A stretch of 64,000 nt of DNA from Iphione sp. A-MEVVRFRX5 (taxonomy: Eukaryota). The position numbers and the translations under genes were made by a program. Positions 1-64,000 of the stretch are shown here, one piece after another. Numbering within the stretch: position 1 is the first letter of the stretch; the number at the start of each line of letters is the position of its first letter. The stretch is from the NCBI GenBank assembly GCA_976226885.1, contig OZ320314.1, positions 116,498,001 to 116,562,000 on the forward strand, given 5' to 3'. The notes beneath the pieces are model-generated. The model was not told the DNA's origin and did not search any database. It worked only from the letters and a program-made list of their open reading frames with translations.

Positions 1-20
1 GGCACTCTTTGCACAGGATG

Positions 21-22
<2 letters not shown>

Positions 23-70
<48 letters not shown>

Positions 71-366
71 CTATCTCTGTCACTCTTTCTCCCTCTCTGT
101 CTCATTCTCTCTCTATGTTACTCTCTCTCCCTCCCTGTCTCTCTCTCTCTGTCACTCTCTTTCAGCCAGGGATGAAGAATAGAGGCGGCCTTTGGTGAAA
201 GGAGGCGGCCGGGGATGAAAGGAGCCAGCTGGGGCTGGTAGGAAGCACCTGTACTGGTTGTGTGTGTGTGTCTTTGTGTCTGTCAGTCTCCCTCTCCCTT
301 GCTCCATCTCTCTCTGTCTCTCTGTCTCTCGGTCTCTCCGTCTCTCCGTCTCACTCTCTCTCTGTG

Positions 367-400
<34 letters not shown>
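23..400. repeat. (CT)n and compound CT/GT microsatellite tract
   Basis: Pure (CT)n at about 23-68; degenerate CT/GT runs continue to about 400. The ORF at 258-524 is a translation artefact of this tract. Confidence 0.9.
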
Positions 401-403
<3 letters not shown>

Positions 404-3400
404 GTCACTGGTGTATTACTACAGCCAAGCTAAAAAAGTAGTGCTAGATACATCACTATTTGGGGAAATACTCTCTCTTCTAACAAAGAGTATCTGGCAA
501 TATCGATTACTCGAGTACACATAATAGCAAAAGATCAAATAAAGAGCAAGTTTAATTGAATCGCATTAGTGTGAGAGAGCTTGAAGGAAGGAAATGCTTG
601 AACAATCTACTTTCAGCGTATTTTCACTAGCCGTTTTAAATAAGGCAGTGTAACCAGTAATTCCAGGGTCTCATACGGTTGGCCCACTCTTTCTGAACAC
701 TCTGCTCCAGGATGATGTTCATATACGAATGCCAAGAGGTGTAACCAAACTATTTCATTACTATTTAATATTCTGTAAATGTTTCCATTTCTGAGTATGA
801 TCAACAGATTTTATGGTGGCAGACGCTAATCGAATACCCTGCTTTCAGACGATTGCTATCAGGGCGACTGGGTCAGAGCATCAGGACATCAGAGGGACAC
901 GGCTAAGAGTGCTTATAGCGTGACAATTACTGAAATATAATACATGTAGGTTTAGCACTGGGTCAGGGCATCAGGATGTCTTATTACGTGGAAAATAACC
1001 CCCAAAATTGCTTATTTTATGGAAATTCAGCCCTTAAAGCAAATTGCATGGACAGTTAGCCAAAATGGCTTATTTCACTGAAATGAGATCGAAAAAGAAT
1101 TAATTTATGTTATTCTCTCAAGTAAATTTACTATTATGCAAGTTTTCCCTACCAGGAGGGGCGAGCGGGCTTGTTTCCATACGTGAACGATCTCAATATC
1201 CGGATAAAGTTAGCTGCAAAGGACCCCCCCAACTTATATTACTGTAAAAATAATATTAATTTTTGGGATCAGTTGTATCACAGCAAAGGTACAATCGATG
1301 GTATCCACCATATGAGCCCTTATAGAAGGTTGTTATAATTGACGAAAATTTTTCATTTACATTAAGGCCTGCCCCTGTGTATGCAATGCATGTGTCAGAC
1401 CGTAGCAGTCAGAAATATGCAGTGAATTGAAAGTTAAACCCACAATATTTCCCATTGGATGATCCGTCCTAAATTTCAAAATCAATCAAACAACACTTTT
1501 CTCTTTACCATAAATTGCTAACGAAAGTTTATAGCATAGATGCTTCTATTTGTATAAAGACTATGTATATTCAGAACATACGCGTTCAGTGTAGACACAA
1601 CGTATAAGAAGAGAACATACAGTGTAAAAAGAAATGATAGATTTGAGGATTAGTTATTCCGAAAATTAATTGAAACGAGCAGCTCTGCATTTCTAAGATT
1701 AATTAATCAAATAGGTATTAATATATTTGTCGTATGGCGCCAATTAACCTGCAAACATCATGTTGGACTTCAGCTGGCCAGTCCTCATTGATTGTTTCAC
1801 ACTCAAGCTAATCGTTGAAAACAACTCGTAGCGACGGGATGAAAGAAAATTGCGGTTGTATTCCCGTAAAGGTCTTTTGGAGCACACGCAAACGACAAAA
1901 AGAGGGCTTCCGAGCAGCTCATCCGGCAGACCAGCTGCTCCAACATCCCGATGTGACATCTCCAAAGTAAATACTGGAAACGTTTTTGGAATGTCCTCCA
2001 CGTACTGAAATGCAATTCTCTTGTCATCCTGAAATCTTCCTCGGCAAAAGAAATGTCTATCACCAATTTAATGCCTACGAGTTGTTTAATTTAAACTCAT
2101 TATATTAAAAATCAATCTTTATAATTACATGAAGTGTTGAAGATTTAGTTAATGTATCCTAGAGTTCTATACTATACACCATTTTGTCCTCAGCTTTCTC
2201 CTGCTTCATTTAGATCGAAGTAGGAGAAATGATGGTTCCAGTACTGCAAAGTACTGACTAGCCTTTTGACTGAGACATTTGTATTGAATAAAACCCAAAA
2301 CCACTGACCGATCAACCTTACATTTTTTCAGCATGTTACCAGGAACCCGAAAATGTTCTTTTTGTTTGGAGAGGGGAAGGGAAGGGACACATTATCAACT
2401 GTTTAATTTAAAAGGTTACACCTTCAGTTGCACTTTGCACCGACAATACAGTTTGGCTCTAGAATACAGGCCTAAAGCCTTGCTTTATGTCAGCAGCGTA
2501 CGTTTCATGGTCTACTGATACCAGTCCGTCAAAAAGAATAATAACGAAAGAAGAAAAAGAAATCAAATGGTAAATAGCGAATGGCTGCATCAGGGCAAGA
2601 CTCATTCAAAAATGTCAAAACTCTTTTACAGCGGTTCATTCCACCACGCACACCAGCAATCTCTCAAATTTGTCAAATTTGACAGACTCTTTTATTCCTC
2701 CCTGAAATGTCCGGGCGATTCATTTTTACAAAAGGACAAACGGTAGGCATTTCCATATGTATAATATATAAGGTGTATTATGACATATATTATTAGTCTT
2801 TATTGATCCTGGGTAATTTGCAGCAGGGCAGATACTGGGCTTAGCTGGACTGTAGGATATCAGGAGGACCAGCACCGTGATCGTCAATATACAGATGGCA
2901 TCTTATGTACCTCGATGTTTATCTCAACATCTAAATGGAAATCACGAGGTAGAACACTCATTTCTGGATAGAGATCACCTATCCCGACCTAATTCGTCTA
3001 TCGAGAACAATCTAGACGGCCTTGTTTAACAATGTTCCGATTGTTGCATAATATGCTACTGCAATTTTCAACTGTAATCAACAGCATTCTGTTCTGTACA
3101 GTGAAACATAATTGCGTTTTATCAAAAGCAGACAGAAGTCGATTTCATGTGCGATGTAACGTGCGGTTTTCAAGTTCAGACTGCATAGAACTTCCTTTTG
3201 TATTTCCATTAAGAGGATGGGGGGAAGGAGTCGTAAAGGTGCAGACACAGAAAGAGAGAAATTGAGGGGATGCAAAAGAGATGAACACAGAGGAAAAAAG
3301 AGACAGTGGCACATTGAAAAATAGGAAAGGTAGTCCTTTTGAAACTCAATTCAATCCAATTCAATTTTTGATTGAACACTTTCATTTGCACAGATATTAA

Positions 3401-6400
3401 CAAACGTCGTTGGAAATTACATTCTTTACAATGAAATATCTCCATGTGAAAGAGTGAGGTAATACTATTGTGAGGATATCTATGATGGTATGATTTATAT
3501 CCCTCTATTTGCAAAAGTAACACTTTACATAATTACATGTACTATTTTAGAGTTCCTATTTTGTCGACAAATTTATTGGTTTTTCACTTGAACATTATTT
3601 CTGTTGCGTGCACATTATAATGCAAAATAACAGTGTTAAGACTAACACAGCTTAAAACTTTGTTCTTTGATGTAATGTAACTAGATCCAAATAACACCGA
3701 GATTTTATTTAAATGCATCCTCAATCAATAGTGGAAAGACCTAGTGCATGCGTCATTTACACTGATATTTTTGTTTAACCTTTTGTTTTTTTCTTCTTTT
3801 GTGAATATCTTGAGCTTGAATAAAGGTAGAGACCCATATAATATAACGTTGTCTACCTTCGGTCACTGGCTTTCATATGATATCATTACTATTATAAGAT
3901 CAAAGCATTATAAATAATGTATCGATATACATTTATTTCTTTCAGTATTAATTCCCGTTGAAAAAAAAACAGGAAAAAATGTAGAAATACCACCTATTGG
4001 CTGAACCAATCATTTGTCATCATGGTACTGGAAACAATGGTATTTTTTTACACCTAAGAACCAATGATTTTCAGCATATATCACTGTTTGATTATTTGTT
4101 ATATATGATTATCTACCTTGTTTTCAGATACGTGAATTTAAAAAAATGAATAGATGAAGACAACGGCCTAGGCCCTCCTACCGAGTCTGAATTAGAATAA
4201 TGGAATAATGAACTACAACATTTAATATTACCCTTCAGTATTGTACTCCAGGAGTCGTTTAGTAACACTAATGAATACATTTTATTCAGAAAAAAAGTCC
4301 GCTTTTCTATGGCACAAGTACGTCACTAAGCAGTACACGAGGAACGTCTCATAAATTGGATGAGAAATACGATAACTGTGATTCTTTACGTTAATGAACT
4401 TATTTGTCGCTGAAGAATTCACAAGGACTAATCACAACTGATATCTTATTACCAGACTTCTTTTCCTCGTCAGAGCAGTTCTCACATGAAAGGATAGGAC
4501 ATGCCCCCCCCCCCCTCCTCATTATGGACATCTTGTTGCATTTCAGGGGGTTGTGTGGACACCTACGTTACCGGGAGCACACACACCCCCCGTCGCGAAG
4601 TGTTTTTTTTAATTACAGAAGAGAAGGTCTGAATAGATTTGTCGTGCATACAACGCCGAGTACAGCTCATCTATTCTGCTGACTATATATAACATATATC
4701 GAATGACTGTTTTCATTCGCCATTTTATTGTCTTCTATACAATCATCTGGATGCGCCGAAGAACGATTGTTATACGATGTGCTTTGATTCGAAGGCAACC
4801 TTTTGAAATGTCAAATAAATGTCTATAGATTGCATAAAATCCATTACCTCATCTTCATTTAAAAAGATGGATAAGCTTACCATGAATCATTGTCGGCAAA
4901 TGCCTGTTTCAAAATTTTTAACAGGGATATTTCCTTTTAAAGGCACCAAGTGGAACAACCTTTTACTTGTACAGACAATTGGAAATCAGCGCAAACTTTC
5001 TCATGCTATCTTTGATAGAAATATGTACTAGAATCATAATTATAACTTTGCGAGTGATGCCTGGAGGGAATTTTCCAGACGCTCGAGGTACTCGACAGTG
5101 CATCCGTCCTACACAGCAACCTGTTTCTTCCCAGATGTTGTACAGAGGGTTCGCAATACACACGAAGACGAAATGAAATTTTATTCAAACTATTCAAAAC
5201 GCACAGCGAAGATCGGATTAACATTTCCGATTTCTTCTTCATTACAATTAAATTATCTGCACATTCATCTACGCTTCCTCATTTCATCTTGTTACAGTAA
5301 TCTTTTTAATCATGAACCAGCAAAGCAACTACAATACATTTGGGGATGAGAATTATACTAATGTTACTACATCCAAGGCTTCTAAGTAAATTGGTTTGAT
5401 CTGCTGCTATCTATACAGTCCACCCTTTTGATCCCATCCTGTGTTTGCACTTAACATAATACTCTACCTTCTCTAATGTTGCGATAATGAAATTAAAAAT
5501 TCGAAACATCAAAGCAGCTACCATACACTTTTGGATGGAACTATACTATAGATGTTACTTCCAAAGCTTCTGAATATATTAATTTACTAATGTTGCGACA
5601 ATGGAATAAACTTTCAAGATAAAAGGAACGGAGCTCTGAACTGAAACCAACTACGAATCCTAAAATCTGATCGCGGGGAAATTTCGATGACTAGAAAAAC
5701 TAGCTTTTTCTCTTTTAACACGATTTCCCCTGAGTCAGGTGGGTTAAAGATTGTCAGATGTCCCCAGTAAAATACACTGATGTTGAGCAAAAAATCCAGG
5801 CACGCAAAATGTCAGCTTCTCCAATACAGGAACGCCTGACAAAAACGATAAGGTTTAAAAATCATTAGGAGACGGTGTACATCTGCCCTAACACGTGAAA
5901 GTCGCACTTTCATAGGCAGGATTAACTGAATTCTGATGCATTCGTTAATGTGAAGATCTGAATCATCATCAGCAACAGATGCATCACATTTATCAAAATA
6001 ACTCTTACAGCAAAATCTTTGAAAATTTAAAACATTCTTTAACCTTTTCGATAATCGTCTCAGCCTATTGGAATGACTATCAATTGCATGCTTTAACATC
6101 CCGTATTATTGAAGATGTTCTTCGCGAAAATCTTTCGAAAAAAGAGGGAAATATATAAGTCAGGGATGGCAGACATCATCTGCTACAAGTAGAAAACTGA
6201 TGTACCATTGTTCAGGCATCGTCAGTCAATGGTCACATCGGTTGGGTTTCTCTAACAAAACAAGTGTAAACGACACTGTTTTCTTTATAATCTTCTATAC
6301 GACGTATTTGAGGGAACTCGAATTGGTTGCTTTCAGCCCTCCATACTCATTCAACTCATTGCATACTACTTTTGTATATAGAAAACACACAGCATTAGAC

Positions 6401-7237
6401 CCGTTTCCATACCTGCATTGAGGTGCATCCCCCTGTAGTTTGCCATCCTCGTGCATTGACATGCATTTCACAGGTGTTTAGTCATCTAGCCGCCCCATGA
6501 ATAGGGATGTCAGTTGACCCTGCATTTAAGTTGTGTGAAATCAATCATAGAGCTTTGATAGATAGGTAAAAATGGAGGAATTGGATGTTAAAAGCTGTGA
6601 AAAATGGCAAAAATGAAGAAAAACATTGTGCATTAATTCAATTCAACTGTTTTTTTCACGTTTGACAAATACATTAAATGCAATATTGAACTCTTCCGGA
6701 GAACAGAGAAAATTCTTCGTCTAAAGAACGATAGTTATGAGATTGATGGAGAAAATCAATGTTTTTACTGTTTGGGTCTTACATACAAGAACTCATTAGT
6801 TTTACTTTCCTTCTTTTTACACCTTTGGTCACATAAGTCTCCTACTCAGTTTCTGGTAACGCATTCCATAGTTTACAAGCACTGTAGATGAAGCTAGATG
6901 AGTAAATGAAAATTATCAGTCAGTGCTGAATAATGAACAGCAGATCCTAAACGGACCTCAACACACACATACACACACATAGATGACACCTCCAATAGAT
7001 ATGACTGGTTCAATAGAAAATGGACACTAATGCACACCAACACCCACGAAGGAAAATGCAGGTATGGAAAGTGGGCCTTATGAAGCACCCTATCTGCCAC
7101 ATTGTCATTAGGTGGTGTTTTCTTGTGAATTGGCTCTTGTGTTAGGGTCCTTCTATATTTATTATCTGTTTAAGAATAGGTCTGTTAAGTAAGTAACCTT
7201 CCAGGTCTATAGCTAATTAGTTTTGTGAGAGGGCTCT

Positions 7238-7361
7238 CGGACGATACCCCCAACACCCCAGAGGTGGAACTATTTATTTTTTCATCTTCATTAACACTTG
7301 TACACTTCAATGTTTCTGCGGGGGGGGGGGTACCCTCGATAACCCCTTGGCTACGGGCCTG
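7238..7361 (-). mobile_element. Truncated copy of the CAGGCCCGTAGCCA-TIR MITE family
   Basis: Right end ...CCTTGGCTACGGGCCTG and internal GGACGATACCCCC / GGTGGAACT match the copies at 14194 and 49572. Left TIR missing. Confidence 0.6.
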
Positions 7362-7513
7362 ACTTTCTGATGAGACTGTGTGAAATAATGGTTTGCAGAT
7401 GTTCAGGTTCAGTGAAGTCCTGTGCAAATCTATTGGTTAATGGATGCGTTTGAGTTAAAACCCGTCCTGGATGCGTTTGCTTCCCTCTAACGCAGGTGTT
7501 GGGCATTATGATC

Positions 7514-7515
<2 letters not shown>

Positions 7516-7572
<57 letters not shown>
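7516..7572. repeat. (AT)n(AG)n microsatellite
   Basis: Directly visible. Confidence 0.9.
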
Positions 7573-7573
<1 letters not shown>

Positions 7574-7599
7574 GCTGGTTAAAATCAATCTCCACTCTT

Positions 7600-10500
7600 T
7601 CAGGCACTCATTAGGTGGACAATGTACACATATTAAAGGGCCCCTTACTGATATTCAACATGCTTAATATCTCGTATTGATGGGTTCCCATAAATAACAC
7701 AGGAGACATCATTTCCTAAGATGAATAACAACCTTATCCTTTGATAGAGACACATCCCTTCGCAAGATACCACCCAATCCTCTGAACTGCCTCTTACGAA
7801 ACAAACATCTAAAACCTAACAAGACAGCACACCATCTCAGGATATCTTGAATACCATTGAAGTTGAGTGCCTAATAAAGTTTCATCAAATCCTCCAATGA
7901 CAAACCTTAAGAAACCATAGACGAATCATTATAAATACTCTTCAACCCATTAATCATCCATTTGATATTAGAGTCTTAGACGTGGTGGATCTAAAAATCT
8001 CCATTTATGCTCAAATACCAAACCACTTAAATAATTAGCCACTGACAATGGACACATCCTCAAGGACAAATATGCACAATATAACCTAAACTGACTCTGG
8101 CTGCAAGAAAAGGGAACAAAATTATACTCCTTACAAAAGCCCAAATAAACAATTTGCTACCTCCTCCTTGTCTTGAGAAAATTCCTTGAATATGCTTCAC
8201 TCCTCAAAGAAGACATCCTATTCTTCAATTTTTGCACCAGATCTAAAACAAAATAACACCTCCTTACAGCAAGTGACTTAAACCCACTGCAACCACCTAT
8301 TATCATCGCTTTTGAACTTATCATCCCTTCTAGACAAGGTGTCTACAATTACGTTATCCTTGGTGCTCAGATATTCTGATGATATTCTGATATTATAAAC
8401 AACACAAATCCAGAAAATCTCTTTCAACCACCACATGCAAATCCTATTCGAGCTTCTACCGGTCCTGAGCATATGGAGTACCTGGGTATTATCAACCGTT
8501 AATAATGCATGAGTTCTTCTCCATTTACCATACCACCGCTTCAATGACACAACAACTGGCCACAACTCATAGACATTGATGTTCTTGACAACACTCTCAT
8601 CACTTGGAGGCTTTTCTATATGACCACAACCAAATCCCACACAGTCCCCTTCCCATGAGCCTAAAAACAAGTCATTCTCAATGTAGCCAGCAAATCCTTT
8701 AAAAGAGGCATCAGTATAACAAACAAAATCTGTATCCCTTGGACTGAAAATCTTCCAACACTATTAAATAACTTTGAAAACGGAAGCCACCATTTCAAAT
8801 CCTCCAGGACTATACAACTGATCACCGTCTTCCTATTATTCCTTGCCTATGTTTTAACAAAGTCATAGAGACTTCTGCAAAAGGTCATACCACCTAAGAT
8901 AATAGTAGACCAGTGAGAAAGGAAACCTGCAATTTTCTCCCCTTCCTTCCTACACATCTCTTTTTCAACAACCTCAGACAACATAGTACACATTTTCTCT
9001 AATCTACCATCCGGTAATCCGAGATACATGTCAGCACTGTCTTTTTCGATCCCTAAGAACAGCCAAACCTGATTTGGATCGGTTACTTTCCTCCAGGAAA
9101 CCTCAAGACCTAAAGATATAAGTGTTTCCACCGGTAAGTCTCTCTTTCTCACACATGAATCATAGCAATCGCCCTTCACGAAAAGATCCTCAAAATAGTT
9201 CACCACACAGCCATAAGAGCGGAAACAATACTACTGCACTATGAAATTTGAAATTTGAGTGAAAATATACGGTGCACATTTAAGTCCAAAGGTTAAGGTG
9301 TTATTCACAAAGAATTTCCCATCTCCATCAAGGACCCAACTAAAGCCCTGGAACTTCCTACAATTCTCTGCCAAACTAACCAATCTATGAGCGTTGCTTA
9401 TGTCCACAACTGACATGTAATCCCCACACTACAAAAATTTACAAACATCATTGACTGATTTATATGAGGAGGACTCAAATAACCCATCCATAAAACTATT
9501 GATGGAAGAACCTCTTGGCATCAAACAGTCCGTGATCGGACGTAGCAAACCATCACTCTTTTGGACTCCTCCCATGGCATGTACACATTGTGGGATATCA
9601 TCCGCCAAGCTGATAATACCTAAGGCCTGTTCCTATCTGATTTTCTCAGTCATCTCCGACCAAACGGGCTCACTTTCAATTGACTTATAATTCCTACAGT
9701 AGTAACTTCCATCAAACTCACTGTTAACTATCTTGAAACCATCACAAACACCACTCCATATAAACTTCCTGCAAGAAACATCCATTGAGCCAAAACAACA
9801 GCCCCTAAAAAACCTGCACGGCAACAGTTTACTTTCAACACCACCTATCAAATGAGAACAGTCACAACAATTTCCTAAACATGACTTCATGATCCTAATC
9901 ACCTTTGAACCATTAAATACCACATACATCAGCCCATCACTGTGGTATGATACTCTACCAGCTGGAGGAGAGAACCTGCAAAATCCAAAAGCATCCAATC
10001 CTCTTTGTCTGAACCTGACCCCATGCGAAAACTTAATGAATTCCCTATCCCCCCCAGCAGCTCAACACCATCGGGCCTGAAAAAGAAGGGTTCATCACGC
10101 CCCCCCCCCCCTAAATCTGGGAAGGAGAAAACATTGCCATAACATGGCTTATCCTGAACAGACACAATATCATTTGTACATAGTCATTTCTTTACCCCCT
10201 TTCCATCCTTACTCTTCTCAAAATTGTTTACATTGGATGGACATTCGAAAGCTCTATGCTCGGAATTAGCACAAACTAAACATGCATGCTTAAAAACACA
10301 GCTGCTATCATGGTAAGTGCCATTGTTGATTCTGTAACAAACTTTATCAGACTTTCGAGAAAAATCAGCATGGCGATGAATTTTCTGTTTGGAGTTTGAA
10401 CCACGCCCACTATTGATCATGATGATCATTATAAAACGGGAAATGGCTTCTGATAAAATCATCGTCACCAAATTTAACCTCACTCAAGCCTTTGTTCTCT

Positions 10501-11450
10501 GCCTTCTTCCTGATGTCCTTGTCATACTCAATAAAGGAATTGTCCCAGTACACGTTCCTCATACGTTTCTCCGCTAGGAAAGCAAGATGATTCAAATAGC
10601 CAGAAATGTTCTGCCCTTCTATACGTTAAGCTGCACTAGTGCAATTGAACCATACATCAGTTGATCATAATTATCAATTTTCTCAACTTTAGCTGCAGCT
10701 GCTACATTAAAGTCCTTCTTACCCCTCGGCTTGTCTCTGCGCTTTTTAATCGTCCTCCTCAGAATCACTTGAACTTGAAGTAGACAAATATTCATCGCTC
10801 GATGAAGTATTCTCATCACGCCATTTACTAACAGTGCCATCCTTCCTGGTCTCCTTAGAAAATGGCGTGGACGAACCACAAGAAGCGAGAAACATCGACA
10901 CCAAATTCTTCAGCTTATCAAGCCATGAGCTGATTACCAGCGGCAAAAAAATGGGTAGTGCAGATGTCACTTTTACGAATTGTGACGTTTTATTGAAAAT
11001 TGACCAATCAAATCACTCAAAATTGCAACAATGTCACAATTTCGTAAAAGTGACATCCGCAGTACCCGTTTCTTTCACCGCTGGCGATCGGTCTATTGAG
11101 ATAATCCAATGTTGCCACCATTACCATTTTCCATCACAGATTTCGCAGGACCAGAGTCAACTGCTTTCGAAGCACCAATTTCCTCAGAAACACATTGAAC
11201 ATCCCGAAAATCCAACGCCGATTTCTCGAAAATGACTTCCTCTAATCAACAAATTGCCAGCTCAACAAAACCAGGTCTGTATATTTCAAAACTGTATGTT
11301 GTCACCCCTAATGTTCCATGGGATACATATGTTACCAGGTGATGTCACCAGAGTCACTGAAGTTGGCTTGGAGACCATTTATATCCCTTATGTCGTCACC
11401 CACTCAATATACAAATAAACCCCTTATTTACACTACTCTTATAAAACGGC
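7600..11450 (-). mobile_element. Degenerate DIRS-order (Ngaro/PAT-like) tyrosine-recombinase retrotransposon
   Basis: Fragmented minus-strand ORFs in the order gag-RT-RNase H-YR. Gag-like: YDKDIRKKA and C-terminal CVFKHACLVCANSEHRAFEC (10184-10595). RT: VDISNAHR..LTFGLKCAPYIF, YFED, FLGIEKDS (8847-9416). DIRS-type RNase H: NINVYELWPVVVSL..VDN..EYLSTKDNVIVDTLSR (8278-8670). YR-like LLGFRCLF/RK remnant near 7790-7830. Many stops and frameshifts; boundaries approximate. Confidence 0.8.
8278..9416 (-). pseudogene. RT and RNase H remnants of the DIRS-order element
   Basis: Motifs listed above, split across three frames; catalytic YxDD has decayed to YFED. Confidence 0.8.
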
Positions 11451-11597
11451 TGCCGGAAATAAGCCCCATGCGTTATGTTCACTGCGCATGCCTGAATGTT
11501 GGAGGGCCAATCACAGAGCTGCTTACAAAGTGGGTTTTGCTCTGGGTTAGGGTTCAGATTACACTAGAGACGGTGAACTTTCGGCACTTGCACTGGG

Positions 11598-11618
11598 GTG
11601 TGTGTGTGTGTGTGTGTG

Positions 11619-11655
<37 letters not shown>

Positions 11656-11670
11656 TTCTGTGTGTGTATG
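11598..11670. repeat. (TG)n(CT)n compound microsatellite
   Basis: Directly visible. Confidence 0.9.
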
Positions 11671-11684
11671 CACCAGGGTACACA

Positions 11685-11915
11685 ACGCTTCACCAGAATA
11701 ATAGGGGGGACACCTATTTTGGTGAAGCGTTACAGCTGCTATTTTTAATCTAGGTGAAACATTATTTGCTCCTCCAAGTCATGGTGAAGTGTTATACAGC
11801 ATTTCCTGGTGATGGGAGATGAAGAAATTAATTCTTGGTGAAGCTTATCTGCTGCATCTTTAAGCATTCTGAGTGTTTTGAATTCTTGGTGAAGCGTTAT
11901 TGGGTACCCCCTGTC
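11685..11915. repeat. Dispersed repeat with recurrent TGGTGAAGCGTTA motif; related copy at about 38305-38495
   Basis: Inverted repeat AACGCTTCACCAGAATA...TATTTTGGTGAAGCGTT, then several TGGTGAAG copies. The second locus shares CACCTATTTTGGTGA and TTAATTCTT(G/C)GTGAA. Confidence 0.55.
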
Positions 11916-14193
11916 CCCCCCTGTAGAATAGTTGACCCCCCCCTGTCACCACCACCACCACCCTAATTAGTTCCCACGCTCATACATCCTGCTTCCCCTG
12001 GGCCGCTTGCTCCGAGTGCAATCGCTACAAATCTGTATCAACTACCAGTGCAAGCGGCGAAGCCGCTTGTTGGGATATAAATATGAAGAGATTAAAACCA
12101 GGTACGCAATGTTGAATGGCAGTAATGCAATGTCAAGCCGAAGGGTAAAATAAACCAAAATAAATCAAAACTAAATTCCAGGATTCTTTTTATGCTGACC
12201 TGAACACTGTAAGGCTATAAAACAATCGCCTAGTGATAGAAATTAATCAATTTAATATACACGCAACATGCTACTCACGTCCTAATAAATCTCTTGCTGC
12301 CTGATACGGACAAGTAGCGCCATTATTCCCGTGTTCGACGAGCACTGCTGCTACGGAATCTGAAATGCCTAAATCTCGTTCTTTCGAATAACCTTGATGA
12401 AGGGCACTGCCTCTATTGCAACCAAGCGGAGCGACCAAATCGAGGAGGTTTCCTGTTTAGCTTCCGTGACCTATTGACTGACGTTCCAATTAATTTCAAA
12501 TACCAGCGTGCTCCTAAAACTAAGGCTGGAATGCTTTAACCCTTTGAAGATTCATCGAGTATTGTAGAGTAAATTTAACAGTCGAACTCGCTGTCTTCTG
12601 TTCCAGTAATAGCGTATACTGCTCGATAACAGCATCCAGGACACTCTAACTTTCCCTGATCACGGTATCATTACGAACCTTAAGTTACGGCACCTTCTAT
12701 GGACTAATTGGCGAAACTAATTAATTAATTAATTGCCGCTAATTGGTTAAAGATGAACCTAATTAGTGCATTATCTTAAACCATGCGTTTATATATCTCG
12801 TATACTAGACTATCGATAAGGCCTAAAGAATACTTGTGTTTCCAGTAACATGCTAAAATATATAGAATCAGAAAGTAGTTTTTTTTTCACTTTTTCTTTG
12901 TTCATTGTTAAAGTATTGTATAACTATGTATGGTATTTTGATGTACATGGGTTGTATGGACACGGGGAATTTTCGCTCCTCAAATTTGTCACAATTCGGG
13001 ATATTCTCTTCAAATTCACCACAGATCAAATGTGTGTGTGTATGTCTGTCTGTCTCATTCTTTAAGTTAGAAACACATCTCGTACAGAGTGTACTTGATA
13101 TATTCCTACAGTAGGTTCAGGTTCAGGTTCAGGTGGGGGGGTTGGGCAGCGACCCCCGAAGGGGGTGCCCTGGCCTTCGCCGTCTAGGCAGGCCTTTAAC
13201 TGGCTTTTGTCCTTCTGTGACAGTTGTAGTTCTAGGAGATGGAAGTAACTCAGTGTACACACACGTGGCTGGCGTCAGACTGGCGTGATCTAAACAAGCC
13301 ACAACAAACGGCGAGTCTTCAGGGCCCCCCCCGGGCTATATTTAACGTCGGGCCGGGGGAAGAACGATGGCGAAGACCCTGGACCCGTGCCCACTCAGGC
13401 GCGGAGTGATTGACAGGTGACGTCAAACAGGCAATCAAGAGGAGTCACTGGTAGCAGCGCAGTGTAACACAGACCACTGCGCTCACCCCCACATGCGCGG
13501 GGTTACAGCGGGTGCAAAACCGCCGTGTCAGGACTCACTCTCACGTAGACCCAAGATAGACCAAGTTGCCTAGGTCTATCTGGCCCCCCTGAATGGGGTT
13601 ACAGCCCTCAGCCGGCCTGGGTCTACGACTGGCGAGGAGGTCCGTGGTGTGACCAGGTCCCTTCAAACCAGGTCACACCAGCTCCCGAAGGTTACAGCCC
13701 GTAGGCCAGCTTGGGACCTCCAAACTATCTGTGAAGACCAGAGGTGAGGGGTTAGCCTGCCTGAGGTCAGCTCCACAAAGGGTTACAGGGTGGTCAGAAC
13801 CAACGCCCCAGCTTTACACAGATAGCAAATTGCACACAACATGTTCCTCTGAATGTATAACCAGGCCATTCCGTACCAGGTTACACAGGCCCCCTTTCGG
13901 GTTACAGCTCTTCAGCCAGCCAGAACATGGGCACGTTGTAAATACTCAATAGTAAAGGGTTAACCTATCTATGAGTTGGCTCCCGAAGGTTACAGGGTGG
14001 TCAGAACCAACGCCCCAGCCTATACAACAATGTGCCAGTGCTTGCCTGTCACATACACTCACCAACCACAGCACGTCCTCGCAGGCTCGCAGCCCTGGGT
14101 CTCCTGACCTACAGTAGGTGTATGCATTCGGCTGGGCCTTATGCTACTGTGGCAATATATCGCGTACATTGCCTCATTCAGCATATTCCTATC

Positions 14194-14349
14194 CAAGCCC
14201 GTAGCCAAGGGGATATCGGGGTATCGTATGATACCGCCCAAAAACATTCATGCTAAAAGGCTCCCATAAAGGAAAAAAACAGTTTCACCTGTGAGGTAAT
14301 GGGGTATCATCCGATATCCCATAAAAAGAACTTCCTGGCTACGGGCCTG
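14194..14349 (+). mobile_element. MITE with CA(A/G)GCCCGTAGCCA TIRs and 5-bp TSD (CTATC)
   Basis: TIRs CAAGCCCGTAGCCA / TGGCTACGGGCCTG flanked on both sides by CTATC. Confidence 0.8.
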
Positions 14350-15087
14350 CTATCACATATTGCATATCCTCTACGAGGACAACAAAAAGCAGTACAGATT
14401 ACCAAATAATGAAGGACTCGGGGCACGACCCTCGTCTGTTAATTCTTAACAACTAATATGCATCATGCAGATCACTTTTAGACGCGTGTGACCCTGAGGT
14501 CCAAAATAATGGACAAGTCACTTCCAAATGTTACGCCGTTCAAACTAATGACGACCGCGAAGCGAAATATCCATTACAAATACACATACAACGCCGGCGA
14601 AACAGGAGAAACCCTGAGTTGATCGGCGATCAAGTGTGTCTGAAAAACAGCAATACCCATCTCGTTAAACGGTGAATTCCGATAGGCAGAAGCGAATGTG
14701 TCGATCTCATTAACAACCTGTTTGGATTACTAGAAACTGGACATGTGAGATGTCTACACATTGTAATTCCAAGTTGGAGTTCAAAAAACGGCCCACATAT
14801 AGGGCTAATGGGAGGCTTCACCAGTATGCATCAGGCATGGGATTGAACAGATACAGTACGGCCGCCCTAAAGGTGCAATACAGTAGAGTGAGCATGGCAA
14901 AATCTGTTAAGAAATAATTATCATGATCATCTCTCTACCCAGTCAGAATGTAGCAATGCATCACAAAGTATCTAATGGTCGTAGTGCCAGCCCACAAGCT
15001 ATATCCACAGTCAGTGCCAGTCGGAATGGCCGGTGTAACTTATGGCCAGGTTTATATGGCCAGGGTGGTCAGTCAATATGGCTGGCA

Positions 15088-15167
15088 GTGGTTAGGGTCA
15101 GGGTTAGGGTTAGGGATAGGGTTAGGGTTAGGGTTAGGGTTAGTGCTAGGGTTAGGGTTAGGATTAG
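15088..15167 (+). repeat. Interstitial (TTAGGG)n-like tract inside an inverted-repeat element (about 14975-15240)
   Basis: About 12 degenerate GGGTTA units; flanking arms GTTTATATGGCCAG / CTGGCCATAAAC are near-complementary. Confidence 0.75.
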
Positions 15168-17041
15168 CCATATTTACAGAAAAATACTGGCCATAAACGA
15201 CCATTGGCGGCCATACAGATCATTGGCCATTAAGACGGACGGCCTTTGCAACCATCATTCCCCATAGTCGTGGTATGTGACTGAGCCTGTTTCACAATAT
15301 CAACTCTCCATGCAGAGGCTCAGCAATTTAACATTGAGGAGCATACTCATTAAAAGATGGGAGGAAGAAGTCGCCCTCCTAGATTGAACACGAGGGAAGC
15401 AAAACCCTATCAACCAGCCAAGCGTGGAATCACCCGGTAACAACATCATTTACGTAGAATTGTCCCAATTAAACAACAGTTGCAGGAGGAGATGGAGATA
15501 ATGCATTTCCAGGAGCATCAATCTTGAGCGTAATGAATTGGGTGCTTTAAGGCAGAGTGAGGGACTGGAGTCTGAAGGGCAGAGAAAGACTCCCAGCCCG
15601 CCCGCCCAGCCCGCCGAGCCGATCCCCCCGACCTTAAATAAGGAACAAAGGGGAACGATTAACTGTCCACTGGTAAGGTTTCATTCACCGAGCTGAGAAT
15701 AACGAGGAAGAGGACAGGTAATCGCTCAGGGAAGGCATTATTAAAGGGAAATATAAGGAAACTCGAACTGGGGCAGCATGATGAAAATTCTAATGACCAA
15801 AACCTGATGGTGAATCGTTCACCAAAGCTGAAGCAATTCAACAATGGTAGCCGTGCGATAAGCATGGACAAAGGAGAAGTCCTGGAATCTGAAAAAGATA
15901 GATCCAAACGTTAGAGTCTGATAATTAGCATGATTTGAATGAAACACGTCGTGAATCTCCTCCAATTAACGGGAAAATTTGAGGTTTTTTGGTGTAACGT
16001 TGTTGAATTTCAGTACAATCTGTAAACATTTTAGTTTCCGATGGACAGTTGTTAAATTCCAACTTATATAAAATGTGAGTTCTTTATTCAAATTAAATGC
16101 AAATTCGGTAGACTTTTAACATGGTGCAAACACAAACAGGCACCTTTCCTCACAGATTTAGGTGTGTTCCTGTGTATTTCTCACACCTTTGGGTGTTCAA
16201 ATAGGTGATGTGCCACGTGTGACTACATTTAATAATTCCTTGAGCATTTTCTCACAATTCTCACAACCTATGGCGACTTTTGTCACGCCTTCTACTTGTG
16301 TGAGTAGATCCTAGTAATTCTTAACCCTTTCCTCTTCCCTTCATCACACTGTTTTCCTCGGATTTCCTGGATAGTACAGTGTAATTCCAGATTTGTACGA
16401 GTTCGACTGCTGGTGCAATGTAAGAATCGTACAGACTTATAGAAAACTTCTGGAGCTTGCAGCACCATCTTAAAATCATGCAAATTCTGAAACTTAACCT
16501 GTACAAAATCTTTGCAATTCCCCCAATGGTTGCACAATCAAGGAATCTATGAAAAGGAGACAATTTAGCTGTTTGCATCTAACATACAACTGTATGACAT
16601 GGAGCTATTCAAATTTTGTACGAGTCCTGAGTATATAAGCGGTTGGGCACAGGTTTAACATTGAACACAGGTTTAACAATGGTCTTCTTTTCATGAGAAG
16701 GTTTCTTCGCCATCAGGTAAGAATCGACACATCAGCTGGAGGTGCTTTTGGAATGTAATGGTCCCCTTCAGAGGGGAAAAAAATATTACGCCAGGAATTT
16801 TAAGACGGCATCAGTACGATGCCTGATGCATAGTTCACGTCTTTCATCTGTACGTAGCTCGTGTTCCATTCGTGGCTGTAACAGCACCAAAATGCCAATG
16901 CAGGATAAAACGATGTCTCTCATAGCAACGCATATTTATGCATTTCCACTCTCAGAAAGTATCTAGATAACCAGCATGTGTCAGCCGAAGGTATTACTCT
17001 GGAAAGCATACGTAACCGGTATGCTTTATACCTGTTTATAT

Positions 17042-17729
17042 TGTAATTCGGTTAACTCTTCCACTTGGTGTAATCCAACTAAACGCTAGCTCCCTTAGTT
17101 ACTCCACTGTAATTCCAGTGAGGCTATGTCCAGTTACTAACTCCAGGATAATTCCCCTGTTGAAATTCCCACTTGGTGAATCCAACTATTGTTAAGTGTT
17201 ATCCTGTCCCAGTTACTTCACTGTAGTCCCAGTGCGGTTACATCCAAGTGCCAACCCTGGGTAATCCAAGTGGGTTTGATATATCCCCAATCAACAAGGT
17301 CCACTAGTGAGTTCCAAGTGCAAACTGTTTTATTGGCCACACAGGGCCCATATTTATAGTCAAACTCCTGGTCATGTGATCCATACAATGTATTATTCAT
17401 GGAATAAAACTGTTACAACATGTGGTGTGTGCCTTACTCTCTACCAATCATCTCAGAGCAATCAGATACAAAGTTACAGATGCCTGGGCATCCAGGGCTC
17501 AGGGCCATACAACTTGCCTGTGGTGCCACAGGCCATGACCATTTTTCTAAATTACTACGACATAGTTACCCTGGCTGGCTGTGGTGCCGCAGCCGAGATC
17601 GTTTCTAGAGTTCACCAAGTACAGTACATGTATCTACTACTGTATACGACTGCAGTGCCACAGTCGACGTTAATTCCAGAGTTCACCAAGTACAGTACAA
17701 GTGGCTGTGGTGCCACAGACAACATTACA
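17042..17729 (-). repeat. 3' LTR
   Basis: TG...CA termini. Matches 27189-27876 except two substitutions found by eye (GTGAGTT/GTGAATT and TATTATT/TATCATT). Confidence 0.97.
17329..17358 (-). promoter_or_regulatory. LTR TATA box (TATAAATA, 17358-17351) and poly(A) signal (AATAAA, 17334-17329); equivalents in the 5' LTR at 27505-27498 and 27481-27476
   Basis: Motifs read on the - strand and positioned as expected for a U3/R boundary. Function inferred. Confidence 0.7.
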
Positions 17730-17742
17730 CTCTCCCCACCTT
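17730..17742 (-). other. Polypurine tract
   Basis: AAGGTGGGGAGAG on the - strand, abutting the TG of the 3' LTR. Confidence 0.9.
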
Positions 17743-17759
17743 AAAACAGTCCGCCGGGG

Positions 17760-18480
17760 GAAGTGCAAACCGGTTATCCTGGGAGGCACAACCTGAGCTA
17801 GCATAACTCTTCCTAGGGAGGTTAACAGTTGTCCTAACAATTCTTGGATAACTACTGGTAACTCTGGCAAAGCCTCCATAGGAGGTGATGATCATTAATA
17901 ACACTCCCAACAATTCTTGGATAACAACTAGTAACTCTGGAAAAGTCTCCATAGGAGGTAATGATCGATACTCACTAGTCATCAACGGTAACAGTCTGGA
18001 ATATGCACATACATACAGGAACAGTCTGGGATAAATGCTTACTCTGGTAAAGCCTCCTTAGGAGGTAGTGATCAATATTCACTGGTCATCAACGGTAACA
18101 GTCTGGAATATGCACGTACATACAGGAACACCCCCCTTTTAGTAATCGATTATCTGGAATGTATGCTGAATCTGGTAAAGTCTCCATGGGAGATAAAGAT
18201 GTAGTCATCACTTCTAATAAGACAAACCTGAACCCCGTTTTTTTTTTTTTTTTTGTGGGGTACAGTCCCCTCCAGTCATTACTTTGATAACACTCCACGG
18301 CCCCATAGGGGGTAACATTTGGCAAGTAACATGGGTAACAATCATCACAGATCAACATCACATTATAGCAAAACATTATAAATACTCCACCTGAGGCAGA
18401 GAACCTGAGTGTATAACCTTTTTTTTTGTGGGGTACAGTCCCCTTCAGTCACTTCCCACAACTCTCCAAACCTTAGTATC
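17760..18480. repeat. Degenerate tandem repeats in the element's 3' non-coding region
   Basis: ACTCTGG(C/A/T)AAAG(C/T)CTCCATAGGAGGT-type unit about 4 times; GTCATCAACGGTAACAGTCTGGAATATGCAC twice; TTTTTTGTGGGGTACAGTCCCC twice. Confidence 0.8.
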
Positions 18481-18650
18481 TCAGGTAACAATTACGAACA
18501 GTAAGGTTTTTATGGGGGGTAGGGTCCCCTTCTCTACCCTTTTCTTTGTAACACCCTTGTTTAACGAACCCCCCCCGACAGCTAGACTAAAGAAACCTCC
18601 AAAGGAGGTAGTCACATGCGGTGGCACAGCCTCCAGGCTTGGACGGGACC

Positions 18651-20021
18651 TTACTCCCCGTCCTTCCTCTCCTTCTCCGCTGCAGGGTGCGGTCGGCCCT
18701 CCGCCCCCTTGAGGCAGCGTCTCCACACTTCTTGTGTCCCCAGCAACAGTTGCCTGGGGGCCGAATGACGACAGACGTCATACAAGGTAGGGGACTGCTG
18801 GTCCTGCTGCATCTGCGCGTCGTCTCTTTCACGTAACCACCGAACTGCGTCGGTGGCCCTAGGGCCCCTATCTTGTCCTCCCTCCCTCTGGAGATCCTTA
18901 ATGAGGTTTTCTGCGACAGTAACGGTGTGATTGTTCCGGGCGAGTATATCGTCTACGTTTCCCCAGTCCTGCGGCTGAGGGAGTGCCATCCCGGGCAGGA
19001 GAAGGGCTGGCCTCTGTCGCAGTGGTTCCAACACAGTAGGGGGGAGTGCCCCACCTCCTTCCGCTAACTGGAGCACCCAGGCCAAAGATAATGATGTCAT
19101 CAACCGCTGGACCGGAGAGAGTGCGTCCCAGCGCGGGGGAGGCCAGGTGATGACAGGTGGTAGACGGACCGGGCCTGGCACGAGTTGGCTCCGCATAGTG
19201 GCCACATGGGGAGGGAAGAGGCCAGAGAGGATGTCCTGCACGCGTCCGGTCACATGTGGTCGCCGCCGCGGCGACAGGGTATAGGCGGCCAGCCGGGCCA
19301 GATGGCCCTCCCCCAGGAGTGAAAGCTCGTCTCGGACGCCAGCGGGCCAGGCTTTCCCTTGAGTTGGCACCCGCGATGGCGTACAGGCCGTGCCGGACCC
19401 AGGAGTGGCCGGCCGTCGTTCCTCAGGTGTTGCCGCAACCTCTCCAATCGCCGGTTCCACGGCGGGGGCCTCACAAGGTGGGGAAACCGGTGCCGCCTGT
19501 GTGGAGGAGGCAGCCCCCGACCCCTCCCCAACGGGGCCCCCGATCCTGCACTGACGGGGCAGTGGCGGGGGGTTCGCCCGTTGCGGGCATTCGGCCAACA
19601 TGTGCTCCACATCTTGTTGAGTCAGCACCCATCCCTCCTCTCGGGCCCGGCGGGCACGCATAAGAATAGTGGTCAGTTCGTCATCTGGGGCAGCGACGAT
19701 CCGAGGCCCCCCACTCACTACATCGTGGAGACATCGGTAAGGTTTTTCGGTCAAACCGAAGTCAACGGCCCAGGGGTGGTAGCGTCGCTGGTGGGTAACC
19801 CAGTAGTGTTCATCGTTTATCACCACCGAACACCAAAGGCACATAATATCACGGCCCCGCCCCCCTTCATGCTTATCATGTACATGACGATCATATGAAT
19901 CTTGATTCTTGAATGGACGTGGTACAACACACCTGGTACAGATCTTGGCCTCTGGGGTAAGCTGTAAGTCTGGTGTCAGCTTACTGGGCCACCGTTTTCC
20001 ACCTACCTTCTTGCGCGGCAT
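18651..20021 (-). CDS. Accessory ORF3 of the retrotransposon: C2H2 zinc-finger protein (456 aa from ATG 20021; frame open from 20051)
   Basis: Uninterrupted ORF, ATG in ACAATG context, basic N-terminus PRKKVGGKR. Finger 1 is C-x2-C-x14-H-x4-H (CTRC..F..Y..HVHDKH). Finger 2 is C-x2-C-x12-H-x4-H (CLWC..HQRRYH). A TEKPYRC linker-like segment follows. Confidence 0.8.
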   Translation of the reverse strand: MPRKKVGGKRWPSKLTPDLQLTPEAKICTRCVVPRPFKNQDSYDRHVHDKHEGGRGRDIMCLWCSVVINDEHYWVTHQRRYHPWAVDFGLTEKPYRCLHDVVSGGPRIVAAPDDELTTILMRARRAREEGWVLTQQDVEHMLAECPQRANPPPLPRQCRIGGPVGEGSGAASSTQAAPVSPPCEAPAVEPAIGEVAATPEERRPATPGSGTACTPSRVPTQGKAWPAGVRDELSLLGEGHLARLAAYTLSPRRRPHVTGRVQDILSGLFPPHVATMRSQLVPGPVRLPPVITWPPPRWDALSPVQRLMTSLSLAWVLQLAEGGGALPPTVLEPLRQRPALLLPGMALPQPQDWGNVDDILARNNHTVTVAENLIKDLQREGGQDRGPRATDAVRWLRERDDAQMQQDQQSPTLYDVCRHSAPRQLLLGTQEVWRRCLKGAEGRPHPAAEKERKDGE

Positions 20022-20059
20022 TGTCGGCGCTCGGTGGCTGCGGAACCACAAGCGTCTCG

Positions 20060-20190
20060 GATGCCCTCCACTCGATGCAGCTGTGGGTCCGCAGTCAGTT
20101 TATTCACCTTGTGTGTGTCCTCCTTCTGATACCCTCCACTCGGTACAGCTGTGGGTCCGCAGTCAGTTTATTCAACTTGTATGCGTCCTC
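20060..20190. repeat. 68-bp tandem duplication, each unit carrying the palindrome and a minus-strand AATAAA
   Basis: GAT(G/A)CCCTCCACTCG..CAGCTGTGGGTCCGCAGTCAGTTTATTCA at 20060 and 20128. Confidence 0.9.
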
Positions 20191-20358
20191 TACTCCCTGT
20201 GGCACCACAGCCGCCGAGCTAGCGTCGACGCTTCTGTGGTGCGGTTCCCTTCGCCTTCTTTGCCCTGGTCGTTGTTCTTACTGGTCCAGAAGGTCCAGCT
20301 TCATGTCCTCCTCTTCTTCTCCCACGCTTCCGAGCTGGAGAGCCTTATTTTGCAGTAA

Positions 20359-20730
20359 ATTATAGCAATTTAAATGCCCCAAGCCGAAATCTTCCCTAGA
20401 ATTTTGAGCCCTGGATCGAAAACGAGGCTGGGCGGAAGTTTACGTTTGGCTGCGGTTCCGCAGTCACTGTTTTTTTTCTTTTCTACCGCTGTGGGGCCAC
20501 AGGGTGGAATTTAATGCCTTTCTTTACAAAGTCGGGACCTTTTAAGCTGTTTCCGCAAATTTTCATCAGATTTTGGCAGTCAACGGACTTTCGGCGATGG
20601 GTGCCTGTGGGGCCACAGCCGCTCGGCGTACTGCGTAGTTCGGTTCCCCTCTCTTGCCTGTGGCGCCACAGTCGCTTTCCCGCTCGCGCTGCCTATAAGT
20701 ACCCTCGTTATCCAGGTCTCGGCGTTAGTT
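20359..20730. promoter_or_regulatory. Putative divergent internal promoter
   Basis: Minus-strand TATAAT (20364-20359); plus-strand TATAAG (20694-20699) with Inr-like TTAGTT at 20725-20730; four CTGYGG-NN-CCRCAG palindromes between them. Confidence 0.55.
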
Positions 20731-20758
20731 CTCCAACTGACTTCATAGGATCCACACC

Positions 20759-21022
20759 ATGGAAGGCAGCTACCATCTACCCAGTTGGCTCATGGCCTAT
20801 CCTCCTACTGTGAACCAGTAAGTTCCCTATTGTCTCCAGCTTCAGTCATTTTGTATTTGATGGTTCTGAAATTCAGTTTGTTGTTGTTAGGGTTCTGTTC
20901 AACCTTTCTCTTCATAGGTTAAGATCAGACTCTGGTGGGTGAAGCACCCCTTCATCTCCAGCCTGTGTGTCCTCCTTGCTGCCATTCAGATGGTTAGAAG
21001 GTGAGTGTCCTTGGGTGATTTA

Positions 21023-21055
<33 letters not shown>

Positions 21056-21892
21056 GTTTTGCAGGTACGCCGATTTCTTTTACCTGTGCCTCTTGGTTTT
21101 GCAGGTACGCCGATTTCTTTTACCTGTGCCTCTTGGTTTTGCAGGTACGCCGTCCCTGATGCGTACTACCGACACGTAGACGTCACCACCCCAGGGCCCT
21201 CTTTACGCGTGTACGGTCTCTACAATGTCTTGGACACGCCGCTGTACATCGCGTCGCCTGGCTATGTCCGCCTCTTTGGCCCGGATCACGTTCTGGACGT
21301 GGTGGTCCATCCTGCGGGGCCGTCGGAGCCGCCTCTTCCCACCATACACGATCCATGGTGGTGTGTCGATCGGAATGAGGCTGTCTCCCCTGACCTGGGG
21401 CTTCGGGACGTGGAAGAGACACTGGCGTCTCTCACTCCGGATCCGAGCTACACCAGTCTGGCCACCTCGTCCGCCGCTTCCTGGGCCGACTGCAGTCCTT
21501 CGGCCCCTCATGATGTTCCAGCCTGGGCCCTAGGCATAGACGATCGTGCCTCCCTCTCCTCCACCGACAGCTACGCGGGCACCGACGGGACCGCCTCGAC
21601 GCTGACGTCCAGCCGTCTCGACCCTTGGGGGTCCGACCAGGACCTCAGCGACCTGTTCTCGCCGCTGCCGTCGGCTCCTCCTTCCCCTTCCCTGTCGCTG
21701 GACTCTCCACCATGGTTCCCGGCTTCTCCCTCCTCCTCCGGCACCACTTCCATCAATGACACTCCCGACAGGGGGACCCCCCTACTAGGTCGGGCCCTGC
21801 TGGAGGAGATGCCAACTGACATTCTTTGCCAATGCTACCCAGGCCTCTGCCGGGGGGACTGCGCGTCCTTCCCGATCGTGCTGTCCGACTAA
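20759..21892 (+). CDS. Antisense spliced accessory gene (predicted exons 20759-20817, 20962-21000, 21145-21892; 281 aa), unknown function
   Basis: Donors CCA/GTAAGT (20818) and AAG/GTGAGT (21001); acceptors CTTCATCTCCAG (20961) and GGTTTTGCAG (21144). The joined exons give 846 nt in one frame ending at TAA 21892, followed by AATAAA at 21961. The last exon is better supported than exons 1-2. Confidence 0.62.
21055..21152 (+). repeat. 40-bp tandem repeat that triplicates a splice acceptor, preceded by T30
   Basis: GGTTTTGCAG/GTACGCCG with AG at 21063-64, 21103-04 and 21143-44; T-run 21025-21054. Confidence 0.9.
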
Positions 21893-21960
21893 ACGTCCGA
21901 CTATATGTGTAAATATTGTGAATATGTAAATAGATCCCGTCGCAGCATTAAGGGTTGTTA

Positions 21961-21966
21961 AATAAA
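21961..21966 (+). terminator. Poly(A) signal of the antisense gene
   Basis: AATAAA 69 nt after the stop codon, in an AT-rich island within a GC-rich region. Confidence 0.65.
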
Positions 21967-22714
21967 TTTCAGTTACCTGTTAGTCGTCTCCCTGTGGTTT
22001 TCCTTTCCGTACAGTTCTTAAGTCTTTCTCCCTCTTAAAGGTGTCCAAAGGCAGCCTCTGCTTCCCCTCGACCGGTCTACTAGAGGAAATGGACCGCAAC
22101 TGGGCCCCTCCAGAGGAAAGTGGACCGCATCTTGGCCGTGCAACCACTCCCCTTCGTCCAGAGGACAAGGACAGCATCTTGGGTAAAGTAACCCTGTCCT
22201 ACTTGTGGTCTCACCGTCTCCCGTCCGTCAATCCGTACCGAACCGTTTCGAGCTCCGCCGTCTCCGGGACGTTCACTCCCTACCCGCTTCATAAACGTTT
22301 CGCGTGCTCCAAGGTGTTCATCCTCCCTCCGCAGGCCTTTCGTGCATCTCCAGGAGGTCCGTCCTCCTACCTGGACTTTCTGGGCCGGGTCAAACCCCAG
22401 GATGTCCATCCTCCTCCAGGGAATTTCGGATGCGAAATACGCTTTCGGGCGTTCCCTTTTCGCCCCACGGACTTTTCGAGCGCTACCAGGGGGCCTCCCC
22501 TCTTCACAGGTCGTTTCAAGCCGATGGCTTCCGGGTCGCCTGTCGCACCCATAGTGGCCATTTCGAGCCCTTCCGGCTCCGGGCGGGCCGTCGCCCTCCA
22601 TGAACCTTTTCGAGCATCGCCAGGACGTTTATCATCCTACCTTCCGACTCGCTATTCCTTCCGAGTCTGCGGGACACTGGGTCCCAGCGGGCTTCCTCGC
22701 CCCCCATCTCCTTA

Positions 22715-25700
22715 TCAGGCCTTTCGGGAAGAGGTCTCGCCCCTCGCGGGAGGGACGGGGGCCTCGCTTTTCCTGCGCCAGGAGATGATCCACCGGGGTA
22801 ATTGATCCCCCCGGTACGGCCGTAGACGGTTCCTATGTATGACTTTCGGCCTTGCCTGCTTCGAGCGTTGTACCACCATTCGCTCATCGTCCAGGGCCCG
22901 TATGACTAGCCACGGTCCCGACCAAGGGAAATGGGTTTTGGGACTCTTTCCTTTCGGGGGTTGGGCTTCATGGAGCCATACCGCCGCCCCTGCCTCCAAG
23001 GCGTCTCCCCTCACCCTCCGATCGTATGCCCGGGCCTGGGCTCGGGCCGCCGTGCCCAGCTTCTCCCGGACTCTACTGTACGCTGCTTGGAGACGCCGAA
23101 CCATTCCTCCCACGGGATCAGGTAAGTCCTCCGTAGTAGGAGTCTTTTGAGGGAGACCATCCACCGCATGCACTGGAAGGGTTATCTCCCGCCCGAACAT
23201 GAGGTAGTTCGGAGTGTAACCAGTGCTAGCCTGGGGTGAAGCGCGGTAAGCCATCATCAGGAAAGGAAGTGCGGTGTCCCACTCATCCCGACTCTCAAAG
23301 CAGTGTGCCTTGATCATTTTTCCAAGTGTGCGAAAACTTCGTTCAATGAAACCGTCGCTCTGTGGATGGCGGGGGGTGGTTCTGGTCTTCTTAATGTCAA
23401 GGTAGTCGCAGAGAGCTGTGATGATCTCGCTGCAGAAGTTAGTTCCTTGGTCGCTGTGTAGTTCGTGGAAGCAGCCATAACGGGCGATTACCTCTTCCGC
23501 CAAAATCCGAGCAACCTGAGGAGCCTTTTGGTCTGGTAGCGGGAATGCCTCAAGCCACTTGGTGAAATGGTCGCCCACCATCAAGATATAGCGGTTCCCT
23601 CGTTCAGTCAGCGGCAGAGGTCCCGCCACATCCATGGACCATCGCTCCATGGGCTCCCCTGGCAAATAAGATTTGAGTGGCACTTGGGGACGGAGTGGGT
23701 TCTGGTTCAGCAGGGCGCAGTGACAGCTCTTGCACCAAGTTGCGATGTCTTCTCTCATCCCTGGCCAATAGTAAGCCAACGATACCAGGTAAGTGGTTCG
23801 CTCGGCGGCCAGGTGCGCCCCGGTTTGCCCCGCGTGTACTTCCTTGAAGGCCTTTTCGCGGAGTACGGCTGGTAGGACCACCTGCAGTCGAGAGGGGTCC
23901 CCCCCAAGGCCAGTCCATCTGCGTTGCAGAAGACCATCCGTCAAGGTGAGTCGGCTCCACTGTCGCCAGAGGCTCTTAGTCACAGCTGACAATGGGGCCA
24001 CCCACTCCCAGGGGGGTTGTTGAGGGTCCAGTTCCAGGGCTTTAAGGATCGGCCCCACACACTCGTCCTGGAGTTGAGCCGTTCTCAGTTCTGGATGTTG
24101 GGTCCCCACCGCCTGGCTGCGGGTTACCACCCTCACCTTCTGGGTTACCCCCTCTTCAAGAAGGTGTTCCTGTTTACACTGCCGACAGGGTTGGCGGGAG
24201 AGGGCATCCGCATTGGCATTCAGTCGGCCAGCTCGGTGCTCCAAGTGAACATTGTACTGCCCTACCCGTTCCAGCCAGCGTGCCAGTTGCCCCTCCGGAT
24301 CCTTGATCCGACGGAGCCAGCTTACGGCTCCGTTATCAGTACGCACAGTGACTTCTTGTCCATACAGGTAGAAGTGGAAATGTTTCAGGGCCGCTACCAC
24401 CGCGAGCAGCTCCCTACGCATCACACAATACCGCCGCTCAGGTTCGCTCAGACTGCGGCTATAGTATGCCAGTACTACCTCTCGTCCCTCCTGCCATTGG
24501 GCGAGCACGGCCCCCAGCCCCACATTGCTGGCATCCGTGTCTAGGAAGTAGCGTCCCTCAGGTCGTGGGTACCCCAGGATCGGGCTGGTAGCGAGGGCTG
24601 ACTTTAGCTCCTGAAAGGCCTTTTCTTCCGGCTTTCCCCATGTGAACGGTGTCTTGGCACTGGTTAGCTGGTTCAGAGGGGCTGCCACATTCGCAAAGTG
24701 TGGTACGTAACGCCGGTAATACGAACAGAGGCCTAAGAAGGCGCGCACCTCTGTCGTGCAGGTTGGAGTTGGCCATTCCTCAATGTCCTTCGTCTTGCTG
24801 GGATCTGTAGCCACCCCTTTAGGCGAGACGATATGTCCTAAAAAACCTATTTCTTGCAGGAACAGCTGACATTTTGACGGTTTCAGCTTCAGTCCTGCCG
24901 CCGAGAGCCGCGTCAACACCCGATCCAAGCGGGCCAGGGTTTTCTGGAAGGTCCTTCCGAACACCAGTATGTCATCGAGGTACACTAGACATTGTTCCCA
25001 CGTCAAGCCACGTAACACTGTGTCCATCAGGCGCTCGAACGTTGCTGGTGCATTGATCAACCCAAATGGCATGACGGTAAACTCGTATAGTCCTATGGAC
25101 ATGGAGAATGCCGTCTTCTCCCGATCTTCTGGGTGCATTTGAACCTGCCAGTATCCGGATGCCAAATCCAGGGAGCAGAAATATTTAGCTCCCGACAAGG
25201 TACTCAATGAGTCATCGATCCTTGGTAGTGGGTAGGCGTCAACCTTCGTCTTCTCATTTAATTTCCTATAGTCGACGCAGAACCGAGTGGTCCCATCTTT
25301 CTTTCTCACCATCACTACCGGGCTAGACCACGGGCTGCTACTCTCGACAATCACTCCCTGGTTTTTCATTTCATTCACCAGCTTCCGTTCCTCTTGTCTT
25401 TTTGCGAAGGGCATGCGCCGTGGGGGCTGCTTGATAGGATGTGGATCTTCGGTGTAAATGCGATGTTGTACTACATCTGTGCACCCTAGGTCACCCCGGT
25501 CCCGGGCAAAGGCCAGACTGTGTTTCCTGAGCAACCGCCTCAAACGTCCCTGCTGGTCCGGGGTAAGGGTCTTCGTGGTGGACCCCACCAACTCCTGTAT
25601 CACGTCAGCCACTGCCCTTCTTATGGCACACACACTCTTCTGAGGAGTCACTGACGTTTCATCCCAGGGACGGGCGGGGACCCCCACAGCCACCTGGGTT

Positions 25701-26344
25701 CCCTGTTTCAGGAATATTTCCAATTCGGTCGTGTTCCACATGGGCAGGGTGGCTTCCACCAGGCATCTCATTCCTATCACCCCGTTATTCCACTGTGAAT
25801 CCAGCAGCCCTTCAATCATCAGGGGTGCCCCCCCATTGTGGTTCACTAGCACAGCAACCCCCTCCCCAGGTGGCAGAGTCACATCGTGAGCCACTCGGAT
25901 CTCCACCTCCCGTTTCACCACCCGGCGGCATCTAGGGACGTCATTTTTCAGGGCTATCTCTTGTTTGGCTAGATCGATCACCGCCTTATGCTGGCACAGG
26001 AAGTCACTACCTAGGATGCCATCTTCTTCTACTTCAGCCACTAGGAAATGGTGTGGAAAACTCTTGCCCGCTATTTCTAATTTGCAGGTGCGGTGTCCCA
26101 AAGTAGGGATAACATGCCCTCCCGCCCCAGTGATACACGTCAGTGAACCCCTCTCCTCCAGGCCAGGGACCACACGGGGGTTAACAATGGATACCTCGAC
26201 ACCAGTATCAATCAACAGTTCTAACAATCTTCCATCAAGGCTTACCTTCAGTCGTGGTCCCTGACCTGGTTCCATTGTAGTCCCCGTTAAAGCTATCCCA
26301 GTCGTACCATCCTGGCCTAATTGGTCGACTGAGATCCGTTTCCC
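22715..26344 (-). CDS. pol: Pol polyprotein (protease, RT, RNase H, integrase with GPY/F-type C-terminus), expressed by -1 frameshift
   Basis: LIDTG protease; VVMVRKKDGTTRFCVDYRKLN and YLDD RT; DTDASNVGLGAVL RNase H; integrase H..H/C..C, DVAGPL, SDQG, GFIER and WSGPW. The frame is open from the slippery site to the stop. No chromodomain seen. Confidence 0.97.
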   Translation of the reverse strand, partial: GKRISVDQLGQDGTTGIALTGTTMEPGQGPRLKVSLDGRLLELLIDTGVEVSIVNPRVVPGLEERGSLTCITGAGGHVIPTLGHRTCKLEIAGKSFPHHFLVAEVEEDGILGSDFLCQHKAVIDLAKQEIALKNDVPRCRRVVKREVEIRVAHDVTLPPGEGVAVLVNHNGGAPLMIEGLLDSQWNNGVIGMRCLVEATLPMWNTTELEIFLKQGTQVAVGVPARPWDETSVTPQKSVCAIRRAVADVIQELVGSTTKTLTPDQQGRLRRLLRKHSLAFARDRGDLGCTDVVQHRIYTEDPHPIKQPPRRMPFAKRQEERKLVNEMKNQGVIVESSSPWSSPVVMVRKKDGTTRFCVDYRKLNEKTKVDAYPLPRIDDSLSTLSGAKYFCSLDLASGYWQVQMHPEDREKTAFSMSIGLYEFTVMPFGLINAPATFERLMDTVLRGLTWEQCLVYLDDILVFGRTFQKTLARLDRVLTRLSAAGLKLKPSKCQLFLQEIGFLGHIVSPKGVATDPSKTKDIEEWPTPTCTTEVRAFLGLCSYYRRYVPHFANVAAPLNQLTSAKTPFTWGKPEEKAFQELKSALATSPILGYPRPEGRYFLDTDASNVGLGAVLAQWQEGREVVLAYYSRSLSEPERRYCVMRRELLAVVAALKHFHFYLYGQEVTVRTDNGAVSWLRRIKDPEGQLARWLERVGQYNVHLEHRAGRLNANADALSRQPCRQCKQEHLLEEGVTQKVRVVTRSQAVGTQHPELRTAQLQDECVGPILKALELDPQQPPWEWVAPLSAVTKSLWRQWSRLTLTDGLLQRRWTGLGGDPSRLQVVLPAVLREKAFKEVHAGQTGAHLAAERTTYLVSLAYYWPGMREDIATWCKSCHCALLNQNPLRPQVPLKSYLPGEPMERWSMDVAGPLPLTERGNRYILMVGDHFTKWLEAFPLPDQKAPQVARILAEEVIARYGCFHELHSDQGTNFCSEIITALCDYLDIKKTRTTPRHPQSDGFIERSFRTLGKMIKAHCFESRDEWDTALPFLMMAYRASPQASTGYTPNYLMFGREITLPVHAVDGLPQKTPTTEDLPDPVGGMVRRLQAAYSRVREKLGTAARAQARAYDRRVRGDALEAGAAVWLHEAQPPKGKSPKTHFPWSGPWLVIRALDDERMVVQRSKQARPKVIHRNRLRPYRGDQLPRWIISWRRKSEAPVPPARGETSSRKA
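26292..26344 (-). other. -1 ribosomal frameshift signal (GGGAAAC plus downstream stem-loop)
   Basis: G GGA AAC at 26344-26338 near the end of gag; a -1 slip enters the pol frame. Hairpin CAGTCG-ACCA...TGGT-A-CGACTG starts 6 nt downstream. Confidence 0.85.
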
Positions 26345-27156
26345 TGTAACTCAGGGCAATCACGCCGGAAATGGCCCTCTTGTCCACATTGGAAACATTT
26401 AGTGTAGCGCGGCCTCTTGTTCCTTGCTTCCTCTCGAGCTTGCATCTCTTCTCGGATCTTGGCAAGTTCCTTAGTGAGCTCTTCCATAGGCTTCGTCCAC
26501 GCTGGGGTCGGCGGGGCCTGTACCACCTGTACCCTCTTAGCAACGAATCGTTCCTGAGTCTCCACCACCTGTACTGCCGCGTCCAACGTCGTGCACTTCG
26601 CCTCCAGGCATTTGAGGTGGAGGGAGTCGACCAACGATCGCTGAAAGGCAGCCACGGCGGCCAGTTCCCGAGTCTCCCCGGACACGTCGGGGTAGGCACT
26701 CCTTACCAGACGCCTCACCCTGTCAGCCAGGTCCCGGACATCCTCGTCCTTCTGCCTGCGGATGCTAGAGAGCTTCTGCATGGCCACCACCCGGTCGCGT
26801 CGCCTGCCAAAACGTCGTTCAAGCGCCGTCACACGGGATCCATAATCCCGCTTGTCCTCCGGTGGTAAATCTCCATAATACATACGCGCTGGGCCGGTGA
26901 GCGAAAGCGTCAGGGCAGAACAGCGGGTGTTCTCACTCCACTTGCAAGCGTCCGCCCACTCTGTGAACTGTCCTATCCAACTGTCCCAATCCACAGTCTT
27001 CCCATCGAAGCGTTCAGGCTTCATGGCGTTCATCTTTAAGGGTTCCTCCGGGGCTAGTTCAAACTGCTCACCTTCTTCTTCCTCCTCGCCCGCATGTGCT
27101 GGGCTGGGAACCCGAATTTGCACTTCCTCATCCACTGCCACGTACTGAGTTGCCAT
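26317..27156 (-). CDS. gag: Gag (279 aa)
   Basis: KPERFDG..W..F capsid-like start; CFQCGQEGHFRRDC CCHC zinc knuckle; begins 13 nt after the PBS. Confidence 0.95.
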   Translation of the reverse strand: MATQYVAVDEEVQIRVPSPAHAGEEEEEGEQFELAPEEPLKMNAMKPERFDGKTVDWDSWIGQFTEWADACKWSENTRCSALTLSLTGPARMYYGDLPPEDKRDYGSRVTALERRFGRRRDRVVAMQKLSSIRRQKDEDVRDLADRVRRLVRSAYPDVSGETRELAAVAAFQRSLVDSLHLKCLEAKCTTLDAAVQVVETQERFVAKRVQVVQAPPTPAWTKPMEELTKELAKIREEMQAREEARNKRPRYTKCFQCGQEGHFRRDCPELQGNGSQSTN

Positions 27157-27169
27157 CTTGCTGTTGAGG

Positions 27170-27187
27170 ATCCCACCGCTGCCACCA
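27170..27187 (-). other. Primer-binding site complementary to tRNA-Leu
   Basis: TGGTGGCAGCGGTGGGAT, 1 nt inside the 5' LTR, complementary to the 3' end ...AUCCCACCGCUGCCA-CCA known from metazoan tRNA-Leu(AAG). Confidence 0.88.
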
Positions 27188-27188
27188 G

Positions 27189-27876
27189 TGTAATTCGGTT
27201 AACTCTTCCACTTGGTGTAATCCAACTAAACGCTAGCTCCCTTAGTTACTCCACTGTAATTCCAGTGAGGCTATGTCCAGTTACTAACTCCAGGATAATT
27301 CCCCTGTTGAAATTCCCACTTGGTGAATCCAACTATTGTTAAGTGTTATCCTGTCCCAGTTACTTCACTGTAGTCCCAGTGCGGTTACATCCAAGTGCCA
27401 ACCCTGGGTAATCCAAGTGGGTTTGATATATCCCCAATCAACAAGGTCCACTAGTGAATTCCAAGTGCAAACTGTTTTATTGGCCACACAGGGCCCATAT
27501 TTATAGTCAAACTCCTGGTCATGTGATCCATACAATGTATCATTCATGGAATAAAACTGTTACAACATGTGGTGTGTGCCTTACTCTCTACCAATCATCT
27601 CAGAGCAATCAGATACAAAGTTACAGATGCCTGGGCATCCAGGGCTCAGGGCCATACAACTTGCCTGTGGTGCCACAGGCCATGACCATTTTTCTAAATT
27701 ACTACGACATAGTTACCCTGGCTGGCTGTGGTGCCGCAGCCGAGATCGTTTCTAGAGTTCACCAAGTACAGTACATGTATCTACTACTGTATACGACTGC
27801 AGTGCCACAGTCGACGTTAATTCCAGAGTTCACCAAGTACAGTACAAGTGGCTGTGGTGCCACAGACAACATTACA
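27189..27876 (-). repeat. 5' LTR
   Basis: See 3' LTR; adjacent to the PBS. Confidence 0.97.
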
Positions 27877-27904
27877 ATATAATCAACTCAGAGATGAGCA
27901 GACT

Positions 27905-28100
27905 AGTATAAGCCCCCCCCCCCCCCAAAAAAATAGGTGTGTTTCTAGTAACCCACCCCTACCTAGTAAAATCTCACCCTACCTAAAAACATTTTGGCCC
28001 CAAAGAGTTTCCAAGGATGAATTTCTTTAGATATGTGTTTTTACTGCAATTTTTTTTGTAAATTCAGTAGAAAAACAACAAAACTCATACAGATTGGTCA
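27905..28100 (-). mobile_element. Partial MITE of the GGCC..AAAAAATAGGTGTGTTTC(T/C)GGTAAC family
   Basis: Reverse-complement similarity to copies at 48690-49050 and 51191-51534. Confidence 0.7.
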
Positions 28101-31100
28101 AAATGTTTTGGCCTATCAGCGAAGCGTAAACCCCCATTCCGGTGCGACTACAGGAAAGGCGGGGGGGGGGGGGACTCTCAGACAAGTATGGGAAGATATC
28201 AGACGGCCTTGCGGCCATTCCTACGCATCCAACGAGTCAGCAGCCCTAGGGCAGAAACCGAGAACGACACGCAATCCGCGACAGACCGGGCCATCTTCGA
28301 CTTGAAAGTAGCTGATTGAGAGTTCCGAAGATGCAGGAAAGCCAGAGGCCAATAGCATTGGCAAATATTCGGAGAACTGTAAGCCCAACATCGAATGTTC
28401 TTATGTCGCGGTGGATAGGGTATTGGACGGAATGTACAAAAAGCAGGCAGATCGAAACAGTTGGACACATATGGCTGTAACCCTTACTAGGCGAAGGACA
28501 AGGACTCTGCTTATTAGAAAATAAGGGTTAAGTGTTTTTAGTTGGAAATTTAGTAGGATGTAGAGCTGTGGATGGTGAATATTTTATGTAGGAATATTCT
28601 ATAATTATAATTACCTTGAATGAAATATGATGCCTTTGCTATTTATAGAAATAGAATGGTTAGTGATTGCATCAGCTGAGCGCCCCCCCCCCAACAAGCG
28701 GTAGTAGAACTCACGTCAGCAAATGAAAATAGAACTGCAATTATTACACTACCTTTATAAAACGTTGCCTGAAAGTAGTGCGGCCATGGAGAGGAATTCT
28801 CATGGGTGTGAGATGCTTTCAATGCACCATAATTTGCTGATTTTTATATGATTGTGTTGATATTTCTTAAAATCAAAAACATGGGCATATATTGTCGGTC
28901 ATGAAAGGTAAAGCAAAACAAAATTCACAACAAAACTTATACCTTTAGACTACTTTTCAGTTGGGAGTACGGATATGGCAAGAGAGAACCACCTCTGATG
29001 TCATCACAGGCACATATTCCTACTCCTCTGTATGTGCAATCAAGCAGAACCGATGGCTGTAAAAGGCCTGGTATCGGTCAAAGTACAGGGTGCAGTAGAG
29101 AGAGAGTGAGTGAGAGAGAGTGTGTATGTGTGTGTGCAATCAGAAATAAAAGGTGAGACGCAAATTCTATATGTGTGTGTGTGTGCAAGCAGACGCCAAA
29201 GGCGCTTGTAATAAAATGAAAAAGTGAAAAGGTTAGCTGTTTTCAGGAGGGTGTAGAAGAAATCATACAATAGCGATCTGTAGACATTTCCATATCTCTA
29301 CCTTCGAAGAGAGGTGTCCCACTTGATTTTCCTATTTTTGCCTTCAGGCTTGTTTGATCAAGATACAAATTGATGATGGACAAGATGCTACCTGTCTTAT
29401 CAACTGAAGATATGTAGACTGACCGACAATATTGTAAAGAAATCCTTCGGCTACGAAGGAAGCACTACCTGGAATTGCCTAACTTTGGATGCCAAGTCCA
29501 CTCAACCAGTATCTTTTCAGAAACTAGTTGGTCTGGGATGATTTGCTTACACTCTACATTTTCTTAAAATTTAATTATATGTAGTACTCTTTTCTAGTAA
29601 TTTCTTTCTATTTTGCGGTAATCATTGATGATATGGAAGAAATAGCAGTGATCAAAAAACGAGAAAAAATGTCAACCAAGGTGGAATGAAAATAAGATTG
29701 ATGGTAAGTTAGTGTTCTGTGAAGTTACAACAGAGTGGGACTCGGTTACTCTGATCTAAGCCACGAAAACGATGAAGAGCCAGTGGAACAGGGCTAGACT
29801 GGCATCGAACCTGGCATCAATAATACCTGCAACGTGCAGAGATATGAAAGGTAACTACGAAACAAGTGCACATGTCTGAACACGCTGCCAATTGCAGAGA
29901 TGTACATGTATACAAATAACGACAAACGACCTATAGGCCTATGGGTCTGAACGAGAGAGAACCCATTCATGGATACGCTGCTAGTGATAGATCGTATGGA
30001 CGTGGCACAATGACAAACGGTTGATTCATGGTTCAGTCTGTCTATGGACGTTCACACGTCCGCTAAATGGCAGGGACATCTGCACGCTAATAAGTCATAT
30101 AGGTAAACAGCTACTTAGGCCAAATTTAAAAAAAAACATCTATGCTTCAGGTTAGCTGACCGACCCTACCTGTTGACTTGCTGTAACTTTTTATCATCCG
30201 TACATCTGGAGACCAGAAACTTCCAAAAGAGCATTTTCTTCTTTAGGGTCTTCAGCTCACAGTAGGCATGGCAGTTCCAGACTTGTAAACATCTATTTCA
30301 TGTCCTCAGGCTCCATTAACATTAACGATGAAAAGAAAATTCCACCTACCTACCAACCCTATATTTTTTATCATGTTACCCGAAACACTGACATTTTTAG
30401 TAAATGTGTACTAAGATATCATTTCATTGTGGGAAATTTCGTTATCAGAACTATGCTGTTTCAACATAGATATGTAGTAAAATAAAGCGATTTTATGGTA
30501 AACATGTTTCTATTTGGGTAAACATGTAATAAAATAAACCAAAAACGGAATAAATATGAAGCAACAATGGTAAAAATTCCAGCAGGTTAAACAATGAATA
30601 TTCCTTCAATGCTTTGAGCATGGACATTGACCTCTCGTGCTCACACCTCTGGTTGCACGTTAAACAATGAATATCCCTTCAACGCTTAAGCACGCGCACC
30701 TGAGTGGTCGTGCTAACACCTCTGCCAGCAGGCCAGACGTGTTATAGTGAGCAACAGATGCAGAGGTGCTGGTAGATCTGAGGGGATGGCCTGGCACTGT
30801 CTGCGGCCATCCTCCCCGCCTCTCAGAGCCGGTGTACCTCTCCTAGGGGGATACGCGGAAATGTGTTCATATGGTGAGTGAACAGGGGCCTATTCTTTGG
30901 TGCATTAGTATTTGGTACATACTGAGTGCATTGTTTGAGGTGAGAGATGTGTGTAATTTTCATGCCCGACACTGGGGAGGTGTGTGAAAACAAGTACCTG
31001 TGGTATTGGAAATAACATTACAAACAGGTAGATGTACATGGATGCATTAATAGAATAAGGTTCATGCACACATGATTTTAATAAAACAACACAGTTTACA

Positions 31101-33785
31101 CACTTATATATCAGTTTTATAAAACGTTTGCAAAAACGTACATGCACAATTTATCAACTTTTCGATCAGTTTCAAGAAATTTATGTAAATAAGACCCACA
31201 CAATTTACTCAGCCATGGATCAGTTGTCAAAGGATTAATGCAAACATCTGCAGCATTATGCACACACACATGGAAACACCCCATGCTTCTGTATGTGTAG
31301 ACTGAAAAGACATTCATCTCCGCACACACTCTGCATGCATGCACGAAAATCACATTTATGGAAACATAGCCTGACTCCCTCCTCATACCAAGGGATACTG
31401 GCTGTCCTGCCTAACTTCCTATATGCGGTTGCAGAGGCTGAAATCTCCCTCTCCAAGAATTCTATATCATAGTGCCTTTATTACACTTACATAATCAAAC
31501 ATACCAATGTAACCCATTTATAATGACTTAAATGCATAGAAATAAGGCCAGCTTAAAACATCTGTGCTTCTGGTAATCTGATCAACCCTGATCCATAAAA
31601 ATCTGAGCAGTAAAAGTGGTATTGCCATACCCATTTCCCTACTTTGTCTGTGTGACACCCTTTGTCTTTAGCAAAAGAGATCAAGTGTCCTTTGTAAACC
31701 TACGAACATGTTCTAATGGCTATTCTATTATTCCAGGTTTTAATGACATTACATGTATTTTCCTTTCCAAGCTCAAAAAGTGTAGTATTGCAAGTAAGGT
31801 AATTGCAAAGGATTTCAATAATGTTGGTGTCGTTGGTGCAAACATGCACAAACTCAATCATATTTTCAAAAGGGAGGGAATGCATGATCTTTTGAGGAAT
31901 GCATCATCGAGTAGGATGGTCTATAGTAATCTCAAGGTCGGCTAAATTCGAATATTGCAATATTTTCTCCGCAACTACCATGCTATCCTAATGAATAACT
32001 CATTTCTAAATATGTATTTTTCCTCATCATATATTTTAGGTACTACTTTCTTTTGTATAATCTAGATTGAAATCCTACATAACAAAAAAATTTATTACTT
32101 GCAAAATCGTGTTGATCCAAAGATTCTCTTGGTAACATAAAACTCTGCATATGTCCTGCTGGTATCTCATCTATTGGTAAACATTTATTATATATATATC
32201 ACTTCTTATATCTATTGTAACATTATATTACACACGACATACCCTTCTATCCCTCAGTAATATGTTATAACCGGATCATTGCAATATAGTAATCTAGAAT
32301 ATCCATCTCATCCAAGTGTCCGGGGATATGTATATAATACAAATTTTCCTAAAAGCATGGGAAGACCCAATTATACATCGAACCTGCTAATTGAGTACTG
32401 AGCTCTGCTGGCTAATGAAGGGTGAGTAACGTCCCTTGATTATTCATGTAATTAGAAACCTTCATCCATTACTCAAGGTTCTCCAAGGTAGATTAGTTGT
32501 GCATTAAGTTTAGTGAGGAATCCATATGTATCTGAACGCAGACGTTTCAGTAAATACATAATTTCGTTCTCTGAATCTTGCGAAGTTTCGATTAGGCCGA
32601 CTGAAAAAAAATATCCGTATTTCCAGTAACACAACTGACCAACATTTATCTACAAAAGGAACATTCCTAGTTTTTTTCTTATACTGTCATCAGACTGAAT
32701 GATGGTAGAGACTTATACAATACACTATTTTCTTCCCTAGGGTCTTGCCTTTCATACGACACCAGTGTCATTATATGTAGCAGAACTGATAGTACCAGGA
32801 TTGTAACGTAATTTCTTGCAATTTCATTTTCCCACTTAAGTTTGATGACAACAAAACGGAATCCCCGACCTACCAACACTTTTTTTCAACGTGCTCCCAG
32901 AAACAACAGATATTTTCTATTGGCCTTATTGAGCACCTTTACAAGACAATGACCGTTACAAGGTGATGCATCTTAGCTAGCTAGCCTCCATGATATATAC
33001 CTCTGGCATTGTATCAGAGGGAAAGGAGGCCTCGACTACATTACAATGGACTTTATATGGATCGCCATGATGAATGGTGTATCTCTCAAATCCTCTAAAC
33101 GGGTACACTATGGGGTGATGCATGATACAAACCCACAATCTCGACTATGCCATCTGATCCCTACAAAATACTTCAAAGTTTACTCTGAAGCTATGGGCCC
33201 TCATGAATCTAGGAGACTAAGGAGGAAAACAAGCATGTACTTCATGTAATTATATCCCACTGGAAAGCAGATTATATATCTAAATATATAGTCAGTACAG
33301 AATACGCCGAATATTGCGTGGCCAAAGAAATGTATTCAATGACAAGATCATTGAGGGGAGCCTTAAACACACCAAATACCAAATCTTTCTTTATCTAAAT
33401 TGAAAAGGTGATATTATTTACACATAATACCTTCAAGAATGGGGCTTTTCAAAAAGAGATAGATCTATTATGCCCCATATTTTATGACAGGATAGATCTG
33501 TAGATTCGTTGTCTCTACCGGTGAACACATTGCTAGTACCAGAGGCTTAAGAATTAGGGCCCTCCTATATGTGTATGCTGTACATGCTAATAGATTCAAT
33601 GGCAGAACTGAATGAATGAGATGGCATTGATTTTAACTGACTTATTCACGTATGCCTGGTCTTCATGCTCACGTCTGTATGAGTATTGTACCAGTTGGTC
33701 TAGGGTGGGTTTCCATGCAAACACATGCATCAACATACAGATTTCAAGACTGCCTCAATCGAACTGAACATCTGATATCATTTAA

Positions 33786-34328
33786 AGCGCTATCCCCATA
33801 GACGCGAACCTTCCGCACCCGCCACCTGGTGCATGGAGAGCGGGAGGTCCAATCCAAGCAGTTTAGATACAACTACCCCCATGTGCGCGGACAACCCGGA
33901 CCCGCCAACTGCTGCGTGCGGGACGATTGGGTTTCGTCCGGGAATCCCGCACCACGCCACTCTGTGCGGACTGATAATAGTTATACAGAATGGGTATAGT
34001 GTGCGCGTACATGTGTTTATATGAGAATAAAACCGATCAGAAACGAGGATAAACACATGTTTGTGCCCATTGTACCCATTCTGTATTCATTTCATGCCAT
34101 TGATAAGTATTCTATGTTCCAACACTCCTGCTGTGATCGTCGCCTATACTATAGGCACAGTGGACTAGGAGGGCGTCCTGGGGATAAAAGCACACACACA
34201 CCAGGAAGACAGTGCGTATAGTTCGCGCACATGGGGATAGACCCCGCCACCTGTTGTTGGACAGTCCGGGCTCCACGCATCACGCCACTATTTGCGTGCG
34301 GATAGTTCGCGTCTATGGGGATAGCGCT
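33786..34328. mobile_element. PIF/Harbinger-like MITE
   Basis: 24-bp TIR AGCGCTATCCCCATAGACGCGAAC / GTTCGCGTCTATGGGGATAGCGCT with TAA on both sides. Superfamily assigned from the TSD only. Confidence 0.75.
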
Positions 34329-37300
34329 TAAGTCACACAGCACAGGGGAGACCAAACGAGGAGAGAGACCATGCAAGATTTCGAGGACCAAATCGTTCAT
34401 TTCTTTTTTTTTGTAAACTATGTCTAATGAGACCAAGCTGTGAGAGAGAGACCAAGATCGGCCCGTCCCAAACCTTGGTCTCTTACACAGGTTCCAAGTG
34501 TAGTTGATATTTCAAAATAGCAGAGCAATCCATAACCCAAAGCGTAGCAGATAACATTCATGTACATCTTAAGATTATCGTCTAAATTGGGTTTCAGAAC
34601 AGGTCCTAGATTTACGTGTTTAATTATCCGCATTCACTGTGGATTGTACTTATCCTCGCGTTAAGATTGCTACATGTACATGATAGATTCTATTCTTACA
34701 TAGTTCATTTGTGAACTTGGAAATTAATAAAGACAAGATGACAATTTTTATAAGAATCGTAGAAACATGTACTCAACCGAACATGTTATTAGAATCCACA
34801 AGAGAGAGAGGACAGTTGCAACGCTGTAGTGGTACCTGTCTTTATCTTATTAAATCGCACAGATATTTTCCATTAAATTTCTAATATACACATCTAAACA
34901 GTGTTTGATTATATAGATCTAAACAATCCAGGTTATCAGGCGGGTAGAAATCTTAAAAAGAAGTTTCTGATAGGCGTTCCCTTCCGTTTTCTTGTTGTGC
35001 CTAGGATACCATTCAATAGACCCTTCCCAGCAATCAGTCTAGGTGTTGTTTGCTCAGAATCCAAGGAGGAGCTCGACCTGATAAGAAATGACTTCAAACC
35101 GCCCCCCTTCCCCCTACATGTCAACCCTACATAGACGTAGAAAGGTCAGCAGATGCTCTTGTGGGATACCATCCGTCAAGTGGGCAGGTCCTCCATGGGT
35201 TTTCGAGCAGGTGCGATAGGGGCAGAGGGAGACAGCTGCCACCAATAAGATACTGTCTCACACTAACAAACACGTGAGCAGCTATATGAACGTCATAGCT
35301 TTAGTGATTGTACCTTTTTCGCAGTGTTACAGTGTGTTTATGTATTTGTTCATGTTCCAGTAGGTGCAACCGTCTGTATCATTATGGCACTACATGTGTG
35401 AACTTCGGAGCATCTTTTACATGTACTCAGGTAGGAATTTGTGAAATGACTTCTAGTTGATATGCACACTATCATGCTGCAAATTATTTTCGAAATTACA
35501 CCATCTTAATTACCCAAAACATGAGGTAGCTATATCAGATATCAGTTTTTTTTTCATTGGAGAAGGTATCTAAGAAATGAATCCAGGTGAGACGTATAGT
35601 ATGAGCGTGGCGCAGCATTAATACCTGAGTGCGTGGCATTGTTTGCATTTCTCTTTCTTATTCTTATATTTAATAAAACGTGGATGATTACTGGCAGTGT
35701 TGCTTTAGCTATGATCGTCGCTTTACATACTGTTTATGATGCCTGGAAATCCCACTGTTATCAAGGGTTTATATGGTCAGGGGCACTGAATGAGCAATAT
35801 CTTGCCCGTGCTGAACTAAAACGGAAGTCTACCATTTAAATGGCAAGCCCGAACAGCCAGTCACAGATATGGGATTTAAGGATCGTTGGATGGATGAAGG
35901 AAAAGGTTGGCTCGTTTCATCGACCATGTGTATCCTGATCAGGCAACACTACATCTGCATCGATGCAGCCTTCATCGCTGTAGGAAAACCAGACATCTCC
36001 GGGTTGGCGCATCAGTGACACAGACACAGATGTACTGTACATATGTATGGAAACAAGGGTTATCGTTTACCTATGTCCGTCTGCCAATGCATTGCTTCCG
36101 CAACGGACGCCTCTAGGTGTACGTCAAATGGCTGTATAATCGTATCGAAATGCTCATGGTAAACTTGTCTCTAACACACTGTCATCTGTACATCAGAAAG
36201 TAGCTGCAACAATACACCTTCTCCTAGCTCCTTCCTCGAGAGTTCAGTTGTCTACCTCCGGCTAATATGATTAGATATAAAAAGAAGATTATACATTGAC
36301 ACCTGGACTAAGTAATGCTAAATTAAATGCACTTATGGCTTCAACCTTCATCTTCGTTCCTGCAGTCAGAAATCTTTGTATAAAGCAAAATAAGATTATG
36401 ATCATGATAACAGAGTTGAAGAGTATGGACGTTATATGTACATGTTTGGAACAAATTTAGCTAAACAGGTATTACTTATAGATATAACTGTATTTATTTA
36501 ATATTTCTATCATTTATGTGGACCATGCAGGTCGTTATTTTTATTCTGCTTTCGTTATTTTTATTTCCCTCTCCACTGTCACGCGCCTGATGCAGATCAC
36601 AAGGAAAACAGGAGAGGTGCTCTTGGAAACAGGGCAATTGAATGGCAAATATCCACATCATGAATCGTATTTCACGGATGGGCGATCCTTTTTGAAGAGA
36701 GAAGAGCTCCTCATTAACAAATGTATGTGTGTGTGTCAGTGTGTGTGTAGGTGTGTGTGTGGGGGGGGGGGGCGCGTGTGTGCTGGCGGACGGAAAAGGT
36801 GAAAGACCAATTAGGTTGGGAAAAAATAAAGGTTTTTATTCAACGCAAGTACACATTTTGCCGTTGAAAAGATCTTGTTATACTGGAAGTGTTTATTACG
36901 CGGATGCACAGAACATGAGGTACAGGTATATATATTGTAACTAAACCTTTTTATGACTAAATAAAATCAACATATAGTACTTCTCTGCAGCAAGCAGGAA
37001 ATATTCCATGTCTTACCCTTGAGATGAACAAAACGCTTCGCCAATAGGCCACTGATGGAAATTTACCATCAAATAACTGTACATGTACTTAAAATCAGAC
37101 CTAACAAAAACCTAACCAGATGAACGGACGTGATGCAAAAAGGGTCAGTGGTTTCCAGCTACTGGGGAAAACCACAGGTGAAAAGCCGGACTGAAATCAT
37201 CACGTAGAGGGTGTCATACAGCAGGTTCGTAGATGGGGGCTTGATGCTTGCCAAACTAGTGAAATAACCGCCGTCCTTCCGTGAATGGATGACAATGTTT

Positions 37301-40300
37301 AAGATACTCCTGTAGCCTATTTTTGAGTGTGGTCTTTCCATTTTCATGGGCAGGAGTAAGATGTCGTAGGATGCACTATGGAGGGAATTGAATAAAATCA
37401 TGAAACTGGCCCCTTGTGGGGACTACATGGATGGCAATGTCCTCTGCTACCTTCAGGTGTGAAGCTCGTATAAACACATTGCAGGCTAGGGGGGAGACTT
37501 TCAACTGGTATTGCTAATCCACAGCCTGCTGCAATCAGGCAAGTGTGAATGCTCAGTCAGCAAAAACACAGACATGATTGAGTCTAAGAAGCCAACTGCA
37601 AGTCAAACATCCAAAGGCAAGTATCTATCAGAGTAGCTTCTGGTTTCAGGGGGTGAACAAATGAAACTTGCTAAACAAAAATAAGCAACAAGCACTTTCT
37701 GACCACCCAAGATTTGTCCAGTATGGTGGGAAGACTGTAAGCAAAGATGTATGTCCACCGCACTATGTGATTTGATGTCTCGTACGTGTTCTTCCATGGG
37801 AAGCTCTCAAGTTGCAATTCTTGACTGTATACAAAAGGAAGCGAAATAGAAGCTCTTGAAAATTTAGAATCTTGACACTCGATTTTTGTCGCTGTTATAC
37901 ATGCACTATGATACAAGAGTTGCAATCTGTATCATTATTAATACACTCAGATAACACATGACCATAGTTTTATCGAGGGATTTCATTATGTGCATGCCCA
38001 TACATACATCTATTCTCCACCTAGATGAGAGGCAGGTCCCTCCTGGAGACGTGTCGCTGAGGTGGATTTCTGCGTCATCTATTATTCTGGGGGTTCTGTC
38101 ATCATCTCCAACAGATACGACTACTTTCCTGCTTGATTATGAGACCGTCTGAATTCTCTGATCTCATATGTGCTGTTGTGATTTGCTGTGCTGTAAATAC
38201 ACGGCCGAATCGAACCAATCCCGGCAACATCTTAGTTGATCTAGAGATCTTTGCCCGCAAATTAATGCTTTCAATACTATTACTGCCTGAGGGAGTAGAG
38301 ACAGATGGGGCACCTATTTTGGTGATGCAGTATTGTATATTTCAATTCACCATGAATCATTATTTGCCCCCTAAATTAGGCATTAGGCGTTATGAAACAA
38401 TTACTGGTGAAGCATTAACAAAGAATAAATATTTGGTGAACTGTTAAATGCTTTAATTCTTCGTGAAACTTTATTGAGTACTCCCTGATTCCCCATGTGT
38501 AGAAATAACATGTTTTCCTTCGTGAATATTGGGATGGATCTATCAGTGAGGTGAATCACAATGATTTATCGAGGGCAACCCTAAATAATTTCTCATTTTG
38601 GATGGCACCCCTAGATATTTTCTCATTTTGGATTAAAGACTAAAGTATCCCATATTGTGGCATGCACAGAAGTGATTTTCTGTATTTTATACTAAATTTC
38701 TCTAATGGCTGATTTCGTCATCTTAAAAAATTCTGTTGTAGGATGGTAAACCAGAAGTAATCCGGTACATGGAGTTTCACTTGAACTCCGAGGCCAAGTT
38801 CGCCTTGTGAAATATAAATGTTGTGTTATCTAATATGTGCCTACGACTTCAGGACTATGTCCATTTCTAGGGAGGATACTCAGCTTATTAGATATGGATT
38901 TTGCATGGGTTTGGTCTGTACCAGTATAGCATCATATCAGTATATGACAGTACGCACTAATATGAAGAAAAGAAATGTCGCTGACAACGGGAGTGAAAAT
39001 GTTGCACACTACTGACTTAAAGGTCACATGTTTAGTATGAGGCCTATTAAAAAGAGGAATCTGAGTTTCCAGTAACGAAACCGACCCTGATATGTTCCCT
39101 GTTGGAACATCGTTTTAAATAATTATTTGCAAATATCTCGAAAGTGAATAAAGCTACGCATACATACAATACACCACTTTGCTGCATAGATCATTAGCTT
39201 ACACGTGATATAGATTTACCAAGCAACAGGAGTGATAGTTTCAAGCTTAAAATACTGTCTGACCTTTCCACGGTGATATATATCTCTGTAAAACGAAGAT
39301 CACCAAAGAACTTGCAAACAACATAATTTCTTACATTCATGAATTCGCATCCATCGTTAATAGCACAAGTAGCATGTGGTCAGAATTCACTCATATTTAA
39401 ATCAAACTTGATATTCACATTATAGACTGTTTCATTGCTATAGCTCCACACAATTACATTGTACAATTATCTGGACTTCTCACCTAGTTTTATTTAAACA
39501 TACAGGGACTTAACCATAATGTTACTGCCGTTACATATTCTTATTCAATATCTACCTTTTATCATAGTTATTCTCATTTGATATGAATTTCTGATTCGCT
39601 GTTGGATAAATGCAGCTGAGAAAGACTTGACTTGTTCTGAATATAAGAAATTTATCAAATAAAATAAAAAGGTTTCATTTATCCTCGATGCACTTGCAAA
39701 TGCAACATTCATGTACGTTGGCTCTTAAGTACAGCTGGCTGATTGTCATACCATGTAATAACATCAAAATAGTGCAATAATAATCGCAATACCTGGTCAG
39801 GTGGTCAACCTATTTCTGCAACTATCCCAAGCTATCCTTCCGAGATAGCGTTCAAAAATCTTAACTTTTACATATGATGTTATATAATATATGCAAGATT
39901 TACATGGAGTTGAGAACAAATGTTCACTCCTTCACTACATCCAGTGTAGTTTTGCTGCGTTCAGTCACCATCGATTCGGCATGTGGAGCTGTAACCCTAG
40001 GCACAACATAGTGCCACTTTTGTGTTATATTTCATGTCATTCTACATTTTACTGCATGTATTCATAACAAGGATCAAACAAACCCAGGGTATTCATAAAA
40101 TTATTAATGCAAAAGACATAACACTTGACATTCACATGTACCTAATGACTCTAGCAGATATATCATTTTACATAAACAAAATATATAATAAGCATTAAAG
40201 AAAGAACAGTTGAATATTCTAGACTAGGACATTCATGTATTTTGCAACCTGGATTTCACTTTCTATTTCATTTGACTTCAGTATAAACTTCTCCTCATTC

Positions 40301-41173
40301 GGTAGGAGTCATATTATATATATATATAATTATATATATATACCCTCGCCAATCTCGACGCGCCCACCTTCATAGCAACGTAATAATCATTTTCAATTAG
40401 TTCGATGACTCTTATTGCATTTCAATTTCCTTCTCATCTTCGCAGCAGGGGTCATCAGCAGGTGCGATATTGGACATGAGATGATGATGCTATCCCCCCC
40501 TCCCCCCAACCTCGCTCCTTATGTAGGTTTCACACGCACGTACACGTTTACTTTTTACGCCCAAGGGCGAGTTGTTTACGTACACCCCCACCCCCCATCG
40601 AGATGGGTGCTGAAATTGCTGTCTCTTGGATAAAGGATCACCAAGTAATAAGGTAAGCAACCATTCCCCATAAAGTAATAACATGTAATAACCCAGATAG
40701 TGAATCATCAAGATCTCAAACACTTTTTAATAACGTTCTGCCTTAGAAATGAGAAATGCCAACAGGCATTTGTACATTCAAATACATGTAGTTTCTTGCA
40801 CTGCACCAGAACCCTCCCCCCGTGATGATATTTCTTCCTTATTTCACTTTCCTATTGCCACTATGAATTGGACATGCAGACACCTGCCACATAGAAAGAC
40901 TATTTCCTTATTTTTAAAATATCTGTTCGTGCTCAATATCTTTCGTGCTTAAGGTATGTTGAAACCTGGGTCTGTTATACATGACGCAGCAGAGTAGTAA
41001 GTGAAAAGGACCTTAAATAAATGCAAAAGTCGTACCAGGAATAGTCGGGAATGGTAACTAAATACACAATAAGTGTTATCCTTAAGTAGAAAGGAATCAC
41101 ATACTAAGTTTTTCATAATGAAAAGAAATTGCTATTACGGAGGTGCTTTTCATTTAGCCCTCTGGAAGCAGGA

Positions 41174-41211
41174 ATTATTATTATTATTACTATTATTATT
41201 ATTATTATTAT
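41174..41211. repeat. (ATT)n microsatellite
   Basis: Directly visible. Confidence 0.9.
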
Positions 41212-42178
41212 TTCTAAGTTGAAAGGTGGGAGAAGGGTATTACTGTTCCAGGTGATAAATATGCCAGCACATAATGTAACAACAGTAGTTGAAAACGCCC
41301 TGTTCACCTAAAAATGTATGATTTCATAACTTATTTCTAGGCAGCACAAGTAAGTTATGAACAGGAATTGGTTCCCAGTTTTTAGTCAATGGCGTGTAAT
41401 CATTCAGGTCCACATAATATTACCTCACAGATACACGAGGTCACCTAAGGTCACTATACGTTCCTCACCGAAAGGGTTATGCTATCACTAAGCTTACCAC
41501 TAAAATAAACTCTATGTTCTAAATAGGATAAAGAACAAGGGGCTTAATTTCTGCATGTTTGATACTTCATAATACGATACGATAGAATGTCTTGGCACTG
41601 TTCGCAGTACATGTATATTATCCAAGTTATCATCTCTAGACGCTTCAGAGGACAAGTAGAAGTAGATATAGTAGAGAGGACAAGTAGTTCGAAGTTGATG
41701 CAGTTTTGCCTCTGGATCTCGGAATCACGGAGAGGAAATCCCCGACTGACGTCAAAACTCCGAGGTCGGGCTAGCCTCTCCAGGGAAGGCGGAGGGGGGG
41801 GGGGAGAGACCAAAGCATAAACACAGAGCAAGAAAGTGGGTCGCAGGGGGGCTGCCTGGCGGGCTACGAGCCATATATAGAGCGCCAGAAGAATTTTCGT
41901 GGGCCGTGGGTCAGAACGTCGGCGTGTGGGCGAAGGCGTACGCTAGCATGTGGCCTGATTTCTCCCGCTGAAGCTGCCTCTGCTGCCCCTGCTGCTGCTC
42001 ATCACTTTGAACAGTGGAGGACGGTGCAGTTGTGTGGAGAGAGAAAGAAAGAACTCGGCTGCTCTTCGCGTTTATTTAATCCCGAGGAGATCAATACTAC
42101 GAGTGCTACCAACACTGGGCACCATTTGGACGGAATCGACCTGTGTAGTATTCCTCGTCCTCAGCCGCCGCCGCCATC

Positions 42179-42440
42179 ATGAAGATCGGGCTCACCGTGC
42201 TGCTGTGTTTGGTCATTGTGCTGGTGATCGCTTCCATCCTCTGTCATGTCGTCGCTCTAGCCACGGACTACTGGCTCAAGTCGAGCTCGTCTGGCCAGAC
42301 GGACTTTCTCAACCTCGGCCTGTTCGTCGCCTGCTTCCACGAGTACGTGCACCCGCACGACAACCCACCTCGGACCTACGATGGCTGCCACTATCTCGAA
42401 TCCAACTACTACTCGACCATCAGGGACTGGCTGGTTCCAG
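42179..42440 (+). CDS. Claudin-like (PMP22/EMP/MP20/claudin superfamily; Sinuous/Kune/Megatrachea-like) coding exon 1
   Basis: MKIGLTVLLCLVIVLVIASILCHVVALATDYW..NLGLFVAC..YDGCHY..IRDWLVP. TM1, the W-LGL-C signature and the second loop Cys are present; donor G/GTAGGC. Confidence 0.9.
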
Positions 42441-43022
42441 GTAGGCTTTCAACATTACCTGAACCATATACCTCTCTAACCTGCTACACTGTAGAAGATA
42501 GCTTCATACATATATGTTGGCCTCCCCCCCCCTCTCCCGCGACGACGACGACCACCACCACCACCGCCACCGCGATAGCCATTGATATACCCCACGGTGA
42601 ATGGTGTATAGTCACTGCGAGCCGCCATACACAAACACCGTTACAAACAAACACACCCACACGCGTCTGAACACATCCCAAATGCTCCTTGCTAGGGGCC
42701 ATCTAGAAAAGTAGGTCGCAACGACCAAACAGCCGTGTGCGGTGTAGGATTCTGCTGCTGCTGGCCTTTCGTTGGTGCAGAGGGTTGAGTCATGACCACT
42801 AACATAGCTGTGGCCGTACCAATCTCGTTTTAAAAGTCGAGTCACATATTACATTCTTTACTTAAGCCCAAGGACGGTTAATCTGTCTGTTAAATCATGT
42901 CACTCCCCCCCCCCGCCCCCTACTCGCCCACAAGCATTTCCTTCAGGTTCCCAAAAGGACATTGCTCATCAGAAGGATTCTGATTCTGAATTTTTCGTAT
43001 CGTAGACGTCCACACATTGGTT

Positions 43023-43677
43023 CCCAGTAAACATGACTGTAATGGACCTGTGCCGGACCATTACAGTTTAGGGTAATGGCCCAGTACAGGATATCAGTAC
43101 TGGGCTGGTACAGATTTGCAAATTGGCTGTCCACCGGACTGGTACCGGCTATCCAGTACAGGCACAGTACCAGTCCAACCTTGGTCCAGTACAGGCCCAT
43201 TACAGTAATCCTTAGTGGGATTTCTCATCACAATTTATAAAGCCCCCTATTATCACCCACTACCATATCCCAAGAGTACCAGTATTTAACAACCATTCTT
43301 CAAATACATTCAAGTGAAAAATGCACTAGTAAATGTCCTAGTGAATAACTTGTTACTTATGTTCAATTTCACACAAACTTGGTGAGAAAGAAAACTATAT
43401 TTATCTGTAAAATGCCAATTCTATTGTCTTCCCTGCTACACCTCTCTGTTTTTGACTGTTGATTTTTAATTTTTAAATTTTTATCACTAGGTGGCAGGCA
43501 TACTACTAGACAAGAATGCCAATACCGGGCCAATACTGGGCCAGTACATCATTTAGATCATACAAAACACACAAAGTATTGGCTACTATTGGCTGGGTAA
43601 TGGTTTTTATATGCCATTGCAACCAATACCTAACTGTACAAAATTGGTATTGCACCTATACAGGCGTGTTTACTGGG
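43023..43677. mobile_element. CMC/EnSpm-like non-autonomous element in intron 1
   Basis: TIR CCCAGTAAACA / TGTTTACTGGG, TT on both sides, many internal CCAGTAC(T/A)GG subterminal repeats. Confidence 0.7.
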
Positions 43678-43789
43678 TTGGTACATTTTTTAGACAAGGT
43701 TGTTTTTAAGTGTTAAGATCATATTGAAATGTTCATGCATTGAGTAGGCAGTATTTTTTGTGCTCTCTTTTCGTCAAGTAAAGTGCACT

Positions 43790-43975
43790 CAGAACTCACA
43801 TAGGAGACCAACCTTTTTGCCTGGAGGATTTTGGTATCTCCCCAGGGTATATATGCCCTACAAGTTGATTAGGTAATGTGAACAGAAGTTTTAGTATTGG
43901 GGGATTTTGGATCGTTCCCAGATTGGTCTCCCCCGCATGAGTTAGACTTTTAAGAGGGTATCTGCTGTACTCAAT
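43790..43975 (+). repeat. Dispersed repeat; related copy at about 59278-59478
   Basis: Shared CTCA..TAGGAGAC..CCTT..CTGGAGGATTT..G and AAGAGGGT..CTGTACT segments. Confidence 0.6.
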
Positions 43976-44881
43976 GGGATGAGTACAGTAGAATCTCAGA
44001 ACTGGGGTCACTCTTTGTTCCCAATGAAAATGTCCTTATTTAGGGGGTGTTCCAACTTCTGGATAGTACCATGTACAGCCGAAATAAGCTCTTCCAGGCA
44101 AAATTGTCCCCATGCCAGTGATGCCCCCGTTCCACTGCACTTTCCCTCGCACATGGACAGTATCCCCCAATGAATAGATAATTAGCAACATCTGTTGTCA
44201 TTCCGAATTGAAAGAGATTAACAAAGAATACGAGTCTAAGTCAACAAGCGTACATAACTGAGAATTCACGACAAGCATACAATTTGGTGTGGGAACCAAT
44301 TTGTCCCCCATCCTCATCATAGGACAGTGACGCTGATACGTAGCCCATTGCCTAGAGCCAGACTTCGTCAATAATATTTCATATACAGTAATCAAACTTA
44401 AAGCCTCTGGTGTGGTCTTGTTTAGACCTGGTCCAAACAGAGCGCACCTGAAGGCCGAATTGCTGGTTTGCTATTTTTCTTCCCAGTCTGTTGGCCCTCT
44501 CCAAACCTCTCCACAAAAACTGCGTCGTTTTCTCTCGCTCCGTGTCCCACTCCTAGACTGTTTTTTGCAAAGAAACAGTAAGGCATTATGAATAACCAGA
44601 CATAGTCAAATAAATCACATTTCAAGAATTATGCTTTGTCCAAGCAGCATCAAACGATGTAGTCATAAAAATGTTCGCTTCAATAAATTTGTTATACATA
44701 TATAGTTTTATAAAACGATACATTTTGTAAGAGGGTTAGCCCTTTTTCTGGACAGTAACGCCCAAAGAAAATAGTATTTATTCCCTAAAGTACACTCCCT
44801 CTCCTCCGTCCATTTGCCCCTTTTCTTATGCAGGACTGGCCCTCTTCCCCTCTTCTTCCTCCTTGCTGTGTTTGTCTTACT

Positions 44882-45790
44882 TTGATTGAGATTGAGATTA
44901 TTTTATTCACATTCTCATAGGGCATAGCCCGAGTTGTTCACAGTGAATAGACAAAATGACAATTAAATAAAAAAATAAAAAATACATACAAACAGTGAAA
45001 TAATTCAGCTAAGGTATTTTGACAAACGCCATAAGAAGATTTTTGCTTCTCTTATTTACTTTAGTCATACTGGCAAGCTATTCCAGGCCTTCATTCCAAC
45101 ATATGAGAAGCTGGTTTTCATTAACATCCTTTGTGGTCTTCCTAACGATATACAAGTTGACGATCCTCATCTGGTCCTTCCCTTGACTGTTGTTGATAGA
45201 TCTCCTGTTAATAAAAGCCTATGAATAAGAGAGATCGTTCTCAATTTTGTTAATTGATCCAATGAGCTAATACCAAGTTTATTTTTAAGAGTAATAGATG
45301 AAACACTATTGCGTCATCCTGCTAACAAAACCTTCTTCAGAGCACTGTTAAACTCTAACTGCAGTTCTAGTCTAACCTTTTTTGTTGCTCCCTGAACAAA
45401 AATTAGCCCATAAAAACAATGGATAAACAAAAAAATTAAATACTTCAACCCTAGTTTTAAATAGTAACTGCCATGTAATTCTTGAAAGCTCATGACTTCT
45501 TGACCTTACTTTCTTCCTTATAGATTGGACATGGCCACACCAAGTTAGGCCACCATCTATTTGGTACCCCAAAAATGAGACCATGTCCATCTTTGCTAAT
45601 CTTTTCCCATAGACAAGTCCAGTTTAAATTTAGCATTTTTACCAAAGCCAATATAAACTGTTTTCCCTTCATTAATACAGAGACCATTCCTCCTTGTCCA
45701 GGCTTCAATATCTTTCAACCCTCTTCTCAATTTTAAATGTAACGCCATAACATTATGGCTTATCATTAACTTCGTACGTGGATTGACCAG
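44882..45790 (-). mobile_element. 5'-truncated CR1/L2-group LINE remnant
   Basis: RT C-terminal motifs DIEAWTRRNGLCINEGKT and FLGYQIDGGLTWCGHVQSIRKK, frameshifted; AATAAAATAATCTCAATCTCAATC-type tail at 44882-44910. Confidence 0.8.
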
Positions 45791-45829
45791 ACAATGGAAT
45801 TCCTGTACATACCCATGTCTAGGAGAGAG

Positions 45830-45839
45830 AGAGACAGAG

Positions 45840-45878
<39 letters not shown>

Positions 45879-45880
45879 GA
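45830..45880. repeat. (GA)/(GACA)n microsatellite
   Basis: Directly visible. Confidence 0.9.
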
Positions 45881-48689
45881 GTGGGGAGGTATATCACCAG
45901 CAGTTGGGATAGCACTAGTTACATAGATAAATGAATGAGGGCGCCGACCGGTTTTGAACGTCGCTGGTTTTGAAGAATAACAACAAACATACCAAAGGGC
46001 AGATGCACAGACAGACAAGTACGGAGGGTATCAAGGTGAGTTAAATGAATGGGCAGTGCTAAAAAATAACAAAGAACAATTCATGCCTTGCATGGTCGCA
46101 CACACGAATAACGATGGTAATGCAATGCAGATATGAAACAGTTGGAACGATTTATTCAGCAACCATTGTCATAGTGTTTCACGTGCCGCTCCACCTTATC
46201 ATGCATATCAATGAACATAAAATATGAATGATGCAAACTATGAATAGATGAGAGCACCGCAGTGTGGATATTAACCTGTTAAGGGACAGTGCAATGCAAC
46301 ACACACACAACTTTAAAGCACTGAAACGCAATGCAACGCAGATATCGAAGCCTGCCCTTTAAGTCCTTATGGGGGTCATATGAGAAGGTCGATACAGCCG
46401 GAAATTGTTGGCAGGCACAGAGGATAATGGTCCAAAGATTGGACGCAAAACCTCTTGATGCAAATATTACTGGAATGACACGTGGGAATGGATTTTTGAT
46501 CGTGCAAAAGTACTGTCAGTTGTATTACTGACCTTTTCTGTCTGTATACTCTCTATTCGAATTTCCGTGTCAGTGTTCTATCATTATTCTTTATAACGCA
46601 GAGGTAGCTCATTCAACGTAGTCTTCATATCGAAGATGTTAAATGACATCTTCACATCAGCTGCTACTCATACTTGCATAGTGAAATTTAATGAAAACCG
46701 AGTTGAAATTATTGATTTCATTTGACATTTTTGTGAAACAGGCGAGAAGTTGACCGCAAGTTTTCACTGTAGATTTGTTAACGTCTCCCCAGACACAATC
46801 TCGAAAGATGAGCCATATGCCGAAGGAGTGGTTAAAGGTAGCAATTATACAGAGGCTTGGTTTAATACGCTTAATCACTTAGAAAGGCGATGTTGATTGC
46901 CTGACTGAGTATAGAAGCACCATATGCAGTCTCCTTGCATACTCCTCTCAAGTAAGGTACTATTCACAGGTATCCAGAAGAAATACTATGCAAACACATT
47001 CTTGTTATCCATTCCTATGAAATTAACTAGCTCTTTCAAATGTATCGATAGCATAGCCAACCTATGCATATGGATAAGACAAGGTATTTTCCAAGCCTGC
47101 CTGCTAGGGGTTTTCTATGCATATGGATGCATATTTCATAGGAAAAGCAATAGTGAAATACATCTAGTTTCCATATGGAAGCAATAAGCATATGCAGTCC
47201 ACAAGGGGGTTAGCTATGGAGATGTATCCTTTACGATAACCTTTATAAGGACACATGTGAAACCCGCCTAAGGATCACGTGTGGAATAAGTGCATACAGA
47301 ATCTTTGTGCACACCAAGTCGTTTGGGAAGCCACATGTGTCGCTGCGCTGTAGAATAATTGTTCCCTCTTGGTTTGATAGCGAGCAGCCCATTACAGACT
47401 AATTGCACCTTGTGGGAAGGTCGACAGATGAAACGTCTACTTTGGTTTCACAGCTTTGATGCATTGCATGTCCCACAAATTAGATTATCTCTCAGGCTGT
47501 CCACAGAGATCGGACCATATGTGGTTCCTCAGGTTGTATTCAAGCGTGCAGTGAGTATGGTAATCCTATGATAAATACGTCTAGGCATTGTCATGGTATA
47601 TTTAAGGCTACAGGTGGACATAAAATGAAGTGGAGTAGCACATAGAAGATGGATGAAGAACAGGTTTATGTTCATGTATACAGTCAGACCTTGTTAACCG
47701 AACATGCTCCATTTCACATTTTAATGTCCGGATAATGAATTTTTCGGTTAATGAGGCAGAAAAGCATTGAAAAAGATATGTCGGCTCCTGAAATTTAGTT
47801 CACTTGATGCAGCATTTCAGATAACAAGGGTTCAGATAGCAAGGTTTGACTGTATATGTATACAGTTTGCTCAATTTGCATATGTTGTACATGAACTACA
47901 CAGTTTACATGCTTTTGGATCAGTCTCAAGATAGTTATGAGGGCCGGATTGTCAGGTTAGAGGAAAGTATCAAAGAGGGCAGGGAACCATGGCATTACAG
48001 TGGTCCCTCAGTAACCATTGATGACATAACCACGACAGTTCTCCGTAACCAACTGGGTTTTTAGCACCTGTTCGTTGAATTTTGGTTAAGATCTATTCCT
48101 ATAAATGAAAAGACTCATATATATATCTCATATATATATATATCTGACAGAATCATCAGGAACCAAAATATGTTGGTTAAGTGGGGACCACTGAATGTCC
48201 TTTCCATTAGTAGATATCACTTGATGCATGGAAAGGAGGGGGCGGCGAGGGAAGTGGCGGTTGGTTGCCTTGGTGGGAGGGTGTATAGTATGGTCAGCTA
48301 GCTGATCAGGAGGATGTAGCATGTCTGGCAGAGTGTGCTGGAGTAGGTACAAATGTCAGCAGGATGCCGGGAACGGTGCTAAAAAAAACTTCCTTGTGTT
48401 TGTGGTAGGAAAGCTAGGAAAGCTAGGAAAGCACGGCAGGATGCTACACCTTCACCATGCACAGCATCTGAAAGAAGGACAAAAGTAAGTCTCAGATGAT
48501 GTGCTGCAGTGTATATCAATTAAAAATCTCTGATCTGATGAACATATCAATCCATGTTGTTGAGGATGAGATGGTAAGGCTGCAGTATTGACTGAATATT
48601 GATACATGTACAATGGCTGATCGTGGATGCCAGCTATGGTCTGTTTTTTGTTTATTTGCCAGGAGACTATAACTTGGTGAGAAGGAGGG

Positions 48690-49050
48690 GATAAACCCCC
48701 CCCAAAAAAAAGAAGATAAGTGTCTTTCTGGTTACAGCCAACCAAAAGCCTAGGTAGGGAGGGTGGGGGTATCTTTTTTTAAAAGTTTGTTTTCACTTTC
48801 TTCCTCTGGTTTTCAATAATAATAAAGACCATATAAAGAATTTTGACCATTTTGCACAAGTTTTACAGTTTTTCGTTGAATTTCCATGGACTTAGTTGTT
48901 TTTCTACTGAATTTACAAAAAATATGTGCTGTGAAAAATGCAGCCTTGGTAACACTTTGGGGCCAATAAATGTTTAGGTAGGGTGAGGATTTACTAGGTA
49001 TGGGTGGTTGACCAGAAACATACCTTTTTTTGGGGGGTGGGGGGGGGGGG
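48690..49050 (+). mobile_element. MITE, same family as 51191-51534
   Basis: Collinear internal similarity (TTCCTCTGGTTTTCAATAATAATAAAG..TAGGTAGGGTGAGG..ACCAGAAACA). Confidence 0.75.
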
Positions 49051-49571
49051 CTAGTATGTGTCTCTACTAATCCCCTCCTCTCTGTCTGGCATCTGCTAAG
49101 TTCTACTCTGCAGTCCATAGCTGCATCATGGACCTTGTTCACTTCGGGGGTGGACCCTTGGTGTTTTAATCCTATATACCCGGTACATAACTGCGATTTG
49201 AACCAGAGCTTCATACAATGAACCGATCGCCACGCACATAAACAACGTCATTAATGATTGTTTGACACCCTAGGTCAAACTGCGATTACCCACATGCTGT
49301 TGGTACAGATAAAGAGTCACCTCAGACCAAATTGCCGGCTTTTATTGGTCTGATTTTTATTAATTATATATCAAATGAATGATAAGGATCCGGACGAAAA
49401 TGAGCTATAGAATGTCTCTCTAGGATCATTATGAAGGATTCTGTGGACATGTTAACTTTGTAAGGTTTGCCATAGAATCATGGTAAGAATACCGCGAGTC
49501 CGCGTATCACAGTAAACAGCGTCATTATGACGTAAAAAAGCGACCAGTCTGTTGGATGTCAGCTCCCCTTT

Positions 49572-49726
49572 CAGGCCCGTAGCCAAGGGGGTATCGGGGG
49601 TATCGGACGATACCCCCCAAAAATGTAATGCAAATAGGTTTTAATAGAACTGAAAAAAAAGTTCCACCTGTGTGGTATCGGGGGTATCGTCCGATACCCC
49701 CAGAAGACTTTCTGGCTACGGGCCTG
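49572..49726 (+). mobile_element. MITE with CAGGCCCGTAGCCA TIRs and 5-bp TSD (CCTTT)
   Basis: 14-bp TIRs; CCTTT on both sides; a 20-bp tandem duplication (TAGAACCGGCCTCTCGATAT x2) follows. Confidence 0.82.
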
Positions 49727-51190
49727 CCTTTAGAACCGGCCTCTCGATATTAGAACCGGCCTCTCGATATAAGAAAGCAGCTCTCAATGTAGGAAGGGGT
49801 TGGAGAAGAAGCAGATTTGCTTAAAGTTTCAAGTTACTGATGCCTAGGTCGAATATATCTGCTCAGTGCTGGAATGGTAGATGCATTCACTCCTCAGTTA
49901 TTCTCTTCACCGCAAGTGAAGTTTTGTACCGCATTGCGGTCTTCCTCCCGCCCCCGTTTTTCTGGCCAGCTGCACAGTGGCCAGAGGAAAGCGTATGCAG
50001 TAGTGTATCTCACAGGAAAATATCGTCCCTACTTTATTAACCTGTGAAAAGTTCTCACAGGCACAAAATTCAATCGGTAATATCTTTTAATAGCAAGTTA
50101 CACTACAGTATGTGTTTAATTTTACCTCTCATTGATAATGTGGAACAAGTTTGTGCACACATAAGGCCTTGAAAACGAATCTGTGTTTCCAGTAACATGC
50201 TGAAAGAATTAATGGCGCGGTAAAGAGGTGTTTCTTTGCGTTTTTTTTCACTGTTAATGGAGCCTGAAAAGGACAACTGTGTAAGTCTCTAGTTATATTC
50301 TTTCTCAATATATTTACAAAACAATGACAAAAATAAAAACTTCCATCGGAAAAAAACATAGGGGTCGGTCGGGTTAGCGGAACTAGAGAATTTGTTTTTA
50401 CCTTTTGGCGGTGAAAATCAGGGCACAGTCGTCCAGGTGCTCCGGACGGCTTGGCGGCCACATGAACACACAATTAGCTAGCTTTTATTGGGCAAATTAC
50501 CAGTTCGGAAGACGGTTCACACTCGGCCAGAGATAGTTTCAGAGAACTTCACTCTGGGAAGTCATGTATGGATGAGACGTGTTTTGAAAACTCCTGCACC
50601 GGTATTGCAAATGGATGTTCCCTGCAAACTCCCCCGGCAAACTCCTCACTCCTCATGCGAATCAACTTCAGAGATGTCTTGAGAATCAACGAGGAGAGGA
50701 AATACTCTGGTTTCATTTACATTTACAGTGTCTGGAGAAGGCACATGTCTGCATTTTTGAAAATGAACTAGAATAAGAAATGAACCTCAGTAATGAACAT
50801 CCACCGCCGATTCGACTGCTTCATGTTGTAAACACAAGCCGACGGGTATTGTTGCTGCGGATTTCTTGATTAGTTTTGCTGCAATGCCGTTGTTAATTAA
50901 CAAAATTCTCAGTAGCAGGCGATCATTTCAGAGATACTTCTGTTTAGTAACAGTCCGCGAACACTATTTATTATCCCAGCTTACAGCATTTCGAAGTGAA
51001 AGGGACAATGCGTTATGACATTATCTAATACTTTTCGTTTTTGTTTGAAAGATGATAAATGAATTCGGAAAACTCAATGTCCCACACGGTGCAGGACAAA
51101 GTACCCTATATCTGCTACCTTTATTTAAGTTAATACTGCTGTATCTCCCACTTCATCTACCTCCTTGTATACTGTAGGTGCATCACCTTG

Positions 51191-51534
51191 GGCCCCCAAA
51201 AAATAGTTGCGCTTCTGGTAACGACCAACCAAGAACCTAGGTAGGGAGGGGGGTATTTTTTTTTTTTTAATTTTTTTTTCCACATTGTTCCTCTGGTTTT
51301 CAATAATAATAAAGGCAATATGAAGAAGTTTGACCAATTTGCATGAGTTTTACAGTTTTTTTATGCATTTTCATGGATTTTGTTTTTTACTGAATTTACC
51401 AAAAATATGTATCATGAAAACACATATCTAAGGAAATTCAGCCTTGAAACTCTTTGGGGCTAAAAACTTTTAGGTAGGGTGAGGTTTTACGTGGTAGAGG
51501 TGGGTTACCAGAAACACACCTATTTTTTTGGGCC
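51191..51534 (+). mobile_element. MITE with GGCC termini and 3-bp TSD (TTG); Zator- or Harbinger-like
   Basis: GGCCCCCAAAAAATAG..TTCTGGTAAC / GTTACCAGAA..CTATTTTTTTGGGCC. End relics (AGGCC..TTTCCAGTAAC) also near 12820, 32595, 39045 and 50165. Confidence 0.7.
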
Positions 51535-52684
51535 TTGCCTGACTGTACTCATACTCCAGTAGACCTGTAGTTGAGATCACGAAGGAACCCTTTCCATGTG
51601 TATGATATGATGCCCAGGCCCATAGGCTCAGGACATGCATAAGGCGCTGTTCACATATATCATGATTTTTCCATGCCACGTCCACACACGGGGACAGATA
51701 TTTCTCCAGCCCTGCTTGACTATTGTAGGTATTCACAGCTGTGCAGAATTTTTTCCCAAGTCTGCACACAGGACAGGTTTTCTACACATCCAGATGCAGA
51801 TTCCATAGGAGCCGATGGTAAAATACATCTGGTAAACATCTGGTGTGGGCAATTATGATTAGAAAACAGCAGGGAGTACCTCCATGTCCACACACCGGAA
51901 TGGATTTTTTGCCAGGCTGCATGTGAAACGTGCTTAAGAAATGAGGGAATAGCTTCATACCATCACCCTATCTATGTGTACAGACTTCCCGGTGTTAGAG
52001 GTGGATGCAGGACGGCAATCGGTGGTCATGCAGCACCTCCACAACCTGGGTGTGGGTCAAAAATGTGGCAGAGGTGAATTTGAACCAATGTCAGTTCTCA
52101 CAAATACCCCCAGGGGGGGGGGGGGGTCACTTTGTCTATTGTATTTCGTATGTACACAGAGGTAGACTCGTAAACACATCCCGGTTTGGGAGCGTCCGGA
52201 CTCCTCCGCATCCACGCACCTAGGTGCAATATGTTATACGCATGAAAAGGGTCCCCAAGTACCAGATCACCAGGGAGACAAGTCTGCCGCAGACACCAGA
52301 ATGTTTTAGTGTCAAATACCTATATTTCTATATAGCAAAGACCCCGGAGGAGACCAGCGCTCAACAGAGAGCAGATTCTATCGATCCCATAGGTCTCCTA
52401 AGTGAGGGTTGATTGTAATTTCCTCAGGATGCACTGTTACCACCATCTAATTCTCTTATCACCATGGCTATTGAGGGTAAGGTTCGGCGCTGATCAGAGT
52501 GACTCTTTATCAATGATGAGAGATAGAAGTCAATTGACTGACAGTAAAGGTTGACCCCCACGCCCGCACTGTCGTCCGTAGCAACCACACCTATGCAATT
52601 GGTCTATGCCGAACCACCGACTCTCATCTCCGGTACGCTGGATTCCTGGAGCCTGATTGGCATTATATCGTTTTGATGTTGCAG

Positions 52685-52867
52685 GCTGGCTTGTTGCCTG
52701 CCGCATTCTGGCCATCATCGCTCTCATACTGGAGATCCTGGGTGTGCTCTTCGTCGTCCTGCTCGTGCTCTGGTGGTTCTGCAAGTGGCTGGCCTGCGGG
52801 GAGAGTAAGCGGGATTGCTGCGAGCGATGCATGATCTACACGGCACCCATCCTCTTCATCTTGGCAG
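52685..52867 (+). CDS. Claudin-like gene coding exon 2
   Basis: Acceptor TTTTGATGTTGCAG, phase-compatible with exon 1 (P-G-WLVACRILAII..); TM2 and start of TM3; donor G/GTGAGT. Confidence 0.92.
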
Positions 52868-55329
52868 GTGAGTAACCATCGAAGTGGAGATCGTCTAAAC
52901 GCCTAATATTGTTAATGATATCCCAGCCGTCATCCTAAAATTAGCTTTATCATATCGTAGTTACTAGAGCGACAAAAGGCATTGCCATCTGAACTAGTGA
53001 TAATTGCCTGTGATTGTGCTACAAGCAAAAATGGTCAGTAGTTGAGAAATCTAAATTCAAGCACAGTATTGAAAACAAATATGTTGAGCAGAAAACCTGT
53101 TACAAAAAGGTAGACCAATGAAAATCTGACATACCTTTGTTAGGTTTTATGTCTACATAGAGTCAAACCGTTGATTATTTAGTTCACACATTTTCTGTTA
53201 TGTGATCAGTGACTTAAGCGTTATAGCAGTTACCACAGGTGATGCAAGTTGGTCATTCACACCACACCAGTTGATCAAACATATCCTTTATTTACGAATG
53301 TTCCATGGTTTCAGTCCCGTAAGATCTGTATTGAATGGGTGTTCTATGAATAAATCATTCTAGATTTCCATTTAAGCCACATTGGCCCTCCAGAAAGTAA
53401 TCCAGGATTGCAAATTAAAGTAACTTGTGGATGATGACAATGCATCCACCCTTTACCCATACGGACCTAACGAAATCAAATTCTTACAGGGTGCATTATG
53501 ACATTTTGTGTGTGTGTGTGTCTTTCAGATCATTGCTTAATGATTAAAACTAGCCTGAGTTACCGATGCTTTCCCAGTTCATATTATTTTTCCCTTTGTT
53601 TTAGAGATAGATAAAACAGAAGTGCATAAAAAATTATATAATCATGCTACTTTATTGCATACTTGCATACTTCAGAAAGGTATTAGAAACCATGTTTTTG
53701 TTAAGGGAGTCCACCGTTTCATATTTAGACTTTCTTAGACGGACACGTACTTCTCTTTTTCGGTATCCCCCACTCTCCCTCTTCTTTCCTCTTGGCCTTT
53801 CCCTTCCCTTCTTCTCTCTATTTTCTCTGAAGGCAAGTCAAAATATGCAAAAAGGTCAAAATAGGTCAAATTTGATCAGACCACCATGCAGTAAGTAAAA
53901 AGAGGTCATGCTGGTGAAAAGAGGCCAATACAGGTGAAATTCAGTCAAGCTCTGACAGGCAGTATTTCCAAAGAACTTGGCTCAATATAAATATTTCTTC
54001 AAATTACTAAAACATGATCATACTAAAACATGAGCAGAAGAGCACTGGTCTTGCTAGAGATCTACGATAATATGATTTTGTCAGAGTCATCGCGTATAAT
54101 GAAGCTATTCCATAGTTGGAAAAAACTTAGATTTATAAGGACAGTCTACATTAGTATTTATAGTTGGAGTACACCCACCCAGGCGTATACATCAGGGTTA
54201 GCTTGAAGGATCTGTCAAGCCATATATATGTACGAGGCAGACCCATCGGGATTCAAACTAGTACGGCCAATAGTGAGATTGTCTGGTCTAGGGCACACGT
54301 TTTACACCCACAGCCTTATTCATTTGAACATCTAGTTTGCTTGTCTGACAGGTCATCGAATTCAATACGTCGCGCATCAGGAAAAGGGGATAAGTTAGTG
54401 CCAAATATGAACGCAGAGTAATAGCGTTAAATTTCGATTCCATGAAGAAAATATGTGAAGACTCCAGGCAAAGCTGAGCAATTACACTCCAGAGTTTATA
54501 CGGTGCACCTTGCAAAAATGTGCACTATGAACCAAAATACATGTAACATGTAAAACATGTATATTCTCTATTTGAAAATACGCTCAACAATCAATGTTTC
54601 TGTGTATATTTTACCACTAGTTTATATTAAAAATTTAAAGATATGTTTCACAGGTCTACATACGCCCTACACTCTTGAATTATAACACTGTCAAACAATT
54701 CCTTTTTATTATCTGCATAAAGAATTATAAAATTGGTAAGAAATACTTGTTATTCCCACAGTGACCGTCCCAATGGAAGGTTGTAACAGATTTCCTGTGA
54801 AGACTACACTTGAATCGTAAAAATGAGATGAGATATGTAGTGATACGTATATGGAATAAATATTAAGAGAAAGAGGATTAATGAATTACGGCATGTTATA
54901 TCTATTCTGTCTGTACATATACTGAACCTGGTCTAGATATGATTTGTAGCTTTGTCTTAGAGCTGACAGCACCTTGGCAGGGCCAGGGCTCGTCTATGTA
55001 GGCAGACCTAACTTCTACAAAGGGAATTATCGATGAGGGTCTTCCTTGGAGGTCAGCCATAAGCTGACATGGCCCTTTGTCAAGAGACTGACCTCCACCT
55101 CTACAGCACCGAGTAGCATGTGAAGACGTTAGAGCAGTTCTTTGAAGGCAGAGCTAGCATTGTAGCCATTGAAATCACAACACGAGTCTCCGACCAGAGG
55201 GAGATGTCGGGGGTGAAGGGGATCATGGAAGTGTGTCCCTCGTTAGTAGAGGAGGATGATAGGTGGCTTGGTAATAGACAGGTCTTAGCGGGACTCGCAA
55301 GGGTGGGTCATGATTGGCTGCTTGGATGG

Positions 55330-55660
55330 GAAGGCTGTAGTCTGGTCGGCTCAATGGTCAGTATGATATATCAAAGTTGTCTGGTTGGGTAGGAAGATGT
55401 AGTGTTGTTAGCTCAGTGGTCAGGTATTCAGGATGGTGTAGCATGGTTGGCTGATGGAATGGGTGGATGTAGTGTTGTTGGCATAGTGGTCAGGATGGTG
55501 TAGTGTGATTAGGGAACTGGGTGGATCATGAACTGATCTCAGCTCAATGGTCAGGCTGGTGAAGTTTATTTGGTTGATTGGACAAATGATGTAGTGCTGT
55601 TGGCTCAGCAGTCAGGATGGTGTAGCATGGTTGGCTGCATGGATGGGAGGATGTACGGTG
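55330..55660. repeat. Degenerate minisatellite of about 57-60 bp
   Basis: GATGTAGTG(T/C)TGTTGGC..GTCAGGATGGTGTAGCATGGTTGGCTG repeated about 4 times. Confidence 0.7.
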
Positions 55661-57796
55661 ACCACCAGAGCCAGCAGGAACCATAGATAGCATGTAGTGT
55701 TAGTGCTGTTCTTGATAATAAGGGATAGTATGGTTAGCAGACTAGTTGAGACAGAGGATTTATAAGCATGACCAGTCAGTTGGGCAGAAGGGTGTAGTGT
55801 GTGACCAACCGAGACAGTATGGTGTGAGTATGGGTGTAAGTGAGCCATGGAGTCCCTCTGTTAGTGTGTGTGTGTGTATGTATGTTGGGGAGGGATGAGG
55901 AGAGTGTAGCATGGCAGGTCCCCTCGGCTGGAGGCTGCAGTGTGGTCTGCTGATTAAGTGGGAGGGTGCAGCATAACTGCTGACCCCCCCCCCCCCTCCG
56001 CACTTTTCAGCCCTGGGCTGCGTAATGTAGCTCGTAGTATCAGTCAGTTTAAGTCCTCAGTCCCTCCTAAACATGTATTAGCTACTTTTATAAGCTGATG
56101 ATTGAGGCTTGTTTGTTCTCGTTCATCTGTCATTCTCTTTCTCTGTCTGTTTGTCTGTTTAATGACTCTCTCTCTGTCTCTCTCTCTCTCTCACTCTCTC
56201 TCGATTAGTAAGATCAACAGCCTTGCTGAAATAATGTAGGAAAACATGACAAAAGAAAAAAGAAAAATGCAATTGCTGCGAGAATTTGTTGGGTTTTTTT
56301 TGGGGGGAGGGGGGGGAGAAAGAGGGTCGGAATCTGTTAAAAGGGAAATAAAGATGCCTCGGCGACCTTCCAAATGACTTGGGTTTCAACTGGCACACAA
56401 AACGGAAATGTCAGAAACACCAAGAAAATCTTACACCTTTTATTCTACTATTTTACTGTAGTATTAAGAACGTGATTTATAAATGACAATTGTGCCGGTT
56501 GCAAAGACTTACTGTGTTTTAAAAAGAAACACTGAAATAAATGTGTGAAAACTGTTTGTACATTCATTTAACCCCCTTCTGTCTGAATGATAAAACCTTC
56601 TATATGCCTGTTGCTGTCCTTTGCTGTCCTTTTTTGTTCTATCTGTCTATCTCTCTGGCCCGAAAATTATTTTTTTTTAAGTTTTGGATAGGGTGGTTTA
56701 GTGAAACTATTCACTAGACTGATGATACCCACGTCTGTCATCAAAACAATGATTAATGCCATATATGACCTTCAGAGCTGTGGTTTGGGAGGGATGGAAT
56801 AAACCATTAGTACACTGTTTCCCATGGTTAATTTGTTAGCTCTTGATGTGAAGGGAATCAGTTTAAATTTCTTAAACAGGGTTATTTGTACCATCAAAAA
56901 TTCATTATTAACCATTGTGGCAATGTCTTCAAGATCAGCACAATTTCGAAGTTTATTTCTAAGAACCTGTCGTTCGCTAAAATGACTTTCAAGTAATAAA
57001 TTCTAAATCATATCTTTAAAACCTGATCAGGTAACAGTCGTTTAAAAAATTGTTTTTATTACCGTTGAGACGTTTTATCGCGGCTTACAACGTCTTTCGC
57101 GTAGCTTCTTCAGTTAATTCACTCGTTAACGTCGGAGGGCTTTCACTTCTGCCACGTTATTTCCCAGAGAAAATGGCGAATGTGATAAGGTTTCCAGGGT
57201 GAAAAGGGAAGCTTTCCCATTGGTGTAAGAACAAGCGTCTCGCCTTGCGCTAAAAACAGCTGAGACCTCAGATGGAGTTTCCACCAAGACGATTGCTAAC
57301 AGGTTATTTTGTCAGCGGAATTATTCTAGTACAAGTGTCAGTTGCATAAAATAATAGGTCTGCTAGAAAAATATCTCTGTTTTGAGTAACCCGATCTACA
57401 CCAATGTTTGACCTGTTTGAGCATTTTATTCAATATTTGTTTCGCCTATAAATGTCACAATGAATAATGCTAGGGACTCATACTGTACGGTATTTTCATC
57501 TGTGGGCCCTTGGCTTTAATATAGTATCAGTCTCATTAAGATCCAAGTAATAAAGTTGAGAGTTCCAGGCTTACGTCTAGATCAGTGACTAAAACATTTG
57601 TGTGTTTAAAAAAGAACAAACCACCGATCCATCGACCCTCTATTTTTTCCACCACGTTTCCGGGAAACACAGATATTTTTGGTAAAAGATGGAATTATGA
57701 GTGCAGTGTCCTTTGCTCGTCCGTCGATCCTCACCGGTTTTTGTACATTGTCACCTTTCTTGTCGTTATTTTAATATTCTGTTCGTTTCCTTCCAG

Positions 57797-57999
57797 GCAT
57801 GTTCCTGATGTGCGTTGTAATGATCTTCGGTGACAATGCCTTCCGCCTTCAGTGTAAGGACTTCTGGGTTGGAGGTGATCCGGCTACCAACGTGCTGGCC
57901 TACTCGTGGGGCTTCGAGGTGGCTGCCTGTATCCTGGCCCTCCTGACGGGCGGCTTCCTTATCTGGCTCGTCGTCTTAAAGGCCCGCGATGATATCTAA
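57797..57999 (+). CDS. Claudin-like gene coding exon 3 (stop TAA; total CDS 648 nt, 215 aa)
   Basis: Acceptor GTTTCCTTCCAG, in phase; GMFLMCVVMIFG..YSWGFEVAACILALLTGGFLIWLVV contains the claudin-type (Y/G)WS/GF TM4 motif. Confidence 0.92.
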
Positions 58000-58309
58000 A
58001 TAGTTGGCTAACCTGTTGGCCGCACGTCCGAGCATCCAAGATAACATCAGCTGACGCATGGGGCGGGGGCGGGTGGGGCGGGGGGGGGGGGAATTCAAGC
58101 AGAGAGGCCCCTCGGCAAGCAAGAGTGGGGACTTTCATGGGATATGCTTACTGCCAGGATCTATTTCGTGATTGCGCTCTCGCATAATTACCCGTTATTC
58201 AGAATGGTTACCTTCAGTTTGCCTCCGGTGTAAATGCACATGCCGACGGTAATGAGCAAACGATTTGAAAGAAGACCCATCATACGCTGCACAGTTCCCT
58301 TTGTCTCTT

Positions 58310-58705
58310 GTAGCTTATTTAACGTAACGATTCATAGCCGTTGGCAAGGGACTTACTATCTGTCATTAGATGTTGGCTTTTTTCTCTCTCTCTCTCATAA
58401 AGTTGACGTATGATACTTGCTGAGACGTAATGACAAGAGCGCGTCAAAGAACAGAGAACATGTCTGTAGTCTGCGTGAAAATGCTCCATCCCTCTATCGT
58501 AGGAGCAACTCACACCTAGATATATTGCAGGCGGGAAGCCTTCAGCCTCTCGTAGCATATTTAACGCAATGACTTATAGCCATTGGCAGGGGACTTACTT
58601 TGTCACTATTTTTTTTCGCTCTCTCATAAAGTTGACTTGCGGCAAGGTGCCCCATCCCTGACTGTATACGAGTAGCTCACGCCTAGACCTACTGCAGGCA
58701 AGAAG
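58310..58705 (+). repeat. Diverged tandem duplication downstream of the claudin-like stop codon
   Basis: Copies start at 58310 and 58552 (GTAGC.TATTTAACG.AA.GA.T.ATAGCC.TTGGCA.GGGACTTACT..CTCTCATAAAGTTGAC); the second lacks about 70 bp. Confidence 0.8.
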
Positions 58706-60461
58706 TGCTCATTCTATCCCCTCCTTACGAGCTCGCTTGGTAGTGATTTGTGAAATGAACTGCTGATGACGGCAGTCCCGACAGACATCTTGCTATGCCC
58801 CGTAATCTTCTATTTGGTATAAGGAATACATCCGCTTTCGTGCTCAACGCAAGGCTTATGGTGATAGAGGAGTCATAATATGCACGTCCCTTCGACATTT
58901 CTCTTCCTCTATTTAGCCCCTACAGTTGTACGTACGAGTGTATATAGACATGTACATGTACGAATTACATTATTGATGTGAATGCAATGCATGTCAAGAT
59001 CGTAAATCGCTTCTATAATAGAAATTTGAATCGATATTTTTTTGCATTTTTTCTATGAATATGGGTTGAAAACAGGGGAAAGACCGTGAATAATAATTTA
59101 GATCTTCTTACAATTGAACAAGAATAGATTCTGGATTAGAGAAGATGAAACCCAGCGGAATATGAGCGAATAAATGGAGCTTCTTAGTTGCCACTCATTA
59201 GGATAGCCTTGTTAGGTTTCCTCGAAATGTTTGTTTACTCCGCTTCAATTAACACAAATGTGTATTTGAGGTCCATGCAGTACAGTTTAAACTCATGTAG
59301 GAGACGCACCTTGGGGCTGGAGGATTTGGGTCCTGCCCCAGGATTGGTCCCCCCCCCCTATGAGTTGATTACCAATGTGAGCAGACCGTTTAGGACTGGA
59401 GTGTTTCGGACTCTCTCCCTAGTTAACCCCCCCCCCCCCCTTGAGGGTTGAACGTTAAGAGGGTGTCAACTGTACTGTTAAAGCCCAAGAGTCGATTTCT
59501 ATGAGTAAGACAAGCGCCTATGGCGCCTGCCTTATCGGGCGGAGGGATAGTATTTTACAACCTTCCCTTATGCTTGACTGGGCACAGAGGCGTAGTGATA
59601 CTAAATCTCGTAAAACCCCGTACAGGGCCACATATGTCAGCCTCCATGGCCGGACTACTTTCGGGCAACGTTTTATATAGGTAGTATAATAATGTTTTTA
59701 CCAGGCTGTGCTTTTCCATCCAGAAGATTCTGCAGAAATGGTTTCTCCCAGGTGAAATACGTCGACAGCACTTTCCTTCCCTCTCAGTATATGTAAGCTT
59801 AATGAAATTTATTTTCACTGATGCAAGCGACTCCTTTGAAATGGCAACGTGTATAAAAGATGATAAGTGCACATAAAGCGTGTCAGTTGAAAAACAGTTA
59901 TTTACGTACATATACGCCCCCTTTTGTCAAACAGCGAGCCGTTTTGTTACTCCCAAAGGTCATATTTTGACAGATACTTAACATAAATGATTTTCTAGGT
60001 CAAAATGTAGAAAATCCCCTGACATCTTGCATATTTTTTAACGCACGATCAGGTCTAAACATTAGTGTAGTCACGTCCGCATCGTTCTGTACTTCTCCGT
60101 CACTCATTAAATGGGAGGAATCTCGCTAAATACTGTCCAAGTTTAGTTATTATTGTATACAAAATAGAAGCGATGCATTAAACGTGCAAGGGCTGTAAAA
60201 AGTAACTGTTTCTTTATGGTCATTGTTGGAAAAGGTGTAATTTTTCTGGATCATCTACCGAACCTTTTCTCGCATCGGAATTTCTCTGTAGCTGTCAGTA
60301 ATTATTCAGCAGATCAACTCGTGTGTAGATTGAGTATTTCGTGTACCGACATGTCTTTCATTCAAAAAGGTGTCTCTGTGCTTCACTAATTGAACCATCA
60401 TTTATTTAAGATTGTGGCATAGGTTGAACCAAAGGGCTTTCACATCGTAGGTCATCAAGTA

Positions 60462-60610
60462 CAGTAGAACGCCTCGAATCGGGGCACCATTGGTTCCGTC
60501 GAAACCGTCGCTAATTGAGACATGTCCCTATTGGGGACTTCTCATAATTATGGAGAGTATTAGAGGCATGTCCCTATTGGAGATGTGTCCCTTAGGTGGT
60601 TTTTCTACTG
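60462..60610. mobile_element. Tc1/pogo-like MITE
   Basis: TA/CAGTAGAA...TTCTACTG/TA. Confidence 0.75.
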
Positions 60611-62339
60611 TACATATATATGATTTATGCATAATATACGAATTGTTCATGCTTTCACGAACCATGCAAACTGTTCTAAACACACCTAGACATATATATA
60701 TATATATATATTATTTTGTATTGAAGGAACTACTCACAAGAACCAACAGGTACTCTGTACCGTGGTACCAACCTAAACGTTTAGCGTGTTGTAGCATTCT
60801 TGTCTAGGGCCAACAGTGAACTTAAAGAATACCCCCTGTCTATGAAAAAGATAATATTCTTTTTTCACTTTGAAGATATTTAATGTCAATACGAAGGTGC
60901 TGTTCACAAGTACATGCACAACGGTGCAAATTGTCTTGCATGTTGCATAATAAAATCCATTATGAATATTGTACTTACTTCATTGTCTTTCTTATCTTCT
61001 GTCAAGGTGGGCACAGGTGAGACCCGCGGTTTGTACCTAGTTGTTATGGGGAAGGTGGTGGTATCTATATAGGTCGGGATGAGAGGTGGTGCTGGTTCTG
61101 TTGCCACATCATTACCATGGTGGTGCTTATTGTCCAAGTTTGAAGAATGCTGACTATTTAAAGAAACAATAAGTAATCATTAGCGTGGTTTGAAAAGACC
61201 CTGTGTTAGCTGTTTTCAAAGGAAGGTAACATAAGTGAATCGCCAAAAAGATCCTTTATTCCGCCTACAGTTCGGCTTTCAATCCTTTTAGGACAATGAA
61301 AACGGCGTTTTAAAGAAAACGCTGATTCATGAATTTTAATTTTGGTGTCCAGTTTCGGATAACATTTTCCTTCACATTGATGTATTCTAAATTGTTGCTC
61401 GTGGATTTTCGAGCACAGCCTCGACTTGGACAAGCCATGTTGTATACGGAGGGTTTAGATAGGAAACCATCCAGGCTAGGATGTTTTATGTCCTTAATCT
61501 TCGAGTTGTCAACATATCTAATTGATTACACTGGATATGTTACCTGAAAGTAGGTTTGGACGGTGGAGTTCTCATCTTGTAGTGCTGTGGTTTTGGAAAG
61601 GTACATTACATATTTCATTACTGCACATATTTGGAAATGATAAGAAAGATACCGATTGATACATACTCTGTGTGTAACAATAGTTCATTTTTGGAAGTAT
61701 GTGGCATATCTGACCTTACCTTTTCAGAGATGAATAGGGAACCACAAAAACCTTCCTTGTGGTGAACCAAGCAGAACTTCCCTCAAGGATAACAACCAGT
61801 GCCGAAAACGCGTCTATAAAGTACTGCCTTTTCGTTCGCAAATTTTATGCATACATAATACATTTCCAACGATTATTTGTGAGGAAGGTCCTCTTTGATG
61901 GTACACTCGAGACGTTTTAGTTCGGATCTTAATGGGGCTTGTTGACTTTTCCAGAATGCAGCCAGCAGATAAAGAGGGCTCCCTTTGAAATATGCTCAGT
62001 GTTAGGCTCTGGCATAAAAAAAGGAATAATACAGAATAGCTTTAATACCAATTACCAATACCAATCAAGCTAAAAAAGCTAAAACCAAGAACATTTTATA
62101 CTTTCTATAAGGCAAAAGGTTTGTAGTCAAAGTAAAACCATGTTCGATGGAACTTGAAAAAAACGCATTAATCATACAGCAGAGTATGGCCTTTTTGATA
62201 TTAAGGATTCTTTTAAAATCCTGCAAAGTTGCATTATCTCGTGAAGATCTCCATAACGCTGAATAATGTACTAAGATTCAGAGGGGACTCAATAATGCAT
62301 CACCAAGAATTAAAAACATCCAAACGCTTAAAAAAAGAG

Positions 62340-63560
62340 CAGATAATAATGATTATAATGATGAAGTTTATTGTCTCGCCTCTTACTTGAAGCTTTCCAG
62401 AAGTTGGCAATGGATGGCTATTCACCAGCATTTAGGTAGACTTAAAACCAACAATCAGATTTCTTGGATAGCACACTTTGAATTCTCTTCAAGAGGTTTT
62501 TAAGTTGATGCGTTCTGGCAGTGAGTTCCATTTCTTAAGGCCTTATTACAAGCTGTGATTTCCTTTATTCTCCTCTTTTTAACTACACCTGGTCCTCCTA
62601 CCTTTGGCCTGTAGCATTAGCTCCTTTGTCAACACTAACCTTTGGATTTCAACCACGCTTTTTTCTCAAATTAAATTGTATACCTGTCTATACGTTCTGT
62701 CGTCACAGCAAGAGAATATTACTCACTGTTGTGCTTTATTATAGGTTGTTTGCAGTCCTTTAAGGAATGTTTTCTTTGTTTCTTGGATAAAACGAGCTAT
62801 ATATCTGAACTGAGTATCAACATACACAGTGAAAAGCATCTCCCTCATTTTCCTTGGGAGAAGTCGTTTGATTTTTGCTAGGTTGTAGAATGCTAGCATA
62901 ATTATTGTGCTTGGTGCTAACAATAGTTTCCCCCCAGGACAGATTTGGATCTAATGAATAACCAGGTATTTTCATAGAATGACAATGATGCCGCGTTTGA
63001 TTGTATATAATATCCAAGATATGCCATGTTCTGATAATGAGATGTAAACATTTATCATTCATATCATATCATTTGTACATAGTCATAAGCACAAAGATCT
63101 GAAGATATAATACAAATATTGTATGTTCACCCTTCAGAAATAAATTGAATCAAATCAAATCAAATCAAATTATACAACCATCTTCGTTTGACAAGTCTCC
63201 CAGCAACATGTAAGCACTCATTTTTACATTAAGAACTAGTCTGTTCTGCCTACACTGCTTACACTAATCTAACATTCTTAAGAGGCATTCTTGTGTAGTA
63301 TTTAATACCATTTTCATGGTTTTGGCACTCACAACTACATTTGCAGGTAAAATAGTCACAACACTATTTATGACTATACCAAATACTAATGATCCTATAT
63401 GGGACCCTTGTGGCACTTCTATTTGTTGTAATTTTCTTCGAGAGTTTTTGTACTTTACTCAAACAAATTGTGACCTATCGGTGAAGTAATTTTCTCAAAA
63501 TTCTACATAGCGATAGCCTAGTGATTAAGTGATTAATCATCATAATCACTAACAAAAGTC
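62340..63560 (-). mobile_element. Decayed CR1/L2-group LINE RT remnant
   Basis: Minus strand gives EVPQGPI*GSLVF (cf. GVPQGSILGPLLF) near 63390-63420 and LAKIKRLLPRKMREMLFTVYV; AATAAAC plus CAT/TAT-repeat tail near 62340-62372. Confidence 0.7.
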
Positions 63561-64000
63561 AAAGTATGGCAGAAAAATTGTCTATATTACAGAATATCAA
63601 GCTTATTTGGTAAAAGATGCTATGAGATACAGTTTTTCCTTGTATATTTGATAAAATATTAATTTATATTCATATTGTGATAGATCACCCCACCTTCTGC
63701 AGGCATTCTTGTTTTATAGCTCTGCCTTCAGGAGAGAACACCCTTCAAACCTGCCGCTTTTAAAGGGTTAATATCTTAGGCGGTGTTCAGATGTATCCGT
63801 AGAAAAAAGTGCCTATGGGTCCAGAAATGTAGAATACCACCTGCTGATCCGTTTTTTATTGCCTACATATGTATCCCAGATGTATCTTCAACACTGTATC
63901 CTATGGACAACGGATGGGCATCCTTAGAAAATCTGTCACAGATGGTTCTGAAAACAGGTCCGGAGCCTGATCCATTTTCAAACGGAGGCATGTGAATATT

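Follow-up and report, generated by a model that had tools for sequence, protein, structure and literature searches.

Env-less LTR retrotransposons are usually regarded as reliant on host transcription factors. In foamy viruses, accessory genes follow the coding region and precede the 3′ LTR, and response elements of Tas/Bel1 occur both at an internal promoter and in U3 (PMC13220597, PMC517496). Arabidopsis VANDAL elements encode the VANC protein, whose short private motif is amassed in non-coding regions, and both protein and motif diverge between families (PMC5735166). Transposon-encoded proteins, Spm TnpA and Mu transposase, likewise activate cognate copies (10.64898/2026.08.24.746577). The Retand and Grande elements have a long region between pol and the 3′ LTR that holds an antisense ORF with its own promoter; for this ORF, and for accessory ORFs of gypsy elements, a regulatory role has been proposed and, in the available portions of these sources, is unproven (PMC11963269, PMC7264820). 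In animals, LTR retrotransposons of bdelloid rotifers carry third ORFs other than env, which are spliced and patchy across lineages (PMC5408684).

We scanned a window of 64,000 nt from Iphione sp. A-MEVVRFRX5 (assembly GCA_976226885.1, contig OZ320314.1, positions 116,498,001 to 116,562,000). It holds an element that reads as a Ty3/gypsy LTR retrotransposon from its LTRs, target-site duplication, gag, pol order, primer-binding site and polypurine tract. The LTRs are direct, end in TG...CA and are 99.7% identical, the target-site duplication ATAT flanks the element on both sides, and the element looks young and intact. Its RT-RNase H is at most 62% identical to animal gypsy Pol. Neither accessory gene, ORF3 or ORF4, matched an env family, giving no sign of an errantivirus or retrovirus envelope, and a low-confidence structure model of ORF3 has a soluble layout. 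A palindromic site repeated in the non-coding DNA, next to a zinc-finger gene of the element, hints that this retrotransposon may encode the switch that turns it on, in the manner of some complex retroviruses. The features are as follows.

27189..27876, minus strand: 5′ LTR, 688 bp, TGTAAT...ATTACA ends, with CCAAT-like boxes, TATA at 27505 and AATAAA at 27481
27662..27868: four sites in the 5′ U3, cores at 27665, 27726, 27797 (one mismatch) and 27852
27170..27187, minus strand: primer-binding site, which we take to be of tRNA-Leu type
26317..27156, minus strand: gag with a CCHC knuckle
22715..26350, minus strand: pol frame (PR-RT-RNase H-IN), in another frame and overlapping the end of gag
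20759..21966, plus strand: predicted antisense gene ORF4, spliced, with a TATA and a poly(A) signal of its own (ATG 20759, donor 20818, stop 21892, AATAAA 21961)
20918-21000, plus strand: optional exon of ORF4
20694..20730, plus strand: TATA (TATAAG) of the antisense gene and an initiator-like TTAGTT, predicted start near 20727
20447..20674: cores at 20450, 20489, 20605 and 20658, four sites with a TATA-like box on either side
20359..20364, minus strand: weak TATA-like TATAAT directed to ORF3, putative promoter with a predicted start near 20335
20035..20213: four sites close to ORF3, with cores at 20038 (one mismatch), 20081, 20149 and 20197
18651..20021, minus strand: ORF3, 456 aa, sense, behind pol
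17730..17742, minus strand: polypurine tract
17515..17721: four sites in the 3′ U3, cores at 17518, 17579, 17650 (one mismatch) and 17705
17042..17729, minus strand: 3′ LTR, with 2 differences from the 5′ LTR

Thus four sites lie in U3 and eight in the 0.7-kb spacer between ORF3 and the antisense gene, the core at 20038 being 17 nt from the ORF3 ATG and the last internal site 23 nt from the antisense TATA. The same site is common to U3 and a putative internal promoter, the latter deduced from a TATA box together with splice and poly(A) signals.

Compared with foamy viruses, this element is an env-less Ty3/gypsy whose pol is gypsy, its sites are many near-identical palindromes, and its second accessory gene is antisense rather than a splice variant. 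The candidate regulator is a C2H2-like protein for which no similarity to known proteins was found, and neither ORF3 nor ORF4 gave a family or homologue match to Tas. VANC belongs to a plant DNA transposon, acts against DNA methylation and has motifs of 8-9 bp that are non-palindromic and spread via tandem repeats (PMC5735166). Spm and Mu are also DNA transposons, with transposase-derived regulators (10.64898/2026.08.24.746577). Retand and Grande are of a plant lineage and have a TRP28 domain; the available portions of their descriptions give no sense zinc-finger ORF and no common LTR and internal site (PMC11963269, PMC7264820). The bdelloid third ORFs are of env, GDSL, DEDDy, coiled-coil and transmembrane types, and the word 'zinc' has no occurrence in the available text of that source (PMC5408684).

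The palindrome CTGYGG-NN-CCRCAG occurs in the window in 13 exact copies against 0.00 expected from 100 shuffles, and in 16 copies at up to one mismatch against 0.22 expected (largest shuffle value 3). All copies, 13 exact and 3 with one mismatch, lie within the one young element; none was found in 53 kb of flank, in the coding DNA of gag, pol, ORF3 or ORF4, or in 39 other gypsy loci (two of 41, L001 and L002, were excluded from all analyses). As the LTR pair is 99.7% identical, the palindromes of both LTRs were counted once. With 20081/20149, a 68-nt tandem duplication, and 17579/17650, within a 71-nt duplication, also counted once, about 10 independent sites remain. Markov models (orders 1-3) fitted to LTR and intergenic DNA predict 0.001-0.011 copies against 10 observed, with at most 1 copy in any of 1000 runs. 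An earlier sequence-only reading had reported the motif as far above chance and as absent outside the element, and both claims hold; all 15 of its coordinates carry the motif, and its 5′ LTR copies do lie upstream of the LTR TATA, by 166-354 nt on the minus strand. It correctly listed 17650 as a one-mismatch copy but missed that 27797 is another and that a further one lies at 20038.

That reading described a palindrome of 14 bp, which is real but falls short of the true extent. The full consensus, YGNCTGYGG-NN-CCRCAGNCR, is symmetric and spans 20 bp, with a 9-bp half-site. Contrary to what had been claimed, the flanks do not vary freely: of 24 half-sites, 19 have G at -2 (16 of 20 once duplicates are dropped) and 22 have a pyrimidine at -3 (18 of 20), while -1 is variable. 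The core TGYGG is present in 23 of 24 half-sites and is preceded by C in 23 of 24. Half-sites are 2 nt apart in all 14 of 14 pairs, and none was found in other spacings or orientations. On the resulting profile the 16 sites score 21.7-29.7 bits, and the next best match scores 11.3. A variable spacer, also claimed, is seen among internal copies, but every LTR copy has TG; the denial of tandem duplication was overstated for two pairs, but most internal copies have flanks unrelated to one another. The proposal of a dimeric DNA-binding site under selection stands, and is well supported for this putative site by fixed orientation and spacing, by the symmetric extension and by the unlikelihood of a hairpin.

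ORF3 looks like a C2H2 protein. It has a basic N-terminus, two fingers (from 19940; C-x2-C-x14-H-x4-H, then C-x2-C-x12-H-x4-H), a linker-like TEKPYRC stretch, a Pro/Ala-rich middle and a helical C-terminus. Both fingers have C2H2 ligand spacing and the hydrophobic core. Pfam zf-C2H2_4 fell below the cut-off (E 0.1 on the finger region, other value 1.6), and Atlas look-alikes at 0.92-0.95 include zf-C2H2 clusters. AlphaFold models made without an alignment (pLDDT 39 and 51) show a strand and helix for finger 1 and no helix for finger 2, and a fold search with these low-confidence models was empty. No homologue was found for the full length among proteins of nearby length, for residues 1-170 among 1.84 billion representatives, or among PDB sequences; a profile built from four finger sequences retrieved two of those four and, besides them, three unnamed proteins. 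We identified no dimerisation domain in ORF3, no strong splice acceptor upstream of it and, on inspection of the sequence by eye, no spliced third finger after TEKPYRC. The TATAAT at 20359 may be the ORF3 promoter, the alternative being splicing from the LTR transcript.

ORF4 is a predicted spliced antisense gene that the sequence-only reading had not listed. Of its three repeated acceptors, only 21145 is in frame, and the first two lead to early stops. The predicted protein of 268 aa is acidic and Ser/Pro-rich with hydrophobic patches, its 248-aa main exon has 10 basic residues, and no homologue, Pfam domain or Atlas look-alike was found for it.

We favour, with a probability of about 0.5, the reading that the 20-bp palindrome is the site of a regulator encoded by the element, most likely ORF3 acting as a pair, in a logic like that of foamy-virus Tas. 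Basal activity would yield some ORF3, which on the internal sites would alter expression of its own gene and of the antisense gene, and on the four U3 sites would switch on genomic gag-pol RNA. Of the internal sites, the four near the ORF3 start could restrain ORF3 at high abundance, and the acidic antisense protein might act either as co-activator or as antagonist. Such a circuit would repeat the foamy-virus loop of internal promoter and LTR with unrelated components. Confinement of the site to the non-coding regulatory DNA of the element and its strict inverted geometry speak for this reading; the failure of the ORF3 fingers to predict the palindrome, the want of a dimer domain and relatives without arrays speak against it. 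More tentatively, and on balance doubtfully, we propose a 'complex' group of animal Ty3/gypsy elements, in which each family carries, behind pol, a rapidly evolving two-finger C2H2 transcription factor of its own, and has a private word. In the present element this would take the form of a switch made of two genes, one for a regulator with zinc fingers and one for an acidic antisense partner, which share a single bidirectional internal promoter and are linked to the LTR through a 20-bp operator-like palindrome. If so, a Tas-like autoregulatory circuit would have evolved independently outside Retroviridae, and hosts may obtain new zinc-finger/site pairs from such mobile elements. As a candidate regulator and a long, sharp candidate site occur together in one recent copy, the question is readily testable.

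A different, non-RUNX host dimeric factor could instead bind the palindrome, the element having gathered sites for expression in a particular tissue or stage while ORF3 does something else. We consider this unlikely, but LTRs ordinarily carry arrays of sites for host factors, the Su(Hw) sites of Drosophila gypsy being an example, and it accords with a palindrome that the ORF3 fingers do not predict and with finger-bearing relatives that lack an array. The full site is absent from host flank, although the host DNA surveyed amounts to 53 kb, and at ~21.7 bits, an overestimate as the site set is small, it is rich for a host factor; we know of no animal factor with this 20-bp consensus. Should a host factor prove to be the binder, the element would still define a strict dimeric motif of 20 bp and a predicted spliced antisense gene. 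The sequence-only reading had named host RUNX, and binding of RUNX/CBF to the TGYGG cores, singly or paired, is improbable in our view. The TGYGG of 23 of 24 half-sites, with its T/C degeneracy, is exactly the RUNX core, and RUNX1 binds the inverted core pair of the GM-CSF enhancer and accepts C as the base following the core (PMC2952845). That suggestion is nevertheless weakened by spacing and flanks. RUNX dimers have been shown with cores 4 bp apart, a palindrome with 3-bp spacing bound one RUNX, and the outer YGNC is not conserved in the GM-CSF element, according to the available part of that report (PMC2952845); here 14 of 14 pairs are at 2 bp and none of 14 at 3 or 4, so a RUNX dimer fits poorly. 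Only 6 of 24 half-sites have TGYGGT and 2 of 24 TGYGGTY, a spacing of 2 precludes both halves being ideal, neither the C that precedes the core nor the YG at -3/-2 belongs to the RUNX site, and monomer binding would exert no selection for palindromes.

The clearest internal promoter faces ORF4, with a site near its TATA, so the ORF4 protein, alone or with ORF3, might itself be a Tas-like acidic activator of its own promoter and the LTR; acidity with hydrophobic patches is shared with Tas (PMC517496). We hold this to be quite improbable, as the main exon has so few basic residues, no domain or look-alike was found, and the splice model, with its two early-stop acceptors, is itself a prediction. 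Very improbable, finally, is that the palindromes are RNA stem-loops, replication or packaging signals, or neutral leftovers of duplication. The two locally duplicated site pairs and the single spacer of the LTR copies would suit such an origin, but the flanks are mostly unrelated, the 5′ U3 lies outside the genomic transcript, and -1 varies unpaired while -2 and -3 are conserved. Of 12 sites, 3 have broken pairs when read on the minus strand and 2 when read on the plus strand, and there is no Rfam match, so an RNA hairpin is unlikely and we rejected it.

The case for ORF3 as the candidate binder is strengthened by other elements. A tandem two-finger pattern occurs four times in 412,251 nt read in six frames, in this element and in L010, L011 and L012, the last three from one assembly, and in all four the ORF is sense and behind gypsy pol; the three further ORFs suggest a family for comparison of finger/site co-evolution. 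The two-finger ORF keeps its position in these elements, but they do not carry the motif; the sequence-only reading had counted absence of the motif from relatives against its own proposal. The four elements do not form a single branch (AU p 0.12) in quick trees built from search matches alone, and the profile match of ORF3 to the other finger ORFs is weak (E 0.33); fingers were compared by ligand spacing because MAFFT misregistered finger 2.

That reading had also asked whether site and fingers co-vary; enrichment of the predicted words fits this for L011 and L012 but not for the ORF3 pair or L010. By a finger code set down after the L011 and L012 repeats had been seen, the ORF3 pair's word occurs 34 times in its own non-coding DNA against 28.8 expected (p 0.15), and among 64 finger pairs scored on the site profile the ORF3 pair takes rank 27. 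Finger 1 alone (Arg6, Ser3, Asp2) best fits the GYGG core, with little information content, and the finger 2 helix is without Arg; two fingers usually span 6-7 bp, against the 9-bp half-site here. L010 is complete in its intergenic region and LTR, and shows no palindrome array and no sign of the word predicted for it. By the same post hoc code, the GAGGT-type word of L011 occurs 6 times in its own non-coding DNA against 2.3 expected (p 0.033; rank 67 of 1024) and the CNGGAY-type word of L012 4 times against 0.7 (p 0.004), or 3 against 0.65 (p 0.027) without one tandem unit. No non-cognate pairing of fingers and word reached p<0.1 (0 of 12), and control regions reached p<=0.035 in 1 of 63 and 0 of 63 cases for the L011 and L012 words. 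Among 15 non-coding regions of other elements, no dyad array stood clearly above shuffles except a 4-copy AT-rich dyad behind L003 and the L012 tandem pair. The L012 site is a 6+2+6 near-palindrome with outer CTG/CAG.

A sharply defined, genuine cis-element, the palindrome CTGYGG-NN-CCRCAG, lies within a recent retrotransposon whose 688-bp LTRs are 99.7% identical and whose RT-RNase H shows up to 62% identity with Pol proteins of animal gypsy elements:

17042-27876, minus strand: Ty3/gypsy retrotransposon with gag, PR-RT-RNase H-IN and an ATAT target duplication

Across the whole window, the pattern CTGYGGNNCCRCAG matched exactly 13 times against 0.00 expected, and allowing up to one mismatch gave 16 copies against 0.22. 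All 15 palindrome positions in the sequence-only reading were correct, an additional copy lies at 20038, and the proposed confinement held, with every window copy inside this one element. In 1000 runs, Markov models fitted to the local sequence yielded no more than 1 copy, compared with the 10 seen. The palindromes at 20081 and 20149 form a 68-nt tandem pair and those at 17579 and 17650 lie within a 71-nt duplication, so the earlier dismissal of tandem duplication fails for these pairs. Because the LTRs are near-identical, two duplications are present and the LTR copies share one spacer (TG in 4/4), only about ten sites are independent.

The spacer is free overall, as claimed, but the flanks are not. 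Among 24 aligned half-sites, position -2 is G in 19 (p 2.7e-8; 16/20 without duplicates) and -3 a pyrimidine in 22 (p 1.8e-5; 18/20), with no constraint at -1 or in the spacer. Thus, the site extends to YGNCTGYGG-NN-CCRCAGNCR and is bigger than first described. A profile places the 16 sites at 21.7-29.7 bits and everything else at 11.3 or below, scores that are optimistic as it was trained on the same sites. The 6-bp half-site (spacers 0-12 tried) and TGYGG (spacers 0-15) paired solely in inverted orientation with spacer 2 (n=13 and n=14). The natural reading is duplex DNA recognised by a binder with twofold symmetry.

An unusual accessory region separates pol from the 3' LTR, with two extra genes arranged back to back:

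20021-18651, sense: ORF3, 456 aa, an N-terminal basic stretch followed by two C2H2-type fingers
20364: TATAAT, a weaker box directed at ORF3
20694, plus strand: antisense TATA, promoter-like signal of ORF4
20759, plus strand: ORF4 ATG in strong context, start of the predicted antisense protein
20818, plus strand: ORF4 donor, predicted splice signal
three repeated ORF4 acceptors, plus strand: frame kept by 21145 only, 268 aa
21961, plus strand: ORF4 AATAAA, poly(A) signal

Four palindromes lie between the antisense TATA and the TATAAT box, and the stretch from that box to the start of ORF3 holds another four; those in the LTR are 166-354 nt upstream of its TATA. No strong splice acceptor lies upstream of ORF3, which, judging by these signals, may be expressed from its own promoter or via splicing of an LTR transcript. 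Early gag carries a strong, phase 1 splice-donor-like sequence at 27071 (minus strand), for which no matching acceptor was identified. At 21025-21152, a 30-nt T run precedes a 40-nt unit present in 2.5 copies, which supply one acceptor in each of the three frames, the last alone productive for the antisense ORF. Sequence searches detected no ORF3 homologues; similarity by language model brought up small C2H2-like proteins (scores 0.92-0.95).

We observe a common site with fixed geometry and positions, two accessory frames, promoter-like and splice signals, and three other two-finger ORFs in further gypsy-like loci. We give a probability of about 0.5 to a circuit in which the internal spacer between ORF3 and ORF4 would act as a promoter in both directions, ORF3 would bind the palindromic site as a pair, and this binding would activate the LTR, feeding back on the accessory genes.

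A dimeric host factor other than RUNX is a distinctly less probable binder, and RUNX itself, the host alternative first suggested, an unlikely one. The site's core TGYGG, with T more frequent than C, is that of RUNX, and the accessible text of PMC2952845 describes a RUNX1 dimer on a palindrome. However, the cores there are 4 bp apart and a palindrome with 3-bp spacing bound one RUNX molecule only, whereas the window pairs all have 2-bp spacing; only 6 of 24 half-sites have T after the core, and RUNX does not account for the outer YGNC. RUNX could bind single half-sites. The antisense ORF4 protein, Ser/Pro-rich and acidic, is a still weaker candidate, with no match in family or look-alike searches. 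Least probable is a non-protein or neutral role: stem pairing is broken in 3/12 sites on the minus strand and 2/12 on the plus strand, and Rfam had no match.

The ORF3 circuit would work like that of foamy viruses, whose regulator Tas binds internal-promoter and LTR elements in a feedback loop (PMC13220597, PMC517496, in the parts available); the element is no foamy virus, having a gypsy pol and no homology. In the available portions of other papers, the VANDAL transposon protein VANC offers a parallel for the private motif within non-coding DNA (PMC5735166), and Retand/Grande one for the antisense gene transcribed from a promoter of its own, here predicted (PMC11963269, PMC7264820). If ORF3 or ORF4 binds the site, the element is a variant among known self-regulating elements. 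Within search listings and abstract openings, in a library with few subscription papers, no account turned up of an animal gypsy element whose third ORF is C2H2 or whose LTR and internal region share a palindrome. Term look-up in the available text of PMC6238403, PMC5408684 and PMC13524379 gave no zinc-finger ORF.

Searching bacterial genome contigs with Pol yielded 41 gypsy-like pol loci, taken to be eukaryotic DNA within bacterial assemblies; several are long contigs with microsatellites, pointing to such DNA. The palindrome was present in 0 of the 39 loci analysed. The tandem two-finger pattern occurs exactly four times in 412,251 nt (loci plus window), always sense and behind pol: in the window element and in three of the 17 loci that extend 400 nt or more past pol, these three coming from one assembly:

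L010, 5144-5686, sense, behind pol: two-finger C2H2 ORF
L011, 6045-6236, sense, behind pol: two-finger C2H2 ORF
L012, 3259-4016, sense, behind pol: two-finger C2H2 ORF

Acceptor-like sequence immediately precedes the ORF start in L011 and L012, and finger 1 of L011 shares the unusual spacing of window finger 1 (8/25 identical). ORF3 reaches only E 0.33 when scored with a profile built from the three finger pairs, which falls short of showing homology. All four finger-bearing elements belong to a single supported group of 25 rows without forming one branch, and their common origin is neither established nor rejected (AU p 0.12). In L010 the 3' LTR is complete (5766-6531), a strong donor lies at 6125, and a second element follows. 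Elsewhere, L021 carries a 714-aa third ORF behind pol without family match (13943-16087), and L033 a long chromodomain-bearing frame behind pol (6201-8405).

As a probe of whether such fingers might read their own element, enrichment of the word predicted from the fingers appeared in two elements and not in two. We used a simple recognition code, fixed after the repeats had been seen; PMC1920264, in its accessible part, supports Arg6 to G, RSDNLTR to GAG and RSDSLTR to GTG. For L011 (second helix RADNLRR), the code predicts GAGGY, and the element's non-coding DNA has 6 copies against 2.3 expected (p 0.033), 3 of the 6 clustered at the LTR start, though the word ranks only 67 of 1024 same-shape words. 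For L012, the predicted CNGGAY has 4 copies where 0.7 would be expected (p 0.004; 0.027 minus one tandem unit), two inside a 6+2+6 near-palindrome with outer CTG/CAG as in the window site. None of 12 non-cognate pairings reached p<0.1, and control regions reached p<=0.035 in 1/63 and 0/63. No enrichment was seen for L010 (p 0.61; LTR and spacer complete) or for the ORF3 pair in its own element (p 0.15), which came 27th of 64 when compared with the site profile. ORF3 finger 1 alone fits GYGG, carrying little information. Speculatively, finger 2, whose helix is aromatic and lacks Arg, might now be a pairing surface, while finger 1 and basic arms read DNA.

CpG observed/expected is 0.29 in the LTRs (17042-17729) versus 0.89 in the internal spacer; the palindrome's T/C variation and its single G-to-A change both fall on CpG. 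R/U5 of both LTRs (17105-17320, 27252-27467) holds short repeated CAC...GTG dyads, which may form RNA hairpins. Behind pol, 22250-22612 (minus strand) has nine CGAAA words, compared with a gag-pol density of 0.9 per kb; they might represent a second repeated signal or else RNA tetraloops. The ORF3-3' LTR interval contains degenerate 73/107-nt repeats and a 33-nt repeat after T runs (17832-18130, 18246-18537).

In the neighbouring DNA, a remnant at 8278-8760 (minus strand) weakly matches retroelement RNase H (E 0.14), and a TTAGGG-type interstitial tract lies at 15090-15179. A dispersed repeat family occurs in both orientations (27913-28082, 48726-49045, 51200-51532), one member beginning 37 nt from the 5' LTR. 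A PMP-22/claudin-family host gene exon at 42149-42409 (plus strand) fits an animal host.

What the first reader, a model, noticed from the sequence alone, without database searches (positions are those of the whole stretch)
17042..27876. A 'complex' Gypsy retrotransposon: gag-pol plus a divergent pair of accessory genes sharing a cis-element with the LTR
Seen: a 10.8-kb intact element whose 5-kb pol-to-LTR interval has no env-like ORF. It holds a sense C2H2 zinc-finger ORF and an antisense gene with splice signals, head-to-head around a region studded with the same 14-bp palindrome found in U3. Known: foamy viruses use an internal promoter and the self-encoded transactivator Tas acting on both the LTR and the internal promoter; HTLV-1 has Tax and the spliced antisense HBZ. 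Simple Gypsy elements lack such circuits. Inferred: this element encodes its own transcriptional switch. LTRs differ at only 2 of 688 sites and the ORFs are intact, so it is recent and may be active. I cannot tell without a search whether the family is already described.
Basis: partly seen in the sequence, partly recalled or inferred. Interest (0 to 1): 0.9.

Follow-up and report, generated by a model that had tools for sequence, protein, structure and literature searches.

The report
Gypsy retrotransposon with two extra genes
An intact, recently inserted Gypsy-type retrotransposon in an animal genome carries two extra orphan genes, back to back around an internal promoter that shares a 14-base palindrome with the element's own LTR promoter; the layout is real and unusual for an animal element, but nothing yet shows that the element controls its own transcription.

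Summary
A 10,835-bp Ty3/Gypsy element lies on the minus strand at 17042-27876. Its 688-bp LTRs differ at 2 sites. It has a 4-bp ATAT duplication, PBS, PPT, intact gag and pol, and a -1 frameshift heptamer.

[quoted passage not shown] They hold:
- a sense 456-aa ORF3 with two N-terminal C2H2-like fingers;
- an antisense unit with a TATA box, Kozak ATG, short exon, AT-rich intron, 249-codon exon and AATAAA.

The two diverge from a roughly 700-bp region. The dyad CTGYGGNNCCRCAG occurs 13 times in 64 kb, all inside the element: 3 per U3 and 7 internal, against 0 expected.

Both proteins are orphans, with no homologue, Pfam or PDB hit, and the structure models are unusable. No second copy of the family could be retrieved.

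The nearest relative has 46% pol identity, the same PBS start and the same ATAT duplication. It also has a long post-pol region whose first sense ORF opens with a similar finger pair. That ORF has 427 cluster members and dN/dS of 0.3-0.8. It lacks the dyad and a conserved antisense gene. Three more distant relatives are compact gag-pol elements.

The "self-encoded switch" stays untested. Extra ORFs, antisense genes and internal promoters are already known in Gypsy elements. I call this a new variant of a known kind.

The parts
17042..27876 (-). Whole LTR retrotransposon, 10,835 bp, GC 0.55 in a host background of GC 0.41
27189..27876 (-). 5' LTR, 688 bp, TG..CA. Dyads at 27852-27865, 27797-27810 (degenerate), 27726-27739 and 27665-27678. 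TATAAA at 27500-27505, AATAAA at 27476-27481
17042..17729 (-). 3' LTR, 2 differences from the 5' LTR. Dyads at 17705-17718, 17650-17663 (degenerate), 17579-17592 and 17518-17531
17038..17041 (.). Target-site duplication ATAT; the second copy is at 27877-27880
27170..27187 (-). Primer-binding site, starting TGG one base after the LTR. Its first 14 nt are identical to the PBS of the L001 family
26317..27156 (-). gag, 279 aa, CCHC zinc knuckle, intact
26338..26344 (-). GGGAAAC heptamer (X XXY YYZ in the gag frame), inside the 34-nt gag/pol overlap. Candidate -1 ribosomal frameshift site
22715..26275 (-). pol, 1186 aa from the first ATG; the frame is open from 26350. Protease, RT, RNase H, integrase; intact
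21986..22714 (-). Non-coding spacer after pol, with three degenerate ~35-nt units, two of which form the same small hairpin
20694..21966 (+). Antisense transcription unit (model). TATAAG 20694-20699. Exon 1 at 20759-20817 (ATG in ACACCATGG). Optional out-of-frame exon at 20918-21000. T30 plus a 40-bp acceptor unit repeated 2.5 times at 21025-21152. Main exon 21145-21892. AATAAA at 21961-21966. Predicted product is 268 aa, acidic, Ser/Pro-rich and without lysine in the main exon
20022..20758 (.). Divergent control region with eight dyads: 20038-20051 (degenerate), 20081-20094, 20149-20162, 20197-20210, 20450-20463, 20489-20502, 20605-20618 and 20658-20671. Four lie in the ~330 bp between the two TATA-like boxes. 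Four lie in or next to two 68-bp tandem repeats (20060-20190)
20282..20374 (-). Sense-side TATA-like boxes (TTTAAAT 20368-20374, TATAAT 20359-20364) and a candidate 23-nt first exon (ATG at 20304, ending ACCA|GTAAG). Joined to the acceptor that ends at 20038 (exon from 20037), the frame stays open into ORF3. This is a model only
18651..20021 (-). ORF3, 456 aa from the ATG. N-terminal basic cluster. Two C-x2-C...H-x4-H fingers at residues 28-51 and 61-82. The rest is Pro/Ala/Arg-rich. An orphan
17730..18650 (-). 3' untranslated region with 107-bp tandem repeats (17934-18130) and the polypurine tract (17730-17742). It has no poly(A) signal of its own, so ORF3 transcripts would end in the 3' LTR

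Best explanation
This is an intact, very recently inserted Ty3/Gypsy (Metaviridae-type) LTR retrotransposon. [quoted passage not shown]

That region holds two extra transcription units, started back to back from an internal TATA-type promoter pair:
- On the sense side is ORF3, a basic protein with two fingers. Its transcript would end in the 3' LTR.
- On the antisense side is an intron-bearing unit that encodes an acidic, Ser/Pro-rich protein.

The 14-bp dyad has conserved 6-bp half-sites and a free 2-bp centre. It is most simply read as the binding site of a dimeric sequence-specific DNA-binding protein. Its presence in U3 and around the internal promoters would make the LTR promoter and the accessory genes respond to the same factor.

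Shown: the anatomy, the intactness, the non-random dyad, and the coding signal of ORF3. Also shown is the retention, under purifying selection, of a similarly placed finger ORF in the nearest relative.

Inferred: promoter use, splicing, translation of the antisense ORF, protein binding to the dyad, and co-regulation.

The identity of the factor is open. I put about 30% on ORF3 itself and about 45% on a host transcription factor.
For: - Anatomy and intactness.
- Dyad: 13 exact matches against 0 expected, all in the element. None in 15 other loci totalling about 210 kb. LTR-to-internal similarity is limited to the motif. The centre varies while the half-sites are kept.
- Geometry: in U3 the dyads lie 160-360 bp upstream of TATAAA. 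Internally, four dyads fill the 330 bp between the two TATA-like boxes.
- Symmetry: both sides show TATA-like box, about 60 nt, ATG, then a short exon ending in the same 9-mer ACCAGTAAG. That 9-mer occurs nowhere else in the 64 kb.
- ORF3 coding: open-frame length beyond all shuffles, gag-pol-like codon use in its own frame only, and the finger pair in 0 of 20000 shuffles.
- Antisense unit: the intron has GC 0.37-0.41 against 0.53-0.64 in the exons, exactly one acceptor is in frame, and AATAAA lies 68 nt after the stop.
- Lineage: the nearest relative (L001 family) has 57% identity in the RT-IN core, the same PBS start, the same ATAT duplication, and is GC-rich in an AT-rich host. It has an 8-kb post-pol region whose first sense ORF starts with a similar finger pair.
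- That ORF has 427 cluster members. Its dN/dS is 0.30-0.76, against 0.05-0.12 for pol (Fisher P = 6e-7). All eight Cys/His ligands are invariant in 14 members, while 16 of 70 residues in that segment vary.
- Precedents: internal and antisense promoters in Gypsy elements (PMC7264820, PMC4402516).
Against: - Only one copy of this family is available, so there is no conservation test for ORF3, the antisense ORF or the dyads.
- Homology of ORF3 to the relative's finger ORF is not significant: BLAST E = 0.047 and 1.2, hhalign E = 0.053 with 1% probability.
- The relative has neither the dyad nor a conserved antisense gene, and its gene order differs.
- The antisense ORF scores about zero on the gag-pol codon model, and its length alone has P about 0.02.
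- The sense-side 'intron' is not AT-rich.
- Introns were placed by reading consensus signals. No splice predictor was used, and no relative shares them.
- There are no expression data. Both structure models are unusable, with pLDDT 39 and 40.
Confidence: 0.55

Rival explanations
1. One reading: a self-encoded switch. ORF3 would bind the dyads as a dimer, with two fingers covering each 6-bp half-site. Alone or with the acidic antisense protein as an activation module, it would drive or repress both the LTR and the internal promoter. This resembles a transactivator with an internal promoter in complex retroviruses.
For: - Two fingers per monomer match a 6-bp half-site, and the dyad symmetry fits a dimer.
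- ORF3 has an N-terminal basic cluster.
- The antisense product is strongly acidic, with 32 D+E against 10 K+R. It has a DLSDLF-type acidic-hydrophobic motif and no lysine.
- The dyads lie in U3 and at both internal promoters.
- A finger ORF is retained under selection in the sister family.
Against: - There is no likeness to any known DNA-binding regulator. Both proteins have no Pfam family at E <= 0.1 and no PDB relative. ORF3 has no homologue among 1.84 billion representatives.
- The fingers have H-x4-H spacing and long Cys-His spacers. The relative's pair resembles zf-Di19 and CEP104-type fingers only below threshold. Such fingers need not bind DNA.
- The sister family keeps the finger ORF without any dyad. 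So the ORF's conserved role does not require this motif.
Confidence: 0.25
2. The accessory products act after transcription, and the dyads are host-factor enhancer sites. ORF3 would be a nuclear RNA-handling protein that helps export or protect unspliced genomic RNA, as CERV does in Cer1. The antisense unit would act mainly as RNA, pairing with genomic RNA or feeding small-RNA pathways, rather than through its protein.
For: - CERV is likewise an orphan post-pol ORF. It is nuclear, has a basic signal and a possible zinc finger, and is needed for genomic RNA export (PMC10309623).
- The coding evidence for the antisense ORF is weak.
- A review of plant elements raises regulatory antisense RNA as an option (PMC7264820).
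- The finger ORF persists in the sister family without the dyad.
- A repeated small hairpin lies in the spacer after pol.
Against: - There is no sequence likeness to CERV or any RNA-binding family.
- The antisense unit has a good Kozak ATG, an in-frame splice and a poly(A) signal placed as for a coding mRNA.
- The dyads cluster tightly at the accessory promoters, which suggests dedicated control.
Confidence: 0.3
3. Passenger sequence. The post-pol region would be captured host or foreign DNA, or leftover sequence, with chance ORFs and no role in the element's life cycle.
For: - GC-rich DNA gives long chance ORFs. Several ORFs of 150-250 codons overlap here on both strands.
- Both proteins are orphans.
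- The post-pol regions of the two related families share no detectable similarity.
Against: - GC content, CpG content and codon use of ORF3 match gag-pol rather than the host flanks.
- The ORF3 frame exceeds all shuffles.
- The region shares its dyad with the U3 of the same element.
- No conserved host gene matches it.
- No internal LTR, duplication or second element was found.
- The sister family keeps its finger ORF intact in hundreds of copies with dN/dS below 1.
Confidence: 0.1
4. The dyads are not promoter elements. They would be chromatin-boundary or insulator-type sites, or structure-prone DNA, in the way the host zinc-finger protein Su(Hw) binds a site cluster in Drosophila gypsy.
For: - The copies are clustered, closely spaced (39-116 bp) and in two blocks.
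- A host-protein site array inside a Gypsy element has a precedent (PMC4935592, and my own knowledge of the gypsy insulator).
Against: - The blocks sit exactly upstream of three TATA-type boxes: U3 and both internal sides.
- A 6-bp arm with a 2-nt centre cannot form a stable hairpin or cruciform.
Confidence: 0.1

Closest known systems
Plant Retand/Tat-type Gypsy elements (Grande, RIRE2, Retand)
   Same: - A long pol-to-3'LTR region of 2.9-6.6 kb.
- Antisense ORFs of unknown function, suspected to bind DNA.
- An own internal antisense promoter (Grande gene23).
- Tandem-repeat arrays in that region (PMC7264820, PMC11963269).
   Different: - They live in plants, and their pol is unrelated at lineage level. 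Here the nearest pols come from animals.
- Their antisense proteins carry the TRP28 domain, which I could not compare.
- No sense finger ORF paired head to head, and no motif shared with U3, is described in the parts of those two papers that I read (an abstract and a term search).
Caenorhabditis elegans Cer1 and its CERV protein
   Same: [quoted passage not shown]
- The product is nuclear, has a basic signal and a possible zinc finger, and regulates the element's own RNA (PMC10309623).
   Different: - CERV is made from a five-exon spliced mRNA that begins in gag.
- It acts on RNA export, not on transcription.
- No antisense partner or shared promoter motif is reported.
- There is no sequence similarity to ORF3.
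Oikopleura Tor elements
   Same: An animal Gypsy-like element in which a post-pol gene is transcribed from an internal promoter independent of the LTR (PMC4402516).
   Different: The gene there is env. No antisense gene, finger protein or LTR-shared motif is involved.
Complex retroviruses (spumavirus transactivator with internal promoter; deltaretrovirus transactivator plus spliced antisense gene)
   Different: - There is no env.
- pol is Metaviridae-type.
- Neither accessory protein matches any Pfam family or solved structure.
- The resemblance is of layout only.
L001 family (unnamed Gypsy family in ENA assembly ERZ25767047)
   Same: - The nearest pol: 46% identity overall and 57% in the RT-IN core.
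- An identical PBS start and the same ATAT duplication.
- A GC-rich element in an AT-rich host.
- A long post-pol region whose first sense ORF opens with two C-x2-C...H-x4-H fingers joined by an [ED]-G-x-R-x-R linker.
   Different: - It is about 14.2 kb.
- Its finger ORF is 921 aa and not significantly similar to ORF3.
- It has no dyad.
- Its antisense ORFs are not kept between copies, and they lie after the finger ORF, not before it.

Membership tests
Ty3/Gypsy (Metaviridae-type) LTR retrotransposon | Direct LTRs with TG..CA ends, flanked by a short target-site duplication | tested here: met
   688-bp LTRs, 2 differences, ATAT/ATAT flanks
Ty3/Gypsy (Metaviridae-type) LTR retrotransposon | PBS next to the 5' LTR and a polypurine tract next to the 3' LTR | tested here: met
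   The PBS starts TGG one base after the LTR, and a purine tract abuts the 3' LTR. The primer tRNA was not identified with a tool
Ty3/Gypsy (Metaviridae-type) LTR retrotransposon | gag with a CCHC knuckle; pol domain order protease, RT, RNase H, integrase | tested here: met
   Pfam hits in that order, all above cut-off for RT, RNase H and integrase
Complex retrovirus with its own transactivator | Accessory protein homologous to a known retroviral transactivator or antisense regulator | tested here: not met
   Both proteins have no Pfam family at E <= 0.1, no homologue in the word-indexed protein search and no PDB match. ORF3 also has no homologue among the HMMER representatives
Complex retrovirus with its own transactivator | An env gene and a Retroviridae-type pol | tested here: not met
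   No env-like ORF and no transmembrane segment. The nearest pols are Gypsy-type elements of animals
Complex retrovirus with its own transactivator | The same response element in the LTR and at an internal promoter, bound by the element's own protein | not testable with these tools
   The shared motif is present. Binding and promoter activity cannot be read from the sequence
Gypsy elements with antisense additional ORF (Retand/Grande type) | A long pol-to-3'LTR region with an antisense ORF and tandem repeats | tested here: met
   A 4,985-bp region, an antisense unit at 20694-21966, and repeats of 107, 68 and 40 bp
Gypsy elements with antisense additional ORF (Retand/Grande type) | TRP28 domain in the antisense protein | not tested
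   No reference for that domain was available in the libraries offered. Pfam gives nothing
Gypsy elements with antisense additional ORF (Retand/Grande type) | Plant host and placement of RT in the Retand lineage | tested here: not met
   The named hits among the best pol matches are all from animals: pseudoscorpion, fishes, sponge, sea cucumber, insect, spider. The host flank has a claudin-type exon
Classical C2H2 zinc-finger proteins (Pfam zf-C2H2) | A match to the family profile above its cut-off | tested here: not met
   zf-C2H2_4 at E = 0.29 and zf-C2H2 at E = 3, both far below cut-off. Only the ligand pattern is present
Finger ORF of the L001 family | Significant sequence or profile similarity | tested here: inconclusive
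   BLAST E = 0.047 (C-terminal stretch) and 1.2 (fingers); hhalign E = 0.053 with 1% probability. The ligand pattern, linker, N-terminal position and rank as first sense ORF after pol agree

The most novel reading that the evidence does not exclude
An animal Gypsy retrotransposon runs an autonomous regulatory circuit. A bidirectional internal promoter expresses a dimeric two-finger DNA-binding protein and an acidic partner. These act through the 14-bp dyad on both the internal promoter and the LTR. This would be a retrovirus-like 'complex' regulatory layer that arose independently in Metaviridae.
Probability: 0.2. Interest if true: 0.85.

Novelty: new variant of a known kind. Interest (0 to 1): 0.55.

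Why it matters
LTR retrotransposons are usually taken to depend on host factors for transcription. Self-encoded regulators are seen as a hallmark of complex retroviruses.

An animal Gypsy lineage would show something different if three things held. It would need to keep a finger protein under selection, to have added in one family an antisense spliced gene, and to share a promoter motif between the LTR and the internal region. Regulatory complexity would then have arisen repeatedly outside Retroviridae.

Even on the modest reading, in which a host factor binds the dyad, the element would still be useful. It is a compact natural example of an LTR promoter and a bidirectional internal promoter wired to one motif. 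It also adds an animal counterpart to the plant elements whose antisense ORFs remain unexplained.

Tried and rejected
**Homology searches**
- ORF3 and the main antisense exon gave nothing in the word-indexed search.
- The all-against-all HMMER search with ORF3 gave one hit. It proved to be a repetitive bacterial surface protein in a prokaryotic contig, so I rejected it as spurious.
- PDB sequence searches gave nothing.

**Structure**
- Both AlphaFold models were of low confidence, pLDDT 39 and 40.
- I therefore ran no fold search, because matches to such models are meaningless.

**Other copies of the family**
- None is in the window.
- The exact pol and ORF3 sequences are not in the protein collection.
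- The best pol hits are at most 47% identical.
- The metagenome scan gave only distant fragments.
- So dN/dS and motif conservation could not be tested for this family. I did that test on the nearest relative instead.

**Other checks**
- LTR-derived origin of the internal control region: rejected, because similarity stops at the motif.
- An analogous shared motif in the L001 family: not found.
- Host identity: no tRNA or Rfam hit. There is only a claudin-type exon and CpG o/e of about 0.6. A PDB search with that exon was empty.
- PBS tRNA: no tRNA gene lies in the window or in any fetched locus, so I left it unnamed.
- A literature search for the 14-mer found nothing relevant.


Full report
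**1. What is there**

The window has no N. A pair of 688-bp direct repeats lies at 17042-17729 and 27189-27876. They have TG..CA ends and differ at 2 positions. The coding strand of the element is the window's minus strand.

Around the element the plus strand reads ...ATAT[element]ATAT..., a 4-bp target-site duplication. A purine run (17730-17742) abuts the 3' LTR. A primer-binding site starting TGG lies one base after the 5' LTR, at 27170-27187, only 13 nt before the gag ATG.

- gag (27156-26317, 279 aa) has a CCHC knuckle.
- pol (26275-22715, 1186 aa) has protease, RT, RNase H and integrase in the Gypsy order.
- pol is in the -1 frame. Its frame is open from 26350, which gives a 34-nt overlap with gag. 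The overlap contains GGGAAAC in the X XXY YYZ register of the gag frame, the classical form of a -1 slippery site (the rule is established knowledge).

No gene of the element is broken. The element has GC 0.55 against 0.41 for the flanks. With 0.29% LTR divergence the insertion is young. I give no absolute date, because the host's substitution rate is unknown.

**2. The pol-to-LTR interval (4,985 bp)**

Reading 5' to 3' on the sense strand, the interval holds five parts.

(a) A non-coding spacer of about 730 bp, with three degenerate 35-nt units.

(b) An antisense transcription unit on the plus strand.
- TATAAG lies at 20694, and ACACCATGG with its ATG at 20759.
- A 59-nt exon ends CA|GTAAGT.
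- An AT-rich stretch follows (GC 0.37-0.41 against 0.53-0.64 in the exons), with an optional 83-nt exon that would introduce a stop.
- Then come a T30 run and a 40-bp unit carrying TTTTGCAG|G, repeated 2.5 times at 100% identity.
- The 249-codon exon ends at 21892, and AATAAA lies at 21961.
- Only the third acceptor (21145) gives an open frame, of 268 codons.

(c) A control region (20022-20758) with eight dyads.

(d) ORF3 (20021-18651).

(e) A 3' untranslated region with 107-bp repeats and no poly(A) signal of its own.

Neither product has a hydrophobic segment of transmembrane grade or any Pfam match at E <= 0.1. So there is no env.

A note on method for the splice models:
- I placed the introns by reading consensus signals. 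No splice predictor placed them, and no relative shares them.
- I joined the exons only inside two scripts, to count frames and stops. One search printed the first 25 residues of the sense-side model.
- I sent no joined sequence to a search or folding tool. Searches used the main exon by reference.

**3. Are the extra ORFs genes?**

ORF3:
- Its open frame of 482 codons exceeds the longest frame in all 2000 block shuffles, whose maximum was 396.
- Under a codon model trained on gag and pol, only its own frame scores positive: +0.12 per codon, against -0.18 to -0.33 for the other five frames.
- Residues 28-51 and 61-82 form two C-x2-C...H-x4-H units. Such a pair arose in 0 of 20000 shuffles of the protein.
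- The units are sub-threshold for Pfam zf-C2H2 models.

I take ORF3 as a real gene with about 85% confidence.

Antisense ORF:
- Its frame is the best of six, but scores about zero.
- Its length alone has P about 0.02.
- Its case rests on the ordered set of signals and the intron-exon composition contrast.
- Its product would be acidic, with 32 D+E against 10 K+R in the main exon. It would be Ser/Pro-rich and lack lysine in that exon.

I put about 55-60% on it being translated.

**4. The palindrome**

CTGYGGNNCCRCAG has 13 exact matches in 64 kb. All lie in the element, with none in 100 dinucleotide-preserving shuffles. There are three per U3 and seven between 20081 and 20671. One degenerate copy per LTR and one at 20038 add to these.

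- The half-sites are kept (15 CTGTGG and 5 CTGCGG among the ten distinct exact sites), while the central two bases vary freely.
- That is the pattern of a dimeric protein site. It is not the pattern of an RNA hairpin, which a 2-nt loop would forbid.
- Similarity between the LTR and the internal region stops at the motif. The internal block is therefore not an LTR fragment.
- The motif is absent from all 15 other loci fetched.

Geometry:
- In U3 the sites lie 160-360 bp upstream of TATAAA (LTR position 372).
- Four internal sites fill the roughly 330 bp between TATAAG (plus strand, 20694) and TTTAAAT/TATAAT (minus strand, 20374-20359).
- The other four lie in or next to two 68-bp repeats, between the sense TATA-like box and the ORF3 ATG.

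The unit is symmetric. On each strand a TATA-like box is followed after about 60 nt by an ATG and a short exon ending ACCA|GTAAG. The 9-mer ACCAGTAAG occurs only at these two places in the window. On the sense side, joining that 23-nt exon to the acceptor that ends at 20038 (exon from 20037) keeps the frame open into ORF3. That 'intron' is not AT-rich, so I hold the sense splice model loosely.

**5. Relatives**

No other copy or fragment lies in the window. The exact pol and ORF3 sequences are not in the protein collection. The best pol matches are 38-47% identical and, where named, come from animals. A metagenome scan gave only distant fragments.

The nearest relative is P0002 (57% identity in the RT-IN core). 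It belongs to a high-copy family in ENA assembly ERZ25767047, with 777 pol cluster members. In locus L001 that family shows:
- identical 716-bp LTRs;
- the same first 14 nt of the PBS;
- again an ATAT/ATAT duplication;
- GC 0.57-0.66 in a host of GC 0.32-0.38;

Its first sense ORF after pol (921 aa) opens with two C-x2-C...H-x4-H units joined by the same kind of [ED]-G-x-R-x-R linker.

- That ORF's 90% cluster has 427 members.
- Among four copies its dN/dS is 0.30-0.76, against 0.05-0.12 for pol and 0.02 for gag. The deficit of replacement changes is significant (Fisher P = 6e-7).
- The eight ligand residues are invariant in 14 members, while 16 of 70 residues in that segment vary.

So in the sister family the finger ORF is a selected gene.

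Its homology to the window's ORF3 is suggestive only. There are two collinear weak matches (E = 0.047 and 1.2), and hhalign gives E = 0.053 with 1% probability.

The sister family has no dyad and no other motif clearly shared between LTR and interior. Its antisense ORFs differ between copies. One copy (L013) lacks that region altogether.

Breaks seen in those copies: gag is interrupted once in L001, and pol once in L014. I did not determine the kind of break.

Three more distant relatives (L010, L011, L015) are compact gag-pol elements. For L010 and L011 the LTR-to-LTR spacing is 5.5-5.6 kb. L015 is read from the gene order on a 5.5-kb contig.

The long accessory region is therefore a derived trait of the window element and the L001 family, or it was gained twice.

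**6. Explanation and rivals**

The best-supported reading is an intact Gypsy element with two accessory transcription units under an internal bidirectional promoter. A dimeric DNA-binding factor would couple that promoter to the LTR promoter through the dyad.

Two fingers match a 6-bp half-site, and the acidic partner could serve as an activation module. Neither observation is a test. The sister family keeps its finger ORF without any dyad, so I give this step about 25-30%.

A role in RNA handling, like that of CERV in Cer1 (PMC10309623), is at least as likely, and the two are not exclusive. So is a regulatory role of the antisense RNA itself (PMC7264820).

A passenger or junk origin is unlikely. 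Composition and codon use match the rest of the element, the U3 motif is shared, and no host homologue exists.

**7. Comparison with what is known**

Several precedents already exist:
[quoted passage not shown] Grande gene23 has its own promoter and a nuclear product. Retand elements have 2.9-6.6 kb post-pol regions, antisense ORFs with a probably DNA-binding domain, and tandem repeats (PMC7264820, PMC11963269).
- In animals, Cer1 encodes CERV (PMC10309623).
- Tor elements use an internal promoter (PMC4402516).
- Bdelloid elements carry varied third ORFs (PMC5408684).

I did not find three things described together: a divergent pair of accessory genes in an animal Gypsy element, a motif shared between U3 and the internal promoters, and a finger ORF conserved across sister families. 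I could not consult Repbase, Dfam or GyDB.

My verdict is a new variant of a known kind, with interest 0.55.

**8. Slips and limits**

- That breaks the rule against sequences from memory.
The primer tRNA and any named host factor are therefore left open.
- I took no contig for human.
I did not use the consensus lines that the alignment tools print by themselves.

Noticed in passing
window 17038-17041 and 27877-27880; L001 8339-8342 and 22580-22583: Both the window element and its nearest relative are flanked by the same 4-bp duplication, ATAT. They also share the first 14 nt of the PBS. This suggests a lineage-wide preference for an ATAT target and a common primer tRNA.
   Followed up: partly
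window 22338-22372, 22385-22419, 22608-22642 (sense = minus strand): The spacer after pol has three degenerate ~35-nt units. Two of them fold into the same 7-bp hairpin, with one G-C to U-G change (z = -1.7 and -2.1). This could be an RNA element of the genomic transcript.
   Followed up: partly
window 20998, 23119, 23786, 23943 (plus strand): Four of the six perfect MAGGTRAGT donor-type sites in the window lie on the antisense strand inside the element, where about 0.2 are expected. The three within pol fall in three different codon phases, so no repeated peptide explains them. This remains unexplained.
   Followed up: partly
window 21025-21152: A T30 run is followed by a 40-bp unit that carries the antisense acceptor, repeated 2.5 times at 100% identity. 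This is a very recent tandem duplication, and only the last copy is in frame.
   Followed up: yes
window 20172 and 20104 (minus strand): Two sense-strand AATAAA motifs sit inside the 68-bp repeats just upstream of ORF3. They could end a gag-pol mRNA early or act as TATA-like boxes for ORF3. No poly(A) signal lies between the ORF3 stop and the 3' LTR.
   Followed up: no
window 17042-18650 compared with 18651-27156: CpG observed/expected is 0.29 in the LTR and 0.34 in the 3' untranslated region. It is 0.69-0.96 in the rest of the element and about 0.6 in the host flanks.
   Followed up: no
window 42179-42670 (+): An ORF in the host flank just reaches the Pfam Claudin_2 cut-off (29.4 bits against 29.1). 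Together with CpG o/e of about 0.6, this points to an animal host, probably an invertebrate. The species was not identified.
   Followed up: partly
L012 14762-16016; L013 10613-11428: In the relative's genome, one copy is followed directly by a second element that shares an LTR. Another copy is a shorter derivative that lacks everything after the finger ORF and has a truncated 3' LTR.
   Followed up: no
L001 17640-17928 and 20575-21468: The relative's post-pol region carries 96-bp and 99-bp tandem arrays, and the 99-bp array differs in copy number between copies. This resembles the repeat expansion described for plant Retand elements.
   Followed up: no

Follow-up and report, generated by a model that had tools for sequence, protein, structure and literature searches.

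A two-finger C2H2 gene and a private palindrome in a young Ty3/gypsy retrotransposon: a possible self-encoded transcription switch

The element and its genes

The DNA analysed here, referred to as the window, is a stretch of 64,000 nucleotides from Iphione sp. A-MEVVRFRX5. On its minus strand, at 17042-27876, it carries an intact and very young Ty3/gypsy retrotransposon that encodes, in addition to gag and pol, a C2H2 zinc-finger protein termed ORF3 (Table 1). The assignment to Ty3/gypsy is based on LTRs with TG...CA ends, a target-site duplication, a polypurine tract and a primer binding site, which we take to be of the tRNA-Leu type, and furthermore on a gag with a CCHC knuckle and a pol with the domain order PR-RT-RH-IN according to Pfam. 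The closest Pol belongs to the P0005 family (54% identity, grouping support 100/96). Between its LTRs of 688 bp there are 2 mismatches, which marks the element as very young and thus recently active. Its LTRs show a CpG observed/expected ratio of 0.29, the flanks have a GC content of 41% compared to GC-richer gag, pol and ORF3 by codon position, and no Rfam match was found in the element.

Table 1. Features of the ORF3-carrying element (positions in the window).
Feature	Position	Strand	Remarks
5' LTR	27189..27876	-	2 mismatches to 3' LTR
5' LTR palindromes	27852, 27797, 27726, 27665		same four as in 3' LTR
Primer binding site (PBS)	27170..27187	-	presumed tRNA-Leu type
gag	26317..27156	-	279 aa, CCHC knuckle
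Slippery-type heptamer	26344-26338		in gag-pol overlap
pol	22715..26275	-	intact, order PR-RT-RH-IN
Antisense gene (probable, spliced)	20990..21966	+	splicing inferred from sequence
Candidate divergent internal promoter	20022..20989		8 palindromes; TATA-like 20364 (-), 20694 (+)
Palindromes upstream of ORF3 (starts)	20038, 20081, 20149, 20197, 20450, 20489, 20605, 20658
ORF3	18651..20021	-	456 aa; basic start, finger pair, Pro/Ala-rich linker, C-terminal domain probably helical
C2H2 finger 1	19869..19940	-	C28, C31, H46, H51
C2H2 finger 2	19776..19841	-	C61, C64, H77, H82; CxWC as in L081, L087, L118
WPPxxW...LPG segment (residues 293-344)	18990..19145	-	colinear with post-pol protein of L081; statistically marginal
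Polypurine tract (PPT)	17730..17742	-
3' LTR	17042..17729	-	688 bp, TG...CA; TATA 17358, AATAAA 17334
3' LTR palindromes in U3	17705, 17650 (imperfect), 17579, 17518
4-bp target-site duplication	17038..17041	+	second copy 27877-27880

The GC-rich spacer following pol (21970-22714) contains an 8-mer in four copies (22615, 22568, 22481, 22253) and two overlapping ORFs, one of which was scanned against Pfam, without support; the spacer folds no better than its shuffles (z 0.10). Outside the element, a claudin-like exon of the host is found at 42179-42670 on the plus strand (Pfam Claudin_2, E 8e-7), which is consistent with an animal host. A short repeat is dispersed at 27913-28095, 48713-49047 and 51200-51532 with identities of 79-86%, and one of its copies begins approximately 40 bp from the edge of the element.

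The ORF3 protein

ORF3 begins 2.7 kb past pol and is intronless. A sequence-only reading of the window had described it as an intact ORF of 456 aa, and the ATG frame 20021..18651 on the minus strand agrees with this; no stop-free frame of this length was seen in 2000 base shuffles of the region (maximum 391). Its start, MPRKKVGGKR, which had been described as NLS-like, is indeed basic, and the two C2H2 fingers, placed by the same reading at 19940-19776, were recovered with their ligands at exactly these positions. The fingers show the ligand spacing C-x2-C...H-x4-H together with a hydrophobic core and are separated by a non-canonical linker of 9 residues. The zinc ligands align across related post-pol ORFs; their lack of conservation would have spoken against the finger assignment. 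Pfam reports no family for the whole of ORF3 at E<=1, and for its N-terminal 107 aa the zf-C2H2 matches are weak and below the cut-offs (E 0.26 and 2.7).

A lost third finger had been proposed on the basis of the segment TEKPY, which resembles the TGEKPY-C linker. This could not be upheld: TEKPY starts at residue 91, eight past His82, it is followed by C97 and H99 only, and there is no finger beyond. In the finger regions of 27 relatives, aligned and inspected by eye, a TGEKP-type linker occurs neither between the fingers nor after finger 2 (0/27). Since some of these relatives have a P[FY] motif after finger 2, the likeness of TEKPY may be due to chance or to this motif.

The Pro/Ala-rich linker was confirmed, the middle of ORF3 containing 19% P and 16% A; its acidity is low (1% D, 8% E) and an acidic activation tract is missing. 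The C-terminal domain is probably helical according to a low-confidence prediction: the earlier suggestion of a helical region is reproduced in a single-sequence model, but the confidence of that model is low (pLDDT 39), and the AlphaFold single-sequence models of ORF3, with pLDDT 39 and 42, are both too poor to use. As no transmembrane stretch is present (maximal 19-residue hydropathy 1.04), ORF3 is not env-like. Its GC content by codon position (0.70/0.53/0.63) resembles that of gag and pol, and its codon usage correlates with that of gag-pol at 0.60 in frame vs 0.55 in frame +1.

Direct searches with ORF3 gave no homologue among 8000 candidates of a word-index search and, for the finger region by itself, none among 55 candidates. 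The HMMER check recommended earlier, carried out on 1.84 billion representatives, returned a single match to a repetitive protein over 40 residues, which was judged to be chance, and the Atlas search gave C2H2 leads only, all sub-0.9. No matches of ORF3 were found in metagenome contigs, viral contigs, the assembly G001 or PDB sequences. The top non-self match of the ORF3 N-terminus is an antisense two-finger ORF past pol in another element (L065:7705-9075, minus strand; E 0.02). A host exon resembling ORF3, which would have pointed to a recent capture, was found neither in the window flanks nor in the protein searches.

Two-finger ORFs in related elements

Relatives were sampled via Pol, the metagenome scan covering the top 80 out of more than 485 matches, which gave 79 loci. 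Of the sampled loci, 55 with an integrase C-terminus were scored, including one locus from the viral collection. A sense two-finger ORF follows the integrase in 7/55 (two of the 7 being near-identical to each other), while 3 loci have a partial or single finger and 1 has an antisense pair. The assembly G001 was reached through the relative L081 and contains 162 Pol matches. Its 21 best-scoring Pol contigs, picked by Pol score alone, comprise 14 with a sense two-finger ORF, 1 in which the contig ends within a finger, and 6 with none, three of these six having <450 nt after the integrase. Over all 60 scored G001 contigs, seven of which were fetched partly for finger matches, a two-finger ORF was found in 22. 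The view of ORF3 as an oddity of one element thus gave way, two-finger post-pol ORFs being common among its Pol relatives. G001 is filed as a bacterial MAG; besides the gypsy Pol matches it contains several multi-C2H2 ORFs, which to our eye resemble Maverick polymerases, and it is heavily contaminated by repeats of a probable animal host.

The post-pol two-finger accessory ORF class, as defined in this analysis, comprises sense ORFs that lie past pol and before the 3' LTR, carry a finger pair at the N-terminus and have a tail of low complexity; ORF3 shows all of these features. In the relatives the finger pair is likewise located near the N-terminus and followed by low-complexity tails, some of which end in heptad repeats. 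One post-pol finger ORF has a terminal BTB_2/POZ domain (L161:7326-9089, plus strand; E 7e-13), BTB and heptad tails both being oligomerisation modules, and two finger ORFs are fused to a TatD DNase domain (L170:7518-9032 and L191:10704-13166, both plus strand; Pfam E 6e-43 and 9e-34). In three further elements (L056:5469-7169, L073:3358-5517, L162:2680-4803) the finger module is in frame with the C-terminal tail of the integrase and may be made fused to Pol. For one pair of relatives, L036 and L037, dN/dS amounts to 0.29 over 445 codons, i.e., purifying selection in this pair; in the remaining eight pairs, which have reached or nearly reached saturation, pN < pS. An additional ORF of approximately 270 aa lies directly upstream of gag in two relatives (L044:2851-3681; L130:553-1350, minus strand). 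It belongs to no Pfam family, and Pfam did not bear out its SGNH-like appearance.

A profile of 27 post-pol finger pairs, with ORF3 left out, aligns both ORF3 fingers (E 5.8e-7 among 14,338 ORFs), and unrelated multi-finger ORFs outscore ORF3 on it. As this profile is generic for C2H2, the case for homology of ORF3 to the class is one of position and layout. The post-pol protein of L081 (487 aa) is similar to ORF3 in size, in the CxWC of finger 2, in a GW motif and in the WPPxxW...LPG segment. The similarity is marginal (7/500 shuffles; 84/2000 and 55/2000 for segments chosen afterwards), and the pairwise match of the WPPxxW...LPG segment to L077/L081 was discarded as not significant (E 0.54). 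In quick trees, finger-carrying elements are scattered across a broad, weakly supported region around the Pol of the window, with finger-less elements interspersed. Position and layout make it very likely that ORF3 belongs, as a divergent member, to an old class of accessory genes; it looks like inherited cargo and not like a recent host capture.

A palindrome confined to the LTRs and the region upstream of ORF3

The palindrome CTGYGG-NN-CCRCAG, absent from the sequence-only reading, has 16 matches at <=1 mismatch in the window compared to 0.22 expected (0/100 shuffles). It is confined to two places: four copies are found in the U3 of each LTR (4+4), 160-350 bp upstream of the LTR TATA box, and eight at 20038-20671, directly upstream of ORF3. 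In 53 kb of flanking host DNA none was found, and in 196 sampled loci (1.21 Mb) the exact palindrome does not occur. Conservation extends to positions outside the search pattern (Y in 22/24 and G in 19/24 half-sites), resulting in the extended form YGNCTGYGG-NN-CCRCAGNCR with the half-site YGNCTGYGG over 12 distinct sites. These 12 sites are not independent, as some copies arose through local duplication. Most copies are free of CpG. A reading as hairpin was rejected, the asymmetric sites giving G-U pairs on opposite strands in different copies. Applying the C2H2 recognition code as we assume it to hold, finger 1 of ORF3 (N-1, D2, S3, R6) would prefer G-Y-N-G, a partial fit to GYGG, while for finger 2 no clear fit would result; little weight is given to either.

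Dyad arrays scoring above 12 shuffles were seen in 4/22 finger-carrying and in 1/8 finger-less relatives; the window scores 9 compared to a shuffle maximum of 4. The near-complete elements L081, L036 and L009 have no such arrays. A motif common to the pre-ORF and 3' regions that beats shuffles was found in 1/10 relatives, and it is AT-rich, tandem and unconvincing. A family-wide rule, by which each element would have its own palindrome, was dropped on these counts. Short repeated dyads, different in each element, are located in the 3' regions or LTRs of L130, L185, L189, L191, L162 and L127; L130 has six dispersed dyad copies, and no finger ORF was found in it.

The upstream region of ORF3 and a probable antisense gene

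A 1-kb region with the eight palindromes and the candidate divergent promoter separates ORF3 from the probable antisense gene, and both point away from it. The internal TATA is imperfect, and four palindromes lie downstream of it in the putative ORF3 5' UTR. Directly upstream of ORF3, at 20057-20190, two 68-bp repeats each carry a palindrome and a minus-strand AATAAA (20099, 20167), and these AATAAA-bearing repeats are possible attenuation signals.

The antisense frame is probably a spliced gene that starts on the far side of the palindrome region. Its proposed parts are an ATG at 20990 (or at 20759 via a further exon), a donor after 21000, an in-frame acceptor before 21145, an exon running to the stop at 21892 and an AATAAA at 21961. 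Besides a poly-T run, the stretch 21026-21144 contains the acceptor three times, at intervals of 40 nt and with GT behind every copy; of these, just the third keeps the frame of ATG 20990 when joined to the donor. The predicted product has an N-terminal part of approximately 90 aa followed by an acidic Ser/Pro/Asp-rich tract, and its acidic Ser/Pro-rich middle may be akin to an activation domain. The length of the exon is modest evidence (29/2000 shuffles are as long); the codon usage compared to gag-pol gives 0.49 in frame vs 0.25 and 0.08 in the other frames. No homologue was found in Pfam, in the Atlas or among the 14,338 ORFs.

For the expression of ORF3 two routes were considered. Splicing in the manner of env, which would join the strongest donor in gag (27071) to the acceptor preceding ORF3, was rejected, since it leaves ORF3 out of frame with the gag ATG (85+16 nt); this mildly favours the internal promoter with its TATA-like box at 20364. 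Splicing is suggested by an acceptor-like YAG directly before the ATG in 13/27 relatives (alignment, by eye) and by the imperfect internal TATA.

Proposed mechanism and alternative explanations

That the palindrome occurs in the LTR U3 as well as upstream of ORF3 speaks for a DNA binder with a self-regulating role, and from the anatomy of the element ORF3 probably binds the palindrome in some role. The specific reading towards which we lean, giving it slightly less than an even chance, is that an ORF3 dimer binds the palindrome and switches on the LTR together with an internal promoter, in the manner of foamy-virus Tas. ORF3 would then be the element's own sequence-specific transcription factor. 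Its transcription would start at an internal promoter located between the ORF3 and antisense frames, and its basic N-terminus would bring it into the nucleus. A dimer would occupy the extended palindrome with one finger pair per half-site. When bound in U3, at the four sites that precede the LTR TATA box, it would activate gag-pol, binding to the eight sites by its own promoter would establish feedback, and the divergent acidic antisense protein, or its RNA, may tune the switch. The arrangement suggests that the element may make its own transcription switch in the way complex retroviruses do. Against activation it has to be considered that a 9-bp half-site is long for two fingers, that ORF3 has no acidic activation tract and that most finger-carrying relatives have no palindrome arrays.

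It is conceivable, if unlikely, that a host factor, RUNX-like or other, binds the palindrome, and that ORF3 binds or exports the element RNA, tethers integration or acts as decoy for host zinc-finger repressors. The RUNX core is TGYGG, with TGYGGT as consensus, and TGYGGT is enriched in the LTR (7.3 per kb) and in the intergenic region (5.2 per kb) vs 0.7 outside. The rarity of dyad arrays among finger-carrying relatives fits this explanation as well, and the Pol-frame finger modules and TatD fusions suggest roles besides transcription. However, the details of the half-sites do not fit RUNX: the base after TGYGG is T in 7/24 half-sites only, the spacer is never TA and the 5' C is kept in 23/24. 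The restriction of the palindrome to the element, as judged from the 53 kb of flanking host DNA, also argues against a host factor.

Somewhat less likely still, ORF3 may be an autorepressor or copy-number control that binds the same palindrome and dampens the LTR and its own promoter. Repression fits equally well in one respect, as four sites lie downstream of the putative internal TATA, where they would be placed like operators in the putative ORF3 5' UTR. The palindrome evidence is the same as for activation, ORF3 is devoid of an acidic tract, one relative has a BTB tail, and self-control by transposable elements is documented (PMC6719617). Yet the U3 sites are positioned like enhancers, upstream of the TATA box, and the young age of the element indicates recent activity.

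An anti-silencing function similar to that of VANC, in which ORF3 would bind the motif of its own family and remove or block repressive chromatin and not recruit polymerase, appears improbable. According to PMC6719617, VANC needs a motif that is abundant in its own element and rare elsewhere, as is the case here; the palindromes, however, cluster at promoters only and mostly lack CpG, and the LTR CpG observed/expected ratio is 0.29. The readings of ORF3 as a host exon captured recently, as a neutral passenger or as an env-like protein are hardly credible. No sequence homologue was found in the protein, metagenome, viral and G001 searches and the codon-usage correlation is barely higher in frame, but ORF3 is intronless, has a codon-position GC like gag and pol as opposed to the 41% of the flanks, lacks a transmembrane stretch and has common equivalents in relatives.

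Comparison with known systems

The closest parallel to the proposed activation by ORF3 is found in the foamy viruses (Spumaretrovirinae), in which the accessory gene for Tas/Bel1, together with Bet, lies between pol/env and the 3' LTR, as ORF3 does behind pol. The elements to which Tas binds lie in the LTR and in the internal promoter alike (PMC517496, PMC7828637), and the proposed logic for ORF3, a self-encoded DNA binder with sites in LTR and internal promoter, is the same (PMC517496, PMC13220597). As in a Tas-like system, one cis element is found here in the LTR U3 and again at the putative promoter of the accessory gene, and a probable second accessory gene comes from the same region, in likeness to Tas and Bet. 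The differences are that this is a Ty3/gypsy element without env, that the binding module consists of C2H2 fingers, that the site is a conserved palindrome and that the second gene is antisense and divergent. ORF3 would work like Tas but is by no test made here a Tas homologue.

Extra ORFs between pol and the 3' LTR, in sense or antisense, are known from the plant Ty3/gypsy elements Grande (gene23), Retand and RIRE2, and some of the plant products are nuclear and driven by their own promoter (PMC7264820). These elements belong to the Tat lineage; the word 'zinc' has no occurrence in the searchable text of PMC7264820, and a site shared by LTR and internal region is not described in that portion. 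VANC of the VANDAL DNA transposons resembles the ORF3 reading as an accessory protein encoded by a transposable element with a motif enriched in its own element, but it stems from a plant DNA transposon, has a tandem non-palindromic motif, acts through demethylation and is not described as C2H2 in the text consulted (PMC6719617). Errantivirus Env and sORF2 of the MDG1 group are third genes of gypsy elements, sometimes downstream of pol (PMC11952523). They are membrane proteins, whereas ORF3 has no hydrophobic segment. With host Kruppel-type C2H2 repressors (KRAB-ZFP and similar) ORF3 has the C2H2 ligand pattern in common. These host proteins are arrays of many fingers (three or more) with TGEKP linkers; in contrast, ORF3 has two fingers, no such linkers and no Pfam effector domain.

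Implications for retrotransposon biology

Self-encoded transcriptional regulators are a hallmark of complex retroviruses, and LTR retrotransposons are thought to borrow host factors. The finding of ORF3 is real and more general than first thought, and it resembles the accessory regulators of complex retroviruses. Searches of the mainly open-access article literature turned up no account of C2H2 accessory ORFs for gypsy elements of animals, and a prior annotation of post-pol finger ORFs in Repbase, Dfam or GyDB is quite possible. The mollusc LTR survey PMC6238403 contains neither 'zinc' nor 'ORF' in the text reached by term look-up, and post-pol C2H2 ORFs are not described in the available parts of PMC2774666, PMC12440569, PMC8220671 and PMC11952523.

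As a tentative and somewhat doubtful generalization, these elements may form a broad, apparently undescribed group of animal Ty3/gypsy "complex retrotransposons", characterized by a fast-evolving two-finger DNA-binding gene in the env position with swappable tails (coiled coil, BTB, TatD nuclease). In the element described here this gene would be part of a foamy-virus-like switch, with ORF3 acting on a palindrome private to the element, located both in the LTR and in the divergent promoter that it shares with an antisense partner. As this copy provides both the protein and the candidate site, the idea is testable. If it holds true and such a C2H2 gene is widespread among the gypsy elements of animals, the trait of self-regulation would extend to retrotransposons. 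Accounts of the conflict between host and transposon usually place the fingers with the host; C2H2 fingers would then also work for the transposon, and among the small zinc-finger genes annotated as "host" in invertebrates some would be element cargo.

What the first reader, a model, noticed from the sequence alone, without database searches (positions are those of the whole stretch)
20694..21990. Antisense, intron-containing gene inside an LTR retrotransposon
A full gene anatomy lies on the strand opposite gag-pol: TATA, Inr, ATG (CACCATGG), two GT-AG introns of 144 nt each with consensus donors, a 748-nt last exon, a stop and AATAAA. Antisense introns survive retrotransposition because they are not spliced from the genomic RNA. 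The predicted protein has a short hydrophobic/aromatic N-domain, a long acidic Ser/Pro/Asp tract with spaced Trp/Phe resembling an activation domain, and a C-terminal C-x-C-x4-C-x3-C cluster. It could be a partner or antagonist of the zinc-finger protein (inference).
Basis: partly seen in the sequence, partly recalled or inferred. Interest (0 to 1): 0.8.

Follow-up and report, generated by a model that had tools for sequence, protein, structure and literature searches.

The report
Antisense intron-bearing gene in retrotransposon
A young, intact Ty3/gypsy retrotransposon of an unidentified animal carries, on the strand opposite gag-pol, what looks like a real small spliced gene with its own promoter and poly(A) signal. 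It encodes an acidic orphan protein; the arrangement is known in plant and fungal elements and in HTLV-type retroviruses, but I found no report of it in an animal gypsy element.

Summary
ORF length alone is weak evidence: the antisense strand is A-poor, and 1.6% of shuffles of the 2.66-kb spacer reach 295 codons. Four other tests support a real gene. (1) Strong 3-base periodicity (chi2 35.5, p 3e-6; 0 of 2000 stop-free nulls) is confined to 21140-21890 in one phase. The neighbouring 254-codon + ORF has none, and all minus frames carry 4-9 stops. (2) The only + strand AATAAA in the 9.5-kb internal region lies 69 nt after the stop. (3) Two of six + strand GTRAGT sites are the model's donors; 2% of shuffles allow such a model. 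(4) TATAAG/Inr follows 6-7 copies of a 14-bp palindrome found otherwise only in the LTRs.

Caveats: there is no RNA evidence. No relative turned up in 1.84 billion representatives or in the two nearest elements, which share the sense zinc-finger ORF3 but not this gene. A perfect 40-nt repeat triplicates the intron-2 acceptor, and only the third copy keeps frame. Function is inferred only.

Verdict: probably a lineage-specific antisense accessory gene, a new variant of a known kind.

The parts
27189..27878 (-). 5' LTR of the element (690 nt, TG...CA). In element orientation it has four palindromes, then TATAAATA, then AATAAA about 20 nt later.
26317..27156 (-). gag with a CCHC zinc knuckle
   Evidence: zf-CCHC 6.4e-7
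22715..26275 (-). pol (PR-RT-RNaseH-IN). Its frame is -1 relative to gag, and GGGAAAC lies in the short overlap.
21961..21966 (+). AATAAA, the only one on the + strand in the 9.5-kb internal region. It lies 69 nt after the stop, with a GT/T-rich stretch downstream.
21145..21892 (+). Last exon: 248 codons from 21146 plus TAA. It encodes an acidic, Lys-free, mostly disordered product with a C-terminal four-Cys cluster.
21001..21144 (+). It contains T30 (21025-21054) and a perfect 40-nt x2.5 repeat (21053-21152) that triplicates the acceptor.
20962..21000 (+). Exon 2 (39 nt, holds an in-frame ATG at 20990)
20818..20961 (+). Intron 1 (GTAAGT...CTCCAG, 144 nt)
20726..20817 (+). Exon 1: a predicted 33-nt 5' UTR from the Inr A at 20726, ATG at 20759 in a strong Kozak context, and 59 coding nt
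20694..20699 (+). TATAAG, one of only two TATAAR sites on the + strand of the internal region
20052..20693 (.). Control region between the divergent ORF3 (-) and the antisense gene (+). It holds six copies of the palindrome CTGTGGNNCCACAG (20081, 20149, 20197, 20489, 20605, 20658), plus a more diverged one at 20450. Two of them lie within a 68-nt tandem repeat.
18651..20021 (-). ORF3: a 456-aa sense-strand accessory protein with two N-terminal C2H2-like fingers. It is shared with the two nearest related elements.
17042..17731 (-). 3' LTR. A purine-rich tract (PPT) lies directly upstream in element orientation (17732-17750), and ATAT flanks both ends of the element.

Best explanation
The element carries a lineage-specific accessory gene on the strand opposite gag-pol, in the 2.7-kb spacer between pol and the sense-strand zinc-finger ORF3.

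Mechanism, with shown and inferred steps marked:
- An internal control region (20052-20693) holds 6-7 copies of the 14-bp palindrome that is also repeated four times in each LTR U3 (shown). It therefore probably answers to the same transcription factor as the LTR promoter and fires divergently: leftwards into ORF3, and rightwards from TATAAG/Inr into the antisense gene (inferred).
- The + strand pre-mRNA of about 1.26 kb is spliced at one or two short GT-AG introns. This joins an upstream ATG to a 248-codon last exon that has no start codon of its own. The RNA is polyadenylated after the only + strand AATAAA (signals shown, use inferred).
- Because the splice signals lie on the opposite strand of the genomic RNA, the introns are copied intact at every retrotransposition (established logic).
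- The product is a protein of about 280 residues. It is strongly acidic, has no Lys, is largely disordered, and has spaced Trp/Phe-acidic motifs and a C-terminal four-Cys cluster (shown from sequence).
- Its most likely role is a regulatory adaptor of the element's own expression, in the manner of retroviral accessory proteins. Possibly it acts together with, or against, the DNA-binding ORF3 at the palindromes (inferred, low confidence).
- The transcript also overlaps the genomic RNA for 1.26 kb and could act as antisense RNA as well.
For: Coding:
- 3-base periodicity gives chi2 35.5 (p 3e-6), comparable to gag (36.3) and ORF3 (36.6). None of 2000 stop-free Markov nulls reach it.
- The signal rises at about 21140, falls at about 21835, and keeps one phase throughout.
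- Across the whole 64 kb, only gag-pol, this exon, a claudin-like host exon and four other windows pass p<0.005.
- The adjacent 254-codon + ORF has chi2 1.9.
- All three minus frames carry 4-9 stops.
- Asp is 10.5% against 2.1% expected from random translation of the same strand, and Arg is 4.0% against 10.7%.

Signals:
- There is a single + strand AATAAA, 69 nt after the stop. TATAAR occurs at only two + strand sites. Two of six + strand GTRAGT sites are the model's donors.
- Only 2% of dinucleotide shuffles of the upstream 419 nt allow any ATG-to-exon-3 model with GTRAGT donors.

Promoter:
- The palindrome has 14 sites in the window (about 1 expected), all inside the element: four per LTR and six directly upstream of the TATA.

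Element:
- The element is young and intact, so the gene was recently copied through RNA with its introns in place.

Precedent:
- Antisense accessory ORFs between pol and the 3' LTR are described with their own promoter for maize Grande gene23, and for RIRE2, Retand and Boty (PMC7264820).
- Spliced antisense genes are described in deltaretroviruses (PMC10186651, PMC3185765).
Against: - There is no transcript or peptide evidence.
- No homologue was found: the word search was blank. A full HMMER scan of 1.84 billion representatives gave only a score inflated by a five-fold repeat. Metagenome and viral loci gave nothing, and Pfam and PDB gave nothing.
- The two nearest elements (L001, sister with 49% pol identity; L009) share ORF3 but show no counterpart. 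L001 has no antisense poly(A) signal or periodic antisense region, and L009 has sense ORFs in the spacer.
- The A-poor antisense strand produces long spurious ORFs: 254 codons next door and 455 codons over pol in L001. ORF length alone gives p about 0.016.
- In this copy three identical acceptors compete. The first follows the T30 tract and leads to a stop at 21177-21179. Only the third gives the long protein.
- Only one copy was available, so purifying selection could not be measured.
- AlphaFold gives mean pLDDT 40.
Confidence: 0.6

Rival explanations
1. The + strand unit is transcribed and perhaps spliced, but it works as a non-coding antisense RNA. It would pair with genomic RNA or feed small-RNA pathways, as with micropia or Ty1 antisense RNAs, and the ORF would be incidental.
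For: Promoter, donor and poly(A) signals support a transcript, not necessarily a protein. There is a 1.26-kb overlap with the genomic RNA. There are no homologues. Non-coding antisense RNAs of retroelements are documented (PMC7264820; BLV AS1/AS2 in PMC10186651).
Against: Codon periodicity is confined to the last exon in one phase and is as strong as in gag. The Asp excess and Arg deficit are not explained by strand composition. The stop sits 69 nt before the poly(A) signal, and the ATG has a strong Kozak context.
Confidence: 0.14
2. A passenger: a piece of host DNA (a gene or gene fragment with its introns) that became part of this family recently. It would be carried along without serving the element.
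For: The gene is absent from the two nearest elements that share ORF3. Transduced aORFs are known, usually in one or a few copies (PMC7264820). The GC-rich exon is flanked by T-rich intronic sequence, like a host gene.
Against: No host-type homologue exists in 1.84 billion representatives. Its promoter carries the element's own LTR palindrome six times. No second copy or paralogue lies elsewhere in the window.
Confidence: 0.11
3. Nothing functional: a chance ORF on an A-poor strand with chance matches to short signals.
For: Mean longest ORF in shuffles of the spacer is 176 codons, and 16 of 1000 reach 295. Spurious antisense ORFs of 254 and 455 codons lie nearby and in L001. Frame compatibility is guaranteed in this copy, because the three acceptors cover all three phases.
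Against: Periodicity test: 0 of 2000 stop-free nulls, localised to the exon. Joint placement of the unique AATAAA, the TATA, two consensus donors and the palindrome cluster.
Confidence: 0.1
4. The periodicity is the shadow of a decayed sense-strand gene in the pol-ORF3 spacer (the related L009 has sense ORFs there). The + ORF would merely be its codon-aligned antisense frame.
For: L009 has a periodic sense ORF in the equivalent spacer. Codon-aligned antisense frames of coding regions on these purine-rich sense strands are often open.
Against: All three minus frames have 4-9 stops although the element is young with intact gag, pol and ORF3. A minus-strand reading would need about 40% G at codon position 2. 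There is no similarity to the L009 spacer ORFs.
Confidence: 0.05

Closest known systems
Antisense additional ORFs between pol and the 3' LTR of Ty3/gypsy elements (maize Grande gene23, rice RIRE2, Silene Retand, Phaseolus PvRetro13; fungal Boty brtn), as reviewed in PMC7264820
   Same: Same slot (between pol and the 3' LTR) and same orientation. The promoter is the gene's own internal one, as shown for gene23. The product is an orphan without database similarity, and a regulatory accessory role is suspected.
   Different: Those are plant and fungal elements, while this one is in an animal genome. There is no sequence similarity. Here the coding region needs splicing to acquire a start codon; the two reviews I read on these ORFs do not describe introns. 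Here the gene is divergently paired with a sense zinc-finger ORF and shares enhancer palindromes with the LTR.
Deltaretrovirus antisense genes HBZ (HTLV-1) and APH-2/3/4 (PMC10186651, PMC3185765)
   Same: Antisense to gag-pol, produced from spliced transcripts, and encoding regulatory proteins that modulate LTR-driven transcription. The RNA itself may also be functional.
   Different: Their promoter lies in the 3' LTR, whereas here it is internal, about 3 kb from the LTR. HBZ has a bZIP domain and none is present here. Those are exogenous complex retroviruses, while this is an env-less Ty3/gypsy retrotransposon.
Sense-strand ORF3 accessory genes of metazoan gypsy-like elements (for example extra ORFs of bdelloid rotifer elements, PMC5408684; CERV of C. 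elegans Cer1, PMC10309623)
   Same: Extra genes downstream of pol in animal LTR elements. The partner ORF3 of this element is of that kind and is conserved in its clade.
   Different: Those are on the sense strand and are expressed from LTR-driven, often spliced, RNA. The gene studied here is on the opposite strand.

Membership tests
Ty3/gypsy LTR retrotransposon (host element) | Paired LTRs with TG...CA ends and a target-site duplication | tested here: met
   690-nt LTRs that differ at 2 positions; ATAT flanks both ends
Ty3/gypsy LTR retrotransposon (host element) | gag with a CCHC knuckle and pol in the order PR-RT-RNaseH-IN | tested here: met
   Pfam hits in that order. Nearest relatives are gypsy-type pol proteins at no more than 49% identity.
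Antisense aORF between pol and 3' LTR (Grande gene23 / RIRE2 / Retand type) | Lies between pol and the 3' LTR, in antisense orientation | tested here: met
   20694-21990 on the + strand; pol ends at 22715 and the 3' LTR starts at 17731 on the - strand
Antisense aORF between pol and 3' LTR (Grande gene23 / RIRE2 / Retand type) | Present in all or most copies of the family, not a one-off transduction | not testable with these tools
   Only one copy is in the window. The host genome is not in the searchable collections.
Antisense aORF between pol and 3' LTR (Grande gene23 / RIRE2 / Retand type) | Transcribed from its own promoter | tested here: inconclusive
   TATAAG, an Inr and six LTR-type palindromes lie upstream. 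No expression data are available.
Antisense aORF between pol and 3' LTR (Grande gene23 / RIRE2 / Retand type) | Sequence similarity to the plant or fungal aORF products | tested here: not met
   No significant hit in the word search or in the HMMER scan of 1.84 billion representatives
Deltaretrovirus HBZ/APH antisense genes | Antisense promoter located in the 3' LTR | tested here: not met
   The promoter-like region is internal (20052-20730), about 3 kb from the 3' LTR
Deltaretrovirus HBZ/APH antisense genes | Spliced antisense mRNA | tested here: inconclusive
   Consensus donors and acceptors are present, and an intron is needed to supply an ATG. No RNA data are available.
Deltaretrovirus HBZ/APH antisense genes | bZIP domain (HBZ) | tested here: not met
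   No Pfam family even at E up to 1
C2H2 zinc-finger ORF3 family of this gypsy clade (partner gene, not the finding itself) | Two N-terminal C-x2-C...H-x4-H fingers plus a C-terminal WPP...(S/T)P.QR motif, on the sense strand downstream of pol | tested here: met
   Window ORF3, L001 14841-17606 and L009 7630-9537. Pfam zf-C2H2 and zf-Di19 hits are weak and below the cut-off. Pairwise tblastn E values are 0.015-0.046.

The most novel reading that the evidence does not exclude
The pol-to-3'LTR region is a self-contained, divergently transcribed two-gene regulatory cassette. A dimer of the two-finger ORF3 protein would bind the 6+2+6 palindrome CTGTGGNNCCACAG in the LTR U3 and in the internal promoter. 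The acidic product of the antisense, intron-bearing gene would supply (or block) the activation function. Together they would give an animal Ty3/gypsy retrotransposon a Tax/HBZ-like feedback circuit of its own. The antisense gene may have arisen de novo on the ORF-prone A-poor strand.
Probability: 0.1. Interest if true: 0.85.

Novelty: new variant of a known kind. Interest (0 to 1): 0.55.

Why it matters
Antisense accessory genes of LTR retroelements are poorly understood. The plant reviews say their functions are unknown and call for attention to antisense and spliced transcripts (PMC7264820). The best-understood cases are the HBZ-type genes of pathogenic deltaretroviruses.

This would be a compact animal example with three useful properties. 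Its introns can persist only because of its orientation. Its promoter shares the LTR's enhancer motif. It is divergently paired with a conserved zinc-finger ORF. That makes the question of whether retrotransposons evolve their own transcriptional circuits directly testable with reporter and binding assays. It would also be a candidate case of recent gene gain, captured or de novo, inside a mobile element.

There is a practical lesson too. On these A-poor antisense strands ORF length is misleading, and codon periodicity separated the credible ORF from its spurious neighbours.

Tried and rejected
- Homology for the exon-3 product: word search, full HMMER scan, metagenome and viral loci, Pfam at E up to 1 and PDB sequences. 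All were blank. The single hit, P0121, scores only because a roughly 30-residue motif match is repeated five times (10 of 34 identities per repeat), and I rejected it as chance.
- ORF3: the word search and PDB were blank.
- Structure: AlphaFold single-sequence models of the exon-3 product (pLDDT 40) and of the ORF3 finger region (pLDDT 37) were too poor for fold searches.
- Other copies: none in the window. pol-based scans of metagenome and genome collections gave only short, distant contigs.
- Relatives: of eight relatives in the 17-member pol clade, DNA was retrievable for only two, L001 and L009.
- Counterpart in relatives: the weak tblastn match of exon 3 to the antisense strand of the L001 spacer (E 0.59) is low-complexity. 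That spacer shows no periodicity, so I rejected it.
- The palindrome is absent from L001, and no analogous shared motif is convincing there.
- Rfam: no family in the window.
This is absence in the held library only.
Full report
CONTEXT

The window has no N. I do not take it for human. It carries a young, intact Ty3/gypsy element whose nearest pol relatives, at 49% identity or less, come from invertebrate, fish and unnamed environmental assemblies. It also has a claudin-like exon and an interstitial (GGTTAG)13 repeat, so the host is an unidentified metazoan.

The element lies on the - strand:
- The LTRs are at 27189-27878 and 17042-17731. They are 690 nt long, differ at 2 positions, have TG...CA ends and are flanked by ATAT.
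- gag is at 27156-26317 and has a CCHC knuckle.
- pol is at 26275-22715 with the order PR-RT-RNaseH-IN. It is in the -1 frame relative to gag, with GGGAAAC in the short overlap.
- About 5 kb of extra sequence follows pol. It contains a sense ORF3 (20021-18651) with two C2H2-like fingers and, between pol and ORF3, the claimed antisense gene.

OBSERVATION

- TATAAG at 20694.
- Inr-like TTAGTTC, with its A at 20726.
- ATG at 20759 in CACACCATGG.
- Intron 1 at 20818-20961 (GTAAGT...CAG).
- Exon 2 at 20962-21000.
- Intron 2 at 21001-21144 (GTGAGT...CAG).
- Last exon at 21145-21892, ending in TAA.
- AATAAA at 21961.

The product of the last exon has pI 4.1, 32 Asp+Glu against 10 Arg, and no Lys. It is 34% Ser+Pro+Thr, has spaced Trp/Phe, and has Cys at 228/230/235/239.

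IS IT MORE THAN CHANCE?

ORF length is not decisive. The + strand here is only 14-17% A, so stop codons are rare.
- Shuffles of the 2.66-kb spacer have a mean longest ORF of 176 codons, and 16 of 1000 reach 295.
- A 254-codon + ORF lies next door at 22041-22805.
- The sister element L001 has a 455-codon antisense ORF over pol.

Codon periodicity separates real from spurious ORFs.
- The last exon gives chi2 35.5 (p 3e-6). That is as strong as gag (36.3) and ORF3 (36.6), and no stop-free Markov null out of 2000 reaches it.
- The 254-codon neighbour gives chi2 1.9.
- In sliding windows the signal rises at about 21140, falls at about 21835 and keeps one phase: G lowest at position 2 and A lowest at position 3 in every sub-window.
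- Over the whole 64 kb, 16 of 425 windows pass p<0.005. Eight are in gag-pol, three consecutive ones are in this exon, one is the claudin-like exon, and four lie elsewhere.
- The same test lights up only ORF3 in the 3' half of L001, and ORF3 plus one sense spacer ORF in L009. It therefore behaves as a coding detector in these elements.

Periodicity cannot name the strand. However, all three minus frames have 4-9 stops in an otherwise intact young element. A minus-strand reading would also need about 40% G at codon position 2.

The composition adds support. Ser, Pro and Leu are what the strand would give at random. Asp (10.5% against 2.1%) and Arg (4.0% against 10.7%) are not.

SIGNALS

Within the 9.5-kb internal region the + strand has one AATAAA (69 nt after the stop), two TATAAR sites (one is the model's) and six GTRAGT sites (two are the model's donors).

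I enumerated models with GTRAGT donors and pyrimidine-rich acceptors.
- exon 2 skipped (it is 39 nt, so the frame is kept);
- a start at ATG 20792 or ATG 20990;
- a short alternative exon 2 (20990-21000) spliced on to the second acceptor copy at 21105.

Only 20 of 1000 shuffles of the upstream 419 nt allow any such model. The long ORF has no in-frame ATG except near its end, so a protein requires splicing of at least intron 2.

PROMOTER

A 14-bp palindrome, CTGTGGNNCCACAG, has 14 sites in the window at two mismatches or fewer, against about 1 expected. All are in the element: four in each LTR, and six at 20081-20671 just upstream of the TATA. A seventh, more diverged copy is at 20450. Apart from these motifs the LTR and the internal region share no similarity.

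In element orientation the LTR reads four palindromes, then TATAAATA, then AATAAA. The internal cluster lies between the start of ORF3 (- strand) and the antisense TATA (+ strand). This is a divergent arrangement that probably answers to the same factor as the LTR (inference).

CAVEATS

(1) Intron 2 contains T30 and a perfect 40-nt x2.5 repeat, which gives three identical acceptors.
- The first copy directly follows the T30 tract. It puts the reading frame out of phase and leads to a stop at 21177-21179.
- Only the third copy gives the long protein.
- Because the three copies cover all three phases, frame compatibility is not evidence in this copy.
- Whether the repeat is peculiar to this copy is unknown.

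(2) No relatives were found.
- The word search, the HMMER scan of 1.84 billion representatives, metagenome and viral loci, Pfam and PDB gave nothing credible.
- The one hit, P0121, is a five-fold repeat artefact.
- The pol of this element is itself absent from the collections. The host genome is therefore not represented, and the blank says nothing about expression.

(3) The nearest elements do not have the gene.
- L001 is sister with 100% local support and 49% pol identity. It has 716-nt identical LTRs, the same kind of zinc-finger ORF3 and an 8-kb region after pol. It has no antisense AATAAA, no periodic antisense segment and no palindrome.
- L009 has a 2.7-kb pol-ORF3 spacer like the window, but with sense ORFs in it.
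- ORF3 itself is shared by all three elements. It has two N-terminal C2H2-like fingers and a C-terminal WPP...(S/T)P.QR motif.
- The antisense gene is therefore a lineage-specific addition to a clade that already had ORF3.
- Gene-call tables for six further clade members show a sense ORF of 327-600 aa somewhere downstream of pol. One of them has an antisense 217-aa ORF between pol and that sense ORF. Their DNA could not be retrieved.

(4) Structure prediction is uninformative, with pLDDT 40 for the exon-3 product and 37 for the ORF3 fingers.

INTERPRETATION

The best reading (about 0.6) is a real antisense, intron-bearing accessory gene with its own internal promoter.

The mechanism of persistence is straightforward. 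The introns are in the wrong orientation to be spliced from the genomic RNA.

The function is inferred only. The protein is acidic and disordered, with aromatic-acidic motifs, so it could be a transcriptional adaptor. A two-finger ORF3 dimer fits a 6+2+6 palindrome.

The rivals are:
- a functional non-coding antisense RNA (0.14);
- a recently captured passenger (0.11);
- pure chance (0.10);
- the shadow of a decayed sense gene (0.05).

COMPARISON WITH KNOWN SYSTEMS

In position, orientation and own promoter it works like the plant and fungal antisense aORFs: Grande gene23, RIRE2, Retand and Boty brtn (PMC7264820). In splicing and likely regulatory role it works like HBZ and APH-2 (PMC10186651, PMC3185765).

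It is not a member of either group by sequence. It also differs from HBZ in having an internal rather than a 3'-LTR promoter. I found no description of an intron-containing antisense gene in an animal gypsy element in the held literature.

LIMITS OBSERVED

- The joined three-exon protein was neither searched nor folded. Only exon 3 was submitted, by reference.
- In one search a script joined exon pieces solely to check frame and stops, and printed coordinates only.

Noticed in passing
window 17518-17718, 27665-27865, 20081-20671: The 14-bp palindrome CTGTGGNNCCACAG occurs only inside the element: four per LTR U3 and six or seven in the internal region between ORF3 and the antisense TATA (about 1 expected in 64 kb). 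It is probably the element's enhancer motif. The factor that binds it is unknown.
   Followed up: partly
window 18651-20021 (-); L001 14841-17606; L009 7630-9537: ORF3 is a conserved sense-strand accessory protein of this gypsy clade. It has two N-terminal C2H2-like fingers and a C-terminal WPP...(S/T)P.QR motif, with only sub-threshold Pfam zinc-finger hits and no PDB or word-search relatives.
   Followed up: partly
window 21025-21152: T30 is followed by a perfect 40-nt x2.5 tandem repeat that triplicates a 3' splice site. On the genomic (sense) RNA this reads as an internal A30 tract.
   Followed up: partly
window 20060-20190: A 68-nt tandem repeat (1.9 copies, 90% identical). Each copy carries a palindrome copy and a minus-strand AATAAA (20172, 20104). 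These potential premature poly(A) signals for the sense RNA lie between pol and ORF3.
   Followed up: no
window 26275-26330 (-): gag and pol overlap by about 10 codons with pol in the -1 frame, and the overlap contains GGGAAAC, a slippery-heptamer-like site. Frameshifting is inferred, not tested.
   Followed up: partly
window 17300-17360 (-): In the LTR, TATAAATA (17358) is followed only about 20 nt later by AATAAA (17334). This implies a very short R, with the poly(A) signal at the U3/R border.
   Followed up: no
window 27160-27188 (-): The sequence next to the 5' LTR begins TGGTGGCAGCGG, and the same start is present next to the L001 LTR. From memory this resembles the complement of a tRNA-Leu 3' end (primer-binding site). 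I did not check it against a tRNA sequence.
   Followed up: no
window 22041-22805 (+); L001 12488-13855 (-): Long antisense ORFs (254 and 455 codons) that are composition artefacts of A-poor antisense strands. The first shows no codon periodicity (chi2 1.9); the second lies over pol.
   Followed up: yes
window 15090-15167: An interstitial telomere-like repeat, (GGTTAG)13, about 1.9 kb from the element's 3' LTR.
   Followed up: no
window 42179-42670 (+): A claudin/PMP22-like exon (Pfam Claudin_2, 8.4e-7) with the strongest periodicity outside the element. It is the only recognisable host gene piece found.
   Followed up: partly
window 17934-18130 and 18238-18254: A 107-nt tandem repeat (1.8 copies) and a T17 run in the region between ORF3 and the 3' LTR.
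   Followed up: no
L001 20575-21468: Seven copies of a 99-nt tandem repeat, open in several frames on both strands, just upstream of the 3' LTR of the sister element.
   Followed up: no
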